DNA of 63,937 bases, filler included, from Jimgerdemannia flammicorona (lineage: Eukaryota): NCBI GenBank assembly GCA_003990765.1. It is 3 parts of 3 records of this genome, joined end to end, with 100 filler letters (N's around TTAATTAATTAA, not from the genome) between each part and the next. Parts side by side here need not be neighbours in the genome. Positions count along the whole stretch, not along the records: positions 42,697 to 63,937 come from RBNJ01001499.1; 2 more parts are not named here. One strand, written 5' to 3'. The position numbers were made by a program, and so were the translations under genes. Under the pieces are notes generated by a model. It saw only the letters and a program-made list of their open reading frames with translations, did no database searches and was not told the origin of the DNA. Positions 1 through 63,937 of this stretch are shown piece by piece. How positions within the stretch are numbered: the first letter of the stretch is position 1; each line of letters opens with the position of its first letter.

Positions 1-946
1 AAAAAAAAAAAAAAGGCCCACGAGTGATCGGCAACAACCTATTGGGTGTAAACAACTCTTCGCAAGTCTCGACGCCGATACACGTGTCTGTCGTAGCGAT
101 GACCGCATCGCCGAAGGGAACGGTGATCTGAATAATAGGAATGACCGTAAATTGATGATCCCAGGGTCAAATGCAATGTTCCGATATATTTACGGTAATA
201 TATTGAAGTCCCTGCCTGTTCCGTAATCTGTTGTATCATCCTCGGCAAGTAATGATCTTCAACCACACGCTTCTGTATCCATGGTGTGAAGAAGCGCATC
301 TCTCTGTAATTGCCATCGTTGGCGAGGTACATCTTGGGACGGATCAGAAGGATCTTGCCGTTCAAGACAATGACGCGACAATTGTACTTGAAAGTCTTGT
401 GCATGACAGGCCTTAAAAGTCCATGAAAATAATTCTAGCTTGAATCTACAATGCAACTCGCGAAATTTAAATATCAATGCCGCGACTCCATAATGAGGAC
501 TTACATGCCCACGTCGAGTAAGATTCCGTGTGTTTCCTCATTGTTGAGAATAATTGATAGCATCTCCCATGAGTGAAGGTAGGTGTCGCCTTTGTTTTTG
601 CGATCAATAAGCCGGATGTTTAGTATTTTTTTGTTGAATCGATCGTGTACCAAGGCAGTAAACAGGAAAATACACACACCCTCCAAAAAATGGTCGAAGC
701 AGCCATATCCGCTATAATGCGCGGGTGCGTAAACGTTGAATAATTAAATGACATGGTGCAGCGCTACTGCTGGAGAAGACGCGTCGGCTCTCATACCAAC
801 CTGATTTCGAGTTCAGGACCGACGCGCAGAGTTGCGCCACGCTTCTTGGCAATTCGGATACTCTCGAGAATGCGATTTAAATTTCCTTCGAAGTCGAGGG
901 CCCATTGGTTGAGCGCGCACGTCGCAACGGTAATCAAGTGCCCCAT
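1..946 (-). CDS. QNS1: Glutamine-dependent NAD+ synthetase, 5' exons (gene continues beyond window start)
   Basis: ATG at 946: [48 protein letters not shown]. Later exons give [47 protein letters not shown] and [22 protein letters not shown] (nitrilase-like glutaminase domain). GT-AG introns. Confidence 0.95.
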
Positions 947-1105
947 TGTTGGCTCCAAAATGTAGAGAGCGGAGTGTGTGCAACGCCAAATCACGCGTCG
1001 TTCGCCAACGTCACCACACACGCCACAAAGGGAAAATATATCAACAAACACGAGTCGGACCTTCGCCACTTGTCTCCCAACTCTCACCCAAGAACTACCT
1101 CCAAC
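947..1105. promoter_or_regulatory. Short bidirectional promoter between QNS1 and SmE
   Basis: Divergent ATGs at 946 (-) and 1106 (+) with only 159 bp between them. Confidence 0.6.
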
Positions 1106-1797
1106 ATGGCGTCAAAAGTCCAGAAGATTATGGTTCAGCCCATTGTACGTTGCTCGTTTTTTCTTCTCATTGATATTCTATTATTACATTGGGATTCTTA
1201 GCTCACCCATATGCGCACTTGTTTTCTTAGAACCTGATTTTCAGGTATCTTCAGAATGTATGTGTCCAGTACAGTGTTTCCATCACCTGGTGTTATCCGA
1301 TGCCTTTTTAATTTCATTCACAATGCCAATCCAATTACACCTAACGCTGCTTTGCAGAAAGCCAAAGTTCAGATTTGGCTCTATGAGCAGTTGGATATGA
1401 GGATCGAAGGCCGTATCATTGTATGCATTCTATTATATGCCTTTCGCCCACATGCCAATCCAGGTTTTTGTATAATTTTAAACCCACTGTCCTTTAACTC
1501 CTTAATACTTATTACCTCTGTTAATAGGGCTTCGACGAGTTCATGAACCTCGTCTTGGATGACGCCGAGGAGGTGAACGCGAAGAAGAGCACGCGAAAGG
1601 CACTGGGTATGTGGTTTTTGCCCCTTGTCTCCGTTCGGACGGTCGCACCCAAAGCAACAATCGTTATTTCCGAATGATTCTGGATGGCACGTACCCTGGT
1701 GCTAATACCATTTTGATCATTTATCCACGCCATTCTACCAGGCCGCATACTATTGAAGGGTGATAACATTACGCTGATTCAAGCATTGGGGTCATAA
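1106..1797 (+). CDS. SME1: Small nuclear ribonucleoprotein Sm E; exons 1106-1144, 1231-1257, 1358-1420, 1528-1606, 1742-1797
   Basis: Spliced product [87 protein letters not shown]. All introns GT-AG. Confidence 0.97.
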
Positions 1798-2251
1798 TGC
1801 TCGAGTTATACTCGCATATGTGGGTTTGGCTGCGGGTCGCTAGCGTGTCGTTCGGGTTGAGATTGAAAGCATGAGGGGATAATAGGGACGTTCAGATAAA
1901 CGAACGTGATGTGTGATTGGGACACGCACTGGTGAATTCAACGTATTTTTGTTATTTGTCCCTTCTGTCACTTTCAAACCTTTGAGATATTGTATAGATC
2001 CTTGCAATTATCGCGCATGCGTGGAAAGGTTGTGAATTTTGGAAAACAAATTTGAGGACGCTATGTACAGGAGCTCAACAATGGTGTCATGGCAGGCAAG
2101 CAAAATAATTAAAGATTGCAATATAAATCTAGAAGGTACCAATCAGAGGCTAGTCTTCCTCCCTCCCAAATATATATATACATCCACAACGCACTAATGA
2201 ATTCGAGCAAAGAAATCCGACCAAACTCAATAAAATGACACTCATCATTGC

Positions 2252-3796
2252 TCATTGTTCATTTCTTACACTCATAAGCCTTTCCAGAAACTTCGAGTGC
2301 GACATCACTGGCGACTGGTCCAAGCCATCGCTGCTGCTCTTGAACTCGAGTCTGCGCGAGCTCGACTTCGTCAAGACCACCGACGGGGTATCCTGAAATG
2401 GCATCGAGAACGATTCAGTAACATTACATAATTATGACTTGTCGCATCGTGAGCGTTGACTCTCGACTCACCTTGATAGGACTCTCGCCGTGATTCCATA
2501 ATGTCGACGTTAGTGGTGTCATGTACTTCGGCGTTGGCTGATCCATCATGGATTGCACCCGTTGCCGAGTAGGCGTCATAAAGCCGTTGACATTGGGCGC
2601 GGGTTTTGGGCGCCGTGGCGAGTTCGGAATTCGCAAGTTTGTTGGCATGGGTGCGCGAGGAACGAGCAAAATGCCTTCCGCAGTTTTCCCCTGAATGCAC
2701 ATGGAGCATAAAAAAATGAGTTAGAGAAATCAGAAACGGTACCGTGGAGGATATAAAGGGTCATACAAAATCACCGATCGCTCACATTGGACTTCGCTGC
2801 GTATAGTACGTCCTTGACATTCGGCAAAAAAATCTTGTTGTAATACTGGACAATGTCTGTGTGCGGTGCGCCTTCGCTAATGTATACATTCCTAAATATC
2901 TATATCATCGAATAGATATTGGAGTTAGTTTCTATGTTCAACGCAAAATATATAGCACTTGAGAGTTAAGGATATAAATTTGTATCAGCTCACCTCGCCC
3001 ATATACTGTGGCTGTTGCCGATACGCTGAAACGATCTTGTTGAATGGTACGTTTAACCCATTGAGTTTGGAAACACCGAACACAACGCACATCATAACTA
3101 AGTCTGTATGCCGGCGCTGGAGCATCCGAAGCTTCAACTCGTTGTCCAGCGTCCAGATAAGTACATCCCAACCCTGTTTTAGATTCGTAGGGGACGTTAG
3201 ATTCAAAAATATTGACTAGAAAATTTGTGCTCGAACACGATTCTCACCTGTCGTATCACTGTCTCTGGAAGCATTAATGTCTTCGACAAGGCCAACAACC
3301 GTGTGTGTACCATTCGATAGAGCTTACGGAAGAACAGATTCAGGGGTTCGATCCTAGTCTTGGGTTTGATCATCATGCTATTGCCTTCCTGTCCAGGATC
3401 TTCGGATGCCATCGAGACCGCCACTTCATAACAGAAGCCTGATGTCCGTTCCGACATGTCTAATAGAACTTGGGCTTGACGGAAGAATAGAATAATTGTG
3501 CAACAATAAATCAGCGTGAAATCTTGGTCGGTATAACTATATCCTTTATGTCGCGACTCTACATACATACCTTGAGCAGTCATACCTCCTTGCTGAGCAA
3601 TTTCAGAATCAGTACGCAACAATGTGTAGAGCGGATCCTCTTCCCTCCAAACCTCAGACTCGAGAATTCTTTCTTCGATTTCCTTCATCCGCCTCACGCA
3701 CGGCCAGGGCAACTATAAGCAAGAATTTGCATCTAATCATTACTTGATTGAACACATTCACTGTACCCAGCCAATAAAACATGAGGGATGAAGAAG

Positions 3797-3838
<42 letters not shown>

Positions 3839-6800
3839 AAAAAAAAAAAAAAAAAGGAAAAAAAAAACACTCACCCTGCTCTGTTCCCTCCTGACAATCA
3901 TCTCAATCACCAACCCGAACTCAAAAGGCCGAACTTTGAAAGCGTACAAGAATTCTTGGAAAGTCATAGACTCAATGCGGAAGGCGAACCGAAGCAGCTC
4001 CACTGCACAAGTCATCACTGAGCGGTGATAGGCTTCTTGATGGAGAAGGTGTGACATGTCCTTCTTCTTGAGTCTGGTCTGCTCGGCGATCAACATATTT
4101 TCGAATATCCTAAGAAATTATGTTATGATACGTCAAACGACCATCAAGTCAAATAGATCTCACATGTAAGAAACGATGGATGCATTCGACATACCTCCAA
4201 TGAAGTTTTATGGCCATATTCCAAATATCCATTTTGCTCTTAGCTTTGTTCGTGAACCAGTCTATGAAATGAAAGGCGGATGTCAATAACGGTACACTAT
4301 ATTTAGCGAAAGGCAAAATGAGCGATGTGTTCATACTCACTCAAAACATCGTGTACACGCCCCATCATAGACCGATACGGGTTGCCCTTCAAACATGCAG
4401 CAAAGAAAGCTTGCATCGTCGGTGTCGGTTCGATTGTCTATCAACCATTAGAACAGAACCGAAAGCATCAGAAAACCGTGGAACCATGAATAGACGTCAA
4501 CCATCCACAACTAATGTATCAAATAGCACATACATCAGCTTCACATAATCGCGTCAGCCTGTTCTGCGTCTCTTCGAGCTCATCCACGAGACCACTTCGC
4601 TTATTTTGGGATCGCGATGATAGTGTTCTGGCCGTCAACGGAGTTGACGGCATTTGTTGCTGATAGTGTTGCAAACAGAACGGACGCAAAATTAAGTAAT
4701 GTATGACCATCCGAAAGTAAGAAGAGCACTTGCTAACCAATTGGCACAGAAGATATATTGTAAATGCACCACATACGTTGTATACGCTCGCTTTCTGTAA
4801 TACAGGTAAAAGGCTTCTCGCTGCCGGCGATTTGACACCCTCTGGGGTTCGTGGCATTCGCTGCCTAATCTTCCGTGGGGTTTCTGTATATGAGAATATG
4901 ATTTAGTAACATAAAACCTTCATAATTCCCACCCCACTGCACGAACCCGGCAATCGAAAGAGACGTACCAAGGCCCTTATTCCGAACATAGAGCGACCGC
5001 CCGTCAAAATCGATCCCCTGCTGATGCAGCAGGAGCTCGTATTCGTACTCCATCTTCTTGATATTAGACACGAGGAAACATTCATTTCGATGACGGTTGA
5101 AAGCCTGCGGAAAGCGCGGCCACAGAAACCCGGATATGGGCTCATGCTCCCCTAAGTTGAGGCGACCACTTCCAAAAAACGCCTTTTATAGGGTTCAAAA
5201 TAATAGGAGAGGTCAAAGAAGTACTGTGTAGGTCACATTTAAAACAACCAGCATCACGCAAACGATGGCAACATACCTCAACACACTTCAAAAATGTTGT
5301 CCGCTCAACAAGCAAATAATCCTGCCATGATACGCCTAGATTTCTACACATGAGCTGCTTAATAGTGTCATGGTATACCAGCCAGTCTCCAGCTTCCATA
5401 TCTGAGCTAACAAGCATTGCCGGTACTGAGTAGAGACCAGGCTGGTTGTCATTCTTGCTGAGGCGGTTGCGAACTGCACGATAGTTAATCGAAATGAATC
5501 AGCTTGGTGTGGCCGATACTCGGCAATCTCATAATGACATCAAACAGTGACTAAACTTACTGTCGGAAAAACCTCGGCGGAATGTCTTGTCCACTTGTGT
5601 GGCAGCAAAATTGACACAGCACATAGCATAAACTAGACCCACAGATACTGTCCATCGTTCTTTCGGCAAGAGCTCATCTACAATTGAATCGATAGGTTGC
5701 GTAATGGCTTTTTAACATAATCTAATCTTATTTCCATCAGACAACAATATGCTTACCTTTGATCAGCAGGAAAAATAACCACGTGAAGCGATGCATATCT
5801 TCAGGGTAGGAATCCAGATCCATCCGCGTGGCAGCGATAAAATCGTATCGCAAAATGACGTGGAAAAGATCGTTAAACTTATTATAAACCTGCTGGATCA
5901 CATTATGACCATTTTCAAGTTGCGATGCTGATTCCTCAACGTGCCGTTTGGTAGCATCAGTGAGGTCGAGGTGAGATTTGGGCAGAAAATCCTTGAGCCC
6001 TCGGAGGAACTGGGTCATACTAGTGCCATGCGGAAGAAAGAACAATAAGATATCGTCCCCTTCTTTTTTGGTCAATCAAGGAAATGCACTCATAAGACAT
6101 GGGCATTAGTTCCTACCTCATCTTGCAGCAATTCAGAATAGAGGTCAACGTAATCCTGTGGCCAACGCGCTGTACCTTTCCTGCAATCCATATTGTGCAG
6201 ACGCTCCATGCACTCTCGAAGGGGAACTGAATGATATTTGCAAAGTGTTAAGGCGAGATTTTGTAAATGTACTGCATCCAATAGACTTTAACCGTATGCA
6301 TGCAACAGTTCTACCTATTACTGCTACCTACTTCTTGACCATGAAAGGGGCTGAAATTGGATAGATACGCCTTTTCCAGCATGTTCCAACTAAGCTGCAG
6401 CGAGGCCACGTCAAGGTTCAACGGCGCCGCAAGGTCCTCGTGCGCCTGTTGCAGCCTCTTCAACCACTCGGTTTTTACGGTGCTTCCGACCGAATCATCG
6501 TTGATGATGGGGTGAGGACGCCGGGGGATATCTTCCATTCCAGGTGGGCGGGACCGTTTGCGAGATTGCGATGACGGCGTAGGTGAAACTGGCCGTGCTA
6601 TCGAACGCGATGATCTCGCAGGGACATTGCTCTGGGGCTGAACGATGTTGCTATGGCTGACTGTGGTGGCTGCCAAGCGACCAGAAGGAAGACGCACTTC
6701 TGGCACGGTAGTCCGTGTAGGCTGAGTTGGTTGATGGGAGAGCCAAGAACTTGACGTTCTCTGGGCTCTTACAGATGGTAACGATGGGGTAACTCTCCGA

Positions 6801-6910
6801 CGCTTTGGCTCAATGCTGACGTCCAGCATTTCGCTGTCCTCCGGATCTGGCGTGGACATTCGCCGTTTGCCGTGTAATTTCGAGGTTCGACGTGGTGGTG
6901 TTGTAGCCAT
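2252..6910 (-). CDS. Retinoblastoma-family pocket protein (multi-exon)
   Basis: Pocket A (YHRSVMTCAVELLRFAF..PFEFGLVIEMIVRRE..LPWPCVRRMKEIEERILESEVW) and pocket B (LNLFFRKLYRMVHTRLLALS; MLQRRHTDLVMMCVVFGVSKL..FNKIVSAYRQQPQ; IFRNVYI..DIVQYYNKIFLPNVK). S/T-P rich termini. Last exon DTPSVVLTKSSSRRLEFKSSSDGLDQSPVMSHSKFLERLMSVRNEQ* stops at 2252. Start at 6910 (MATTPPRR) is inferred. Confidence 0.9.
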
Positions 6911-6989
6911 TGGGAGGTCGTGTGTGCGGTTGTGCAGGTGTTTATAATGAGGAAGAACAAGGTTGCTATTTACAAAAGTGACGACCTCC

Positions 6990-7203
6990 ACGCGTCTTTG
7001 GACCAACAAACCCGGAGCTGTGGCTGTTGTGTGACGCGTCACGTAAACTCCTTTTGACGCGTCTTGTGCTAGCTCGACAGGAGGTTTTATGACAAACAGT
7101 AGTGCTGAAAATTCGACACTTCTTTGCAACTGAAGGCAGAGACTACGAGGTAAGTCGTATGTTTTGACAATTGCCCCAAACACTGGAGTCGAGGTTAACG
7201 CGT
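6990..7203. promoter_or_regulatory. Cluster of four MCB (ACGCGT) boxes upstream of the Rb gene
   Basis: ACGCGT at 6990, 7034 (within palindrome GTGACGCGTCAC), 7057 and 7198. Confidence 0.6.
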
Positions 7204-9306
7204 CGATAGTGTGTGAAAGCGAGAGACACTGGCAGATGCTATACTATTTGTGTGGACGGGGGCTATATGAAAATGTCGCTGTTACTATTGTTGCTGTGTA
7301 GACTGTCAATTTCCCAATTACAAATTGAACTCGTCTCTTGGAATATTTTTTTTTTTTTTTTTGAAGTCATTGGCTAATTATCAATCCAAAAAGAAAACGT
7401 ACCAGAATGGTAGAGTATATAAACATAGGAGAAGGAGAGTAAAAACAAAAAGGCTCACGTTTGACCCATTGCTATCATACTCTATACCCAACTATGTGGG
7501 ATTATGTTTTGAAAATAATGAGCAGACAGACAAACAGACACACAGCTCGATCTAAGAGGAAGATTTACCATCTCAAAATATCCACCGATACGTCAAGAGC
7601 TAATATAATCTCAAAGCGCGTCAGTAACCTCGAAGTAAGCAGCAGCAACTATTCCAATGGCTCACGCCAGTTACTCTGTTCCATCGCGGATGAAGTGTTC
7701 TATTACACCCTGCTGCTCCAAGGTAGCTTCATCCGGAATACTAATGGAAACGGCGACGTGGGGGTGGTAAGAGGTAAGGCATTAAAAGTATTACGATGAA
7801 CATACCTCGTGTTCCAAATCTTCTATTTCGGTGTATTGCTCCCCAGGCTATGAAGACATAGGATGGATTGACGTAAATAGAAACATGAGATGCTGCCTGC
7901 CACTGGGTCATCTGTGCTACGGAATGTTTTGTTGCTATGTAAACAATGAACACCTTCAGTAGATTAAAATTGATTGTGTTGGTCTTGGAAGCCTCTGTTT
8001 CCACCATGCATTCTCCCCACACAAAACAATCTAACCCCGCAACAGCAACAAAGAATCGCACATCCAGTTATCCAAACGTCGAACAAATGACTCTCCTCCA
8101 CAACCTCCCACGACCCTATTGGTTCCTGCATATGTCCATCCCTCTGACTTTGTCCAACCCCACAAAATCCCCCACCTCCTTAGAAGCCAATGCGGCATGT
8201 GGTTCTTCACACTATAAACTACCTTAGGCGAACGTGGCTATATTACCAAGAAGTTTGGAGTAACATTGTAATTATATTGCTGCGCTATTAATTTGATAAA
8301 ATCGGTGATAGAGCTCTATGGTGCGTTTCGAGCCTTGGATCCAGTATTACCGACTTCGAATCTTATGGTACGTGGCTTTTCGGCACGCACGGTGTCGCCA
8401 TGCCGAGAGTTATTCTAATTATATACTGGGAAGTTTTGTTTCTTGATAGATAAGAATTCTACGTTTGCGGCGGTATGACATTGTAATACATGGTGGGAAC
8501 AACGATAATTGGGAAAAGTCCGAGTCTAAATCTAAAGCTGTTTTCGGAGAGATTAACAATCACTTAATTAATACCAACAATACGGAACTGCAACTTTCCG
8601 TTAGCTACTCCAAATCGTGTATATACCTAATTTCATCGCCCTAGAAATTACGGGGAAATTTATGATACGTTGACATCCAAACCACCACCAATCCTCCCGT
8701 TCTCTCTCGGTCTCTCGGAAAAAGCAGCGATGGCTGAGTTTTCGTGAATGGTTCGATGGGAAATTGGGTGTTGGATTGCATTTTAACTCGAACGCTATTA
8801 TGTTGTCCCTGTATTTTAAATGTGCCCCTCGCTCATGTGACAAAACTATTCGAACTGCATGCTTCGACAAACTAAAGTTATTGTTGACCGCAAACCCTAT
8901 TACCGACTGCAATGCTAATGCAGGTGTATCGCCAGGACAGCCTAGGAAATCGGAAAAGCCCATTCATTAGACTCGTGGCGCCAGAAAGCCTGTACAGCGG
9001 AAGCCAAAAGTATGATGAAAAGGTTATTTCGAGAGCAGTTTTGATAGATACGTGGGAATATTTCGATGGCAATACATCACAAATGTATTTGTTATGGGAT
9101 TGGCGAAATATTACATGCGTCAGAATCATAATTTATTTGAAGTTAGAGAAGGGGGAAATGCGAGACTCGATAAGGGGCTAAGTTCTATTGAAGAAGAAGA
9201 GTATTCTCAGAGCGCAAAAAACAGTTATTGTGGACAGTAGAGTCAGGGGATTTTTTATGCCGAATTTATTTAAGGAATCAGTCAGCTAATTTAAATCAAC
9301 TGGGGG

Positions 9307-12286
9307 TTAGTTTAAGTCGAAAATCACGCGACATTCTCGGTCACTTGCTCCATCGCCCAATTTCTCAGATATCGCCACGTTTATCATGGTGTCCTCATCC
9401 GACCGAGTTGAGCGAACCGTCGACTTCCTCAACTTCTCGCTCCCACCCCCGTCTGTCGATCGGGGCTGAGTCTGCAAGAACAGGGTTGCAATGAAAGCCA
9501 ACCCCGCACAAGGAATGAGGACGTACCATAGTACCGAAAAGCTCTGCACGTAGCACGTGATTGCGTCGTGCTGCTGGTCTGAGGTCAGGTTCTGGCGCAG
9601 GAAAGTCGTCGACCGGATGGTAGGCTGGACGAGATCCGCAGGGAGAACCCGCGGGAGGCAGGATGTGAGGGAGTTGTTCAAGGTGGCTGAGCAGACGGCT
9701 GCAAAGGTGGCAAAGGTTAGGTTGAGGGTTGGAGGAGATCGCAATGTACGCCATGTACGATTGCAACGCGTCAATACTCACCAACACCTACGGCGCCTCC
9801 GAGGATCTGGAAGAAGTTGCCAACAGAAGTAGCGATGGCTATAGGGATTGACAATAATTTGTCGGATGCGATGAGAACAACGACGACAATAAACAAAAAT
9901 GTCTTATACCATTTAAGAGATATACTTACCAAGGTCCGAGGGATCACATGACGACTGTTCCGCGATGATAGAGCAGCCAAACATGACACCGGAGCCTGAA
10001 AAAAAAGGGCAACGAATTCAAAGCGGCGACGATCAACAGTATATATCGACGAAATGTTGAGAACTTCGAACATCAAGAGAACCCATACTAAATTACCCTC
10101 GCCCAAGATAAGCTCTACCCGATAAATGGCACTCTCTCACCTATTCCAAATACAACCAAGCTCACATATGTCAACCAATCTGACGTTTGATCAGTCATGA
10201 AGCTCATGATAATCACACCCACTATCGGAAACACCATACCAACGATCATGCTGGAAGAGTAGACGCGATCAATATGCGGACGCAGAAGTAAGAGCAACTT
10301 GCGAATGCATACGGAGATCATCAACTTACAAGATGCGATAGTTGTTGAAGCGAGAGATAAGATAACCCACCAACACGCCGCTAGAGCAAATTCCAACCTC
10401 CAGAAGTATGATGCGCAAACCCGAAACGGTGGCGCTATCGCCACGTACGGCCTTTTGGTGGTGAAAGAAATGTATTAGCGTCGACAATGCGTGATTCCAT
10501 CGAATTGATTGATCATATTGCCCATTTTGCTCGGTACTCACCTGCAAAAACAACGGCATCTCAATGAGCACGCCGTTGAAGGTCATGCCAAAGAACCACT
10601 GCGCGACGTAGGTGGCGGAGATGTTGCGGCTCTTGAATAGGCGCGCAGGGATTACGGGTTCGACCGCGCGTCTAAACTCGACGAACGCTAGAACGACGAT
10701 CAACAACACCGAAGCGACAATACAGGCGATCACGGGGACGCTCATCCATGGGTAGGTGACGCCACCAAAGTTGAGGGCGAGAAGGAGGAGAGTGGCAAAG
10801 GACAGTATGAGGATGGTGCCTGGTGCGCGTGTGAGAAATTGGGAGCGAGCGAAAAGATGAGAATTGTGCAAAAACGACAAGGTTCCGTATGACTTTTGAT
10901 GCAGATTATCAATCACCTGCAAAATCAATGCGCTTCAGTTTTCCCATGAACGATCCCTCTGGCGTGGGTGTTTTCAAATAGAAAATAATGATGATAACTG
11001 TAACAGCACCGATGGGAAGGCTAAGTAAACAGAATGATTAAAATGAGGGTGAGTAAGAAAGTGCGGGCATATAAGTAAAATTTGCAACGACATGGACGGC
11101 GTTGCCTCGACATACTTGATAAAGAATGCCCATTTCCATGAAATATGATCAGTGAAAAAGCTGATAGCAAACAAGTGAAATTAAATAAGTTTAGGTTTAT
11201 ATTATCATGATGTCGGCATAGTTCATTTAGATACTCACCCCTGAAGTGATAGTCCGTGAACCAATGGTGAGAATATCCAAGCAATTTTTGCAAGTTTGTC
11301 AGATAAATGTTTATGTCGTAATAAAGGAAAAGAATAATGAAGGCAGAGGAAATCGTACCCCTATAGATAATAACATCGAAAATGTGAGCCAATCATGAAG
11401 GTTTTGAATAAATGAACCGGTTTACAGTAATTACTTTGCACATACCAATTAAAGGTCCCAGAACGCTCGAGATGCCGAAAACGCCGTTGATAATCCCCAT
11501 ATATTTGCCGCGCTCCCGCAACGGAACGACGTCCGCCACCGTAATAAGAACTAACGCAAGCACCCCAGAACCACCCATCCCCTGGAAGGCTCTGAATATC
11601 ACCAGCATGATAAGGTTGCTGGCGATCCCGCACAGCAACGAACCGGTCAGGAAGATGGCGATGCTGAAGAGCAATGTAACCTTGCGACCAAAGATGTCGG
11701 CAAGCTTGCCATAGATTGGTTGAAATCTGTGGTTCGGATCAGGGTATTGTTAAAAATTCAATGAACGTGAAGGATGGCGGTGTCAAGTGAATTAGCATGC
11801 TTACGCGTCAAATGCTAGAACGTAAGCCGTGACAATCCATACGGCGTTATCCAGTTCATTAAAATCGGAGCCAATTCGTGGTATCGCGGTAGACACAATC
11901 ATACTGAAAAATGCCATAAAAACAAATAAACCATCACTCTGTCATTAGCGCGACTTTCGAAAATATTTTAAGCGATGGTAGAACATAACCAGTACCTATC
12001 AAGCGACGTGAGGAACAACGCTAAATTGAGACTGGAGGAAAGAAGATCATGTCAATTTCAACGATTTCAAGGCTCCGATGTTCGAGACAAGGGCTCACCC
12101 AGTAATGACGACGATGAGTTCTTTGAAAGGCATCGATGTCGTCTCCTCAATCTTACTCGCGTTCTCTTCCACCTGCACTGACGAGAGATCTACAGGCGCG
12201 TTTTTCGGCAGATCCGGGGTCCCAGAATTGGTCTTTGTCGGAGCATTGGATATGTCCATGATCGCGAGTGAAGGGGCGGGAGACAT
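9307..12286 (-). CDS. MFS drug:H+ antiporter (DHA2-type, multi-exon)
   Basis: IVSTAIPRIGSDFN, YGKLADIFGRK (motif A), FRAFQGMGGSG..ADVVPLRERGKYMGII, LNFGGVTYPWMS, EPVIPARLF, ATSVGNFFQILGGAVGV. Confidence 0.9.
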
Positions 12287-15005
12287 TTTCGCAAAAGTTT
12301 TTATACAAATTTTGCATCGCCGAACGGGTGTTTCATTACCGCACTAGATCGACCTGAGTCAGAACGTGTCGAACATTGTACAGTCGGCTCCGATCTTAAA
12401 ACAAACATCAGGGCCGGTGTCAGTGGCTTGTGATCTGGAAAAAAGAATTCAGCCGGGATGTACCATGTATATTTTGTGCTGAACTGCGGCTGCGGCAGGC
12501 TGGAAAATAACCCGATTTGGAATTCCCCATATAAAACCTTATTTGCCACTTTTTTTTTTTTTTTTTTTTTTTTTCCACTACAATTATCAGAGCATATGAC
12601 GGATGACTGTCAATGGCTCGATAACGTGTTGCGAAACCTACGGAGGTTATTGTTCGCGTGCAACCGCACAGGCACATCTCCGTTTTAGGTTTGAGATCGA
12701 GATTCGGATCAATACAATTACCCAGTATCGGGCTCCGCTACTTAATTAAGTCGAGGTTCCAAGAACAAAAGTGTACCATTCCTGTGGCAATGATCAACAG
12801 CTCAAGGTGCCATAGTTTGAGATCCGGAAGTTCAGCAGCTACGAGAGGGGAGGGACAAGTGTCATAAATGTCATAACAAAGCGCGTGGACATGGCGCCGA
12901 ATGTTATACGCCAACCCCATGCGTTGCGGAGCTCGGTTGTGAAGGAGATGAGGACGGTGGCGAAGCACGGATCATCATTCAACGCCATCAAGATCGATGT
13001 TGCACTCCCGATCTGATCGACTAGGGAACCAGAGGCCCCCTTGCTTCTCCACAATGCCTCGCATATCAAAGCTTTTCAATAGGCTGAAGAACCCCCGAGC
13101 TTCCGTTGCCACCGTGTAATCCGGCCTCTTTCTCGCCCTGTCATCGGGCATACTCTACACAATTACAGACAACCTGCTTCTCACCAGCGCGACGAAATCC
13201 CAGCACGGTCACGCGAACTTTCATGCTGGGCAGCTCGCAGTCCCGACATCCCTTCGAATATGCCACCTGGAGTCCCACGCATTTCCTCCGCTCAGTGCAG
13301 AAGAGCTCACGGACATCTCCAATCCCTGACACAATTTCTTATTCTCGCATACATCAATACACTACAGCCCGCTCGAGGTGGATCGTTCACGCTTTTATGG
13401 AGGACGCCATTCTAAAGTACGCTCGACAGTATACAGGTAATGAGACGGATTTGGCGTGTAGGATTAGCATCTACAAGGATGTGTTAGGGACATTGCGCCT
13501 GTCGGCATCTACTCGGTTGATGGATGCCTCAGTTGGCGAACGTGCTCGATGAAGTGGCGGTGTGATTGGAATACATACGGCTTTATATGATTGCTTTTGC
13601 TAAGCGCTGGTTCGCCACATGTTCGGATGTCGTAGGCTATCCTTTTTAATCATGCATAAATTCAACTTCCTGTTGATTTTATTTGTATAATTATTCATCT
13701 TGCAAATCGGTTACAAAAGTATTCATAATAGTCGCGAAACAGAAAAAAAGAACGTCGCATTTGAGCGACAGAATGTCTCAGGACGGTGCCTTATTACTAT
13801 TATTATTATTATTACAAGGCACATTGGCCATGCCACTATCTGCACTGTTACGTATGAAACAGTTGCATGGTCAAATACTAATATAGCTTACACTGGCGAG
13901 ACATGCAAGCTGGCAGTTCCAGAATATCGGGATACAAATTTCGAATTCAAAAACGGGGGGATTTCACGGGTCAGGGTCAGTTTGAGGATCAGTAATATAA
14001 ACACTTACCACAAAAGCCAGCCAAGCTCGCCAGTGCGCTTCCCGATTTGACTACAAATGACTGCAATCCTCCGAACGATCGCCCCTCATTTGGGCTCTCT
14101 GTGGCAAACCCGGAAAGAAACGGTAACCATTTTTCCTCGGGCAAAATGCCGAAATTCTATCTGGGTACCCAAAGTAAATAAATAGTTTCCGTATGGTTCG
14201 CTGGGGGTGGTATTCGTGGCAAGGTACCGTGATGGTTGAATTGTCCAACTCTACGCCGCCGAGACGTCAGGAGGTTCGTGCGAAAAACAATGTGCTTATG
14301 TTAATGAGTGGAACATTGGTGGTACGGCGTGGCATGGGGGTCGTATGCTAATCCCAATCGAGGAACACTCAGGGTCCACGCGATGGTTTCGGAAAAGGGT
14401 CCACTGCCTGTTTCGTTTGTGTTTAATTGCTATCGTCAGTTGCTGTTGTTTACATAGGTGGTGGTGCAACACCACGAATATTTCGTTACAAGTGGGTAAT
14501 TTCAGTGAATCAGCATGTAGACACGCGGTCTTCTTTTTGAATTGACATTCATGAGTATGCAAATCGCAAGCAGCATACAAAATATCGATCCGAAACAAGC
14601 CCGATTTCTTCGTTCAAATGAGGAGGAAGATAACGACACGATAATCAGTGCGAAGCTGTATGCTGTATGATGGGTCAATCGATCAATCTGGGAAATCTCC
14701 AAAAAAAAAAAAAAAATCCAAACCGAAGCATAATTGTGAAGAATCGAAACAAAATCCATTCATCGATACCGAAAATGATTCCAAAAAGAGTACTTACACT
14801 ATGTGATGAATGTTACATATATACAGTGTATCAAATAGCAATGCTCCTCAAGCATCAATAATGACAAAATCGGAGCTCCTATCAAAATCGCTTCATACAC
14901 ATGGGACCAATCCCACTGGTCATGAAATAAAAAGGATCGTCTGCTGAATGAGATGAAAGACAAAAAAAACAAAAAAAAAAAAAAATCCGACGAGATCCCA
15001 TCAAT

Positions 15006-16298
15006 TCATAGCACCTTTCTCCACCTCCTCAAATCCCCCGAATGGTCCACAAAAAATCTTTGTTTCTCCAACAAAGAACAATAACGTCCGTTATCCATAA
15101 ACCGCGGCAGTTCAATAGTCTTGAGGCTCGGACAAGTCCGCATCAAAAGCTTGATGAACGAGGGCGACACGGGCGACCCCTTCAGATCGATATGATCCAG
15201 CTCGAGCCATTCAAGATTCTCGACGGACTCGCCGCGCAGCTGCCAGCAATTGACAAAGCTGACATGCTTGAGGCGTGGGCAGGAGGAGGCGAGTGCGCGC
15301 AGGACTTCCTCGTTGGCGACGGAGGGATTGTCGATGACGAAGCTCTCGAGGCGCGGGCAGCAAAGAATGAAGACGGGGACCATGGTGGTCTCCATGGTGA
15401 GGTAGCCGTGCATTTCAAACTGGCGGATGGAGGCCGGGTTAGAGAGGGCGGCAAGGATGGAATCGTCCGGGATGAACCAGTCCAGGATTACAATCTCCGG
15501 AGCGGCAATGGTGGAGAGCATGGGGGCCAAGCCCGGATGGAGAGTGATGCTAGGACAGTTGATAAGCTTGACGATCTTGATGTTGGAACAGTAGAGGGCG
15601 AGATGCTGGTAGAAGAGGCTGAGACGCTGCATCCGCGAGTCGCTGACCGTGAAGCTCTCAAAATCAAGGCGGAGCTCACGCAGGGGCCGCATGCTGGCAA
15701 TGATATTCAGTAGACACTCGGCGTTGTCATCAAACTCTAGCTCGACATTCTTAATATTCCGGAAGAGCGTCTCGACACGTATGTGGATGCCGTCCATGAG
15801 CGCGGAGGGCTGGATGCCGAGGTCGCGATTTCGCTGCAGCACGGATTCGAACTCGCGGATGTGGATCATGGATTTTGTCTTGGTGAAGGTGAGATGGAGG
15901 TGCCGGATGAAGGATCGCGCCAGGGTGTTCCAGTCACGACACACCGATGCACATTTGAGGACCTGCGACACCCCGCGCCCGGAAGCCGTGCTCATAGCAT
16001 AAACCCAATCGAAAATGTCCATCCAGAGCTCGCGTGGTAACAAATGCGGACGGGGGAGGACGGCGGAGAGGGGCCGGCTCCTGACGACAAACTCGCGCGG
16101 CCGGCTAGGGACGATGGACAAGGATGCGCGATACGGGAGGTCCTCTGTTGTTTTTGATGCTGTTTTCCCGTATTGTTTGGCGCTGGTGGATGGGGTGGTC
16201 TTTATAAGGGGCGCAGAGCTCGACGGGGTGGGTGATATCTTGCTCCAGTTCGGATGACTTAGCACAGACTTGAATGCGGATTTCATCTTCTTGGACAT
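15006..16298 (-). CDS. F-box / leucine-rich-repeat protein (intronless)
   Basis: F-box LLPRELWMDIFDWV..CASVCRDWNTLA followed by LRR_CC-like repeats (CPRLESFVI, CPRLKHVSFVNC, CPSLKTIEL). Start at MSKKMK (16298) is inferred; the frame is open to 16541. Confidence 0.8.
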   Translation of the reverse strand: MSKKMKSAFKSVLSHPNWSKISPTPSSSAPLIKTTPSTSAKQYGKTASKTTEDLPYRASLSIVPSRPREFVVRSRPLSAVLPRPHLLPRELWMDIFDWVYAMSTASGRGVSQVLKCASVCRDWNTLARSFIRHLHLTFTKTKSMIHIREFESVLQRNRDLGIQPSALMDGIHIRVETLFRNIKNVELEFDDNAECLLNIIASMRPLRELRLDFESFTVSDSRMQRLSLFYQHLALYCSNIKIVKLINCPSITLHPGLAPMLSTIAAPEIVILDWFIPDDSILAALSNPASIRQFEMHGYLTMETTMVPVFILCCPRLESFVIDNPSVANEEVLRALASSCPRLKHVSFVNCWQLRGESVENLEWLELDHIDLKGSPVSPSFIKLLMRTCPSLKTIELPRFMDNGRYCSLLEKQRFFVDHSGDLRRWRKVL

Positions 16299-17329
16299 GG
16301 TTAAGTGGTTACGGGAGGGGGGGATGCGAAAGGAAGGAAGCAAGATATGTTCCGAGCACACGCGGGCTTTTGGTGGCACCGGATCACAAGCCACGGGCTG
16401 ACTGATTAGCAGTGTTCGGTGGGTGAGTGTGTGAGTGGGTGGTGACGCTGATTGTGATGGAATCGTTGATCGTCTGATCGTCTGCATATTCACAAATGAT
16501 GCAACCAGAGCATTGCAGCACCCATGATGTTTGTCGTGCACACCACACCCACACCCACACCCTGTCCACCGTGCAACGCGTGCTATTTTAAACCTAACCG
16601 GGTCCCTCTGTGCGTCGGCGAATCCCCACCATTATCTCTTGTTTATGCTTCATAAACCCAACGTTTCACAAACCAGTTGCCTTTTTTTCCAACATTCCAC
16701 ACTGCCACTACCCTACGCACGCAAGGTTCGCTATTCCGGAATGAACCTTGCCCGACGATCCCATGCACTGTGAGGGCTGGGGCCTACAGGGTGAAGCCCC
16801 TATTCTCGGAAATTGGGTTCCTCATTCAACATCCCGTTCCGCACTACCATTTCTCATCGGCATTGGCTATCAGATCTAAGCAAACTCCGCTCACTACTTA
16901 TTTTAAGCACAAAATGATCATACCATATGTTCATTTCTTACACTACCGACGGCGGACGGTCCGCAGCAAGTTTGGTATGCTGGCTAAGCTGCTCGAAATA
17001 CCGCAAAGAGAAACTGCTCGAAATACCACAAAGAAATTGGAGGTGACTAGCGTCCAGACATCGTTTCAAGGGGCCAAATCAAATGGCAGTGTCAGTGTCA
17101 CAAGGTTCGCTGCACATCATGTTCATTCCATCGACGTTTCGTAGCTCGAGTGGCAGCATAAACTTTTCTATAAATGCTATAGTCCGTGAATGATGGTTGT
17201 TTATATTGCAGCATTTCTTCAGAATGATGTTGTACGGCGGAACTAATGAAGAAAGATACTGGCATGTCCTGAGTGACTCCCTAGCCTCAATCCTCTTCCA
17301 AGCTAAACTATGAGCAATGTCCTTTACAA

Positions 17330-17330
17330 C

Positions 17331-17391
<61 letters not shown>
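17330..17391. repeat. (ATT)n microsatellite
   Basis: About 20 perfect TAT units. Confidence 0.95.
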
Positions 17392-17722
17392 CCTGTAATA
17401 ACCCAGCCTCTGAGTTACTTTCGAACATAGAGTGGCTCACGAGCAATCTGCAGAGGTTGTAGCATGTAATCATGTACCTTCACAGTTAGGCAGTCACCTG
17501 ACATGATGGACGTGGAAGGCCACAGAAGCGAAAGGGAGCAAGAACGTGCGCCATCCATCCATCCAGCCACCGGACCGTATCCCATCGCATCCATCGACAA
17601 TCCATTGACATCCGCCAACCCTACCCGCGACACGAGACACCCATCCCATCCCGCCGACCACATCCTACGTCCGATAGACCCTTCGTATACCCGATCCAAC
17701 CTTTACGACCCTATTCACAACT

Positions 17723-20700
17723 ATGGACCACGCCAACGCCCCAAATGTCAGATCCTTCAATGACAAAGAGAAGCCCACCGAAGTTCGTCTGAGCAACATT
17801 GTCGCCGCTAAAGGTACTCCCCGATCTCCACGTCACCCTCCCCTTGATAGATCTCACCCACCTAAAAGCGACGCGCAAACGCGAAAAGTTTCAGATGACG
17901 CGTCATCTGGCGGAACATGAACGTGGAGGTGCATCATCCTACCCATTCGACCGCGCAGTCCATCATCAACACGAATACATTGCGTCCATTGGTGTCCTTC
18001 GTCATCGCACCTTGGATCACATTCTGTTTTCTCGGCTATTTGCTCACATTTCTATTTGTCAACCTTTCCTGTGATAGCTGTCGGCGATGCCGTGCGCACA
18101 TCCCTTGGTCCCAGGGGCATGGACAAGATGGTGAGCACTGCACACTGAACAGGATCCTACACTGATGTTTTACACGCGTTTCTAAATGACCTTGACACGT
18201 CTTGGTTCCAACGCCCAGATCCAAACATCCAACGGCGAGGTTGTCATCACCAATGACGGTGCCACTATTCTCAAGCACATGTCTGTACTTCACCCCGCCG
18301 CCAGGATGGTACGTTCTTTGAATGCATACGTACAGGATCTCATTGATCTGATTCCGATTCATTGTCTCATCCCGACTTATATGGCACACATCCTTTTGCA
18401 CGTGCAGCTCGTGGATCTGTCTGCTGCCCAGGATGTCGAAGCCGGTGACGGTACGACCTCTGTCGTCGTCCTTTGTGGTAGCCTGTTGTCCGCCGCTGAG
18501 AAGATGCTGAACAAGGGTGCGCTTCTTTACTGTCAATATGTTACAGGTTGGGTTGAGACGCGCATACCGCAATCGCAGTATTAAAACGGAACACGTCGTA
18601 TTTCGCACACTAGGTATCCACCCTACCACGATCGCTGAGTCCTTTCAGAGGGCCGCGCAGAAATCCACGGAATTCTTGACGGAAATGTCGACTAAGATTG
18701 AACTATCGGATAGACAATCCTTGCTCAGGGCCGCTTCCACATCCTTGAGCTCCAAGGTGCGTCACACCTTGTTCTATAAACGTCATTGAATTTTGGCCGA
18801 CATTACCCACTCCCCTCACAGCTCGACCCGATCCATCCAGATCGTCTCCCAATACTCCTCCCTCCTCGCCCCCATCGCCGTCGACGCCGTTCTCCGCGTC
18901 ATCGATCCCCTGACTGCTACCAACGTGGACCTGAAGGACATCCGCGTGATCCAAAAGGTCGGCGGTACCATTGACGATACCGAGCTCGTCGACGGTCTGG
19001 TTATGCCCCAAAACGTGGTCAAGAGCGCTGGCGGACCCACTCGCATGGATAAGGCGAAGATCGCCTTGATCCAGTTCCAGCTATCGCCGCCCAAGCCTGA
19101 TGTGAGTATGGGGTTTTTCTACCTCGTTTGTTTGGGAGTTTTATTATGTGGGATCCTTAATGCTGATTTGGCCTTTGGTTGGAGCCTTTGAAGGGTAACC
19201 TGTTTAACGGGTGGGAAGATAATTGCCAAAAATTCCTATCGATCTGGGCGACCAACTGATCTGAATTTCAATATCGCTGCAACTCGCACAGATGGAGAAC
19301 CAAATCGTCGTGAACGATTACCGCCAGATGGATAAGATCCTGAAGGAGGAGCGCCAGTACCTGCTCAATATGACCAAGAAAATTAAGAAGGCCGGGTGCA
19401 ATGTGCTTCTGATCCAGAAATCGATCCTGCGCGACGCCGTCAACGATCTGTCGCTCCATTTCTTATCCAAGCTGAAGATCATGGTCGTGAAGGATATCGA
19501 GCGTGACGAGGTGGAGTTCATTTGCAAGGTGGGTGGACCCTTGGACACCGATTCCACGTGTGACTCTGGTTGATTGGGCGAATGAGGGGTAGTGAGGGTT
19601 GGCGATCGTTTGACAATGGCAGGGGCGAAACACATATAGTACATAAACGCCCGTGGAAGGCAGGGGATGAGAGAGAATTGACACATCTTAGCTTTACTAG
19701 AGTATTTTTGCCTAATTGTTTACATGATCTTCATTCGTGTTATAGTCTCTCGGCTGCAAGCCCATCGCCGACATCGAGTCCTTTACCGAGGACAAGCTCG
19801 GCAGCGCTGATCTCGTCGACGAGGTCGAGTCCTCCGGCCAACGTGTCGTCAAGATCACGGGCATGAAGAACGCGGGCAAGACCGTCTCAATCCTTTGTCG
19901 CGGTGCTAACTCGCTCGTGCTTGAGGAGTCGGAGCGTTCGCTCCACGATGCTTTGTGTGTGATTCGTTGTCTGGTCAAGAAGAGGTTGGTGGTTTATATT
20001 CACATGTTCAATGAACCGGAATGATTTATTAATTATATTTTGGTGGGTTGGAGTAAAACGAATACGTTGGAAATATGCTTCGGCACTCATTGAAACCGTT
20101 TCCGAACTAAGTTTGTAACCATAATATATATATATAATTCAGGGCTCTTATCGCTGGTGGTGGCGCCCCCGAGATCGAGGTATCACGACGTTTGATGGAT
20201 TACGCCAAGACGCTCAAGGGTATGGAGCAATATTGCTTCTATGCCTTCGCCGAGGCTTTGGAGATTATTCCCACCACGCTCGCCGAGAACGCCGGTTTGA
20301 ATCCTATTGCCATTGTCACTGAGTTGCGGAACAAGCATGCTCTGGGTGAGAAGACGGCCGGCATCAATGTTCGTAAGGTAAGGCCGTAAAAAAAATTGGA
20401 TTAATCGGAGGGGGATGCGCGGTTAATCAGGACAGTATATATGCGAGGACATTATGCGTTTGTGACGACATACAATATTTATGGATCACACCATTTTATG
20501 TATCTGAATGGAGGGAAGAATTGTGCGTGGAGTTCAGCGGATGGCCACGTTCAGTATTTAAAGTAGCATGTTGGGGGGGGGATGTTATATAATGGTGTAA
20601 TTGCGTAATTTATCATTAGCGATCTAGACTTCATTGAAGCCCTTCTAATTCCCATGGATCCACACTTTACCTCTCGCTATAGGGTACGATCACCAACATC

Positions 20701-21053
20701 CTCGAGGAAAACGTCATCCAACCCCTCTTGGTGTCGACGAGCGCGATCGAGTTAGCGGCTGAGACGGTGAAGATGATCCTCAAGATTGACGATCTGGTGA
20801 GCTGGCTATTTATTTCTACGCTTGGCATGGCAAATAGATGTTTTATTGTTTGGGAACGCAGATGGCGGTGAATTCTTCGGGTTTGGGCCATTCTGTCGAG
20901 CAAGTCAATGCGGTAGAGCATCATAAATGGGACGCATTTCGTATCAGACAAATACGAAAAGGATGAAGTTGTGCAACGATATGTAGATTAGAGACACGAT
21001 TGCCCTTTTATTAAAATTTTGTTTGCTTCCATTCACAGGTGCAAACCCGATAA
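17723..21053 (+). CDS. CCT4: T-complex protein 1 subunit delta (multi-exon)
   Basis: [93 protein letters not shown]; final micro-exon VQTR* at 21039-21053. Confidence 0.97.
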
Positions 21054-21253
21054 AGAACAATCCGATACTAGAAACCATAGATTGTCTTCTGTGTCCATTT
21101 ATTCACCGAGTGTAGCATATGGGCGTGAGGTATGGGAGGTTGCAAGGTCTGGCGAGCTGCTTTTCTGATCTGCTTTTCGAATACACACTACGAACAATTT
21201 GTTCATGGCGAGCCGGCGCTGTGGGTGTAAACAAAAAAAATATATTAAAAAAA

Positions 21254-21353
21254 NNNNNNNNNNNNNNNNNNNNNNNNNNNNNNNNNNNNNNNNNNNNTTA
21301 ATTAATTAANNNNNNNNNNNNNNNNNNNNNNNNNNNNNNNNNNNNNNNNNNNN
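21254..21353. other. Artificial contig linker (N44-TTAATTAATTAA-N44)
   Basis: Exactly 100 bp; the central 12-mer places stop codons in all six frames. Confidence 0.95.
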
Positions 21354-22314
21354 AAAAAAAAAAAAAAATCTCGCGGCGAAGAATGAGGCCTTGATATCGA
21401 AGGCATTGACATCTCTGTCAGACTGTCGGATAACACCGAAATAATTGAAAAGTACACTGGCGTGAGGTCGCTTGCAGTTGAAGCCGAGCTGTCCCCCCGG
21501 GTTGAAACCACTCACGGCATAACTACACTACCAGGCGCGAACATATTTTAAACTGACACGACTGTTTGTTGCCCAGCTTGAAGTAAATCAGAATAGGGCA
21601 CAGGAACGGCCCTTCTCTGTCTCTTACGATGGTGTAGTTTCACTATTTCGCGATAACCAGCAACGTTCTCAAGGCCGCCCTCTTCGACATCGAGAAACCT
21701 AGAGCATCTGTACATCCTTGTGCGGTATCCCCTCAAGACGCTCGAACTGCCCGACCTTCATTGAGCTGGTGATTCGCGTGTGCCCGGTTCGACTGGTATG
21801 TCTGGTGTTATGGCTGCAACCGTTAGAGGTATGAGCTGTCGTGTTCTGAGTTTGAATACTGGTGCGCGAGCGCTGTGTGACATTGTTGAACATGGTTGAA
21901 GAGGGAAGAGGAGGAGGTGAATGGATCGATTCTTGGCGAGAGATACATCGATACAGTGGATCGCAATATGATGAAAAGCCGAGGATGACAATCTGGTATG
22001 GTTCACTAATGTGGGGATAGCGTGTGCGCAAGTAACGTGTGTAGCGGTTTGATGGTCGGACGAACATTTATTTGGCTAAATTTCATGGTGATCAGGGTGG
22101 TATTAAATAATTGAAGTATCGTGATTGACTTTGAAAGGACACATTATTGTGGTTACATTGACACCATTGTAGCATTCACGATCGGTGGCTATGATTCGCT
22201 CAGCCGGTCGTACATTGGGATTCAGCTCTACATATTGTAGTATTATTCCAGTGACTCTACTCTAGTAGTTAAACGAGGGAGTCGAAATCATCGTTGCGGG
22301 TTGTCGGCTTTTCG

Positions 22315-22367
<53 letters not shown>

Positions 22368-24573
22368 CCTTTCCTTCTTTAAATTTCGGATGTGGATAAG
22401 GAAGGAAATGAGAGCCGGACGCAATCTAAGATTGCATTAAAAATAAATAACATAGATTATCCATATTTATGACGAACCTTGTTGAATGAGCGTTACTACG
22501 CCTCCCCCAGATCAAGATTAATCGGAATCATCGGAGTATACTCACACACTGGGCATACCAAGATTGCATCTTCGCTAAGCATAGGACGACAAGTGTCACA
22601 ATCGCCACTCCGTATTTTCGGATCCAATGATGGCTGAAACTCAATTGTAAATATGGAATCCTACGATTCGAATATGGGACATACAACGGGAGCTGAATTT
22701 AACCGTGTGGCACAGCAACTGCGATTGGTCGCACATAAAGTATTTCATGAAGTCAATAAATTACCCACAATCCATTTCCCGCATTGGAAAGTTGGAAAAT
22801 CAGATTCCAACCGTGGTTTAGTCTGAAAGTCTAAAGCCCTTTGCACCCTACGCAACCTAAACCTTGAATGACATGACAACTTTGGGGGGGACGGGTGGGG
22901 TACGTGAACTCTCAATGCTTTGGATGCACCAACCTTAAATCTTTTTGATGCTGTTGCGCAAATTGACGCAAATTGACAGGCCAACCGCGAACATGACTCC
23001 AACGGCTCCGCTGAAAACAGTGAACCGTTGATCCAACGGACTGGCATGGAGTTCTCTCGTATTACGTGAAAAAAAATAGAGATGTTTGCAAACTTCCGGA
23101 CAACTACCCCCCTCGGATATCCACTTATATAGAGTGTTTGTGGCATCTGGGCGGTCCGGATACTATCTGTCATATCACGCCAGGCCGCCAGGATCGTTGC
23201 ATCATTCGGTTGTTACGTCATTGGACCCATGTTTGTGCGGGTTTATGTAAGCATGTCCCATGAGTCCAGATCGCCCGGGGGTGGAAGCTTTAGGTATTTG
23301 TTTTCCTATCGGATGCACGGAACTCCCTTCGTGGAAGCCTGCGAAAAACCCCAATGCAAGGATATTAGGAGATAAATGGGCCGGACTGTGATGTGGAGAA
23401 AAAAGGGGTTGTCTACAACGTGATGTAAACATTGGTTAATTATAGTGTGCGTGGCGTGTATCGTGTACATTACAATATCCGATGTGCGGGCTTGGGTCTG
23501 TTTGTTGTGCGAGATTAGGTCCGTTTTGTCGAGACCCTTGAGCAGGTGGATATAAACAATCATTGATCTGTTTATTTGACGTCCATTTCCTTCAGTGTTC
23601 TATTGATCATATCTTGCTCCTTCCTTTTTCACTCCATTCCTCCACGCTATATTTGATCTCGTCCCCTATTTAATTATTGCTTATTTCCGTGATCTCTTTT
23701 TGGAGTATTTAAATGTGATGCTGGTTAATGTGAATTTTCTTTTCGAGATAGACACATAAAACTGATTTCCATGGACCAAAGGGCCATTTCTAGCAGCGAT
23801 CTTTCATTCTCAGCCTTTGGTACATATTTGACAGTTTCATGGCTTTGTTTGTTTCATTTACGATCCTTTTAATTTCTGGTGTCGGCGTTGTCTGAACTGA
23901 GGAAGAGATTTAGAGTTTGAAGGCGATCAGCCCTGTACAACGTGGCACCCATCCCCGACATCTGATCAGTGCGGTAATTTGGGAATGCCTCGTGGTTGTG
24001 CGCCATGTGGAGAACGGGAGCTGGTCCACCATCCCACCGTCAGGTGGCTCTGGGCTCTTGACGCATTTGCAAAGGTTATGTCGAAAGAGTTTGGGGGGGG
24101 TAGGGGAGAAGAGGGTACCTATGAACCATGGACGGGAGAAAATGAAAGGCCCTGAAAAAGTCCAATCGAACCTGTTGGAGGTGGGGCTCCTCTGCGAGCT
24201 GGTGCAGGTGGATCACAACCAACATGGGCTCGAATGCTGGGTTTTGGGACCAGATTTAGGAATTCAGAATTGGATAACATGAGACTCTGTGACTCAATAG
24301 GAATTATGGAGACCACCTGCAGCATACTTATCAGTTGGGAGGCTACCTTTGAAAGGGGGCCAAATCAACTGGCCGGTGGTGCAACACACAACAGGTTTAA
24401 GAGTGGGAGTGCCACAATTTCAGACCGAGCGAGCAGTCACCGCGTCACATCTGGTATTGTGTCAGCAGCAAACCGAGCCGTTACTGGCCCCCCGAAATCT
24501 CGGGGCCAAACATGGGTCACAATTGAAAAATATCTCTTATGGCATGGACTGTGGAACATGAAGAGCTACCACC

Positions 24574-25492
24574 ATGCCGCCTGTCAGATCTGCCTCTCGT
24601 ATGTGGGCTCGTCTCCTCTCCTTCTTCCGATCTCGCTTCCGTGCTGGTGATATGGGTCAAACGTCGTCAAACATATCCTTCCGGGTACGGCGGCTACGCA
24701 GGCGGACACCAAGGCCTCCAGAACAAGATTCATCACTCGCTGATAACGATCGCCCCGTCGCCAGAGATGATAGCGCGTCCTTTCAAGCCTTCAACAAGGA
24801 CCTCCACGACGCTGTGGCAGGGGACACGCCGAATTTCGGATGGCAAGAAACGAGTCAAACGCAGCGAATGCAAAAACAATACATATGGCCGCCGGGGGAG
24901 ACGGAAAGGGAGAGGATGCAGACCCAGCACCAGATCCTAAAGATGGCCTTTGGAGGCCGGTGAGTAAATTTCGTAAGGTGGTTTCAAATATTGGCCTTTG
25001 AGCAAACAAGCATATTTGCTGACTTCCCTACGTATTTCCAGGAGCCATTTTGGCCCGACAGAACAATTTCCTCCAGGTGCCAAGATTCTTGACGTCGGGT
25101 AATTGTATGATTTGCTTTGCGATATCGATTTCTTTGTACTGTACTTCGCTTACCATGATACCGTTTTATCATTCATTTTATCTCTTCTGCAGACGAGGGG
25201 AAATGTTTTGGATGTTGGTAAGAGAGGCTTTATAACCCGTCACTGTTGTTTGTTTCATTCTAAATCTAAAGCTCATCGACATGTCATTTTTTTTCCCACA
25301 AAGGATATGGCCGCAGAATTCCCCGAGGCCGAGCTTCATGTCGTAGATTTTGTCGGCGCCTACACTCACACGGATTTACCCTCCAATATCCAAATCCACA
25401 CCTGTGATGGTAAGGGTGTATTCAATAGTCACTGCTTCCGTTTTGCCAGACGCAAAATCCATAAAAATCGATAATGACCATCTCTCTATCTC

Positions 25493-25561
<69 letters not shown>

Positions 25562-26355
25562 AATTGCAGTGGATATACCCCTCCCGTTTCCCGATAATAC
25601 ATTCGATTACGTTCACCAACGAATGATGAACTTCCATTTAAAGGAAGAAGACTGGCCACGATTAGTTAATGAATACGTATGTATTAATGCTTTTCTTACG
25701 CAATGCTATTTCATACATCTTTTTTAGAATGACATTTACTACGTTATATATATATATATATATATATATTGCTTTCCTACTAAGTAAAGCCGTGCTATTC
25801 AACAGACAACCGCGAACTCATCTTGAACATTATTTTTCCCATATCTAGGCTCGAGTAGCGAAAAGGGGCGCTGTCATTGAGTTGTTCGAACCAGATTCTT
25901 ACATTCATAATCCGGGACCAATGACTGACACTTTCGTCATTGCCAGTTAGTCTCATCGTTATTGTATTACTCGTGCCGTATAATGTTTTTTCCCTTTGGA
26001 AAAATCTCGATTACTGACATCCGTATGTCAAATACTTACAGCCATGTTCGCCGTACGATCTCGGGGAATCAATCCCAGCATTGCGCGACAACTAAAACAG
26101 TTGCTGGAAAGGGCAAAAGTGAGAGACGTAGTGTACGAGATGGTCAGCATCCCACTCGGGGATTATGGTGGTCCGATTGGTACAAGGTGGAAAATTAACA
26201 ATCAAGCGCTCATGAGGGCATCAGCACCCTTCTTGGCAAAAGCGCTGGGCTTCACGCCCGATGAAATGGAGGACAAAGCGCAACAAGTCGAACAGGAGTT
26301 CGAAGAGTTTCGCAGCTATGACAATGTTCGCGTGGCGTATGGGTTTAAGCGATGA
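24574..26355 (+). CDS. SAM-dependent methyltransferase-fold protein (LaeA-like/Methyltransf_23 type, multi-exon)
   Basis: YIWPPGETERERMQTQHQILKMAFGG, GAKILDVG, DMAAEFPEAELHVVDF, PFPDNTFDYVHQR, VIELFEPD, SIPLGDYGGPIG, VAYGFKR*. Start may instead be MGQTSS at 24652. Confidence 0.85.
25510..25558. repeat. Intronic (TG)n microsatellite after a poly-T run
   Basis: About 24 TG units. Confidence 0.95.
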
Positions 26356-28712
26356 TATTGCGGACGCCCGTTTGTGGTTTGTTCGCAAGTGGATCACTTG
26401 TATTTTATCATTCACTCATGTACATCCATTATGGTAGAATAGTATTTTCATAAGCATATAATAATCATAAATTCATCACCGTTCTCATTTCAACAACAAT
26501 TCTTTGAGTTATCACGAAATCTTTTCGACATTGGAAGTTGCCACATTTCTACTGAGCAGTTTCTCTATATTTACCAAAAACCAGAAAGGAAAAGGAAACA
26601 AAATCCTTACTAATCAATAGTTTGTCCCAAGGAATGACATTGTTCTTTTACAACTTCATAATTTTCTTGCGCAAAACTAGTGGGATGAAAACGTGACTGC
26701 CAGTCCAAATAATGAAATTAACAGCTTCGCTTAGATTGAGATTTGTGCACGTTGCCGAAGGTAAAAGAAAGTTACACCTATTTTCGGCCCCAACCACCGA
26801 ACCTCGTAAGGGGTTTGGAGCTCCGCTATGGTGAATGCATTTGCGGTTTCAGATTTTATCAGCTACCAAAACCGGCGTCATATGCACGGGTTTTGCAGTA
26901 CATTTTACAGGAATAAAAATAAAAATAAAAATAAAAGGAAGGAGGGCGGGGGGGGGGCCGGGGGGAGAGGTCCAATGGTAATGGTTATTTTAAAATAGAA
27001 CCAAGAAATTCTAGTATGTCGAATCAACTTTCGTACCGTTTCCTCATTGTCGCTTATCCCTTGCCGTTAGCCTTATCTAGTCTCATCATTCTCTGGTCAC
27101 AATACGTCGGTGATGCTAGAATCGGACGTTTTTGCCGGAACCAATGTGTAATCGAGATGTGCTGCAGTTGCGATCAAAGTTGGGATTTGGCCAACGGTCT
27201 GAACGAGGGAGGAGGGGTCGTGGCATGCTCATGCTGCTGGGGTTGTCTTTTGAACACTATTTTGACCTCTGCCGGTTATAGAGTTCAGGCCTTGGGCAGG
27301 TGGTGGTGGTTCCGATTAGAAGGGCACTGATTCAAAATAGCAAAAAAGAGAGGAACAGTACCAGAACATCGTGCTCTCTCACTTATACGGCATGGTATAC
27401 ATATGATGATTTGGTCCTAGAATCAGTTCTGGGTAATAATATCGAGAATTCGAGTCGGCCGTCTCCAAGCGCTGAATGGAGGTGTCAACGTGCAGAGCTT
27501 GGCCCGTGTCGCGTGCCGAGTGACTAGAGAGAGAGTGCATATTTCATTGGTTTGCTCTCTCGTTGGGGGATTTTGATGGATGTAATTTTGCTCGATTTAC
27601 GTCATTCGGAATTTCTTTGCCCTTGTTCGTCGCGTTGGAGATCTTTTTTTTTTTGCATCATTTGCATCCTTCGTGCTACCCGGATTATTCGAGCATACGT
27701 CGCCCAGTTCGGCCTTTTTTTTTTTTTTTTTTTTTTTTTTGGTACACAATACGCCTTCAATCGGCATCTGATACCCCCCCACCTGCGGCTACCATGTTAC
27801 GCGTTAGTCGCTTTCCATGGACGAATTATCGGTTTGGTTAAAAGATCCTTGTGTTGCCGTCGCAACCCTTCCATGGGCTTCGATCTTCATCTTGTTGGAT
27901 TTTTCTGTGAGGAAGGATCTTGTCAGGAGCATTATCATGTGTATGTCCGTTGGCAAATTTTGCCCCCTGATTGCACGTTCTCAGTTCCAAAAACTTTTTT
28001 GCTCCGAACTTTGCTGCCTGCATTGAAATAATTGTTTTTGGCGAAATGTCGTGATGTTTGAAAGATACCCTTAACAAGTTTTCGGACATATTGTACCATG
28101 TAGAATGATAAACAGATAGGCCAGTTGCGAACAGTTGGGCGATCATGGGACTTGTTCGACAAAGTTTTTTTTTTTTTTTCTCCTGCAACTGGCAATAGTA
28201 TGCATCATTCGTTTACATCATTCGTTTACATCATGTGGCTGTTTGCGAGATTATCATTGGCAATATAACCCGAACGTTCTGGGTGCAGCTAAACCAACGG
28301 ATATAGCAACTGCAGTTCTCCGAAAAAGGCAGTCCGCATCAAATATTTGGCAGGTAGGGGGGGATTGGTGTGGTACTCCGATCATAATAATAATAGTGGG
28401 ACAAGGTGCGGATGACGCAGTGTGCACTCTCTGTTGACTTTGTGCTCTTCGAGGATGACTGGTTGGGAGGTCCATGTCGTAAGCCAGGTAAACCATCACG
28501 ACACAGAATTCCCATAACCATGAATTTTCAGCTTCATTCTGTTTTTTGATTGACGTGTCGAACTGACCAATTTAAGATATCAAAAATTACAGAGATTTCG
28601 TTTTGCTGTCATTAAAGGCTTGCAAAGATGCCGAAAACTTGTATAGTACAAAATAAAAAGTGATTAAGATTGGTATGTACAGATGTGTAGGTCGATGAGC
28701 TAGCATTTGACA

Positions 28713-29987
28713 TCAGGTTCCGCGTCCCGAGTATCGCTGCACTTCGTGGCGTACTTGGTTGACCATCACAAGCATTCGACGCACGCTTTGCTTGAGTTGT
28801 TCTACCTTCAATACTTCATGGACGTTCATGAGCTCGCTACTCGCAACTTGAAGGAATTGGCTGTCGCTAGCATAAACTATGTGGGCACGTGCAATAATTT
28901 GCTTGTAATGATTGCTGGCAATATTGCCAAAATATTCGTATAGACGTGGAAAGAAAATCATCCTTATACCAGACGCATCCGCCGATGATCGGGGCCGCCG
29001 CTTGACTAGTCCAAAGAGTTTCGTTGTATATGGTCGGTTTTCACGAATAATCTCACTCCAGAGTTGGGTGTCGGCAATTGGGGGGATAAACGAAGGTGCG
29101 GGAACATCATGCCAATCGTCATCAAGCTGTTGCGGCCACTGAATCCTCTTAGCGTGATACGTCTCCTGGTACAAATTGTCTATTAAAATTCGAAACTCAT
29201 TATCTTTGTAGAAAAAATACTGGAGCTCGAGATCGCGAAGATTATTTGCGAGATTTTGGGTGAAAAAGTTCGAGAATCGTTGTGATACGTCGGCAACGAT
29301 CTGATTCTCTTCATCGGTTGTGGTAGTATTTGCCAAAACTATGAAGAGAGATCCGATGTCTGACTTTTTGAACCCAAATTGTTTATAATTCGTGCGATCC
29401 ACAGTCGATATTCGATTGCTTAGCGCCTCAACAGCCGTAGCTGCCGCCATCAGGTTGCCACCAGTACGAGCGGAATGCCATTGTTTCTGCACCCTTTTGA
29501 GTCTGTCGATGACGGCGAAAAACCTGCTTTGCAATCTGAACTTCTCCTGAAAAAGTCGCATGATCGTATCCCACTCGTTTGTCAGATCTTCTCTCGCTTC
29601 GTCCTCCATCAGCTCCAGATCAAGCTCATCGCAACGTCGCCAGCAGCCTTCGTCGTACTCCAGGCAACGGCCTACTAGATCCTCCCAAAAAGCGTCTGGC
29701 TTTTCTGCCAGAGAGGCTACATCAACGCGGCGTCTAAACAGGCCCGAGCGATAGGACTTCACCAGCCGAGAGAGGCGCTTCGATTGTTCCTTGGAAAGAA
29801 TACCTTCTCGCACCGCAAATTTTCGTTGCTGTTTGGAGCAGATGGACTCGAATAGTTCGGAAAGGCTTTGGGCGACGCGCGTTGCAAACTCCAGCGAGGT
29901 GGTGGATGAGCTGGACTGCGTTGGCTCGACGGTTTCTTCGACGTTGGACTGAGTTGGCTCGACGATTTCTTCGACGTTCAGTTCCAT
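28713..29987 (-). CDS. Hypothetical protein, 424 aa, intronless
   Basis: Long uninterrupted ATG-initiated ORF with protein-like helical composition and an N-terminal 11-aa tandem repeat (NVEEIVEPTQS/NVEETVEPTQS). No family recognised. Confidence 0.7.
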   Translation of the reverse strand: MELNVEEIVEPTQSNVEETVEPTQSSSSTTSLEFATRVAQSLSELFESICSKQQRKFAVREGILSKEQSKRLSRLVKSYRSGLFRRRVDVASLAEKPDAFWEDLVGRCLEYDEGCWRRCDELDLELMEDEAREDLTNEWDTIMRLFQEKFRLQSRFFAVIDRLKRVQKQWHSARTGGNLMAAATAVEALSNRISTVDRTNYKQFGFKKSDIGSLFIVLANTTTTDEENQIVADVSQRFSNFFTQNLANNLRDLELQYFFYKDNEFRILIDNLYQETYHAKRIQWPQQLDDDWHDVPAPSFIPPIADTQLWSEIIRENRPYTTKLFGLVKRRPRSSADASGIRMIFFPRLYEYFGNIASNHYKQIIARAHIVYASDSQFLQVASSELMNVHEVLKVEQLKQSVRRMLVMVNQVRHEVQRYSGRGT

Positions 29988-30739
29988 AATGCCGTACCGG
30001 CAATGAAAGTAAAAGAAATGTCTGGCAAATGTGTGCGTTCCCTAGTTGAATGCTTGATGCATTGGGGGGCGTTTTCTTTTTCCTCGTCACTTTATTTTCC
30101 AGGGTAGCCTGGTCCTTTTTTATACTGCCACAAAAACCTTGTTCCATTCCACAAAACACGGACATTTGTAATACCTCAGCCAGAAATGGACGTTCTTGAA
30201 AAGATGACCTTATTTTTGATACGCCTCAAGTTCCCTTCTCCCACGACTGATCTTAAAATGGTTTGCCGTTCCTGAGTGCTGGTGGAACTAAGGGAGACTA
30301 AAACGAAATAGAAAACAGGATGACAAAGATTTTTGGCACCTTGTTCGGTCCAAGCACCCGTGAATTTCTATGTTGCATCCGCTGCTTGCATAAGCGGATC
30401 TGTGGTCATTGCGAAGAGAATGCGTATCTAGTCCAAAGAAAGAAAAATGTACTCTTTACGCGGGTGCGTTATAAAAATAAATGTCGGTTCGACTGGTGTA
30501 CCTTCGATAGAGAATTTCGGGGAAGGTTAGCGCCCCAATCGCAAAATGTCCGAAAGTAGTGATATAGCCCCCGAAACTCTTCGATATATGCAGTAGCACA
30601 TAAAACAAACGATACAGGGGATGGGTGCTTGAAGCGGGTTAAGACGGTTGTACATTGAATCGGTTTATTCATTTTAAGGTTCACCGAATTCTCATAATGG
30701 CATGTTGAGCAATGACCGATCGTCAACTTTTTGCATTAT

Positions 30740-31330
30740 ACGTTGGCTTTAGACAAGACCGACATGAGTATCGACGAGTTCGGGCGGGGTTATGCTGAGC
30801 TTTGGGATCAACATCAGGTGAATCGAAACCGGAGTCTGTTTACGGATAGCCCAAAATTGTATTTGTTCTGTGGCAGGTGCAGCTCGGGATTTGCTTGGCC
30901 AGCTGGTAAATTGAAGCGCATCAACGGTTTGCCCGACGGCACGAAGACCGTGTATGAAAGAAGAAAATATATCGGTGGTCGTGTCAGCTCATGTGAACCT
31001 TGTTTGCAAAGCAAGCCACTGCAGAACACCCAAAATCGACTGTGTTCGTCGGAACGTCCAAAAGTTTCGCGGAAGATTTCGTGATTGTGTCATTTTCTGC
31101 AGGAGGAAACTCATGATCGCACAACAAATCTGCTGCATCTCTTGTCAGCAAGACGACGATCTCAAAGCTTACCACAGCCTCCGCAAAGAATCCCGTCACT
31201 CATGGTCCAGTTACTGGGAATGGCATCTTGTCATACAGACCATTCCTCACGAAAAAAAACCTGGGCAGATCACATCGCAAGGTGCAATATCCGATTCGGG
31301 TAGATCAACCATATTTTTTCTATTAGGTGA
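30740..31330 (+). pseudogene. Highly degraded Tc1/IS630-type transposase relic
   Basis: Fragments in shifting frames: RSLFTDSPKLYLF (cf. VLFSDESKFNLF) and CQQDDDLK..SWSSYWEWH (cf. FQQDNDPKH..LEWP), in the expected order. No TIRs identified. Confidence 0.45.
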
Positions 31331-32627
31331 ACCTGGGTACTGGGTTCCTGTGCAGAAGCGGAGGAGGGCCTGTAACTAAAGCAAGATCAGCGTCGAGCTA
31401 CTCCCACCGAAGATCCTAAAATCCTGAAAGGGAGTACCGTGACCGTGGACCAGGACGTGTTTCTTCTTTTATTTATTTGTTCTTATATTACGTATTCCTA
31501 CGATAGACCGAAAGCGTAACAACATAGTTTTAAAAATCTCTCAACATGTGCAGAGGATTTTTCGAAGGATGCACAATCCGTTCGGTAGCACGAGATCGTT
31601 CTGACGTCAACAACGAATTGGGTGTAAATATCGGAGCTCATGTGTTTCACTTCCATCGACAAAATTTATCTTGAACATGGTATTATTATTACCAACACTA
31701 CGCCCCTGGCGCAAGCGTCCACCCCTCCTCAAATCTCATAATCATGAATCCCAATATGGCTTTACCATGTGTAGCATATAATTAGTCGTTATCTGACGGA
31801 AAGCATCAGGTACGGTAACTTTGTGTTCAGGAGAAAATAAGCTCACGCAATGGTGGCCAGATCGCATTCTTATAAAAATATAGTGCATGAAAAGTGCAGA
31901 CGATAAAACTATGAAGTTTCACATGCAGGGAAAATCAAAATGTTCACCTGTATTGTGCATACATAAATTTAAATTAATTAAATTTTAATTTTATTATTAT
32001 TATTATTGGGGAGGGGGGGAGTCGACGGGGGTATTCGTTTGAAAGGCCTGGCGTTGTTGATGACAAACTCCAATTCTAGAACAGGCTATTCATACCTTGT
32101 GTGATGTTACAGTGCTTCTGAGGAGCACTCCGCACTTCCCTTTTTTTTTTTTTTTTATCTTCATTTTTTGAAGGGAGACTTAAATCATTATTGCTTGCCG
32201 CCATCTTTCCAAATGTCCCTTCGCCATCCTTGAACGGCACGATCATGTTTCACGACTCGGTACTCACGGAAGACCCCTTCCAGTTATTCGGATTCAGCCA
32301 CATCAATCAACAAGGGCTCGGGCTCGATCAACCTACCCCCGTGCATAAAGGACACTACCCATATTTTGGATGCTCGTTGGTAACATGACCTATTCCCGTT
32401 ACAGGTAACGAAGCCTGCGAATCGGGCAGAACCCTGCCACTGCAGGATAAAAGACGAATGTCAGATGTTCAAAAAATAATAATGATAATGATAATAATAG
32501 ATATCCAGTTGCAGTGGTGAGATCGTGGGAACAGTACCATCTGACGTCACATATTATCACATGATTGACCAAACATCAACATATTTTCCCGCGACCGACT
32601 TGCGAGATCAATGTCAATCAAATCGCG

Positions 32628-35276
32628 ATGGATTTCTCGTGCCAACTTACTTTCTTCTTGAATGGTACAAAGGTACTCATCGAAAACCCTGATCCAGAGG
32701 TTACTCTCTTGCAGTACGTGCGGTCGATCGGGCTGACCGGTACAAAATTGGGCTGTGGTCAAGGCGCTTGCGGTACGTGCCAATTCAGGTCTTTGATTTA
32801 GAGATCAATGATTTTTTTCTTTCTTTTTTTCTTTTTTTCTTTTTTTTCTTTTTCTTCATGTATGCATGCTATTTTCTAGGTGCCTGCACTGTTGTTGTGT
32901 CGTCACTCAACGCCGTGACGCAAGAAATCACGTAAGTAGACCTGTTTCTGGAAAATGTAATGTGGTGGACAACAGGAACAATGTGATACCAACAGCTGCT
33001 GATTGAGATTATCGGGAGGTACTCCATATGGTGTTATGATTACTGAGCGGGATCTCCCGCCCATTAACATAAAATATATTCGCTAGCCACTCTTCCGCAA
33101 CGTCATGCCTGCTCCCGATATGCAACCTGGACGGCAAGCACGTGATCACGATTGAGGGCATCGGCAGTGCCGAGAAGCCTCACGCCATCCAAGAACGCAT
33201 CGCCCTCGGCCACGGCTCGCAGTGTGGGTTCTGCACGCCGGGGTTTGTCATGAGCCTATACGGGCTGCTACGGAGCAAGAGGTCCGGAGATGGAGAGGAG
33301 GAGGCGATCAAGGACGAGGAGATCGAGTCGGCTTTCGATGGCAACCTGTGCAGATGTACGGGGTATCGGCCGATCCTGGATGCGGCAAAGACGGTAAATG
33401 GATTACATTTGTGTATGTCTCATCAAAATTGTTTAATACAAATTTTGTCTCACAAACGACGCGGTTGAACTAAAAAAAGGGTTTTTATGCAGTTTGTCTC
33501 TTGTCCCCCTGGTGATCATACTCACAGCTCCGCAAGCTATGATGACAAGGTCACTGTCGGATGCGGCAGGCCGGACTGCTGTCAATTCCAAAAAGGCGCC
33601 ATTGAAACCGGATCAAAATTGCTCTTTCCAGAGGTACGTTGTAAACCGTTTTTGCCTTTTTTTTTTTTTTTTTTTTTTTTTACAAACATTGCTAAAAGTT
33701 TGTACAATCGACATGCATTCACTTATTTCCATTATTATATACAGATCCAATTCAAAAAATATGACCCAACTCAGGAGCTCATCTTCCCTCCATATCTCGC
33801 CAGCCAGAAGTACACACCCCAGCCCCTGCTGTTCGAGTCGCAACAGACGCGCATTAAGTGGTACCGGCCTGTGAACCTGGAACAGGTGTTACATATCAAG
33901 GTATATTATCTAAACGATGTATTTGTTTGTATCCGCATATAAGGTCAAACTGAACAAAAGTGTACCATATCTTCTTTTTGTCATAAGACTACTTTCCCAA
34001 GTGCGCGCATTATTGCCGGTAACACATCCAAAGGAATCGAGACTTTCCAGGAGAACAGGAAGAGTCATCGGTTCACACGCACAGAAGACGAGACTCTATT
34101 GTATGTTGGAGATGTGCCAGAGCTCCGGGTCATTCAATTTGAAGGTCTACATGCGTTTAATAATCTCACCTTAGCATGGTCACAGGGCATATTGTATTAT
34201 CGTTAGTTCACCACTATTGTTGATTTATAGATCATAATGGATTGACCATTGGTGCTGCTATCACAGCCACCGAGTTTCAAGCTGCTTTGACGCGGGCTGT
34301 CAGAGACTACGAGGTACGCGGCTAATAGTTGATTCCTAATAATGACTAATGACCGATCAGATTCAAACCAGCGATTTCTATCAACAATCATTTAGCAGAG
34401 TTCGCAAACGCAGCCTTTTCTGGCTTTCCTTAAAGCCTTGAATCGCTATGCTGGGAACCAGATTCGCAACATAGCCACAGTGGGTGGGACAATTGCGTTG
34501 GCGGCTGATTTTTCGGTACTGACATCTTAAAATTCTATTGGCCCAATACGTTCGCTTTTTTCGATGCTCTCTAAACTTCTCATATCATTTTCAAACCATC
34601 GAAACGTTGAGTAGGACTTGAATCCTCTTTTTATTGCCACCAACGCAACTATCAAAATTCTCTCATCTTCCACCAAAGTCACCCGCCCTATCGCCGCTAG
34701 CAAGTTTTTCCGACCCACGCCCATCACCGACACCGCTACCATCTTCAACCACTCCCGCACGATCCTCCAACCCACGGACATCATCGTTTCCATCCACATC
34801 CCCACCTCGTTCTCGTTGGACCCTCACCACCGCGAGTTTGTTCGCTGGTACAAACAAGCTCAACGTCAGACGGCCTCCCTGGCCATCGTCAACGTCGCAT
34901 TCCGCGTCACGCTTGACACGCAGACCAGACGGGTGGTCGACGCGGCCGTCGCTGTAGGCGGGAGCCGCGTCGCCTCCACCAGCGTGGTCGCTGAGAGGGC
35001 CAGTAACGTATTGAAAGGTGTGACGTGGGGAGATACAAGAGATTTACATAAGGTGATTTTGGCGTTGGGGGAGGATGTCGAGCGGTATGCTGGGGTGGGA
35101 GGCAAGTTCGAGAAATCCGTCGTCCTCGGGTTCTTATTCAGATTCTGGACGGAGCTGAAGGAGGAACTAGGGCTGGTTGAAGATGTGGATGGCGTTGTTT
35201 CGGCTGCGCGTGAGATTGTACGAGCACCTATGAAGGGAACACAGGATGTGCTACAGTACAGGTTTGCTACTTCTGA

Positions 35277-35354
<78 letters not shown>

Positions 35355-36047
35355 CTCTATCATCTGTTATACAATATAATGAGTGATGTTCAAATACAAA
35401 TACAAAAGGCCAAAGAACATTAATTAGAGTTCTTAAATTCACAGTCACGAGAACGAAATCATCGGCAAACCTCTTCCGCATCTTACCGCAATGAACCAAG
35501 CTACGGGGGAGGCTGTTTTCGTTGATGACATGCCCAAAAGTGAACGGGAAAGTTACGCTGAAATGGTCATCTCGCAAAAACCCCATGCTAAGATCTTGAG
35601 GTAGGTTTACACAGTATCTGAAAGAACCATGTGCCAATATGAATTGTATAGCTAACACTAATGTACCATTCTCGAATGCGAAACCCCTACAAAACTACTT
35701 CGCTGTCAGCATCGACCCATCCGCGGCACTGGACATCCCTGGCGTTATTGCTTTCATTTCTTCGGAGGACATTCCCGGTACCAAAGAGCTTGTGGGAATG
35801 GGCAAAAGTGAGCCTTTCTTCGCCGTGGATGAAGTCCATGCAGTAGGTAAGACATTCGCTTCCGCGTTCAGTACATGTTTTCACTTAATTTCAGACTTTG
35901 ACATGTTTTGAACCCTGTGCAATTAGGTCAGTACATCGGTATGGTTATCGCGGATTCGAAAGAGCTCGCCGTGGAAGCAGCGCGGCTGGTTAAAATTGAG
36001 TACGAAGAGTTACCTGCAATCTTAACTCTCAAGGTGAACCGATAGTG

Positions 36048-36084
<37 letters not shown>

Positions 36085-39000
36085 AAAGGCTCGGACGACC
36101 AAAGCTGATGAAAGATTCGGCTAAACACATCACATACATCTGTAATGAATTATAGGATGCCATCTCTAAGAAATCATACCTGACTCCGCCTTTCCAAATA
36201 AACCGCGGTGACGTGGATCAGGGGTTCGCGCAATCTGCCCATATCTTTGAAGGTAAGAATTTATTGGTGTCGATCCTTGCGACTTAATATAATGTCACCG
36301 AGCGGAAATTTACAAAAACCTCTCGGTTGACAATAGGGGAAGTTCATATTGGCGGGCAAGATCATTTCTACCTAGAAACCCACTCTGCTCGCGTCTCGCC
36401 TCGCTTCGAGAGCAACGAGTACGACCTTTACGTGTCGTCACAAAACATCAAAAGTTGCCAGGAGCAGATGGCACGAGCATTGGCTATCCCCTACCACAAG
36501 ATTCGTGCTCATGTGAAGAGAATGGGCGGGGCAAGTATTAGGTCGAAACCGCGTAATAGTGTGTATGGGTTTGTTGCTAGCGAAAAACATCTTAACATGC
36601 GGACCTTTCGCGATGCCTGTAGGCCTTCGGCGGCAAGGAAACGCGAGTATACTCGATGATAGTTGGTTGTGCGGTGGCAAGCAAGAAGGTTAAACGTCCG
36701 GTGAGGTGCATGTACAATCGTGACATGGACATGATCGCAACGGGTGGGCGACATCCGTTTTACGCCAAATGGAAGGTTGGCGTCGCTGCGAACGGCAAAA
36801 TTCTCTCCTTGGATCTGCAGGTACGTATGCTGGCGAATTCTCAACGTCCCGATGGCATGATTAATACAAGAACACGTTCTGCTCTTTGCCATGGTGTTAA
36901 TCTTCGCCCCTTCGAACCACATTAGCTTTACAGCAACGGTGGCTGGTCCCTTGACAGTAGCTACTATGTTATGATCCACGCGGTCATGAATTCGGACAAC
37001 GTGTACAATATCGCCAACTTCAATATAGTAGGCAACGTCTGCCGCACGAACTTGCCCTCTAATACCGCGATGCGGGGATTTGGCTCACCACAGGGTCTGC
37101 TTGTCGTGGAGGCGTTGATGGACGAGATCTCGAGGAAACTCCAGATACCATTGGACAAGCTTCATGTTGGTCCCAATTTCAGAGCAATCCTTTGTTAGTT
37201 TTGCACGACACCATTTTGAAAGTTTGGTAACTCGATCTAATCCCACACAACCTATGCAGGAATTGAACTTCTACCGTGAGGGCCAGCCCACGTTGCACAA
37301 AATCCCGCTCTTAGACTTCCATGCGCCCACCTGTTACGCGCAGGTGAAGCGACAGGCCGAGTACGAACGTCGCCGGCGCGAGGTAGACGAATTCAACAGC
37401 CAGAACAAGTGGCGCAAGCGCGGCCTATCCATCCTGCCCACCAAGCATCCCCTCGGATATGGCGGCATTGTACCATTAAATCAGGCGTCGGCCATCGTAC
37501 ACATGTACATGGATGGGTCGGTGCTCTTGTACCATTGTGGTACGGAGATGGGGTGTGTACGTTTGTTAGATGTTCGTTCGACGTCTATTCGCTCGTATGC
37601 ATTTATCGATTGGTTGCGTGATTTACGTTCTCAGCTCTTTTGTGTTTCGTCGACCCTAGCCAAGGCCTCAATACCAAGGTCGTCCAGGTTGCCAGTGAGA
37701 TCCTGTGCATTCCCACTTCATCCATATTTATCAGCGAGACCACCACTGACGCGACGCCGAATCCGAGCACCACCGGCGGCAGCATGGGATCCGATCTTAA
37801 CGGGGCCGCCGTAAAACTGGCGTGCGAAACCCTGGCGGAAAGATTGAGGCCATACCGGGAGAAGATGCCAGAAGCCCCTATGGACCAGGTATTTTCTGCG
37901 CCAAATGGGTGATTTGCGGGAGTGACTTTAGGATGATATCCTGATCACGCCTTTCGCGACCTAGATTGCGGAGGCAGCTTACAATGACCGGGTCAACTTG
38001 ACGGCCAATGGGTTCTACCAGACTCCATTGGTGGCGGACAATGCAGTATATATGTACTACTCATACGGCGCTGCGGTCACAGAGGTATTTCGATCGCCAT
38101 TTTTTATTTTGTGAAAAACGACCACCATTAAATATTTTTTTCAATGTCCCGTGAAACAGGTTGAGATGGACGTTCTCAGCGGAGACTGGTCCATTCTGCG
38201 AACAGGTTGGTTGTTTGAACCTGTGTTTCTCGTTCCGAGCCACCATATCCACCAAATGAATATTTTTTGATTACTCATCATAATCTTGCCAGATATCGTC
38301 ATGGATATCGGAAAATGTTTGAATCCCGCGTTGGATGTGGGCCAAGTGAGTAACAGTTTTGCCCACTTGGGGTTTCTGAATCAAATTTAACAAATCTCTT
38401 CATATTATCATCGTCCCCTTGATGGAAAACCAACTATTGTACGATCTAGATCGAAGGTGCTTTTATGCAAGGGATGGGTATGTATTTCAATGTATATCAA
38501 GAATTCAGTGATGAAACAATTCCTGGCGATTTCGTATCTCACATATGCTTTATCAGGCATGACTACACTTGAGGAAATCGTCTTCTCCAGCATGACCGGT
38601 GAAATGAAAACCAAAGGGCCCAACACGTATAAGCTGCCCACGGCCAAGTGCGTCGAGTTCTATGTAACCACATTTTCTCTCCTCCCCCACTTCGATCCTC
38701 TTCTCACTTCATCCGTCTTCCTTCAGGGACATCCCGCAGATCTTCAACATCAGCCTCGTCAAGGGCGTGACTTACGAAAACCTGCTCACCATCAACCGTT
38801 CCAAGGGGGTGGGCGAGCCACCGTTGTTCTTGGTGAGTGGAGAGATTTAGTTGTCCTCATTGGCTGCTGGTCGGCGATGTTCTTGTGCTCGGGTGTTGAT
38901 TACCGTTCCTATCCCCCCTCCCTCTGAAAACAGGGTAGCACTGCCTGCTTTGCCCTCAGGGACGCAATCTTGGCAGCCAGGTATGTGAACTGTTGGTGGA

Positions 39001-39189
39001 CTTGGTCCGGTTTCAATGTTTTTTGCAAAAATGAAGTCGTTTCATCATTATCTGCCTGCTGCCCTCTTCCCCGTACACAGAGACACGTTCGGCATCAAGG
39101 AACATCTGCCGTTCAAGACCCCGGTTACCGTCGAGTACATCAAGCTTGCGTGTACTGAGGGTGTGGACCCGACCAAACTTTACGCTTGA
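32628..39189 (+). CDS. Xanthine dehydrogenase / aldehyde oxidase family molybdoflavoprotein (many exons)
   Basis: 2Fe-2S motifs [29 protein letters not shown] and [15 protein letters not shown] domain [13 protein letters not shown]; Moco domain [55 protein letters not shown] and [11 protein letters not shown]. Ends KLYA* at 39189. Confidence 0.95.
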
Positions 39190-39380
39190 AAGATGGATTG
39201 GTTAAAATACGAATTGCAAGATAACGGTATCGCTATCACACATGGCGGCAATAAATTCGTTCCTGAAGTAGTTGATAGTAGTTAATTTATGGGTGGCACA
39301 AGCAGTGGGTGGGGTGATCACATGACGTTAACCCAAACGGCATTGACCAAGCCTCGTTCTGCATCGAACCAAACATTACC

Positions 39381-40286
39381 ATGTCTGTCATCCACTGTAC
39401 ACACCCCGACCATTGCCCGCGCTCACAGGCCTGCGCTGCAACCCCCGTTGGCCTGATCTGCCAGGATTCCCGGCTTGAGGCCTTCCAACTGATCTCCAAC
39501 CCGGCCTACGCTTTTTACTATAACCACGCCGACTCCCACGCCAGGTTCCCCATGGGCACGGATGTGGACTCCCCCTGCGAGCACATCCCCCCCTCTACTG
39601 ACCTGGACTCCCTCATTGTGAACCGCACCGACCTCTCTCTGTCCCCCAACGACTTTCTCTACATTGGCAGTTGCCTCCGGGGCTCCTTCTGCTCCCCGGA
39701 TACCCGTACCTGCCAGTACCGCCTCTCGCCCGGCGAGCCCTGCACGTCCGACTTCCAGTGTGACTACCTCTCGTACCCGGGGCAGTGCGTCAACGACACA
39801 TGCCGCACCACGTGGAGGTCATGGGGGGAGGACGGGGAAGGCGACCTGGGCCTGGAGAGCGACGGGTTCGGCCCACAGTTTCGGATGCGTGAAGGGAGTA
39901 ACGTGGCCGTGGCCATGGTGTCGGCCATTGTCATGATGGTGCTACTCATGTGGGTGAGAATGCGCATCGCAATGATGGACGGTTGGTTTGAGAAGTGGGG
40001 GATCGTCGTTGTCGGCGCTGGGAGGTGGGGCGGAAGGTGGAACCCGGAGGCCGATATGGGTGGGTTGGCGCCTGAGGTCGGGCCGACGAGGGGGAGTGGA
40101 AGGAATGGCGTCGGATCGGGGGGTGGAAATGGCCAGGAGTGGAAGGAATGGGCGAGGAATATGGTCGCGAAGCCGCATACGTGGTGGGTAACGAAGAGGC
40201 AGCCAGTGGCATATGTCCCGTTGGGTGCAAGGGAGAGACCGGTGGGGGAACCTGTGATGGAGGAGCCACCGGCGTACCAGGAGTAG
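39381..40286 (+). CDS. Cys-rich single-pass membrane protein with C-terminal PPxY motif (intronless)
   Basis: 301-aa ORF with a Cys cluster (CLRGSFC..C..GEPCTSDFQC..GQCVNDTC), hydrophobic segment VAVAMVSAIVMMVLLMWV and tail EEPPAYQE*. Confidence 0.75.
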   Translation: MSVIHCTHPDHCPRSQACAATPVGLICQDSRLEAFQLISNPAYAFYYNHADSHARFPMGTDVDSPCEHIPPSTDLDSLIVNRTDLSLSPNDFLYIGSCLRGSFCSPDTRTCQYRLSPGEPCTSDFQCDYLSYPGQCVNDTCRTTWRSWGEDGEGDLGLESDGFGPQFRMREGSNVAVAMVSAIVMMVLLMWVRMRIAMMDGWFEKWGIVVVGAGRWGGRWNPEADMGGLAPEVGPTRGSGRNGVGSGGGNGQEWKEWARNMVAKPHTWWVTKRQPVAYVPLGARERPVGEPVMEEPPAYQE

Positions 40287-41765
40287 AGGAAGAGGTCAAC
40301 GAGGTCCCGAGTTTGCAGTACTATGGTACATTTATGCGCCATAATTCTTTCTCATCACATGTGGCAATCAAGATATCCTATTGTTTTTTTATCACTTTTA
40401 TTTTGTGTTTTGTTTTCGCCCTGATCCACACGGTCAATAGAGCTTAATAATTGTAAATCATGGTGGGGGTTTTTTTTTTGTTCACGAAAAAAGTTTTGAT
40501 TACTTTCCAGCATTCGAGCTTCTGTCCCATCCAAGTCGGGGTCTCTACGGTCGTTTGTCCTACCAAACCTTGCTCATACCCTAGTATGACGGCACCGAAC
40601 ATCGTATCTTGACGTGCAGGATAATAAAAACCGCACGCATGAAAATTCTTTTCTGTAGTTCGCAGCTCCCTTATCCTAGTGAAATGTATATTTGAGCCAT
40701 CCTATTCTAATTTCGCAGTTTCGCGCATTCCGACATTCTCTGTGCAAAGCAAAACCCTCTTATTACCACCCATTCGCACGACCCAATCAATCGTCAATTG
40801 TGTCTCAGCTAGAACCGCGGGGCAAACGAATTCATCTCTGACATCCATCAACGCCTCGCCTCGTGACAAGAGGTCCAGAGCCTAAACCCGGAATCAGCCT
40901 GTTTCGTCGCCGCCCCCCTCTCCATCCGCTAGCTTCCATCTCCGGCCGCTGGTAGCCTTACAATCCATTGCGCACTGCTTGAATGCGTCCGGCGACCACG
41001 ATCTGTGTGTAGGATAGAGGACCACGACGCACTAGTGTAGCATCGAGGGGTCCCGTGTTTCGACCACGGCTCATCCGTGTAGGATCAAACCGTGTCGCGT
41101 TAGTGTCGCATGGACGTCCGGCACTAGTGTAGGAATCGTGCTCGAACCCGCGGCCACCGTGTGTTCGAGATCCGCTTCCTCGCGACCTCGCATTTTCTTA
41201 CGCCCGGATCAAATCGTCTCCGTGAATCGAGAGAAATGTTAGAGACGGGGTGGATGAGTATGAATAAAACGTCATCGCTTGGCTCCCCATACTTTACCGC
41301 TGAGCAATTATCGGCGATGTCTCGGTAAGACTCACACCAACTTGTCGCCACATCCCTCCTGCGCTTACGCGCTTGCCATCTATTGTAATCTCAACAAAGA
41401 TGCGATGCATATAGAGAAGGGATACGCCACATCAAAATAATGATATATTAAACATCTATATTACATTACATGTCAACATGTATCCGGAATTAACCGAAGC
41501 AACCCCTAAACCCTCTTCTACTTCTCGCTATGATAATCTTTTTGCTAATCTTTTTGCTAATCTATCAGCCGAAAAAGCAGAAAGACAACGCAAGAAATTA
41601 GAACGCGAAGAAGTCAGAATCAAACAAGTATCAAAGTATGTCTAAAAAAACAAACGTGACAGTCTGTGCCTCAATGTTTTGCGAACCAACGACACGATTC
41701 GGTCCACGTTAAGAATGCTTTTCGCAAATTGCGTCTCGGTAAACCCCTCATAGCCTCCCTACAAC

Positions 41766-42596
41766 CTACACCAACGCTGACCTCTTTGCGATTGCGAACC
41801 CGACGACGGCAAACATTGCAAACACGCCGAGGATCCAAAAGAACCACACGAGGTCATCCTGGTCGCGGCCAGGAACCTTAACGTTCATGCCAAACAGACC
41901 GGTAACAAGGTTCATGGGCACGATGACGGTGGCGAAGACAGTAAGGCGCCCGACGACGTCGTTGGTGACGCTCGAGGTCTGCGTTAGCTCGATCGAGATC
42001 TGTGCCAGGTAATTGGAGTGCGAACGCGCCAGGATCGTCTCGTAATGGTTGAGGTTTTGAACCATCGTGACGATGTGGTCTGGTGCGGGTTCCGGTGTAC
42101 TTGTACTTTAGTGGATCGAACAAGTGACCAAACTACAAAGAAACAATCTCCGAGCGAGATAAAAAAAAAAAACGCACCGCACCTTGAATATCCCCCAGAT
42201 AGAGGGCAACATTATGGTGCATGGCTCTTTTATGCGCGTTTATCGGCGCACTCGATCCGCCCACTCCCGCCCCCGCCTCCAACCCCATCTCGTTGGCAAC
42301 CTCGAATCTCTTCATTAGACCCTTGACAACGTCTGCCTTGGTGCTGAGTAGCCTGAGCAGCTGCATGACCTTTTTACGGCAGTGTCCGATGCGGCGGAGC
42401 ATATCGGACTGCTCGGACTCACGCAGCAGCAGCACGAGATCGTCGATGGAGTCAACCTCGAGTTCAATCTGTTGAATCAGCGGCGCGAACGAATCTGTGA
42501 TGTCATCGATCAGCGCGTAGTTGATCCAGTCGGGGGTCACCGTGATGAAGTCCTTGAGCTGGCGGATGCGCTTGCGAACCTTATGGGGGTGGGGGG
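41766..42596 (-). CDS. CorA-family Mg2+ transporter (ALR-type), 3' portion; truncated by the linker
   Basis: VTPDWINYALIDDITDSFAPLI, EQSDMLRRIG, ALYLGDIQ/DHIVTMVQNLNHYE, PMNLVTGLFGMNVKVPG (GMN signature). One GT-AG intron. Confidence 0.93.
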
Positions 42597-42696
42597 NNNN
42601 NNNNNNNNNNNNNNNNNNNNNNNNNNNNNNNNNNNNNNNNTTAATTAATTAANNNNNNNNNNNNNNNNNNNNNNNNNNNNNNNNNNNNNNNNNNNN
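42597..42696. other. Artificial contig linker (N44-TTAATTAATTAA-N44)
   Basis: Identical structure to 21254-21353. Confidence 0.95.
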
Positions 42697-44522
42697 GGGT
42701 GTCCAAGAGGTGGATGTGGAGGGAGCTCGGGATGCTTCATGCTTGGGTTCTTCTTTCTTGGTCCAAGTCCTTTCCTTATTGTTGAATTGCCTTCGGGGCA
42801 GAATTGGTCCAGCTGTTAGGATTTACTTAACCATAGTCTTGATTCTTGCTAGGCACCATTGTTGGTAATCACAACCAACTGGGCGGCCTTGTTCTCGGAT
42901 TTTTCTAGTAAGCCATTCAGGCAGAGCATCGAATAAATGGTCTGCTCTTGTACCATTTCATGCTTCATCATTGGCAATGTATCCTAGGCCAATAGTGTTC
43001 AGGAGTGACTCGAGTTTTGTACAGAAGGTTTCAAATTCTTCTTTGCCATGTATATCAAATTTGAGGTTGTGGAGTTTTACTCAAGATTCAGCAATCATGG
43101 TTTCGCTGCAGTATTGAGCAATCATGAGTTGTTTGAGTCCAGGGGCTGCAGGATGGGCTCCATATCCTGGGGCATTGTTTGCTGCATTCTGAGTAACTAC
43201 TGCAGATTGGGTATCCCATGTGAGGAGTTTTTCAGGAAGGGTTCACCACCATTCTTTGGCAGGTCCTTGGAAGAATGTAACAACTCGGCGGACATAGGCT
43301 GTAGTTGTAGCAAAGAGTTGTTCCAGGGTGTGGTCTTGATTGTTTGTCAGAATGCAGTCAGCGACTCGCTCATTAGTCCATTGATTGGCTTCAAAGTTGG
43401 TGTCAACTACACTAATGAAGCTTTGGATTTCTTGTGCAGTACCATTGAAGATAGGTAGGCTCAGATTTTTAGTAGGTTGGGTCTGTTCAGCTAAGGCAGT
43501 AATGGTTGCTGCCATTATAGCTACTTGGGCTGTGAGGTCTAGAATCTGTTGGTTTGCTATGTTGATTGCTGGAGGCAGTTGGACTGCTGGTAGTGGTGTT
43601 ACTGGTACTACTTGAGGTACTGGTGCAGAGTGTGATGGGGTTCTTTGGGTCTGTGTAAGTTGCTGGAGTAGTAGTTGTAGGTCTGGAGTGAGGGCTTGAT
43701 AGATAGCTGTTTGTTGCTGTGTAGGTGTATTCTGTTCTGATGGATGTGTGTCTCCTTCGGTGGTGTATCCGGGATTGAATTCGGTGAGATACTCCTCCTC
43801 TTCTTCAGTTTGGTCCCCGTGTAATTGGGTTTGCTCAGCATCAAAGTAGACAGAATCAGTTGTATATCTGATTTCAGACAGACTTAATTCAAAGTCAAGT
43901 TCAGGTTCGGTATTGATTTCAGATTCAGGTAGGGCTGTAGCAGGGCCTGCTTCAGGTTTGGGGTCAGGTAGTTGATGAAGAGTTTCTCTTGCTTCTTCCT
44001 TAAGGATATGGCGGGCCTTGCTGTTCTGAAATCGGTAGTATAAGGCGGTCTTGGTTCTGGTGCGATGAAAGTCGGTAGAGTTGAGCTACTTGGCTACAGA
44101 GGCTTGGGCTTTGTGAGGAACTAAGACTAGAAAGACTGCTGCTGGTTGTCCTAGATCGCTCGGATTTGTGGAGCTGACAAAACTCTTATTGAGAAGAGTA
44201 AAGAAGGCTTCAATAAGACCTTCTTCATCTTAACTTACTGGGTGTAGTGCAAGGAGTTCGGTGAATAGGGTTTCGCCTATTTGCTGGTTTAACTGGAGTA
44301 CTTCTTTCTTTGAATGAAGTTTATCCCACTTGTTGCAGGTGTGGAGGTCAAATTGTCCTTATACGTCAGGTTCAATTCTCTCCAGATTGTTGGATGGTTC
44401 AGGATAAATTCTAGTTCAGAGGTTGGACTTTATACCAACTTATAGGAATTCGCAGAAGGGTTTGTAGTGGGGTGAGGAAGCGTCTTGAAGCGGAATTGGA
44501 TTATAAACCGCTGCTACCAAGT
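42697..44522 (-). mobile_element. Element D (family 2 Ty3/Gypsy): PBS and decayed gag, cut by contig end
   Basis: PBS TGGTAGCAGCGG follows the LTR end at 44523. Gag (LSLPIFNGTAQEIQSFISVVD..FFQGPAKEWW) is near-identical to the gag of element C. Confidence 0.88.
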
Positions 44523-46586
44523 TGTAAGAGGGTTACTTTTTAGGATAACCATTACATAGTTCTGGACAGGTTTTCTGGAAGTTCTGGATATTCTGGAAGA
44601 CTGTTTTCTTATGGTCAAGATCAATTTCATATGGAGTACGTCCTCTATGCTTATTGATTTCAAGATCAGGTTGATGTCTCAACCCAAGTCCTTTTTCGGA
44701 CTAGTTCTGGATGTTCAGGATTTTCCGTATTTCAGGAAGTTTAAGAAACTAAGACCAGCTTAGTTGAATTGGCATATCGCTGCAGACAATACCCAATTAG
44801 GAAATTTCGTGATGGGGTTAGGAGTAGGACCTAATAGAGAGCGGATTTACTTAAGAGTGGTTTGTGGGTTATTAAATAGATTTATTTGCTATTCATGATA
44901 TTGCTATACTAGGAGTAGTTGTGTGAAGGGGTATTGTGGGGAAGTGCTCAGGAGTTGTGTTTGGATTGTTCAAGTCTGAGATTCTGAGGTCTGGGGGAGG
45001 GGGTATTTATACTAGTGAGAGGCTATCTGGACTATGCTAGATATAGATGTAGTACTTAGTGCCTTGCTGAGTTGGAATACAGTCACGTAGTACAAGTGTG
45101 ATCTGATATGTCAAGAGATCGTCTGACTGCTGAGTCAGTTCACAGTCATGTCGTACAATGCTAATCTAACTATACTATGACTGTTAGGCTATTTATGGTT
45201 TAGGCACTGTCTGGGTAGTCTTCGATGACATCACTATCGATTGCATCATCTCAGATGAAGTAGTCATCTAGGAAGAGTGGTTTGCGGATTACTTCTCCTT
45301 GTTGGCTGAGGTAGTAATACATTGGGACTTCATCTCCGTCCCATAGGATAGCATCATCTGTTTCATATGCTGGATAAGGTGTTGGTGGGTAAAGGATGGA
45401 TATATTATCTTCGCTTTCATCGGATTCACTGTCTGCATACCTTCTATAGGTTACAGCACTATGAGTCACAGGGTTGTAGTAAGCTGGCGGCTGTGGTTCA
45501 TGTTGCTTATACTCAAGTGGTGGAGTTGTTGGTTCGATCTCGAGGGTTGTCTGGAGGTATAGATTGTGTTCTCCGGTCTCTTCATTGTAATTGAAGTAAT
45601 TGAGGGTGAATGCGGGTTGGTATTCGTGCCAGTGGTCATTGTCCCAATAAGTCTCGTATGTGGTTATGAACTGTTGTAAGTTCATTAGCAAGGTTGGCAG
45701 TGTGATCAGGGTTGGTAGAGATTCTTGGCTGGAGATCATATCAGCATCAGAGGGATCATTGTCTTCTGCTTCATCTTCATCGAAGTGGATTATATTGTAG
45801 ACGTCTTTCATGGCATATCCAACTTGGGGCATTTGCAGGATATAATCGTCAGAGTGTGAGAAGGTTCTGTCTGTGGTTTCAACATACTCGAGGTACTTGT
45901 GGTTGAGTTCTTGTATCATATCATCGATTTGGCTATAGGACAGAGTAGCAACCATTTCACTGGTAGTGACTTGGAGGCAGGGAATAAAGGTGCTGTACTC
46001 ATAAAAGAGTTCTCAGTGTTTGTAGACGATGAGCTTCTGGTGTTGAGACATCTGAGTAATGTCTGTGTCATGGTGGTGTTCGACTATATCTTCCAAGAGG
46101 CGGCCGATCTGGTAGTAGCTTGAGATTTGTCCGATTCAGTGGACCTCATTAAGCATGTTCAGGGCATTCCATCGGGCTTCACAAAGTAGAGGAGTGCTAG
46201 GCTATGGATATTCATAAGGGGCAGAGGGGGTGTGGCTCGGTTGACAATGGCATTCCAAATGTCAGCGCAGATGCAGTTGTAGATCTTGGTGGTCATGTTT
46301 GTATATGTTCAGAAGTTGTGGTTGTTGTTTGTTTTGGTTCTCTGTTTCAACGTGTCTCAGTGCTCGGTATATATGCATTTGATCCTGATTGGTAAGATTC
46401 CATTTGTGTGAATCTTGTATTCCATGACTTCATATTGACTCAGCTTTGTGCACTGTGACTTCGGTTTGACTCAGCTTTGTGATCAGGCAGGTAATTTCCA
46501 GATTTGTTCAGAGGTTGCATGTGATTTTGGTGGCTTGTTCAAAGTGTGATATGTGATTTCAGTAGCTTGGGAGTTGTGTGCTTACA
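44523..46586 (-). repeat. Family 2 LTR (2064 bp), serving as 3' LTR of B and 5' LTR of D
   Basis: TGTAAG..CTTACA termini, preceded by PPT AAGAAGGGGAGAGT (46587-46600) and followed by a PBS. TATAAATACCC at 45001-45011. Homologous to 60772-62245. Confidence 0.9.
45251..46296 (-). pseudogene. LTR-embedded accessory ORF (about 348 codons ancestrally; frameshift and stops)
   Basis: Homologous to 61031-61798. The 234-aa C-terminal part is open; the 5' part has a 1-bp deletion and TGA stops. Confidence 0.8.
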
Positions 46587-47086
46587 ACTCTCCCCTTCTT
46601 AGCTTTCGACGTCCTTGTCAGAGCCTTCTAATTTTGTTCTAGTACTGTTATATTGTTTAGGAGGTCAAAAGTTTGGTGAAGTCCATTTTTCTCAGAAAGT
46701 GGCATGCTCGTAGTACAGTTGCCTAACATGTTGGATTCACACGTTAAAGAGTCATGTATTTGATGCTATGCGCTGGAAGTGATTCTGACATCATTCACTG
46801 CTGGAGAATTTCCTCTAAGGAATCTTCTTAAATGTCTATGCCTCGTTTCCCACCAGTGGTATGGGGAGAATAGACTTGCTTTCAGTTTTGCTATTTTTCC
46901 AGAGGGTCGGTATTCTTGTCTTGTTTTGCTGAGTTCTTGGTTTTGTTCATGATAATTATAGTGTTCAGAAGGATAATATATAGTATATACTGATAGGTAT
47001 CAGAGTATTTAGATTTCAGTTATTCAGGGAATCGTATTCCTGAACTAAGTTGGTAGTATTCTGAAGGTTGGTCTTGGGTTCCTATG

Positions 47087-47915
47087 TGTAATAGAACGAA
47101 CAGATGGGACATGACAAACGATGAGCGATCACGTGACCTGGCGAGCGATGACGTTATCATACAAACGAAGCGCTACATATGAATTACGAACGATGCGAAA
47201 TGACATAGAAAACGATATCCAGCTTATCCCCAATAATCGGTGCCGCAGCCACAGTTGCCACAGCAGCTGATTATTGCCTAGTAATTGAGGTCCTGATCAC
47301 AAAGTTGTTTTTGCCAAAAACCACCTGACAAAGGTCGCGATCACAAACCTCATTATAGTTACCAAATTAGTCACTCATACTTAGTCAGAAATCGCAGACC
47401 AACTTGTATAAATACCCCCCAGTTTCCATCTAAAATAAAGCAGTTTTAGTTCAGTCCTTGATATAAGAATCAAGTCCCCCCCACACACACACATTCCCCT
47501 GAGTCTTAGTAATGACACCTAAGTGACTCTAGTGTTTCTGACTAAACTCCAGAAGCCTAGCTAACTTCTGCCAGAACTGAGACTGGTATATAAATCCTCA
47601 AAGACTTAAGTAAACCCATTGAACCTGAACTCCAAGGCGAATTCAGTCTGTGCACAGCAAAGAACAAGAGCCTCGAAATAGGGCACAAGAGAAAGACCTT
47701 TGAAAGATAAGGCACACAAGAGAAAGACCTTTGAAATAGAAGGCAAACCAGAAAGACCTTTGAAAGATAAGGCACTGCTGCTACAACTACTTTAAGTGAG
47801 CGCTTCCTCAAACCGAAGGCTTCTTGGTACACATTGTGTACTAAGTCCCTAAGTAATAGTCCACTTCCCTAATTATCCAAAGGATAAGAGAGGGGTAGAA
47901 GTGAGAGTTATTACA
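47087..47915 (+). repeat. 5' LTR of element A
   Basis: TGTAATA..TATTACA termini; TATAAATACCCC at about 47407; three ~30-bp AGAAAGACCTTTGAAA repeats at about 47680-47775. Confidence 0.95.
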
Positions 47916-47918
47916 ACT

Positions 47919-47938
47919 TGGTAGCAGCAGGTGGTTTA
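47919..47938 (+). promoter_or_regulatory. Primer binding site, initiator-Met tRNA type
   Basis: TGGTAGCAGCAGGTGGTTT 3 nt after the LTR; resembles the complement of eukaryotic tRNAi-Met 3' ends. Confidence 0.75.
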
Positions 47939-48020
47939 CCAGTCAAGAAGGCACCAAAGAATATACTCCTGAAGTTGGAACAAGACCAACCTTGGACAGG
48001 AGTAACCCCCAGGAACAACT

Positions 48021-51000
48021 GTGGATTCTCAAACCAGAGCCAGAGAAGCCCTTGCCATTAGGACCAGGTGGTTCCAGGAAACCACAGATACAGAGACCTG
48101 CCAACTTGTAATTGACCAGGCTTACAGGGATCTATACCAGGCCTTTAGGACATACCACTCAGGACTTAGGAATATTGTTAGCCACCATAGATTCTACAAA
48201 CTTCTCTGAGGACACATTGGAACCACTAGGACTCCAGAATCTACTGCTGCAGCCACCCAGGATTTTCTAGATTATATCACACCCCCTGCTGCAAAAGAAG
48301 CAGCTGCTGAGTGGATTGCCTCTGACAGATATCATCATACCTCTACCAAGACCTCCCTCTACTACAGGCTAGTTGTATACTACGCCTCTGCCATAACTAG
48401 GTACGAGAACGAGCAAGCAGGCCAACCATCCCCTACTGCTGAACAAGGAGCAGGTCCATCTACTCAGCCAGAGACTGATATTCTTTTTGAAGGACCTAGT
48501 CAGTACGAGGACGCACTATCTCATCAGGAAAGGGAGTCAGATGAAAACTCTACAGGTTACCAGTCTGACGATAGCTAACGAGAAATAGCAGGCCTAGGAA
48601 TTTACCAAGGAACCACAGATCAAGAAGATCAGACCCCAGAACCAACCCAGCCACCTATACAGAGGTTTGGTTTACCCTCCCTCACAGGACTCTTTGACTT
48701 AATATCCGGGAACCAAGTAACCCTAAGTCATACAGCACCACAACCCAACCAAGCAGAACAATTTACAGGAGAATCTACCCCAATAGGCCCACCACCAATA
48801 GTCAACACAATGGTAGATATCAATATCACAGCACTGACTACCCAGCTAGCAGCACTAGCAGGGATAGTAGGACAGATTGCTGAACAGAACAAACCAACCA
48901 AGACCTTGTGAATCCCAACATTCAGTGGAAAAAACAGTAATATTGAAAACTTCATCAATGCAGTTGACACAGGCTACCAAGCCAACCAATGGAATAATAA
49001 CCGAGTGCCTATAGGGATGCTCACCAACAACCAGAACAGCACCCTTCAACAGCTGTTTGCTACATCAGCAGCACAAGTGGAAACAGTAGCCTCATTCTTC
49101 ACTGGAACAGCAGCCGAATTCTGGCGAACCTTGGAACAACACCCAGTAACCTGGGAAGCCCGCCCTCAAGTCAATGGACAAGTACCTGGCAACAATAGAC
49201 CAGGTTGGGATGACCATGAAGCAGGCCCAGGACTCAAGGCCTTGCTACTGACCAAATTCCGAAATGCAGCCTACATATAAGAAACATGGAATAAACTGTC
49301 CCAGATGAAGTTCCACAAGAATGGTGAAGAAGATCTAGAGACCTTTGCCACCAGAATGGATGCCTATCTCAAAACCGTTGGACTTACCTACTAGGAAAAC
49401 AATTTGGCTATCAATGATACTAGAGCCAACCATCTCTTTGCAGCCCTACCAGACTGGCTCACCCAGAAGATCAAGAAACAAGGTCTTCCCCAAGGATGTC
49501 CCCACTACTCATGGTGTTTTGCCCAAGTACAAAGAAGAGCCCGCAAAATCCTTGCTGCACAAGCCCCACGAAATCAAGAACACAAGAAGGATAGCCAAGA
49601 TAGGAGAAACTCTACCAGGAGAAATGATCAAAGGAGTGACCAAAGATATGATCAAAGATATGATCAAAGGAACCAGCAAAACCCCAGAGAACCCAGACCT
49701 CCCACTGAGGATGAGAAGAAGCAGCTCCGTGAAAAGGGATTGTACTTCATCTGCAAGAAGGTAGGACATATCTCATTCAGATGCCCTGAGAAGAAGAACA
49801 GAACAGACGAACCCAGTAACCAGAACATTACTGTTATCAGAGAAGGTCTAGGAAAGAAGAACCCTGAGAATGTCATCAAAGTACAGAAGATATGGTACAA
49901 GGCTACCACCCCCACTAAGGCCCACCCAACAGATGCTGGATATAATCTCTACAGCAGTCAAGACCTCACCATTCTACCAAGTACCAATGCTACAGTATGA
50001 ACAGGGATTGCAATGCAAGCTTCCAAAGGAACATACATCTGCCTTGCTGAATGAAGCAGCCTAGCCAAAGAGTTCAACATTGGACTAGGAGGAGGAGTAG
50101 TTGACCAAGGATTTACTGGTGAAATCTGTGTCATCTTGCGAAATTTTGGAGACACATCATTTGAAGTCAAAACTGGCCAAAGAATTGCCCAAGCAATCAT
50201 TGAAGAAATCCATCAAGATCTCACCATTGAAGAAGTCCCCGAGCTCTCTCAGACAGATCATGGCAAGAAAGGGTTTGGATCTACCAACAAACCTCCCAGT
50301 CAAAAGGTCACTACCATGAAGGAAGATGATGAAAACTGGTACAAGAGAATTGCAGATAGTTATGCACCATGTGGATGATGCCCTCATTCTATTCGAATGT
50401 ACTGCATGGAACATGTTGGTGAATGCCATGCATGCCTCTCCAAAGTTTTCAAAATTCAATCCGAGAAATGCGAAGCTCAACAGACTGAGGAACCCAAACA
50501 AGACAACCCTCCTTGTGAAGGATGGAGAGAAACTGACTTTGAGGAGACTGACAGCAATTGGGACAACAATGGGGATAAAGAGCTCAATACCATCAAGAAG
50601 GAGGACAGTTGCATCAAGTTCACAGGCCAAGTCCACAGACAGAATGTCAATGTCTTGCTTGATAGCAGTGCTACCGGAAACTACATCAGCACCAAGACTG
50701 CTAAGAGAATTGGAGCCCAAAGCAGACCAACTACTGAGAAAAGAAGTATTACCTTCGGTGATAGAAAGACTGCGCCATTGACCAAGATCTGTGAAGATCT
50801 CTTGCTCAAGATTGGCAAATATCAAGAGAAGTTGGACTTCAGCATTGTAGACCTCCCAGGACAGGACATCATCCTAGGAAAAGCCTGGTTGACCCAACAC
50901 AACCCAGACATTAACTGGAGGACCAATGAGGTTAACCTGACCCACGAAGGCAGAAAGATCACCCTGACACCCCAGGAAGATACCAACCATCAAGGAATTG

Positions 51001-54000
51001 AAATCATCTCTGCCATTCAAATGAAGAGACTCTCTCGAAAAAAGGGAAATACCTACTTCATCTGTATAGTACAAGAAGTCACTGAAGCTACAAGCAGCCC
51101 AATTCCAACAGAAGCTCAAAAACTGTTTGAGAATTCCAAGATGTATTCTAGGACCCCCAAGGACTTCCACCCAAGCGCCAAATCCAACATGGAATTGACC
51201 TTATCCCAGGATCTGAACCCCCATACAAGAGTATCTACCAACTGGCCCAACCCGAGCTCAAGACCCTCAAGGATGAATTGACCAAACTACTGGCCCAAGG
51301 ATACATTGAACCCAGCCGCTCTCCATTTGGAGCCCCCATTCTATTTGTCAAGAAGAAGGATGGCTCTCTGCGAATGTGTATTGACTACAGAGCCCTCAAC
51401 AAAATCACCATCAAGAACTAGTATACCTTGCCCAGGATTGATGAGTTGCTACACCAAATTTTCAAGGCCAAGACCTTTTCCCTACTGGATTTGTGAAATG
51501 GTTACCACCAGATCCTCATTGATGAGAAGGACATAGAGAAGACAGCTTTCCGAACACAGTTTGGACACTACCAGTTCCGAGTCATGCCTTTTGGATTGAC
51601 CAATGCACTAGCAACATTCCAGTATCTGATGAATGACATCTTTGGACCACTCCTCAACATCTGTATCCTTGTGTACATTGATGATATACTAATCTACAGT
51701 GAGACAGTAGAGCTACACTACACCCACCTCAGACAAGTACTGACCCTTCTGCGAGAACACCAGCTCTATACCAAGATGAGCAAGTGTAAGTTCTATCAAG
51801 ACCAGATCGAGTACTTAGGATACATCATCTCTGCTGAAGGTATCAATGTGGACCCCCGAAAGGTATCAGCCCTCAAGGATATCCCTATCCCTACTACCCT
51901 CAAGCTGCTCCAGCACTTTCTGGGTATTGCCGGTTATTACCGAAGGTTTATCCAAGGATACTCTGCTATTGCAGCCCCACTGACCAGCCTGGCCCGCAAA
52001 GGAGTGAATATCAAAGCTGAATGGACCCCCGAATGCACCCTGGCTATGGACCATCTCAAAAGACTCCTTACTGAGGCCCCAGTGCTGATTGCACCTGACC
52101 CTACCAGACCATTCACTCTGACCACAGATGCCTCTGACATTGCTATTGGAGCAGTGCTCAGCCAAGAAGACTGCCCAGTGGCCTACCTTTCCCAGAAGCT
52201 CAAGCCAGCTGAGACCCGGTATACCACCCATGAGAAGGAACTCCTGGCTATTGTCACTGCACTCCAGGAATGGTGCCATTTCCTCCTAGGACAGCCATTT
52301 GTGACCTACACTGATCACTATGCACTGCGGTATATTCACACACAGCCTATGCTGACCCACAGACAAGCCTACTGGATGGAAATCATTGCCAACTTTGATA
52401 TGGAAATCAAGTATATCCCAGGCAAAACCAACTGTGTGGCTGATAGTTTCTCCAGATACATGGAAGATGAACTTGTCTTCATGGTCGAGGTAATTAGAGA
52501 CCTCACCCAGATGATCAAGGAAGGCTACCAGCAAGATAGCCCCCTTACGAATTTCCTTCAATTCTGCCAAGACCCAGAAGCCGAGGTCCCAGAACCCATG
52601 AGACAAATGGCCAAGAGATTCACCTACCATGATGGACTTATTTATAGGGACTATGACAGAGTGGTTGTACCCAACAATAATACTCTGCGACTCAAGATTA
52701 TGCAGGAACTCCATGATACTCCTGCAGCAGGATACTTTGGTTTCGAAAAGACCTACAACCTCCTCTCAAGAGAGTTCTATTGGCCAAAGATGACCAAGGA
52801 TATCGAAGACTTCGTGGCCTTATGCAAGATGTGCCAAAGGTTCAAAAGTGGTAACAAGCTACCAGCAGGACTCCTGCAACCCTTGCCTATCCCGAGTCAC
52901 AACTGGCACCAGATTGCAATGGACTTCATTGTCCAACTCCCCAAGACCAAGGCAGGATGGAATGCCATAGTGGTATTTGTGGACTGCCTAAGTAAACAAG
53001 CCCATTTTGCACCCACCAAGACCACTGCTATAGCACCAGAGATTGCTGAGATCTTTCTCAACTAAGTATTCAGGCTATATGGCATGCTTAGCACTATTGT
53101 ATCTGACCGAGATGCCAAGTTCACAAGTAACTTCTGGTAGACATTCTTCTCCCTCCATAGAACCAAGCTGAAGTTCTCTACTGCCTACCACCCTCAGACT
53201 GACAGTCAAACTGAGTGAACCAACAGGACTCTCAAACAGATGCTTAGCATCTTCTGCTGTTATAAGCAAAATGATTGAGACAAGTATCTAGCCCATGCTG
53301 AGTTTGCCTACAACAACAGTCAGCAAATCTCTACCAAGAAGACTCCATTCTTCCTGAACCATGGTCAACACCCTAGGACTCCTAGTACTACTGCGAAATC
53401 AGCAGTCCCAGCAGCCCAAGACCTGGCCGAGAGCATTTCTGACCATATGCGAATGACAAGAGATGCTCTCATAGAAGCACAAGACTATCAGATCAAGTAT
53501 GCGAACTTGAAGTGAAGAGAAGCCTCCTACAATATTGGTGATATGGTCATGCTTAGAACAGACCACCTCCACCCAGACACTCTGGCACAACAACTAGCCA
53601 AGAAACTCCATGCTAGAAGAATTGGACCCTACAAGATTGTGGAAAAAATCAGCGAAGTTAACTATAAGTTGCAACTTCCTCACAATATCCAAATACACCC
53701 AGTATTCCACATCAGCCAATTAGTGGACTACCATGAGAACCCATTCTCTGAGTGTACAGTTCTACCACCACCCCCAATTAGGATCAATGATCATGAGGAA
53801 TTCAAAATCGAGGAAGTACTTGACCACAAGGTCCGCAAATATCCCAAAACAGTCAAGCAGTTTTTCCTGATCACGTGGAAGGGTTACCCCACCCATGACG
53901 CCACCTGGGAAAAAGAAGAAGCCCTAAAGAATGCACACGAAGCTCTTCAGGACTACAAGGAAACTCTCACTCCCCAGGAAAGAAAGGAACTGCAGCTCTA

Positions 54001-54001
54001 G
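48021..54001 (+). pseudogene. gag-dUTPase-PR-RT-RH-IN-chromodomain polyprotein of A (many in-frame stops, a frameshift near 51130)
   Basis: YFICKKVGHISFRC knuckle; AGYNLYS..GVVDQGFTGEI..QRIAQ..GFGST dUTPase; LLDSSATGNYI; VYIDDILIYS; TTDASD; HDTP..GYFG..CKMC; GPY and HPVFH; FLITWKGYPTHDATWE. Confidence 0.93.
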
Positions 54002-54644
54002 ATTTTGGAACATACAGTGAGCAGAAGGATACTACATATCTTATCCGGAAATATATAATACCAAACATTGTGCAAAAAGGAATACTATGGATAACCAACA
54101 AGAAGATACCTGAGCAAAAGAATAATCTAGTACAGTACAGCAAAACACATTTGAACAACTCCATTTCACGCCATCTGTGTCATCTCTGCTGGATGATGAT
54201 GGATGCTTCATGTGAAATTTAGGAAAGCTGACAATGTCGAAACCAGTCTAAGCCCATCCACGTGACAGATATTATTACTAGGAATTGCCTCGGATTACAA
54301 GAAAAGTCTATTTCTGAGAGGTTCGAACCCCCAGCCATGACAATGGGAGCCCTCGCCCTAGACAAGGATGGCCAGTCCTCGTAAATGTGCCAACCAGACA
54401 AAAAAAAAGTGGACCAAGACCTGTTAACCCTGTGTAACCACAACTACGGGTGATGAGATCTTTGAAATCAGGATTTTCTCATGTAATCAGCACATGCTCC
54501 GCTTACAGCACAGGTCATGCATTTTGCCAGAAAGCATGACCAATGGAAGGTCACATCAGATGGGTGAATAAGTATAAATACCCAAGACAAGAATACCCCA
54601 CAACTCTCATCCCCCTTTCCTCACAAAGAAAAGACAAGACAAGA

Positions 54645-55454
54645 ATGCCTGCTACCCGCCGCCAAACTGCCCGCCATAGCCAACCCCTCCCAAGCCAGAT
54701 TGACCGCCTCTTTGGACACATCCAGGTTGCTATCCAAGAAAGGAACCACTGCTCAGAGGCCCTTAACCTCTCCAGCTAGGATCTAGGACACTATGTTCTT
54801 AACCACCATGAACTTATCGAAAGGGCCTACCTTGCTATCAGCCACCTAGAGATCTGGCATGAATACGAGATTGGCCATCAACTCCTCCAATGGGCAAAGA
54901 ACCTACCCACAGATCAAGTCTCTAATTGGACTCACCTAGACAGACACGAGCAAAGACTTGCCAAGAAGGTCCATCAAATCATGCGCCATGCCCCCTTCGC
55001 GATCCCCAACCTCAACTATATATAACTAAAGGACTTCCAGAATCTCTCTTTCCCCAAGGTCGATGCCCTAGAAGTCAAGGTCACCCAAGAAGCCAACTCC
55101 TGGATTGTCCTCAAGTCTACTGACTGCGAACCCTACTGGAGCCCCCTCCTTAATAACAATCCTGACCAATGGCTCCAAGGTCTCTCTGACCTCCTTGAAG
55201 GACCACCTATCTAAATGGATATTCCTAGGCATGAAGATCAAGAGCCCTACTTGGATGGCCCCAACCGCATCAGATGGAGAACCCCTACACCAGCACCTAT
55301 TCCAATACAAGAACCATTTGCAGACCTCATTGACTTCTCCATCCTGGACAGCGAGCCATCTGCAACCACCACCCCCCCTGCCCCTGAGGAAGATTTCCCA
55401 CCTTTCTCTCCCCTGGTTCTCAATTTCTCAATCAACAAGGACGTTGATTTCTAA
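54645..55454 (+). pseudogene. Accessory ORF between integrase and PPT of A (269 codons, 3 in-frame stops)
   Basis: ATG 54645 follows TATAAATACCC (54573). One frame to TAA 55454, with stops at 54777, 55023 and 55212, each explicable by a single transition. Confidence 0.75.
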
Positions 55455-55465
55455 GGGGGGAAGGA
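55453..55465 (+). promoter_or_regulatory. Polypurine tract of A
   Basis: AAGGGGGGAAGGA directly before the TG of the 3' LTR. Confidence 0.9.
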
Positions 55466-56294
55466 TGTAATAGAACGAACAGATGGGACGCGACGAATGA
55501 TGAGCGATCACATGACCCGGCGAGCGATGACGTCATCATATGAATGAAGCGCGATATATGAATTATGAACAATGTGAAACGACGTGGAAAACGATATCCA
55601 GCTTATCTCTAATAATTGGCACCGCAGCAACAGTTGCCACAGCAGCTGATCATTGCCTAGTAATTGAGGTCCTGATCACAAAGTTGTTTTTGCCAAAAAC
55701 CACCTGACAAAGGTTGTGATCACAAACCTCATTATAGTTACCAAATTAGTCACTCATACTTAGTCAGAAATCGTGGACCAACTTGTATAAATACCCCCCA
55801 GTTTCCATCTGAAATAAAGCAGTTTTAGTTCAGTCCTTGATACAAGAATCAAGTCCCCCCCACACACACACATTCCCCTGAGTCTTAGTAATGACACCTA
55901 AGTGACTCTAGTGTTTCTGACTAAACTCCAGAAGCCTAGCTAACTTCTGCCAGAACTGAGACCGGTATATAAATCCTCAAAGACTTAAGTAAATCCATTG
56001 AATCTGAACTCCAAGGCGAATTCAGTCTGTGCATAGCAAAGAACAAGAGCCTCGAAATAGGGCACAAGAGAAAGACCTTTGAAAGATAAGGCACACAAGA
56101 GAAAGACCTTTGAAATAGAAGGCAAACCAGAAAGACCTTTGAAAGATAAGGCACTGCCACTACAACTACTTTAAGCGAGCGTTTCTTCAAACCGAAGGCT
56201 TCTTGGTACACATTGTGTACTAAGTCCCTAAGTAATAGTCTACTTCCCTAATTATCCAAAGGATAAGAGAGGGGTAGAAGTGAGAGTTATTATA
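55466..56294 (+). repeat. 3' LTR of element A
   Basis: Colinear 829-bp copy of 47087-47915; terminal CA mutated to TA. Confidence 0.95.
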
Positions 56295-59200
56295 CCATGT
56301 TGCATCATGAATCAGGTATCCTTTCCATTTGACAAGGTACTCAGGGTGGTTCTTGTGGCCACATTTGTTGAGGATTTGTTCAACTTTGTATTCTTCTTGG
56401 TTATTAATAATAACAGGTGCAGGTGGTTCAGTGGTTCGGTTCGGGAATAGCTCATTGTCATTGTCATTATATCACTTGAGACGTTGGACATTGAAGACTG
56501 GGTGAATCTTAATGGTGTCTGGTAGCACCAATTTGTAGGAGGTTGGAGAGACTTGTGCAATGACTTCAAATAGTCCTATGAACTTGCTGTTCAGCTTTGT
56601 GGATGGTCTGTGCTTGAGGTTGTCAACTCGGTATCCTCGGATGTCTAGCAGAACTTTCTCCCCAGTATCAAAGGTTTCTTCTCGGCAGTGTTGGTTAACA
56701 TACTGTGACTGTTGTTCTTGAGCTCGCGATAAATTCTTGATGGCAATCTGGCTTAGATTGCGCATTCAGAGTAGGAATTCTTCAATAGCTTCAACTGTAG
56801 AGGGTTCTTCAGTGGTTCGGATGAGTGTCAGAGGAGTATTTGGGTTTTGTCCAGTGTTGGTGAAGAATGGAGTTATTCCAAGAGAGGCTTGCTTGCTATT
56901 GTTGTAAGCAAACTTGACTGCAGTGAGGTGTTCATGCCAATCATCTTGTCTGTAGGAAACATAGTTCCTTAGAATTTGTTCTAGCGTTCGGTTCATTCTT
57001 TCAGTTTGGCCATCTGTTTCAGGGTGAAAGACTGTGGATAGTGCAAGTTTCATTCCAAGGTGCACATGGAGGGCTTTTCAAAAATGGCTGGTGAATTTCG
57101 GGTCTTGGTTACTAACAATGATCTTAGGAAGACCATGATAGTGGAAGATGTTGTCAAACAAGAGTGTGGCTATGTCTGGTGCTGTTGCAGTGGTAGTAGT
57201 TAGCACAAAGTGGGCTTGTTTGCTGAGATAGTCCACAAAGACAATGATTGCATCTTTTCCATTCTTGGTTTGGGGTAGTTGTATAATGAAGTCTATAGAA
57301 ATTTGTTCCCAATTAGAAGATGGTACCGGGATAGGGTGGAGTAGACCAGGTTTTGCTAGTGTTGAGAACTTGTTGTATTGGCAGGCATCACAGGAAGTGA
57401 TGTAGGTCTTGAGCTGATCTGCCATGTGGGGCCAATAGAAGTTTCGGGAAATAACTTCATAGCATTTGTCAAATCCTAAATGTCCAGCGGTAGGTGCATC
57501 ATGACATTCAATTAAAATGGTCCTTCGGAGGTCTCAGTTGTTTGGAACATACAATCTGTCCTTGTAGTAGATTGCATTATCCTTGAGTTGGTATTGATGG
57601 TACCGGGTATACTTGTTAGCATCATCACTATTCAGAATTTCTCGGAGTGCTTGAGCTTCCTTATCATCAGCACATGCTGCAATAATTTTTTCCATTATAG
57701 TGTTGGTAACCAAGGTGAGAGTTTGGATAACTTCTTCAATTGGTGGTCTTGAGATTGCATCAGCAACAATATTTTCCTTGCCAGGGTGGTACTGGATTTC
57801 GTAGTCAAAGTTGGTGAGGACTTTCATCCATCTGGCTTGCTTTTGGGAAAGAGTAGCCTGGGTCTTGATGTTGACTAATGACTTGTGGTCAGTTAATACG
57901 GTGAAGTGTGCTCCTTCTAGATAGGGTCGCCATTTGATCAGAGTGTCTACAATGGCTAGCATTTCCTTCTTGTGAGTTACGTAGTTGATTTCGGCATTAT
58001 TGAATTTGCAGGAGTGATAGGCCACAGGGTGTCCTTCTTCCATGAGTACTGCTCCAAGAGCTAGGTCAGAGGCATCAGTAGTAACTTCATATGGTAGGGC
58101 AGGGTTTGCCACTTGAAGTACTGGAGTGGTTATCAAGGCATCCTTCAGTGCTTGGAAGGCTGTATCTTGTTCGGGTCCTAATTTACAAGATTGTTAAAGT
58201 CTTTTTCTTGTTTTGTAGTCCAGGGCTGTTCTCCTTTCTTGTTGTGCTTAGTCATTTGGGTTAGAGCAGTAGCAATTTTGGCAAAGTTAGCAACAAATCG
58301 CCTGTAATAGTTTGCTAATCCCAGGAATAACTGGAGGTCTTTCAGTTTCTTGGATCTGGACCAATCCTTGATTGCGGAGATTTTTCTGGGGTCCACTTTG
58401 ACTCTATTTGGGGTGATGATGTGTCCAAGGAATTGGATTTCCTTCAGGAGGAATTCACACTTGCTGAGTTTTGCAAAGAGTCGGTTTTCTTGGAGTTTCA
58501 GTAGTACTAGTTCAAGGTGTTCGAGATGTTCCTCCAGTGTTTTGCTGAAGACTAGAATGTCATCAATGTAGACAACAACGAATTTGTCCAGGTATGGGTG
58601 CAGAATAGTATTCATAAGGGTCTGGAAGGTTGCTGGAGCATTAGTTAAGCCAAAGGGCATAACCAGGAACTCAAAGTGTCCATAGCGGGTTCGGAAGGCT
58701 GTCTTGTAGATGTCTTCTTCTTTTATGGCAATTTTCCACTAGCCATTTTGCAGGTCAAAAGAGCTCATGAACTGTGGGTTGGTGAGCCTATCAAATATTT
58801 CATCGATTCTCGGTAGTGGGCAACAGTTCTTGATGGTTTGTTCATTGAGGTCATGGTAATCAATACACATTCGCAGGTCTCCTCCTTTCTTGACAACAAA
58901 GAGGACTGGTGCACCGTAGGGTGATACACTGGGTCTGATGAATCCTTGTTCTAGAAGTTCATCAATTTCTTTCTTGAGTACATCAATTTCTCTCAGAGAC
59001 ATGTGGTAGATTGACTTGAAGGCTGGCTTGGTATCTGGGATGGTCTTGATGGCATGGTCTACTGCTCGTTTAGGAGGTAGGCCTTTCGGTAGTTTCTTTG
59101 GAAATATATCTATGAATTTCTGGAGTAGTGGCCTGATGTGGCAGTCAACTTTGGAAAAGTCTTCTTCAGAGTTCTCAGGTTCTCCTTTGAATGGGTGGAT

Positions 59201-59859
59201 GGAGATGGCAAAAAGAGGGCATTTCTTGGCCAATTTCTTGAGTTGTAGTTTGTTTATATGAGTGATATTTGGTCCAGGTTCACTAGAGTTGAGTGGGTCT
59301 TTTTCGCCTTACAGCTTGAAGTTGTGGCATCCTTTCTTGATGGTCAGAGAGTGGTTTACCCAATCGATCATGGGGTCCCAAGAATGATCTCATTATCAGG
59401 AAGTGGTACGATTTGGAGGGTAACATGTACTCAGTAGTCACCAATTCGGAAGGGCAGATTGCGGACTTCTTTGCTAATAACATGTAAGGTTCCATCAGCT
59501 GTTGCAACTGCTTGAGTTTGTTGTACTGGAGAGGTGAAGACCTTGAGTCTGTTGGCTGTTTCTTCATTGATAAAGTTACCTGAGGCACCACTGTCTATCA
59601 TAATCTTAACAGGTGCTCGGTTGACAAAAGCTTTGAGTGTAAGCAATTTGTCAGATTCAATGGTAGTGATTTTGGTTGTAGGAGCTTTCCTTCTGTTGGT
59701 TCTTCTTTGAGCCAGTTCATTGACACAAGAGAAGCAATCATCAATCATTCAGGAAGAGTACATTCCAATACCATAGGGGCATTGGCCACTTAGTACATAT
59801 CTGTCTTCTATTTTCTTGTAGAATTGTTCTTCTTTGTTCGCAGTAGGTTGGGCTGGGGC

Positions 59860-60280
59860 CTTATTTGATGAACCAAATCCTTTGGATCCTCGGATGGTGG
59901 GTAGTAGTTCGGAGACTTCCTTGACTGTCAGGGTTGACTCGATTTTCTCGAATAGGATCTGAGCAATGCAGAAACCTATGGGGATCTTGAAGGGTGTCCA
60001 ACTGTGGTTTCGGATGAGGACAATAATTTCGCCTATATAATCTTCATCAATGACTCCTCCTTCTACTGAGAGTCCTTTCAATGCTAGGCTGCTGCGACAG
60101 CATATTCTTCTAACATGTCCTTCAGGAATTTGGATGCTGATTCCTGTATAGACTTGCTTGACTTCTCGGTTGGAGACCATAGCTTCTTTGGCTGCATATA
60201 GGTCATATCCAGCTGCTTTTTGACTTCCTTTGGTTGGAGCTTTAGCAGTTTGTCTTAACTTGACAAAGTCTAGTATTCTG
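59860..60280 (-). CDS. dUTPase domain of element B
   Basis: APTKGSQKAAGYDLYA, RSSLA, GGVIDEDYIGEI, IAQILF and RGSKGFGSS (motifs 1-5). Confidence 0.92.
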
Positions 60281-60771
60281 GTGGTCAGGTTATTGAGGTG
60301 GTGCAGAGTGGTAACAGTTACTCATGTTGCTGTTCAGGGTTTTTGGTTGGGGTAGGCATTGGCCATGTGTCCTATCTTTCAGCAATAGAAGCATGCTCTG
60401 CTTCTTCTAAGTTAATTTCTTTCTCCTTCAGTGAGTTTCTTGAAGGTACTCGGCTGGGTGGGTTCATGATTTCTGGGTGTCCACGAAGTGGATGTTGAGG
60501 GAGCTCATGATGCTTCATACTTGGGTTCCTCTTTCTTGGTCCAAGTCTTTTCCTTGTTGTTGAATTGTCTTCAGGGCAGAATTGGTTCAGCTGTTAAGAT
60601 TCACTTGACCATAGTCTTGATTCTTGCTAGACACCATTGTTGGTGATCACAACCAACTGGGTGGCCTTGTTCTCAGATTTTTCTAGTAAGCCATTCAGGC
60701 AGGGCATCAAATAAATGGTCTGCTCTTGTACCATTTTGTGCTTCATCATTGGCGATATATCCTAGGCCAAC

Positions 60772-62245
60772 TGTAAGCGCACAACCTCCAAGCCACAGAA
60801 ATCACACATCACCCTCTGAACAAATCTGGAAATTACCTGCAAGATCACAAAGCTGAGTCAAACTGAAGTCACAGCGCACAAAGCTGAGTCAACACGAAGT
60901 CACGGAACACAAGATTCATACAAACAGAATCTTACCAATTAGGACTACATGCATATATACCGAGCACTAAGACGCGTCAAAACAGAGAACCAAAATAAAC
61001 AACAACCACAACTCCTAAACATACACAAACATGACCACTGAGATCTACAACCACATCTGCACTGACATTTGGAATGCCATTGTCAACCGAGCAACACCCC
61101 CTCTGCCCCTCATGAATATCCATAGCCTAGCACCCCTCTATTTCGTGGAAGCCCGATGGAATGCCCTGAACATGCTTAATGAGGCCCACCAGATTGGACA
61201 AATCTCAAGCTACTACCAGATCGGCTGCCTCTTGGAAGACATGGTCGAACACCACCATGATACAGACATTACCCAAATGTCTCAACACCAGAAGCTCATT
61301 GCCCGCAAACACCGAGAACTCTTCTATGAGTATAGCACCTTTATTCCCCACCTCCGAGTTACTACTAGCGAAATGGTTACTACCCTGTCCTATGGCCAAA
61401 TCGACGACATGATACAAGAACTCAACCACAAGTACCTCAAGTATGTTGAAACCACAGACAGAACCTTCCCACACCCCGACGATCACATCCTGCAAATGCT
61501 CCAAGTTGGATACACTATGAAGGATGTCTACGATATAATCTACTTCGATGAAGATGAAGCAGAAGATAATGATCCCTCTGATGCCGACATGACCTCAAGC
61601 CAAGGATCTCTGCCAACCCTGATCACACCGCCAACCCTGCCGATGAACCTACAACAGTTCATAACCGCCTATAAGACTTATTGGGACAATGACCATTGGT
61701 ACGAATACCAACCCACGTTCACTCCCGATTACTTCAACTACAATGAAGAAACTGGAGAACACAACCTATACCCCCAGACCTCAGAATCTGAGACTTGAAC
61801 AATCCGAACACAACTCCTGAGCACTTCCCCACAATATCCCTTCACACAACTACTCCTAGTATAGCAATATCATGAATAGAGAATAAATCTATTTAATAAC
61901 CCACAAACTACTCTTAAGTAAATCTGCTCCCTGTTAGGTCCCACTCCTATCCCCATTACGAAATTTCCTAATTGGGTATTGTCTGCAGCGATACACCAAT
62001 TCAACTAAGCTGGTCTTAGTTTCTTGAACTTCCTGAAATACAGAAAATCCTGAACATCCAGAACTAGTCCGAAAAAGGACTTTGGTTGAGATGTCAACCC
62101 GATCTTGAAATCAATAAGCGTAGAGGACATACTCCATACGAAATTGATCTTGACCATAAGAAAACGGTCTTCCAGAATATCCAGAACTTCGAGAAAACCC
62201 TTCTAGAACTACGTAACAGTTACCCTAAAAAGCAACTCTCTTACA
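60772..62245 (+). repeat. 5' LTR of C (1474 bp, internally deleted)
   Basis: Homologous to 44523-46586 but lacks a 560-bp segment. Confidence 0.9.
61031..61798 (+). CDS. LTR-encoded accessory protein of unknown function (255 aa, C-terminus lost by deletion)
   Basis: Open ORF wholly inside the LTR, preceded by two TGAGTCA sites (60854, 60885) and a TATA-like CATATATA (about 60952). Confidence 0.8.
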   Translation: MTTEIYNHICTDIWNAIVNRATPPLPLMNIHSLAPLYFVEARWNALNMLNEAHQIGQISSYYQIGCLLEDMVEHHHDTDITQMSQHQKLIARKHRELFYEYSTFIPHLRVTTSEMVTTLSYGQIDDMIQELNHKYLKYVETTDRTFPHPDDHILQMLQVGYTMKDVYDIIYFDEDEAEDNDPSDADMTSSQGSLPTLITPPTLPMNLQQFITAYKTYWDNDHWYEYQPTFTPDYFNYNEETGEHNLYPQTSESET

Positions 62246-63937
62246 ACTTGGTAGCAGTGGTTTACAATCCAATTCTGCTTCAAGATGCTTCCTCACCCCA
62301 CTACAAAACCCCTCTGCGAATTCCTACAAGTTGGTATAAAGCCCAACCTCTGAACTGGAATTTATCCTGAACCATCTGACAATCTGGAGAAAATTGAACC
62401 TGATGTACAAGGACAATTTGACCTCCACACCTGCAACAAGTGGGACAAACTTCATTCAAAGAAAGAAGTACTCCGATTAAATCAGCAAATAGGCGAAACC
62501 CTATTCACCGAACTCCTTGCACTATACCCAGCAAGTCAAGATGAAGAAGGTCTTATAGAAGTCTTCTTTACCCTTCTCAACAAGAGTTTTGTCAGCTCTA
62601 CAAATCCGAGCAACCTAGGACAACCAGCAGCAGTCTTTCTAGCCTTAGTTCCTCATGAAGCCCAAGCCTCTGTAGCCAAGTAGCTCAACTCTACTGACTT
62701 CCACCATACTAGGACCAAGACTGCATTATACTACCGATTCCAGAACAGCAAGGCCCGCTATATTCTTAAGGAAGAAGCAAGAGAAACCCTTCATCAGCTA
62801 CCGGACCCTGAACCAGAAGCAGGCCCTGCTACTGCCCTACCTGAATCTGAAACCAATACCAAACCAGAACTTGACTTTGAATTAAGTCCATCTGAAATCA
62901 GATATACAACTGATTCTATCTACTTTGATGCCAAGCAAACCCAATTACACAGGGACCAAACCGAAGAGGAGAAGGAGTATCTCAGTGAATTCGATCCCGG
63001 ATACACCACCGAAGGAGACGCACCTCCATCAGGCCAGAATACACCTACACAGCAACAGACAGCTATCTATCAAGCCCTTACTCCAGACCCACAACTATTA
63101 CTCCAGCAACTTACATAGACTCAAAGAACACCATCATACTCTGCACCAGTATCTCAAGTAGTAGCAGTAACACCACTACCAGTAGTCCAACCGCCTCCAG
63201 TAAACAACATGGCGAACCAACAGATTCTAGACCTCACAGCCCAGGTAGCCATAATAGCAGCAACCATTACTGCCTTAGCTGAACAGAACTGACCTACAAA
63301 AAATCTGAGCCTACCTACCTTCAATAGTACTGCACAAGAAGTCCAAAGCTTTATTAGTGTAGTTGATACCAACTTTGAAGCCAATCAATGGACTAATGAG
63401 CGAGTTGCTGACCATGTTCTGACAAACAATCAAGACCACACTCTGGAACAACTCTTTGCCACTACCACAGCCTATGTCCGCCGAGTTGTTACATTCTTCC
63501 GAGGACCTGCCGAAGAATGGTGGTGAACCCTTCCTGAAAAACCCCTCATATGGGACACCTGACCTGCAGTAATTGCCCAGAATGCAGCAAACAATGCCCC
63601 AGGATATGGAGCCCATCCTGCAGCCCCTGGACTCAAACAACTCATGATTGCTCAATACTGCAGTGAAACCATGATTGCTGAATCCTGAGTAAAACTCTGC
63701 AATATCAAATTTGATGTATATGGCAAAGAAGAATTCGAAACCTTTTATACAAAACTTGAATCACTCCTGAACACCGTTGGCCTAGGATATATTGCCAATG
63801 ATGAAGCACGAAATGGTACAAGAGCAGACCATTTATTCGATGCCCTGCCTGAATGGCTTACTAGAAAAATCCGAGAACAAGGCCGCCCAGTTGGTTGCAA
63901 TCACCAACAATGGTGCCTGGCAAGAATCAAGACTATG

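Follow-up and report, generated by a model that had tools for sequence, protein, structure and literature searches.

The analysed window is a stretch of 63,937 nucleotides from the genome of Jimgerdemannia flammicorona. Self-comparison of the window, together with the sequences at the junctions, identifies the part from 42.7 to 63.9 kb as a nest of LTR retrotransposons, whose components are listed in Table 1.

Table 1. Retrotransposon features and accessory reading frames in the window.
Feature	Position	Strand	Description
Element A	47087-56294	+	Full-length but degenerate Ty3/gypsy chromovirus with dUTPase, interrupts the element C chromodomain
Element A LTRs	47087-47915 and 55466-56294	+	829 bp, 95% identical
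Element C	60774-56295, then 47086-46587 past the A insertion	-	Family B internal region
LTR of family B, copy B2	60772-62245	+	TGTAAG...CTTACA, then PBS ACTTGGTAGCAGTGG
LTR of family B, copy B1	44523-46586	-	2064 bp; 3' LTR of element C; PBS and gag next
ORF3 of element A	54645-55454	+	269 codons, ATG at 54645 to TAA at 55452-55454
Putative internal promoter of ORF3	54540-54583	+	CCAAT at 54540-54544, TATAAATACCC at 54573-54583
ORFX in B2	61031-61798	+	255 aa, C-terminus cut short by a deletion
ORFX in B1	46296-45200	-	About 365 codons, disrupted by one frameshift plus three stops

The LTRs of element A start with TGTAAT and end with TTACA, the 3' copy terminating in TA. A primer-binding site (PBS) reading ACTTGGTAGCAGCAGG (also given as ACTTGGTAGCAG) follows the 5' LTR, and contigs assembled from sequencing runs likewise have the PBS 3' of the LTR end in other copies of the element. 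The polypurine tract (PPT), GGGGGGAAGGA, occupies 55455-55465 on the plus strand, and the 3' LTR runs from 55466. The element is bordered by a 5-bp target-site duplication with one mismatch (CTATG/CCATG). Contigs from two public runs (X6 and X3) contain the empty site, in which both flanks of element A are joined without it; the insertion borders are thereby confirmed.

Pfam domains in element A occur in the order dUTPase, protease, reverse transcriptase, RNase H, integrase and chromodomain. Between 50397 and 54001 the matches are, in sequence, RVP_2/gag-asp_proteas, RVT_1, RT_RNaseH, Integrase_H2C2, SH3_Tf2-1 and Chromo, and the chromodomain frame ends at 54001. This set of domains and their order identify element A as a dUTPase-carrying chromovirus; it has the PR-RT-RNase H-IN-chromodomain series, the TG...CA LTRs, the PBS, the PPT and the target-site duplication of the Ty3/gypsy chromoviruses. 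It is an old copy, with pol split among several frames. Element C contains a gag fragment, dUTPase, protease, reverse transcriptase, RNase H, integrase and chromodomain. Between A and C, and thus between A and family B, gag is 47% and pol about 50% identical. The spacer from pol to the PPT measures about 1450 nt in A versus about 450 nt in C, and no ORF was found when the C spacer was read.

The spacer of element A carries a third reading frame, ORF3, which begins about 640 nt past the integrase-chromodomain stop. The initial annotation had this frame ending at the PPT, and it does so exactly: its stop codon abuts the tract, and the 3' LTR comes next. In this copy the frame is interrupted by three in-frame stops (codons 45, 127 and 190) and by no frameshift; the window copy of ORF3 is a dead pseudogene. 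Sequencing runs of three studies include contigs with diverged copies of the ORF3 region. A metagenome scan identified one locus, contig L001, whose intact ORF of 291 codons (376-1251) shares 56% identity with the window ORF3. On this contig TATAAAAG at 296, 80 nt before the ATG at 376, is followed by the ORF, its stop, the PPT GGAGGGAGGAT and an LTR start, TGTAAT, an arrangement of TATA, ORF, PPT and LTR identical to that of element A. A word-indexed protein search adds a further relative, P0005, which is 61% identical and stop-free across 214 aa. The ORF3 family consists of three known sequences only, and its profile is shallow.

Comparison of the window ORF3 with L001 yields a Nei-Gojobori dN/dS of 0.20 over 266 codons and of 0.14 over the first 207, values obtained with synonymous sites saturated. 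The differences number 82, 57 and 127 at codon positions 1, 2 and 3, respectively. A dN/dS of 0.20 indicates that ORF3 is a genuine gene under selection. ORF3 is a real gene, maintained by purifying selection in its retrotransposon lineage, and the earlier proposal of a conserved third gene in element A is borne out by this ratio and by the intact L001 orthologue. That ORF3 might instead have arisen by a single capture of an ordinary host gene, or be an open frame by chance, is very improbable, and nothing was found in favour of this reading apart from the broken state of the window copy. A chance frame is excluded by the dN/dS of 0.20 together with the intact 291-codon orthologue. Capture of a host gene is contradicted by the relatives found, which are element-borne only (L001 ends in a PPT and an LTR), and by searches of 5.8 billion and 1.84 billion proteins, in which no further homologues were detected. 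The ORF3 protein has no detectable relatives beyond its own small family.

A putative promoter precedes ORF3. Its TATA motif, TATAAATACCC, lies 72 nt upstream of the ATG and is found again in both LTRs of element A (47407 and 55786-55796) and in the LTR of B1 (45011-45001). The window thus holds four exact matches versus 0.82 expected, a number reached in 2 of 100 shuffles. In the LTRs of element A this motif is the LTR TATA, 509 nt before the LTR end (489 nt in B1), so that the sequence ahead of ORF3 is identical to the LTR promoter motif, as first described. From the conserved CCAAT/TATA motif alone, we infer a separate promoter for ORF3. The gene would be transcribed from its own CCAAT/TATA as a subgenomic mRNA, which would use the LTR polyadenylation site and have its 3' end in common with the genomic RNA.

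Retroviral accessory genes are expressed from spliced subgenomic mRNAs. ORF3 could similarly be expressed after splicing of the LTR-driven transcript to a subgenomic mRNA, in which case the TATA-like motif would be incidental. This would fit a C/T-rich tract that is followed by AG between the TATA and the ATG (54610-54640), with a C-rich tract at the same place in L001. However, TATAAA is kept at -80 in L001, at the same distance, despite a surrounding spacer that is only about 66% identical, and the internal 11-mer is the same as that in element A's own LTRs; the TATATA ahead of ORFX in family B also keeps its distance in both copies (see below). Splicing of the genomic transcript and an internal promoter are equally possible; the complete reading, with spliced translation and an incidental motif, seems unlikely. 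The segment from 54573 to 55465 is probably the third-gene module of the dUTPase-carrying Ty3/gypsy chromovirus A, with a putative promoter of its own and a product that would act in trans as a regulator.

A second reading frame, ORFX, had been placed inside the LTR of family B, and this location is confirmed by the LTR ends, which are set in both copies by the PPT and the PBS (PPT|TGTAAG at one end and CTTACA|ACTTGGTAGCAG at the other). The PPT AAGAAGGGGAGAGT precedes the position corresponding to 60772 in other B copies (contigs of three runs), and the PPT next to the B1 LTR lies at 46600-46588 on the minus strand. B2 is without about 550 nt of LTR sequence that B1 retains. The distance from the LTR start to the LTR TATA is 320 nt in A versus 1575 nt in B. 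In B1, where the LTR TATA is the exact match at 45011-45001 noted above, a poly(A) signal, AATAAA, is present at 44886-44881. ORFX lies in U3, between the LTR start (46586 in B1) and the LTR TATA (45011), whereas ORF3 of element A ends before the PPT and is not a U3 gene. With ORFX in this interval, every complete B LTR contains a promoter, an ORF and a poly(A) signal. A further TATATA at 60954-60959 in B2 is located 77 nt upstream of the ORFX ATG, a spacing of 77-78 nt across both copies. ORFX would be transcribed from this TATATA, with a 3' end in common with the genomic RNA, and its expression would be possible from any complete B LTR.

Both copies of ORFX in the window are damaged, and the extent of the protein is established by two relatives. 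P0006 is 92% identical and confirms the N-terminus; P0004, an independent metagenome protein, is 65-66% identical and stop-free, and confirms the long C-terminus. Differences between the B1 and B2 copies number 26, 16 and 45 at codon positions 1, 2 and 3, and the differing codons comprise 38 synonymous and 34 non-synonymous changes. This third-position bias and the synonymous share show that ORFX is also a selected gene. Its family comprises four known sequences, and its profile, too, is shallow. ORF3 and ORFX are two real orphan accessory genes.

Neither gene encodes a protein with a transmembrane-grade hydrophobic stretch by the Kyte-Doolittle scale. The highest 19-residue mean is 0.66-0.72 in the A family (0.72 in the window copy) and 0.86-1.05 in the B family (0.86 in B2), well below membrane-span values, in agreement with the earlier description of the ORF3 product as not env-like and without a transmembrane segment. 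Net charges of the proteins of both families range from -15 to -43. The C-terminal halves are acidic in both proteins and Pro-rich in A; of the acidic, Pro-rich tails previously ascribed to both, the acidity holds for both and the proline content for A. The tails carry hydrophobic-acidic motifs. The N-terminal part is roughly neutral rather than basic, unlike what a classical DNA-binding domain would lead one to expect. The suggested likeness to DUF3102/DUF1016_N finds no backing, as Pfam searches at E values up to 1 returned noise only for P0003, P0002, part of B1, P0004 and the L001 ORF. AlphaFold2 models built from the two alignments have mean pLDDT values of 34.1 and 36.3, too low for use; at this low confidence, they place helices in the first 120-140 residues or so of both proteins, at matching offsets. 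The predicted ORF3 and ORFX products are soluble, strongly acidic proteins whose N-terminal part is probably helical. An origin of either ORF from gag was considered and rejected, neither being similar to any other part of the window.

The initial annotation went further and treated ORF3 and ORFX as members of one protein family, on the strength of an alignment made by eye. The quoted peptides do occur in the frames given for them (54852-55070 in A and 61202-61411 in B), but the support for the alignment is marginal. A single-pair BLASTP comparison scores 23.1 bits (E=0.004), with 10 of 50 residues identical (20%). Alignment of the two small family alignments with hhalign recovers the 70 columns aligned by eye, at E=0.071 and a probability of 0.78%. 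The Smith-Waterman score of the pair is reached in 13 to 57 of 2000 shuffles. A semi-global alignment of the N-terminal parts, whose bounds were picked after the alignment had been viewed, gives z=3.9, reached in 5 of 1000 shuffles, versus z=0.7 for the reversed control. Together, the shuffle tests correspond to p values of about 0.005-0.03. The similarity of ORF3 and ORFX is barely above chance.

Common descent of the two ORFs from one gene, followed by divergence and by a move of either the module or the PPT/LTR boundary, so that one gene lies before the PPT and the other in U3, is a possible but tentative reading of these sequences. BLASTP, hhalign and Smith-Waterman all return the same alignment of 50-70 residues, and it is nearly collinear from the N-termini (A residues 70-142 with B residues 58-127); the semi-global score of the N-terminal parts also exceeds that of its reversed control. 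When the A profile is run on a set of 2004 sequences that includes shuffled decoys, P0006 ranks 4th and B2 7th. In tblastn searches of the six-frame translated window, ORFX is the best non-self match of both L001 and P0005 (E=0.12-0.17). The modules are parallel in build: in each, a TATA precedes the ATG by 72-80 nt, and the product combines a helical N-terminal part with a tail that is acidic. Fast divergence of an accessory ORF has a precedent in ORF0 of the rice elements Retrosat2, RIRE3 and RIRE8, for which a similarity of about 10% is reported versus more than 60% for gag-pol, with Ka values of 0.26 versus 0.08 (PMC3485330); accessory ORFs can diverge far faster than gag-pol.

However, a single family fits poorly with other results. 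The same A profile places B1 248th and P0004 1435th, and the B profile, run with shuffled decoys on 2003 sequences, places the A members 40th to 124th. In the reciprocal tblastn search, P0002 (ORFX) finds ORF3 in the six-frame window at E=2.3, behind chance matches. A phmmer search with P0002 against 1.84 billion representatives gave four matches, and the A family was not among them: it retrieved two members of ORFX's own family and two repeat artefacts. The latter, P0007 and P0008, are long repeat proteins whose scores derive from repeated short stretches (in P0007, Pfam finds nothing but repeat-inflated noise), and they were dropped. No remnant of either ORF was found at the position it would have in the other element, in the six-frame window or in a comparison of the 3' ends. 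Given that A and B are 47% identical in gag and about 50% in pol, the ORFs would need to have evolved far faster than gag. With every similarity test marginal and the A family missing from the phmmer result, the claim that ORF3 and ORFX belong to the same protein family must be regarded as tentative.

The other history is that two unrelated genes were gained independently, by capture or de novo, in the insertion-tolerant pol-PPT spacer and in U3, and that the likeness of ORF3 and ORFX reflects chance and similar composition. We give this history an even chance. Since the pair and the region were freely chosen, chance could account for all of the similarity statistics. Nucleotide likeness between the 3' ends of A and B is confined to the junction of the PPT with the LTR start and to the LTR TATA, and an extra segment of about 0.9-1.25 kb is peculiar to each element, on different sides of this PPT/LTR-start landmark. 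Bdelloid rotifer LTR elements, which are related to one another, are described as carrying varied, unrelated types of non-env ORF3, with dUTPase also present in the elements (PMC5408684). Against independent gain stand the collinear similarity, which is weak but consistent, and the parallel architecture of the modules. A move across the PPT may be one of two histories for ORF3 and ORFX.

On the genomic RNA, the interval from pol to R holds ORF3 in element A and ORFX in family B, the first ahead of the PPT and the second beyond it. A gene encoded in the U3 region of a retroviral LTR is known from mouse mammary tumour virus (MMTV), whose sag product is a type II membrane glycoprotein. Like sag, ORFX lies wholly in U3, and so in both LTRs, and comes after the PPT on the genomic RNA; unlike sag, it is without a hydrophobic segment, and the two share no sequence similarity. 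ORF3 of element A differs from sag in lying outside the LTR. It can be compared with tas and bet of the spumaviruses, which are driven by an internal promoter. ORF3 resembles them as a 3' accessory gene with its own TATA and as the source of a product whose acidic C-terminal part is activation-domain-like; it differs in that there is no sequence similarity and that its promoter is known here as a conserved motif alone.

An extra ORF after pol is, in itself, an already known kind of gene in LTR retrotransposons. An 'add. ORF of unknown function' is indicated for fungal chromoviruses by Novikova et al. 2010 (PMC2864245, legend of figure 3), and ORF3 may be comparable to it. What element A has in common with these elements and with the rotifer ORF3 elements, as they are described (PMC5408684), is a third frame after pol that is not env-like and a dUTPase in the element. 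ORF0 of the rice elements, as it is described (PMC3485330), is similar in being a lineage-specific accessory ORF without a known function, carried by elements with long LTRs and evolving faster than gag-pol; it differs in its location upstream of gag and in its plant hosts, and it has no sequence relationship to ORF3 or ORFX. In the open-access literature searched, neither the ORF3 or ORFX proteins nor any U3 gene of a fungal retrotransposon was found to be described.

The accessory product is proposed to regulate the element in trans. A transactivator or an anti-silencing factor is a first guess from composition that has a low probability of being right; it is prompted by the helical N-terminal part and by the acidic, hydrophobic-acidic tail. 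A structural, envelope or enzymatic protein is unlikely. In its most far-reaching form, the proposal is that a fast-evolving accessory family of fungal dUTPase-chromoviruses crossed the PPT/LTR boundary, that it is a unique internal gene in one lineage, that B LTRs, solo LTRs included, are self-contained protein-coding transcription units (TATA, ORF and poly(A) signal), and that the acidic product acts in trans on the element's expression or on host silencing. As a whole, this combination is improbable.

Retroviral accessory and envelope genes arose from extra genes of LTR retrotransposons. To our knowledge, few non-env extra genes of LTR retrotransposons have a known role. Here, two related chromovirus families of one genome each have an orphan gene under selection at the 3' end, in one before the PPT and in the other inside U3. 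The two families provide a compact system for studying the origin of such genes, their movement across the LTR boundary and the LTR alone as a protein-coding unit. If ORF3 and ORFX are unrelated, they show clearly that one permissive site can gain genes more than once; if the far-reaching proposal above holds, they would represent a retrotransposon counterpart of retroviral regulatory genes. Should the proteins regulate transcription or silencing, fungal transposons would be found to encode a new class of factors that interact with the host.

Remote searches add little to the two small families. Word-indexed protein searches returned one relative each for P0002 and P0003, and the search with alignment A3 retained none of 43 candidates. 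Profile searches of the PDB gave no match for A3 and E values of 0.24 or worse for alignment A2, and scans of viral contigs with both family alignments detected no relative. In the ESM Atlas, P0002 has no usable match, and the top scores of the A protein, 0.89-0.92, are to unnamed clusters, a recognition below the usual level; one cluster from Mucoromycota, at 0.89, is a lead only.

Pfam detects a dUTPase domain in each of the two retrotransposon families, with the order gag-dUTPase-protease in element A, a Ty3/gypsy chromovirus, as well as in element C, the internal part of a family B element (see table). The gag/protease interval that the domain occupies in families A and B differs from the dUTPase placements listed for Postia placenta elements in PMC2864245.

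Coordinates of features in the window
Feature	Position	Strand	Basis
dUTPase domain, element A	50136-50378	+	Pfam, E=1e-09
dUTPase domain, element C (family B)	59749-60180	-	Pfam, E=8.5e-25
B1 LTR tandem region	44523-46600, 42697-43515, 42597-42696 (N)		
CorA-like magnesium-transporter C-terminus, GMN motif region	41766-42065	-	by eye from translation

The gag gene of element C is broken approximately 519 nt into the gene, at 60772-60774, and this break coincides exactly with the start, on the opposite strand, of the family B LTR copy B2. These observations suggest a second nested insertion, of B2 into the gag of element C, with its other end outside the window. Approximately 550 nt are deleted in the B2 LTR (44998-45548 in the other LTR copy, B1, versus 61771-61779 in B2), removing about 110 C-terminal codons of ORFX, the gene inside the LTR, together with the LTR's own TATA box. 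B2 has therefore probably lost promoter activity for genomic RNA.

Element C uses the B1 LTR as its 3' LTR; a primer binding site (PBS) and gag start also come after this LTR, forming an internal-LTR-internal tandem. Because the gag beyond the B1 LTR ends at two N runs, the tandem may reflect either unequal recombination or a scaffold-gap assembly artefact.

Short blocks (for example, GAGGATGGCCA, CACAGGTCAT and ATAATCAG) are conserved between the spacer separating the chromodomain stop of element A from the ORF3 TATA box (54230-54572) and positions 1-295 of L001, a metagenome contig with an intact ORF3 relative. Synonymous sites are saturated between element A and L001, yet these blocks are kept; they may be cis-acting elements.

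Diverged contigs of these retrotransposons matched window positions 53000-63937 in thousands in four public sequencing runs (X1, X3, X6 and X8; 8780 contigs in X1), their sources being soil metagenomes and runs of a named organism. Transitions dominate the differences between these contigs and the window elements, and C>T and G>A changes are in excess in X6 and X8, a pattern compatible with deamination of repeats that are methylated or targeted by RIP.

Three places among the host genes of the window (3787-3867, 22315-22367 and 35279-35352) share long repeats, either homopolymers or simple A/T-rich sequence. The CorA-like C-terminus lies a short way outside the retrotransposon nest.

Follow-up and report, generated by a model that had tools for sequence, protein, structure and literature searches.

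Can the LTR of a fungal retrotransposon hold a gene of its own? The question is raised by a long ORF in the LTRs of a chromodomain-bearing Ty3/gypsy element of Jimgerdemannia flammicorona, referred to here as family 2. The reading preferred in this work, which is given a probability of about 0.7, is that this lineage carries a real protein-coding gene of ~365 codons wholly within U3 of an LTR of ~2.06 kb. The window, i.e., the whole stretch of DNA that was analysed, spans 63,937 nucleotides and consists of three contigs joined by N44-TTAATTAATTAA-N44 linkers. Three partial copies of family 2 (A, B, and C) are located on one contig, which begins and ends inside repeats. Besides the LTRs, the following parts of elements are present:

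42697..44507, minus strand: internal 5′ region of copy C, gag-like, beginning at the contig end
46601..47086, minus strand: rest of copy B, with the end of the chromodomain (WEPKTNLQ..) and a 3′ untranslated spacer up to the polypurine tract (PPT)
47087..56292, plus strand: family-1 chromovirus inserted in the chromodomain of copy B
56293..60771, minus strand: pol of copy B, with dUTPase, RT, RNase H, integrase and the first 33 chromodomain positions
62261..63937, plus strand: internal region of copy A, with a leader and a gag-like region containing stops, running off the contig end

Copy B is a chromovirus, with a chromodomain at the C-terminus of integrase and an RT, RNase H and integrase of the gypsy type. 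Its Pfam matches are Chromo (E 7e-9, split by the family-1 insertion), RVT_1, RT_RNaseH, Integrase_H2C2 and rve, and pol runs into the chromodomain just upstream of the PPT. Across the family-1 insertion, the frame of copy B is restored when a single unit of the 5-bp target duplication is removed. Family 1 itself has a pair of LTRs of about 829 bp that are 95% identical and contain no ORF. Where they overlap, copies B and C differ by 8.4%. The limits of the family-2 LTRs are defined by these features:

44523..46586, minus strand: LTR of copy C, full-length form, 2064 bp
60772..62245, plus strand: LTR of copy A, a deletion derivative of 1474 bp with TGTAAG..CTTACA ends
46588..46600, minus strand: PPT AAGAAGGGGAGAG, 1 base ahead of the LTR start of copy C
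44508..44522, minus strand: ACT spacer and putative PBS of copy C, the same PBS as in copy A
62246..62260, plus strand: ACT spacer and putative PBS TGGTAGCAGTGG of copy A, the latter at 62249-62260, 3 nt past CA

Both LTRs are bounded by a short TG..CA inverted repeat, TGTAAG being located at 60772 and 46586 and CTTACA closing the repeats at 62245 and 44523. The preliminary description of this DNA had delimited both family-2 LTRs by TG..CA together with a PPT and/or a PBS, and the ends, the PPT of copy C and the putative PBS were located. The two LTRs are 88.8-92% identical. The LTR of copy C is preceded by the chromodomain-encoding end of pol and the PPT, and followed by the PBS and gag, and the interval from PPT to PBS is regarded as a single LTR because there is no internal direct repeat within it. 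The left end of the LTR of copy A adjoins unrelated DNA, namely inverted sequence of copy B. A TTACA-ACT-TGGTAGCAG junction also ends the LTR of family 1, where the LTRs are a true pair. The PBS TGGTAGCAGTGG presumably pairs with initiator-Met tRNA; a tRNA scan of the window identified no tRNA gene to pair with it. The layout of ACT followed by the PBS is also found at 33 metagenome loci, many of which have gag-like ORFs downstream, as judged by eye and not by a Pfam scan. The AAGAAGGGGAGAG tract is present in 9 of these 33 loci, and is found with the same LTR start in a soil metagenome contig from JGI (L031) and eight others.

The ORF lies inside the LTR. In copy C it is situated between the PPT and the PBS, and in copy A at the 5′ end of the element, ahead of the PBS. 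An erroneous LTR, caused by a chimeric or collapsed contig in which an ORF of the internal region, located after pol and before a shorter 3′ LTR like the extra ORFs of plant elements, has been assigned to the repeat, is very unlikely. Such an error would fit the fact that the contig starts and ends in repeats, that contigs with the order pol-LTR-gag are common among the metagenome loci, and that in the window the family-2 LTR is seen at the 5′ end (copy A) or after pol (copies B/C), never as a pair with a target duplication. The pol-LTR-gag order around copy C is that of a tandem or of an assembly join of different copies. However, in this copy the ORF is downstream of the PPT, where U3 starts, and upstream of the PBS, and the ORF segment of copy A forms the 5′ end of an element beside unrelated DNA. 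In addition, the TGTAAG..CTTACA inverted repeats coincide exactly with the proposed ends, and L031 shows the same order independently. Contigs of four sequencing runs that match 42697-47086 span the whole LTR of copy C, including the ORF and the ~560-bp segment that is missing from copy A. Two contigs of run X20 match this LTR through its last base, 44523, and then diverge from each other. For run X1, summed contig depth, a measure that cannot rank parts, is higher across the LTR than in either flank.

The ORF is preserved differently in the two copies:

45200..46296, minus strand: native-length LTR ORF of copy C, ~365 codons, broken
61031..61798, plus strand: truncated allele of the LTR ORF in copy A, 255 codons and a stop, of which the first ~247 codons are native
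61770..61771, plus strand: junction of the ~560-bp deletion, with CC(C/T)CCAGAC microhomology

The ORF of copy C starts at 46296 and is interrupted by a 1-bp deletion at codon 39 and by TGA stops at codons 54, 95, and 348. In a homologue from another sample, P0002, the TGA at 45251 is a CGA codon (Arg), and the frame continues to a TAA at 45202-45200. The ORF of copy C is thus disrupted as previously claimed, with its end at 45200 instead of 45251. Copy A lacks ~560 bp that are present in copy C (45557-44998), and has thereby lost the last ~110 codons of the ORF together with the TATAAATACCC box. Because the deletion took the 3′ third of the ORF, the frame at 61031-61798 is a truncated form that has acquired a short new tail. 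A long ORF is present in both LTRs, as had been noted before, although the open frame in copy A is not the native gene. The deletion probably took place after insertion of copy A; among the joints listed for the contigs of the four runs on 42697-47086, its joint does not occur. Both window copies of family 2 are dead, with stops in gag and a broken ORF in copy C.

Several observations suggest that the frame is coding. In each LTR, the longest ORF on the sense strand was compared with those in 1000 dinucleotide shuffles. It comprises 259 codons in the LTR of copy A and 253 in that of copy C, while the maxima of the shuffles are 194 and 193. Over 246 codons, copies A and C differ at 24, 14, and 42 sites in codon positions 1, 2, and 3, respectively. 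Of these 80 differences, 43 are synonymous, 35 are non-synonymous and 2 are stop changes. The synonymous share is 0.54, against 0.37 in a simulation with transitions only and CpG-aware rates, and was reached in 0.0002 of 5000 runs (P about 0.0002). In the other five frames there are 14-32 synonymous changes. The corresponding omega is about 0.5, a moderate signal that is based on 80 differences between two copies, part of whose divergence accumulated after insertion. As far as two window copies and the ascertainment of open frames allow, the ORF shows both purifying selection and conservation of the frame.

Homologues of the family-2 LTR protein (P0001) are scarce: two, P0002 and P0003, were found among sets of 5.8 and 1.8 billion proteins. 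P0002 (247 aa) has 65% identity with copy A; for copy C, the values are 63% identity and 82% positives over 234 aa. This alignment covers the part deleted from copy A, its gaps are whole codons and its replacements are conservative. P0002 is open through all of its 247 residues, although this openness is partly a matter of ascertainment, because gene callers report open frames only. P0003 (128 aa) has 92% identity with the N-terminus of the LTR ORF. In a close-relative protein search, P0001 gave one match and P0002 only itself. No further homologues were found with alignment A2 among proteins of 30-69 aa, none of the 21 pattern matches from a scan of JGI metagenomes with the same alignment was confirmed, and tblastn and blastn detected no homologue of the family-2 LTR or ORF in the 33 loci with the PBS motif. 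A search of representative proteins yielded two more candidates, P0004 and P0005; these are internally repetitive, with 6 and 9 short matched stretches, and were judged spurious.

The metagenome contig L031 carries an element with a chromodomain and an LTR of ~1.5 kb, in which the PPT and a TGTAAG start are followed by a 211-codon ORF, TGACTCA, a TATA box and the PBS. It resembles family 2 in the PPT, the TGTAAG start, the blocks at the start of U3, the combination of TGACTCA with a GTATAAATACC box, the LTR end and the PBS. Moreover, a long ORF is located at the same place in U3, and the tail of pol is 53% identical to that of copy B over 134 aa. The ORF of L031 measures 239 codons from stop to stop, against a maximum of 222 in shuffles. 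Ten variants, its product (P0006) among them, form a cluster drawn from several sources, and three of them reach the full length of 211 aa; indels are in-frame, and residues 94-147 are invariant. Unlike family 2, L031 encodes a product of 211 aa with a basic N-terminus containing RGRP and a pI of 8.1, and its pol reaches the LTR start without a 3′ spacer. P0001 and P0006 have no significant similarity (BLASTP E 0.59; hhalign probability 0.2%), so that a single gene conserved across families is not shown. Eight of the nine related loci in which both LTR ends are visible have LTRs of 280-490 bp, with no room for an ORF.

The family-2 LTR protein is acidic (pI 4.5 and 4.1), rich in aromatic residues and predicted to be helical. 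The predicted helices make up most of the N-terminal half; the acidic tail that follows contains many Tyr, Trp, and Pro residues. Segments resembling a signal peptide or a membrane span are absent. A C-terminal PPTPY was considered as a PPxY late domain, a reading that was dropped since the motif is inexact. With the protein as query, Pfam produced no match at E<=0.01 or 0.1, sequence matches in the PDB did not go below E 0.18, and nothing usable came from the ESM Atlas, which returned only unnamed or unrelated clusters (0.90-0.92) for P0006. Single-sequence AlphaFold models of P0001 and P0006 have a mean pLDDT of 36.9 and 40.2, respectively, and are unusable.

It is unlikely that the ORF is a passenger without a role, either captured into U3 or open by virtue of a T-poor strand and now decaying. 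The sense strand of the LTR contains 21-23% T, which leaves fewer stops, both window copies are dead, protein databases contain hardly any members of the family, most related elements do without the ORF, and neither structure model is confident. In contrast, a composition-preserving shuffle never attains the observed ORF length, the synonymous excess is confined to the frame of the ORF, and the homologue with 63-65% identity differs by conservative replacements and whole-codon gaps. Furthermore, the ORF of the L031 type is intact in several samples and has an invariant core. From the shuffles, the synonymous excess and the diverged open homologue, the LTR ORF looks like a real gene under constraint.

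The position of this gene relative to the promoter of the element can be deduced from the following motifs:

60842..60912, plus strand: 31-bp tandem repeat, 2.3 copies, with TGAGTCA at 60854-60860 and 60885-60891
60952..60961, plus strand: TATA-like CATATATACC, candidate gene promoter, ~75 bp 5′ of the ATG
45131..45137, minus strand: TGACTCA site of copy C, 126 bp upstream of the main TATA box
45001..45011, minus strand: TATAAATACCC core promoter box in the 3′ part of U3, copy C only

The TATA-like box and tandem TGAGTCA sites that the preliminary description had attributed to the gene itself are present, as CATATATACC at 60952-60961 and as TGAGTCA at 60854 and 60885. The 31-bp repeat is kept in copy C (46436-46473), where CATATATACC is identical as well, and the leader between this box and the ATG is A/C-rich and does not contain ATGs. 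Over the whole window, TGAGTCA is not enriched, with 8 matches against 10.95 expected. In copy C, the end of the ORF lies 189 bp from the conserved TATAAATACCC box, the ORF being upstream. The distance from GTATAAATACC to the LTR end is 508 bp in family 1, 488 bp in family 2 and 415 bp in L031, whereas its distance from the LTR start is 320 bp in family 1, which has no ORF, 1575 bp in family 2 and about 1100 bp in L031. The gene is probably located in U3, since it lies upstream of a GTATAAATACC box with a conserved position in all three families. This supports the earlier placement of the ORF upstream of the main box; the TATAAATACCC box is absent from 60772-62245 and can only be seen in copy C. 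In L031, TGACTCA is located 112 bp upstream of the TATA box. In contigs of runs X19 and X20, which are RNA by guess, the summed depth peaks at 44608-45048, downstream of the TATA box, and is low over the ORF; contig depth cannot rank parts, and these values are no guide to expression or copy number.

An arrangement in which the gene is real and part of the LTR, yet belongs to R/U5, is improbable to a similar degree as a passenger. The two upstream TGAGTCA sites and CATATATACC would then form the promoter of the genomic RNA, and the ORF would open a very long leader before the PBS as its first cistron, repeated at the 3′ end of the RNA. The TATA-like box ~75 bp before the ATG and the A/C-rich, ATG-free leader are compatible with this, as are the retention of the upstream module in copy A, where the downstream TATA box is lost, and the presence of GCATATAAC, a similar TATA-like box, about 54 bp before the ATG of L031. 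Against it, the deletion in copy A probably followed insertion. Moreover, all three families, including the ORF-less family 1, share the GTATAAATACC sequence at a similar spacing (415-508 bp) to the LTR end, and an R region of more than 1 kb would be unusual.

Genes in or overlapping LTRs are known from retroviruses. The superantigen gene sag is located in U3 of the LTR of mouse mammary tumour virus, and HIV nef and foamy-virus bel/bet overlap the 3′ LTR. As in sag, the coding frame of family 2 is probably in U3, and would therefore be present at both ends of the provirus and downstream of pol in the genomic RNA. Unlike the hosts of sag, nef, and bel, family 2 is a chromodomain Ty3/gypsy retrotransposon without env, and its gene appears to be contained in U3 as a whole, together with a candidate promoter of its own, instead of overlapping the internal region. 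Pfam and PDB searches revealed no sequence relation of the protein to sag, nef or bel. The sag-like retroviral genes are an analogue in layout only.

Among LTR retrotransposons, additional ORFs (aORFs) are described in the available part of Vicient and Casacuberta (2020, PMC7264820) for plant Grande, RIRE2 and Retand, for Athila (env-like), and for Boty from Botrytis. Like the aORFs of that account, the family-2 gene is a lineage-specific extra gene, in most copies of a family, that lacks host homologues (PMC7264820). In contrast, those aORFs occupy the internal region, which extends from PBS to PPT, and mostly lie between pol and the 3′ LTR (PMC7264820), whereas the family-2 ORF is inside the LTR, past the PPT and before the PBS. 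Fungal chromoviruses with a dUTPase include the PosPlaTy3 families of Postia placenta and elements of Phanerochaete and Tuber (Novikova et al., 2010, PMC2864245, in part), and family 2 shares with them the chromodomain at the integrase C-terminus and the dUTPase upstream of PR/RT (PMC2864245). For some elements, a figure legend in the accessible part of that paper mentions an 'add. ORF', and nowhere in that part is an ORF placed in an LTR (PMC2864245). The phrase 'LTR contains an ORF' occurs in the available text of PMC9412291. In the literature covered, which comprised few subscription journals and did not extend to Repbase, so that a prior description is possible, the gene-in-LTR arrangement was found for retroviruses only and for no LTR retrotransposon, in agreement with the earlier remark that LTR-encoded genes are atypical for Ty3/Gypsy elements.

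A gene between PPT and PBS is duplicated by reverse transcription, so that every new insertion has it at either end, and it would be retained in a solo LTR. Judging from the motifs, the LTR may contain two promoter modules. The first, with two TGAGTCA sites and CATATATACC, would be placed ahead of the gene; the second, with TGACTCA and TATAAATACCC, would follow it and drive the genomic RNA. Translation of the gene would rely on a short mRNA with a start near 60990 and an end in the polyadenylation region of the LTR itself, and would additionally be the 3′-terminal cistron of the genomic RNA. The best guess, from sequence features, is that the product is a trans-acting factor for the element, with a role in transcription activation, RNA handling or counter-silencing, each of these roles being rather unlikely when taken singly. 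A wider reading, possible though doubtful, is that in a branch of soil-fungal chromoviruses each LTR is a self-contained gene, equipped with an enhancer and TATA module of its own, a coding frame and the polyadenylation region of the LTR, so that an insertion provides two expressed copies and a solo LTR one. The trans-acting factor would then boost the family or blunt host silencing, and families could swap the U3 cassette among themselves, which would account for the occurrence of unrelated ORFs at equivalent positions in family 2 and in L031.

Retrotransposon LTRs are usually taken as purely regulatory DNA and are masked by annotation pipelines. A selected gene in U3 alters gene dosage, as each element has two copies and each solo LTR leaves one. 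Ty3/gypsy elements would thereby gain an accessory-gene strategy that has so far been tied to complex retroviruses. If the product has a role as transactivator or in counter-silencing, family 2 would offer a simple fungal system to study how retroelements acquire regulatory genes, and solo LTRs would be candidate sources of orphan host genes.

The LTR under study lies on the third contig (42697-63937), for which self-comparison and domain scans give the following map, listed together with the joins.

21254-21353 and 42597-42696: N runs, linkers N44-TTAATTAATTAA-N44, joins between three separate contigs
60772 past the contig end, plus strand: family-2 copy A
60771 down to 56293, minus strand: family-2 copy B, with dUTPase, RT, RNase H, integrase and chromodomain positions 1-33
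47087-56292: complete family-1 chromovirus with protease, RT, RNase H, integrase and chromodomain; LTRs ~829 bp, 95% identical
46600-46588, minus strand: polypurine tract (PPT), then LTR copy C
46586-44523, minus strand: LTR copy C, then ACT and the PBS
3′ of this PBS to the contig start at 42697, minus strand: gag-like region of copy C

As the window is three glued contigs, adjacency across 21254-21353 and 42597-42696 is meaningless; a CorA-like fragment (42133-42648, minus) is on another contig than copy C. Other features of the window are an F-box-like ORF (15006-16631, minus) and pieces of a xanthine-dehydrogenase-like gene (34615-37814), whose FAD_binding_5, CO_deh_flav_C and MoCoBD_2 domains are spread over different frames, pointing to an intron-containing eukaryotic gene. 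Self-comparison additionally found short low-complexity repeats in the first two contigs (3774-3867, 22308-22380 and 35278-35370; 87-94% mutual identity).

Family 1 is inserted exactly within the chromodomain of copy B, with a 5-bp target duplication (CATGG/CATAG). Removal of the insertion and one duplication copy restores the frame (KGYLIHDATW followed by EPKTNLQNTTNLVQEY), so that 47086-46601 is the pol end of copy B plus 3′ spacer. In family-2 pol, a dUTPase domain (59749-60321, minus; Pfam E 3.5e-34) lies 5′ of RT. The available text of PMC2864245 reports a dUTPase domain in some basidiomycete and Tuber chromoviruses, and dUTPase-bearing fungal chromoviruses are known. The region between PBS and pol (62261-63937; 43243-44085, minus) has several stops in copy A and no Pfam match, a 280-aa open stretch of copy C included; the family-2 gag is poorly recognisable.

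The preliminary description had taken 60772-62245 to be an LTR, and the junctions bear this out. The 1474-bp stretch starts with TGTAAG and ends with CTTACA, followed by ACT and TGGTAGCAGTGG. Family 1 offers a true LTR pair for comparison, and its junction is identical (TTACA, ACT, TGGTAGCAG). The left end of copy A adjoins copy B sequence in opposite orientation, which fits a nested insertion. Copies B and C overlap internally (60475-60770 versus 42697-42992, 91.6% identity in self-comparison), so the pol-LTR-gag order stems either from two copies, in tandem or recombined, or from a join made during assembly. Whichever its origin, the stretch from PPT to PBS is one LTR; self-comparison revealed no internal direct repeat between the two. 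In sequencing run X20, the fit of two contigs ends exactly at 44523, the last LTR base, with mutually different continuations, which agrees with the proposed LTR end. Contigs of sequencing runs over 42697-47086 span the LTR, including the ORF and a 560-bp segment missing from copy A. Family-2 sequence is partly present in soil metagenome runs and two coded organisms; no RNA run is on record among the listed holders.

The ORF at 61031-61798 is open, as had been described, and has 255 codons. However, alignment with copy C shows that copy A lacks ~560 bp (45557-44998 in copy C), the deletion being flanked by CC(C/T)CCAGAC microhomology. With these bases copy A lost the final ~110 ORF codons, together with a TGACTCA site and the TATAAATACCC box (45011-45001 in copy C). 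Copy A thus has a shortened, dead allele of the ORF, its last few codons foreign, and 60772-62245 does not include the main TATA box. In copy C, the frame runs from 46296 to a TAA at 45202-45200, ~365 codons in all; a 1-bp deletion affects codon 39, and codons 54, 95 and 348 read TGA. The start at 46296 and the disruption noted previously thus stand, while the end then given, 45251, is replaced by this TAA.

A position within U3 is indicated by the GTATAAATACC box, compared here with that of L031, a related metagenome element.

Family 1: 320 bp from LTR start, 508 bp from end
Family 2: 1575 bp from LTR start, 488 bp from end
L031: about 1100 bp from LTR start, 415 bp from end

The box keeps its spacing from the LTR end, with the variable length upstream of it, so that GTATAAATACC is likely the core promoter for the genomic RNA, and the ORF probably lies in U3. 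The earlier placement of the ORF in U3, upstream of the main TATA box, is thus supported, except that the box is present only in copy C. TGACTCA lies 126 bp upstream of the box in family 2 and 112 bp in L031, and AATAAA is found ~115 bp 3′ of the TATA box. Before the ORF, the previously noted tandem TGAGTCA sites and TATA-like box were found again: the TGAGTCA pair is part of a 31-bp tandem repeat conserved in copies A and C, and CATATATACC lies ~75 bp 5′ of the ATG in copy A. The LTR gene may accordingly be said to have a candidate upstream module of its own.

The LTR-gene feature is real and not ordinary, and we put the probability of a selected gene inside U3 at about 0.7. The longest sense ORF is 259 codons in LTR A and 253 in LTR C, versus maxima of 194 and 193 in 1000 dinucleotide-preserving shuffles per LTR; in the family-1 LTR it is only 51 codons. 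Over 246 common codons, A and C show 80 differences (24/14/42 by codon position), of which 77 are transitions, many at CpG. With 43 synonymous changes, 35 non-synonymous changes and 2 stops, the synonymous share is 0.54 versus 0.37 expected, and it was matched in 0.0002 of 5000 neutral simulations (transitions only, rates fitted per base and CpG context). Synonymous changes number 14-32 in the other five frames. Because copy C clearly decayed after insertion, this ratio probably understates the constraint in the active lineage. More widely, divergence between the family-2 copies (60772-63937 versus 42832-46586) is almost wholly transitional, with ~32-41% of CpG positions changed versus 5-12% elsewhere; deamination of methylated cytosines in silenced repeats would fit this bias.

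Two related database proteins extend the comparison. P0003 (128 aa) matches the N-terminus at 92% identity. P0002 (247 aa), found on a 998-bp contig, shows 65% identity to copy A and 63% to copy C (82% positives, 234 residues, two 2-residue gaps); it spans the portion lost in copy A, has Arg at the third TGA of copy C and shares the terminal YPDS. These data support a native protein of ~365 aa, bearing in mind that gene callers list open frames only. The protein is acidic (pI 4.5 and 4.1) and aromatic-rich, and has no Pfam family, no relative in PDB or Atlas and no membrane-like segment. Single-sequence AlphaFold gave an unusable model (pLDDT 37), in which residues 1-170 are predicted, at low confidence, to be mostly helical.

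The LTR-end/PBS motif, searched for in metagenome contigs, yielded 33 loci (L001-L033), all without the family-2 LTR or ORF. Judged by eye from their ORFs, many of these are fragments of related elements with the order pol-LTR-gag or LTR-gag; pol-LTR-gag on a single contig can be expected where elements stand in tandem or where the assembly has collapsed the two LTRs. This soil-metagenome Ty3/gypsy group shares the PPT AAG(A/G)AGGGGAGA, TGTAA..TTACA ends and an ACT+TGGTAGCAGCGG primer site. L027 has kinase-like ORFs, also judged by eye, 5′ of its LTR. Both the AAG(A/G)AGGGGAGA-TGTAA start and the PBS are visible in nine loci, and the LTR measures ~280-490 bp in eight of these.

The ninth, L031, has an LTR of ~1.5 kb, its PPT leading into TGTAAG. 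It has a chromodomain (Pfam E 4e-19), its pol tail shows 53% identity with copy B over 134 aa, versus 45% with family 1, and its U3 start shares the blocks ATCACATATCA and GAAATTAC with family 2. Its LTR contains an ORF as well:

813-1448: L031 LTR ORF, ATG-initiated, 211 codons; then TGACTCA, a TATA box and the same LTR end and PBS

From stop to stop this ORF has 239 codons, whereas shuffles gave 222 at most. Its product, P0006, is one of 10 clustered variants (at least 90% identity) that come from ENA, Logan, JGI and one further source. The complete length of 211 aa is found in three of them; indels (3, 1 and 6 residues) preserve the frame, and residues 94-147 do not vary. A basic Pro/Arg-rich N-terminus with RGRP, presumably an AT-hook-like core, precedes predicted helices. 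Two related families thus have a long ORF at this U3 position. P0006 has no significant similarity to the family-2 protein, and a common origin of the two genes is not supported by sequence similarity.

Retroviral genes encoded in U3 include MMTV sag, and nef and bel overlap the LTR. The family-2 gene matches these in layout but has no sequence relationship to them, and is therefore an analogue rather than a member. Additional ORFs of LTR retrotransposons are placed in the internal region in the available text of PMC7264820; the family-2 gene lies beyond the PPT and so is not of this kind. A figure in the accessible part of PMC2864245, on fungal chromoviruses, marks an 'add. ORF'. Searches of the literature, mostly outside subscription journals, found no description of an LTR-located gene in LTR retrotransposons, and the phrase 'LTR contains an ORF' for MMTV only.

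As to expression, transcription might, tentatively, start from the gene's own upstream module, with polyadenylation at the LTR's own signal region. Expression as a 3′ cistron of spliced or full-length element RNA, like sag or nef, is the alternative, judged somewhat less likely. Given the protein's composition and a gene travelling with its promoter, a nuclear trans-acting helper of the element is favoured, in transcription, RNA export or counter-silencing, each quite improbable when taken singly. As proposed in the preliminary description, the gene sits within the unit duplicated by reverse transcription; each new insertion therefore has two copies, and LTR-LTR recombination would leave one.
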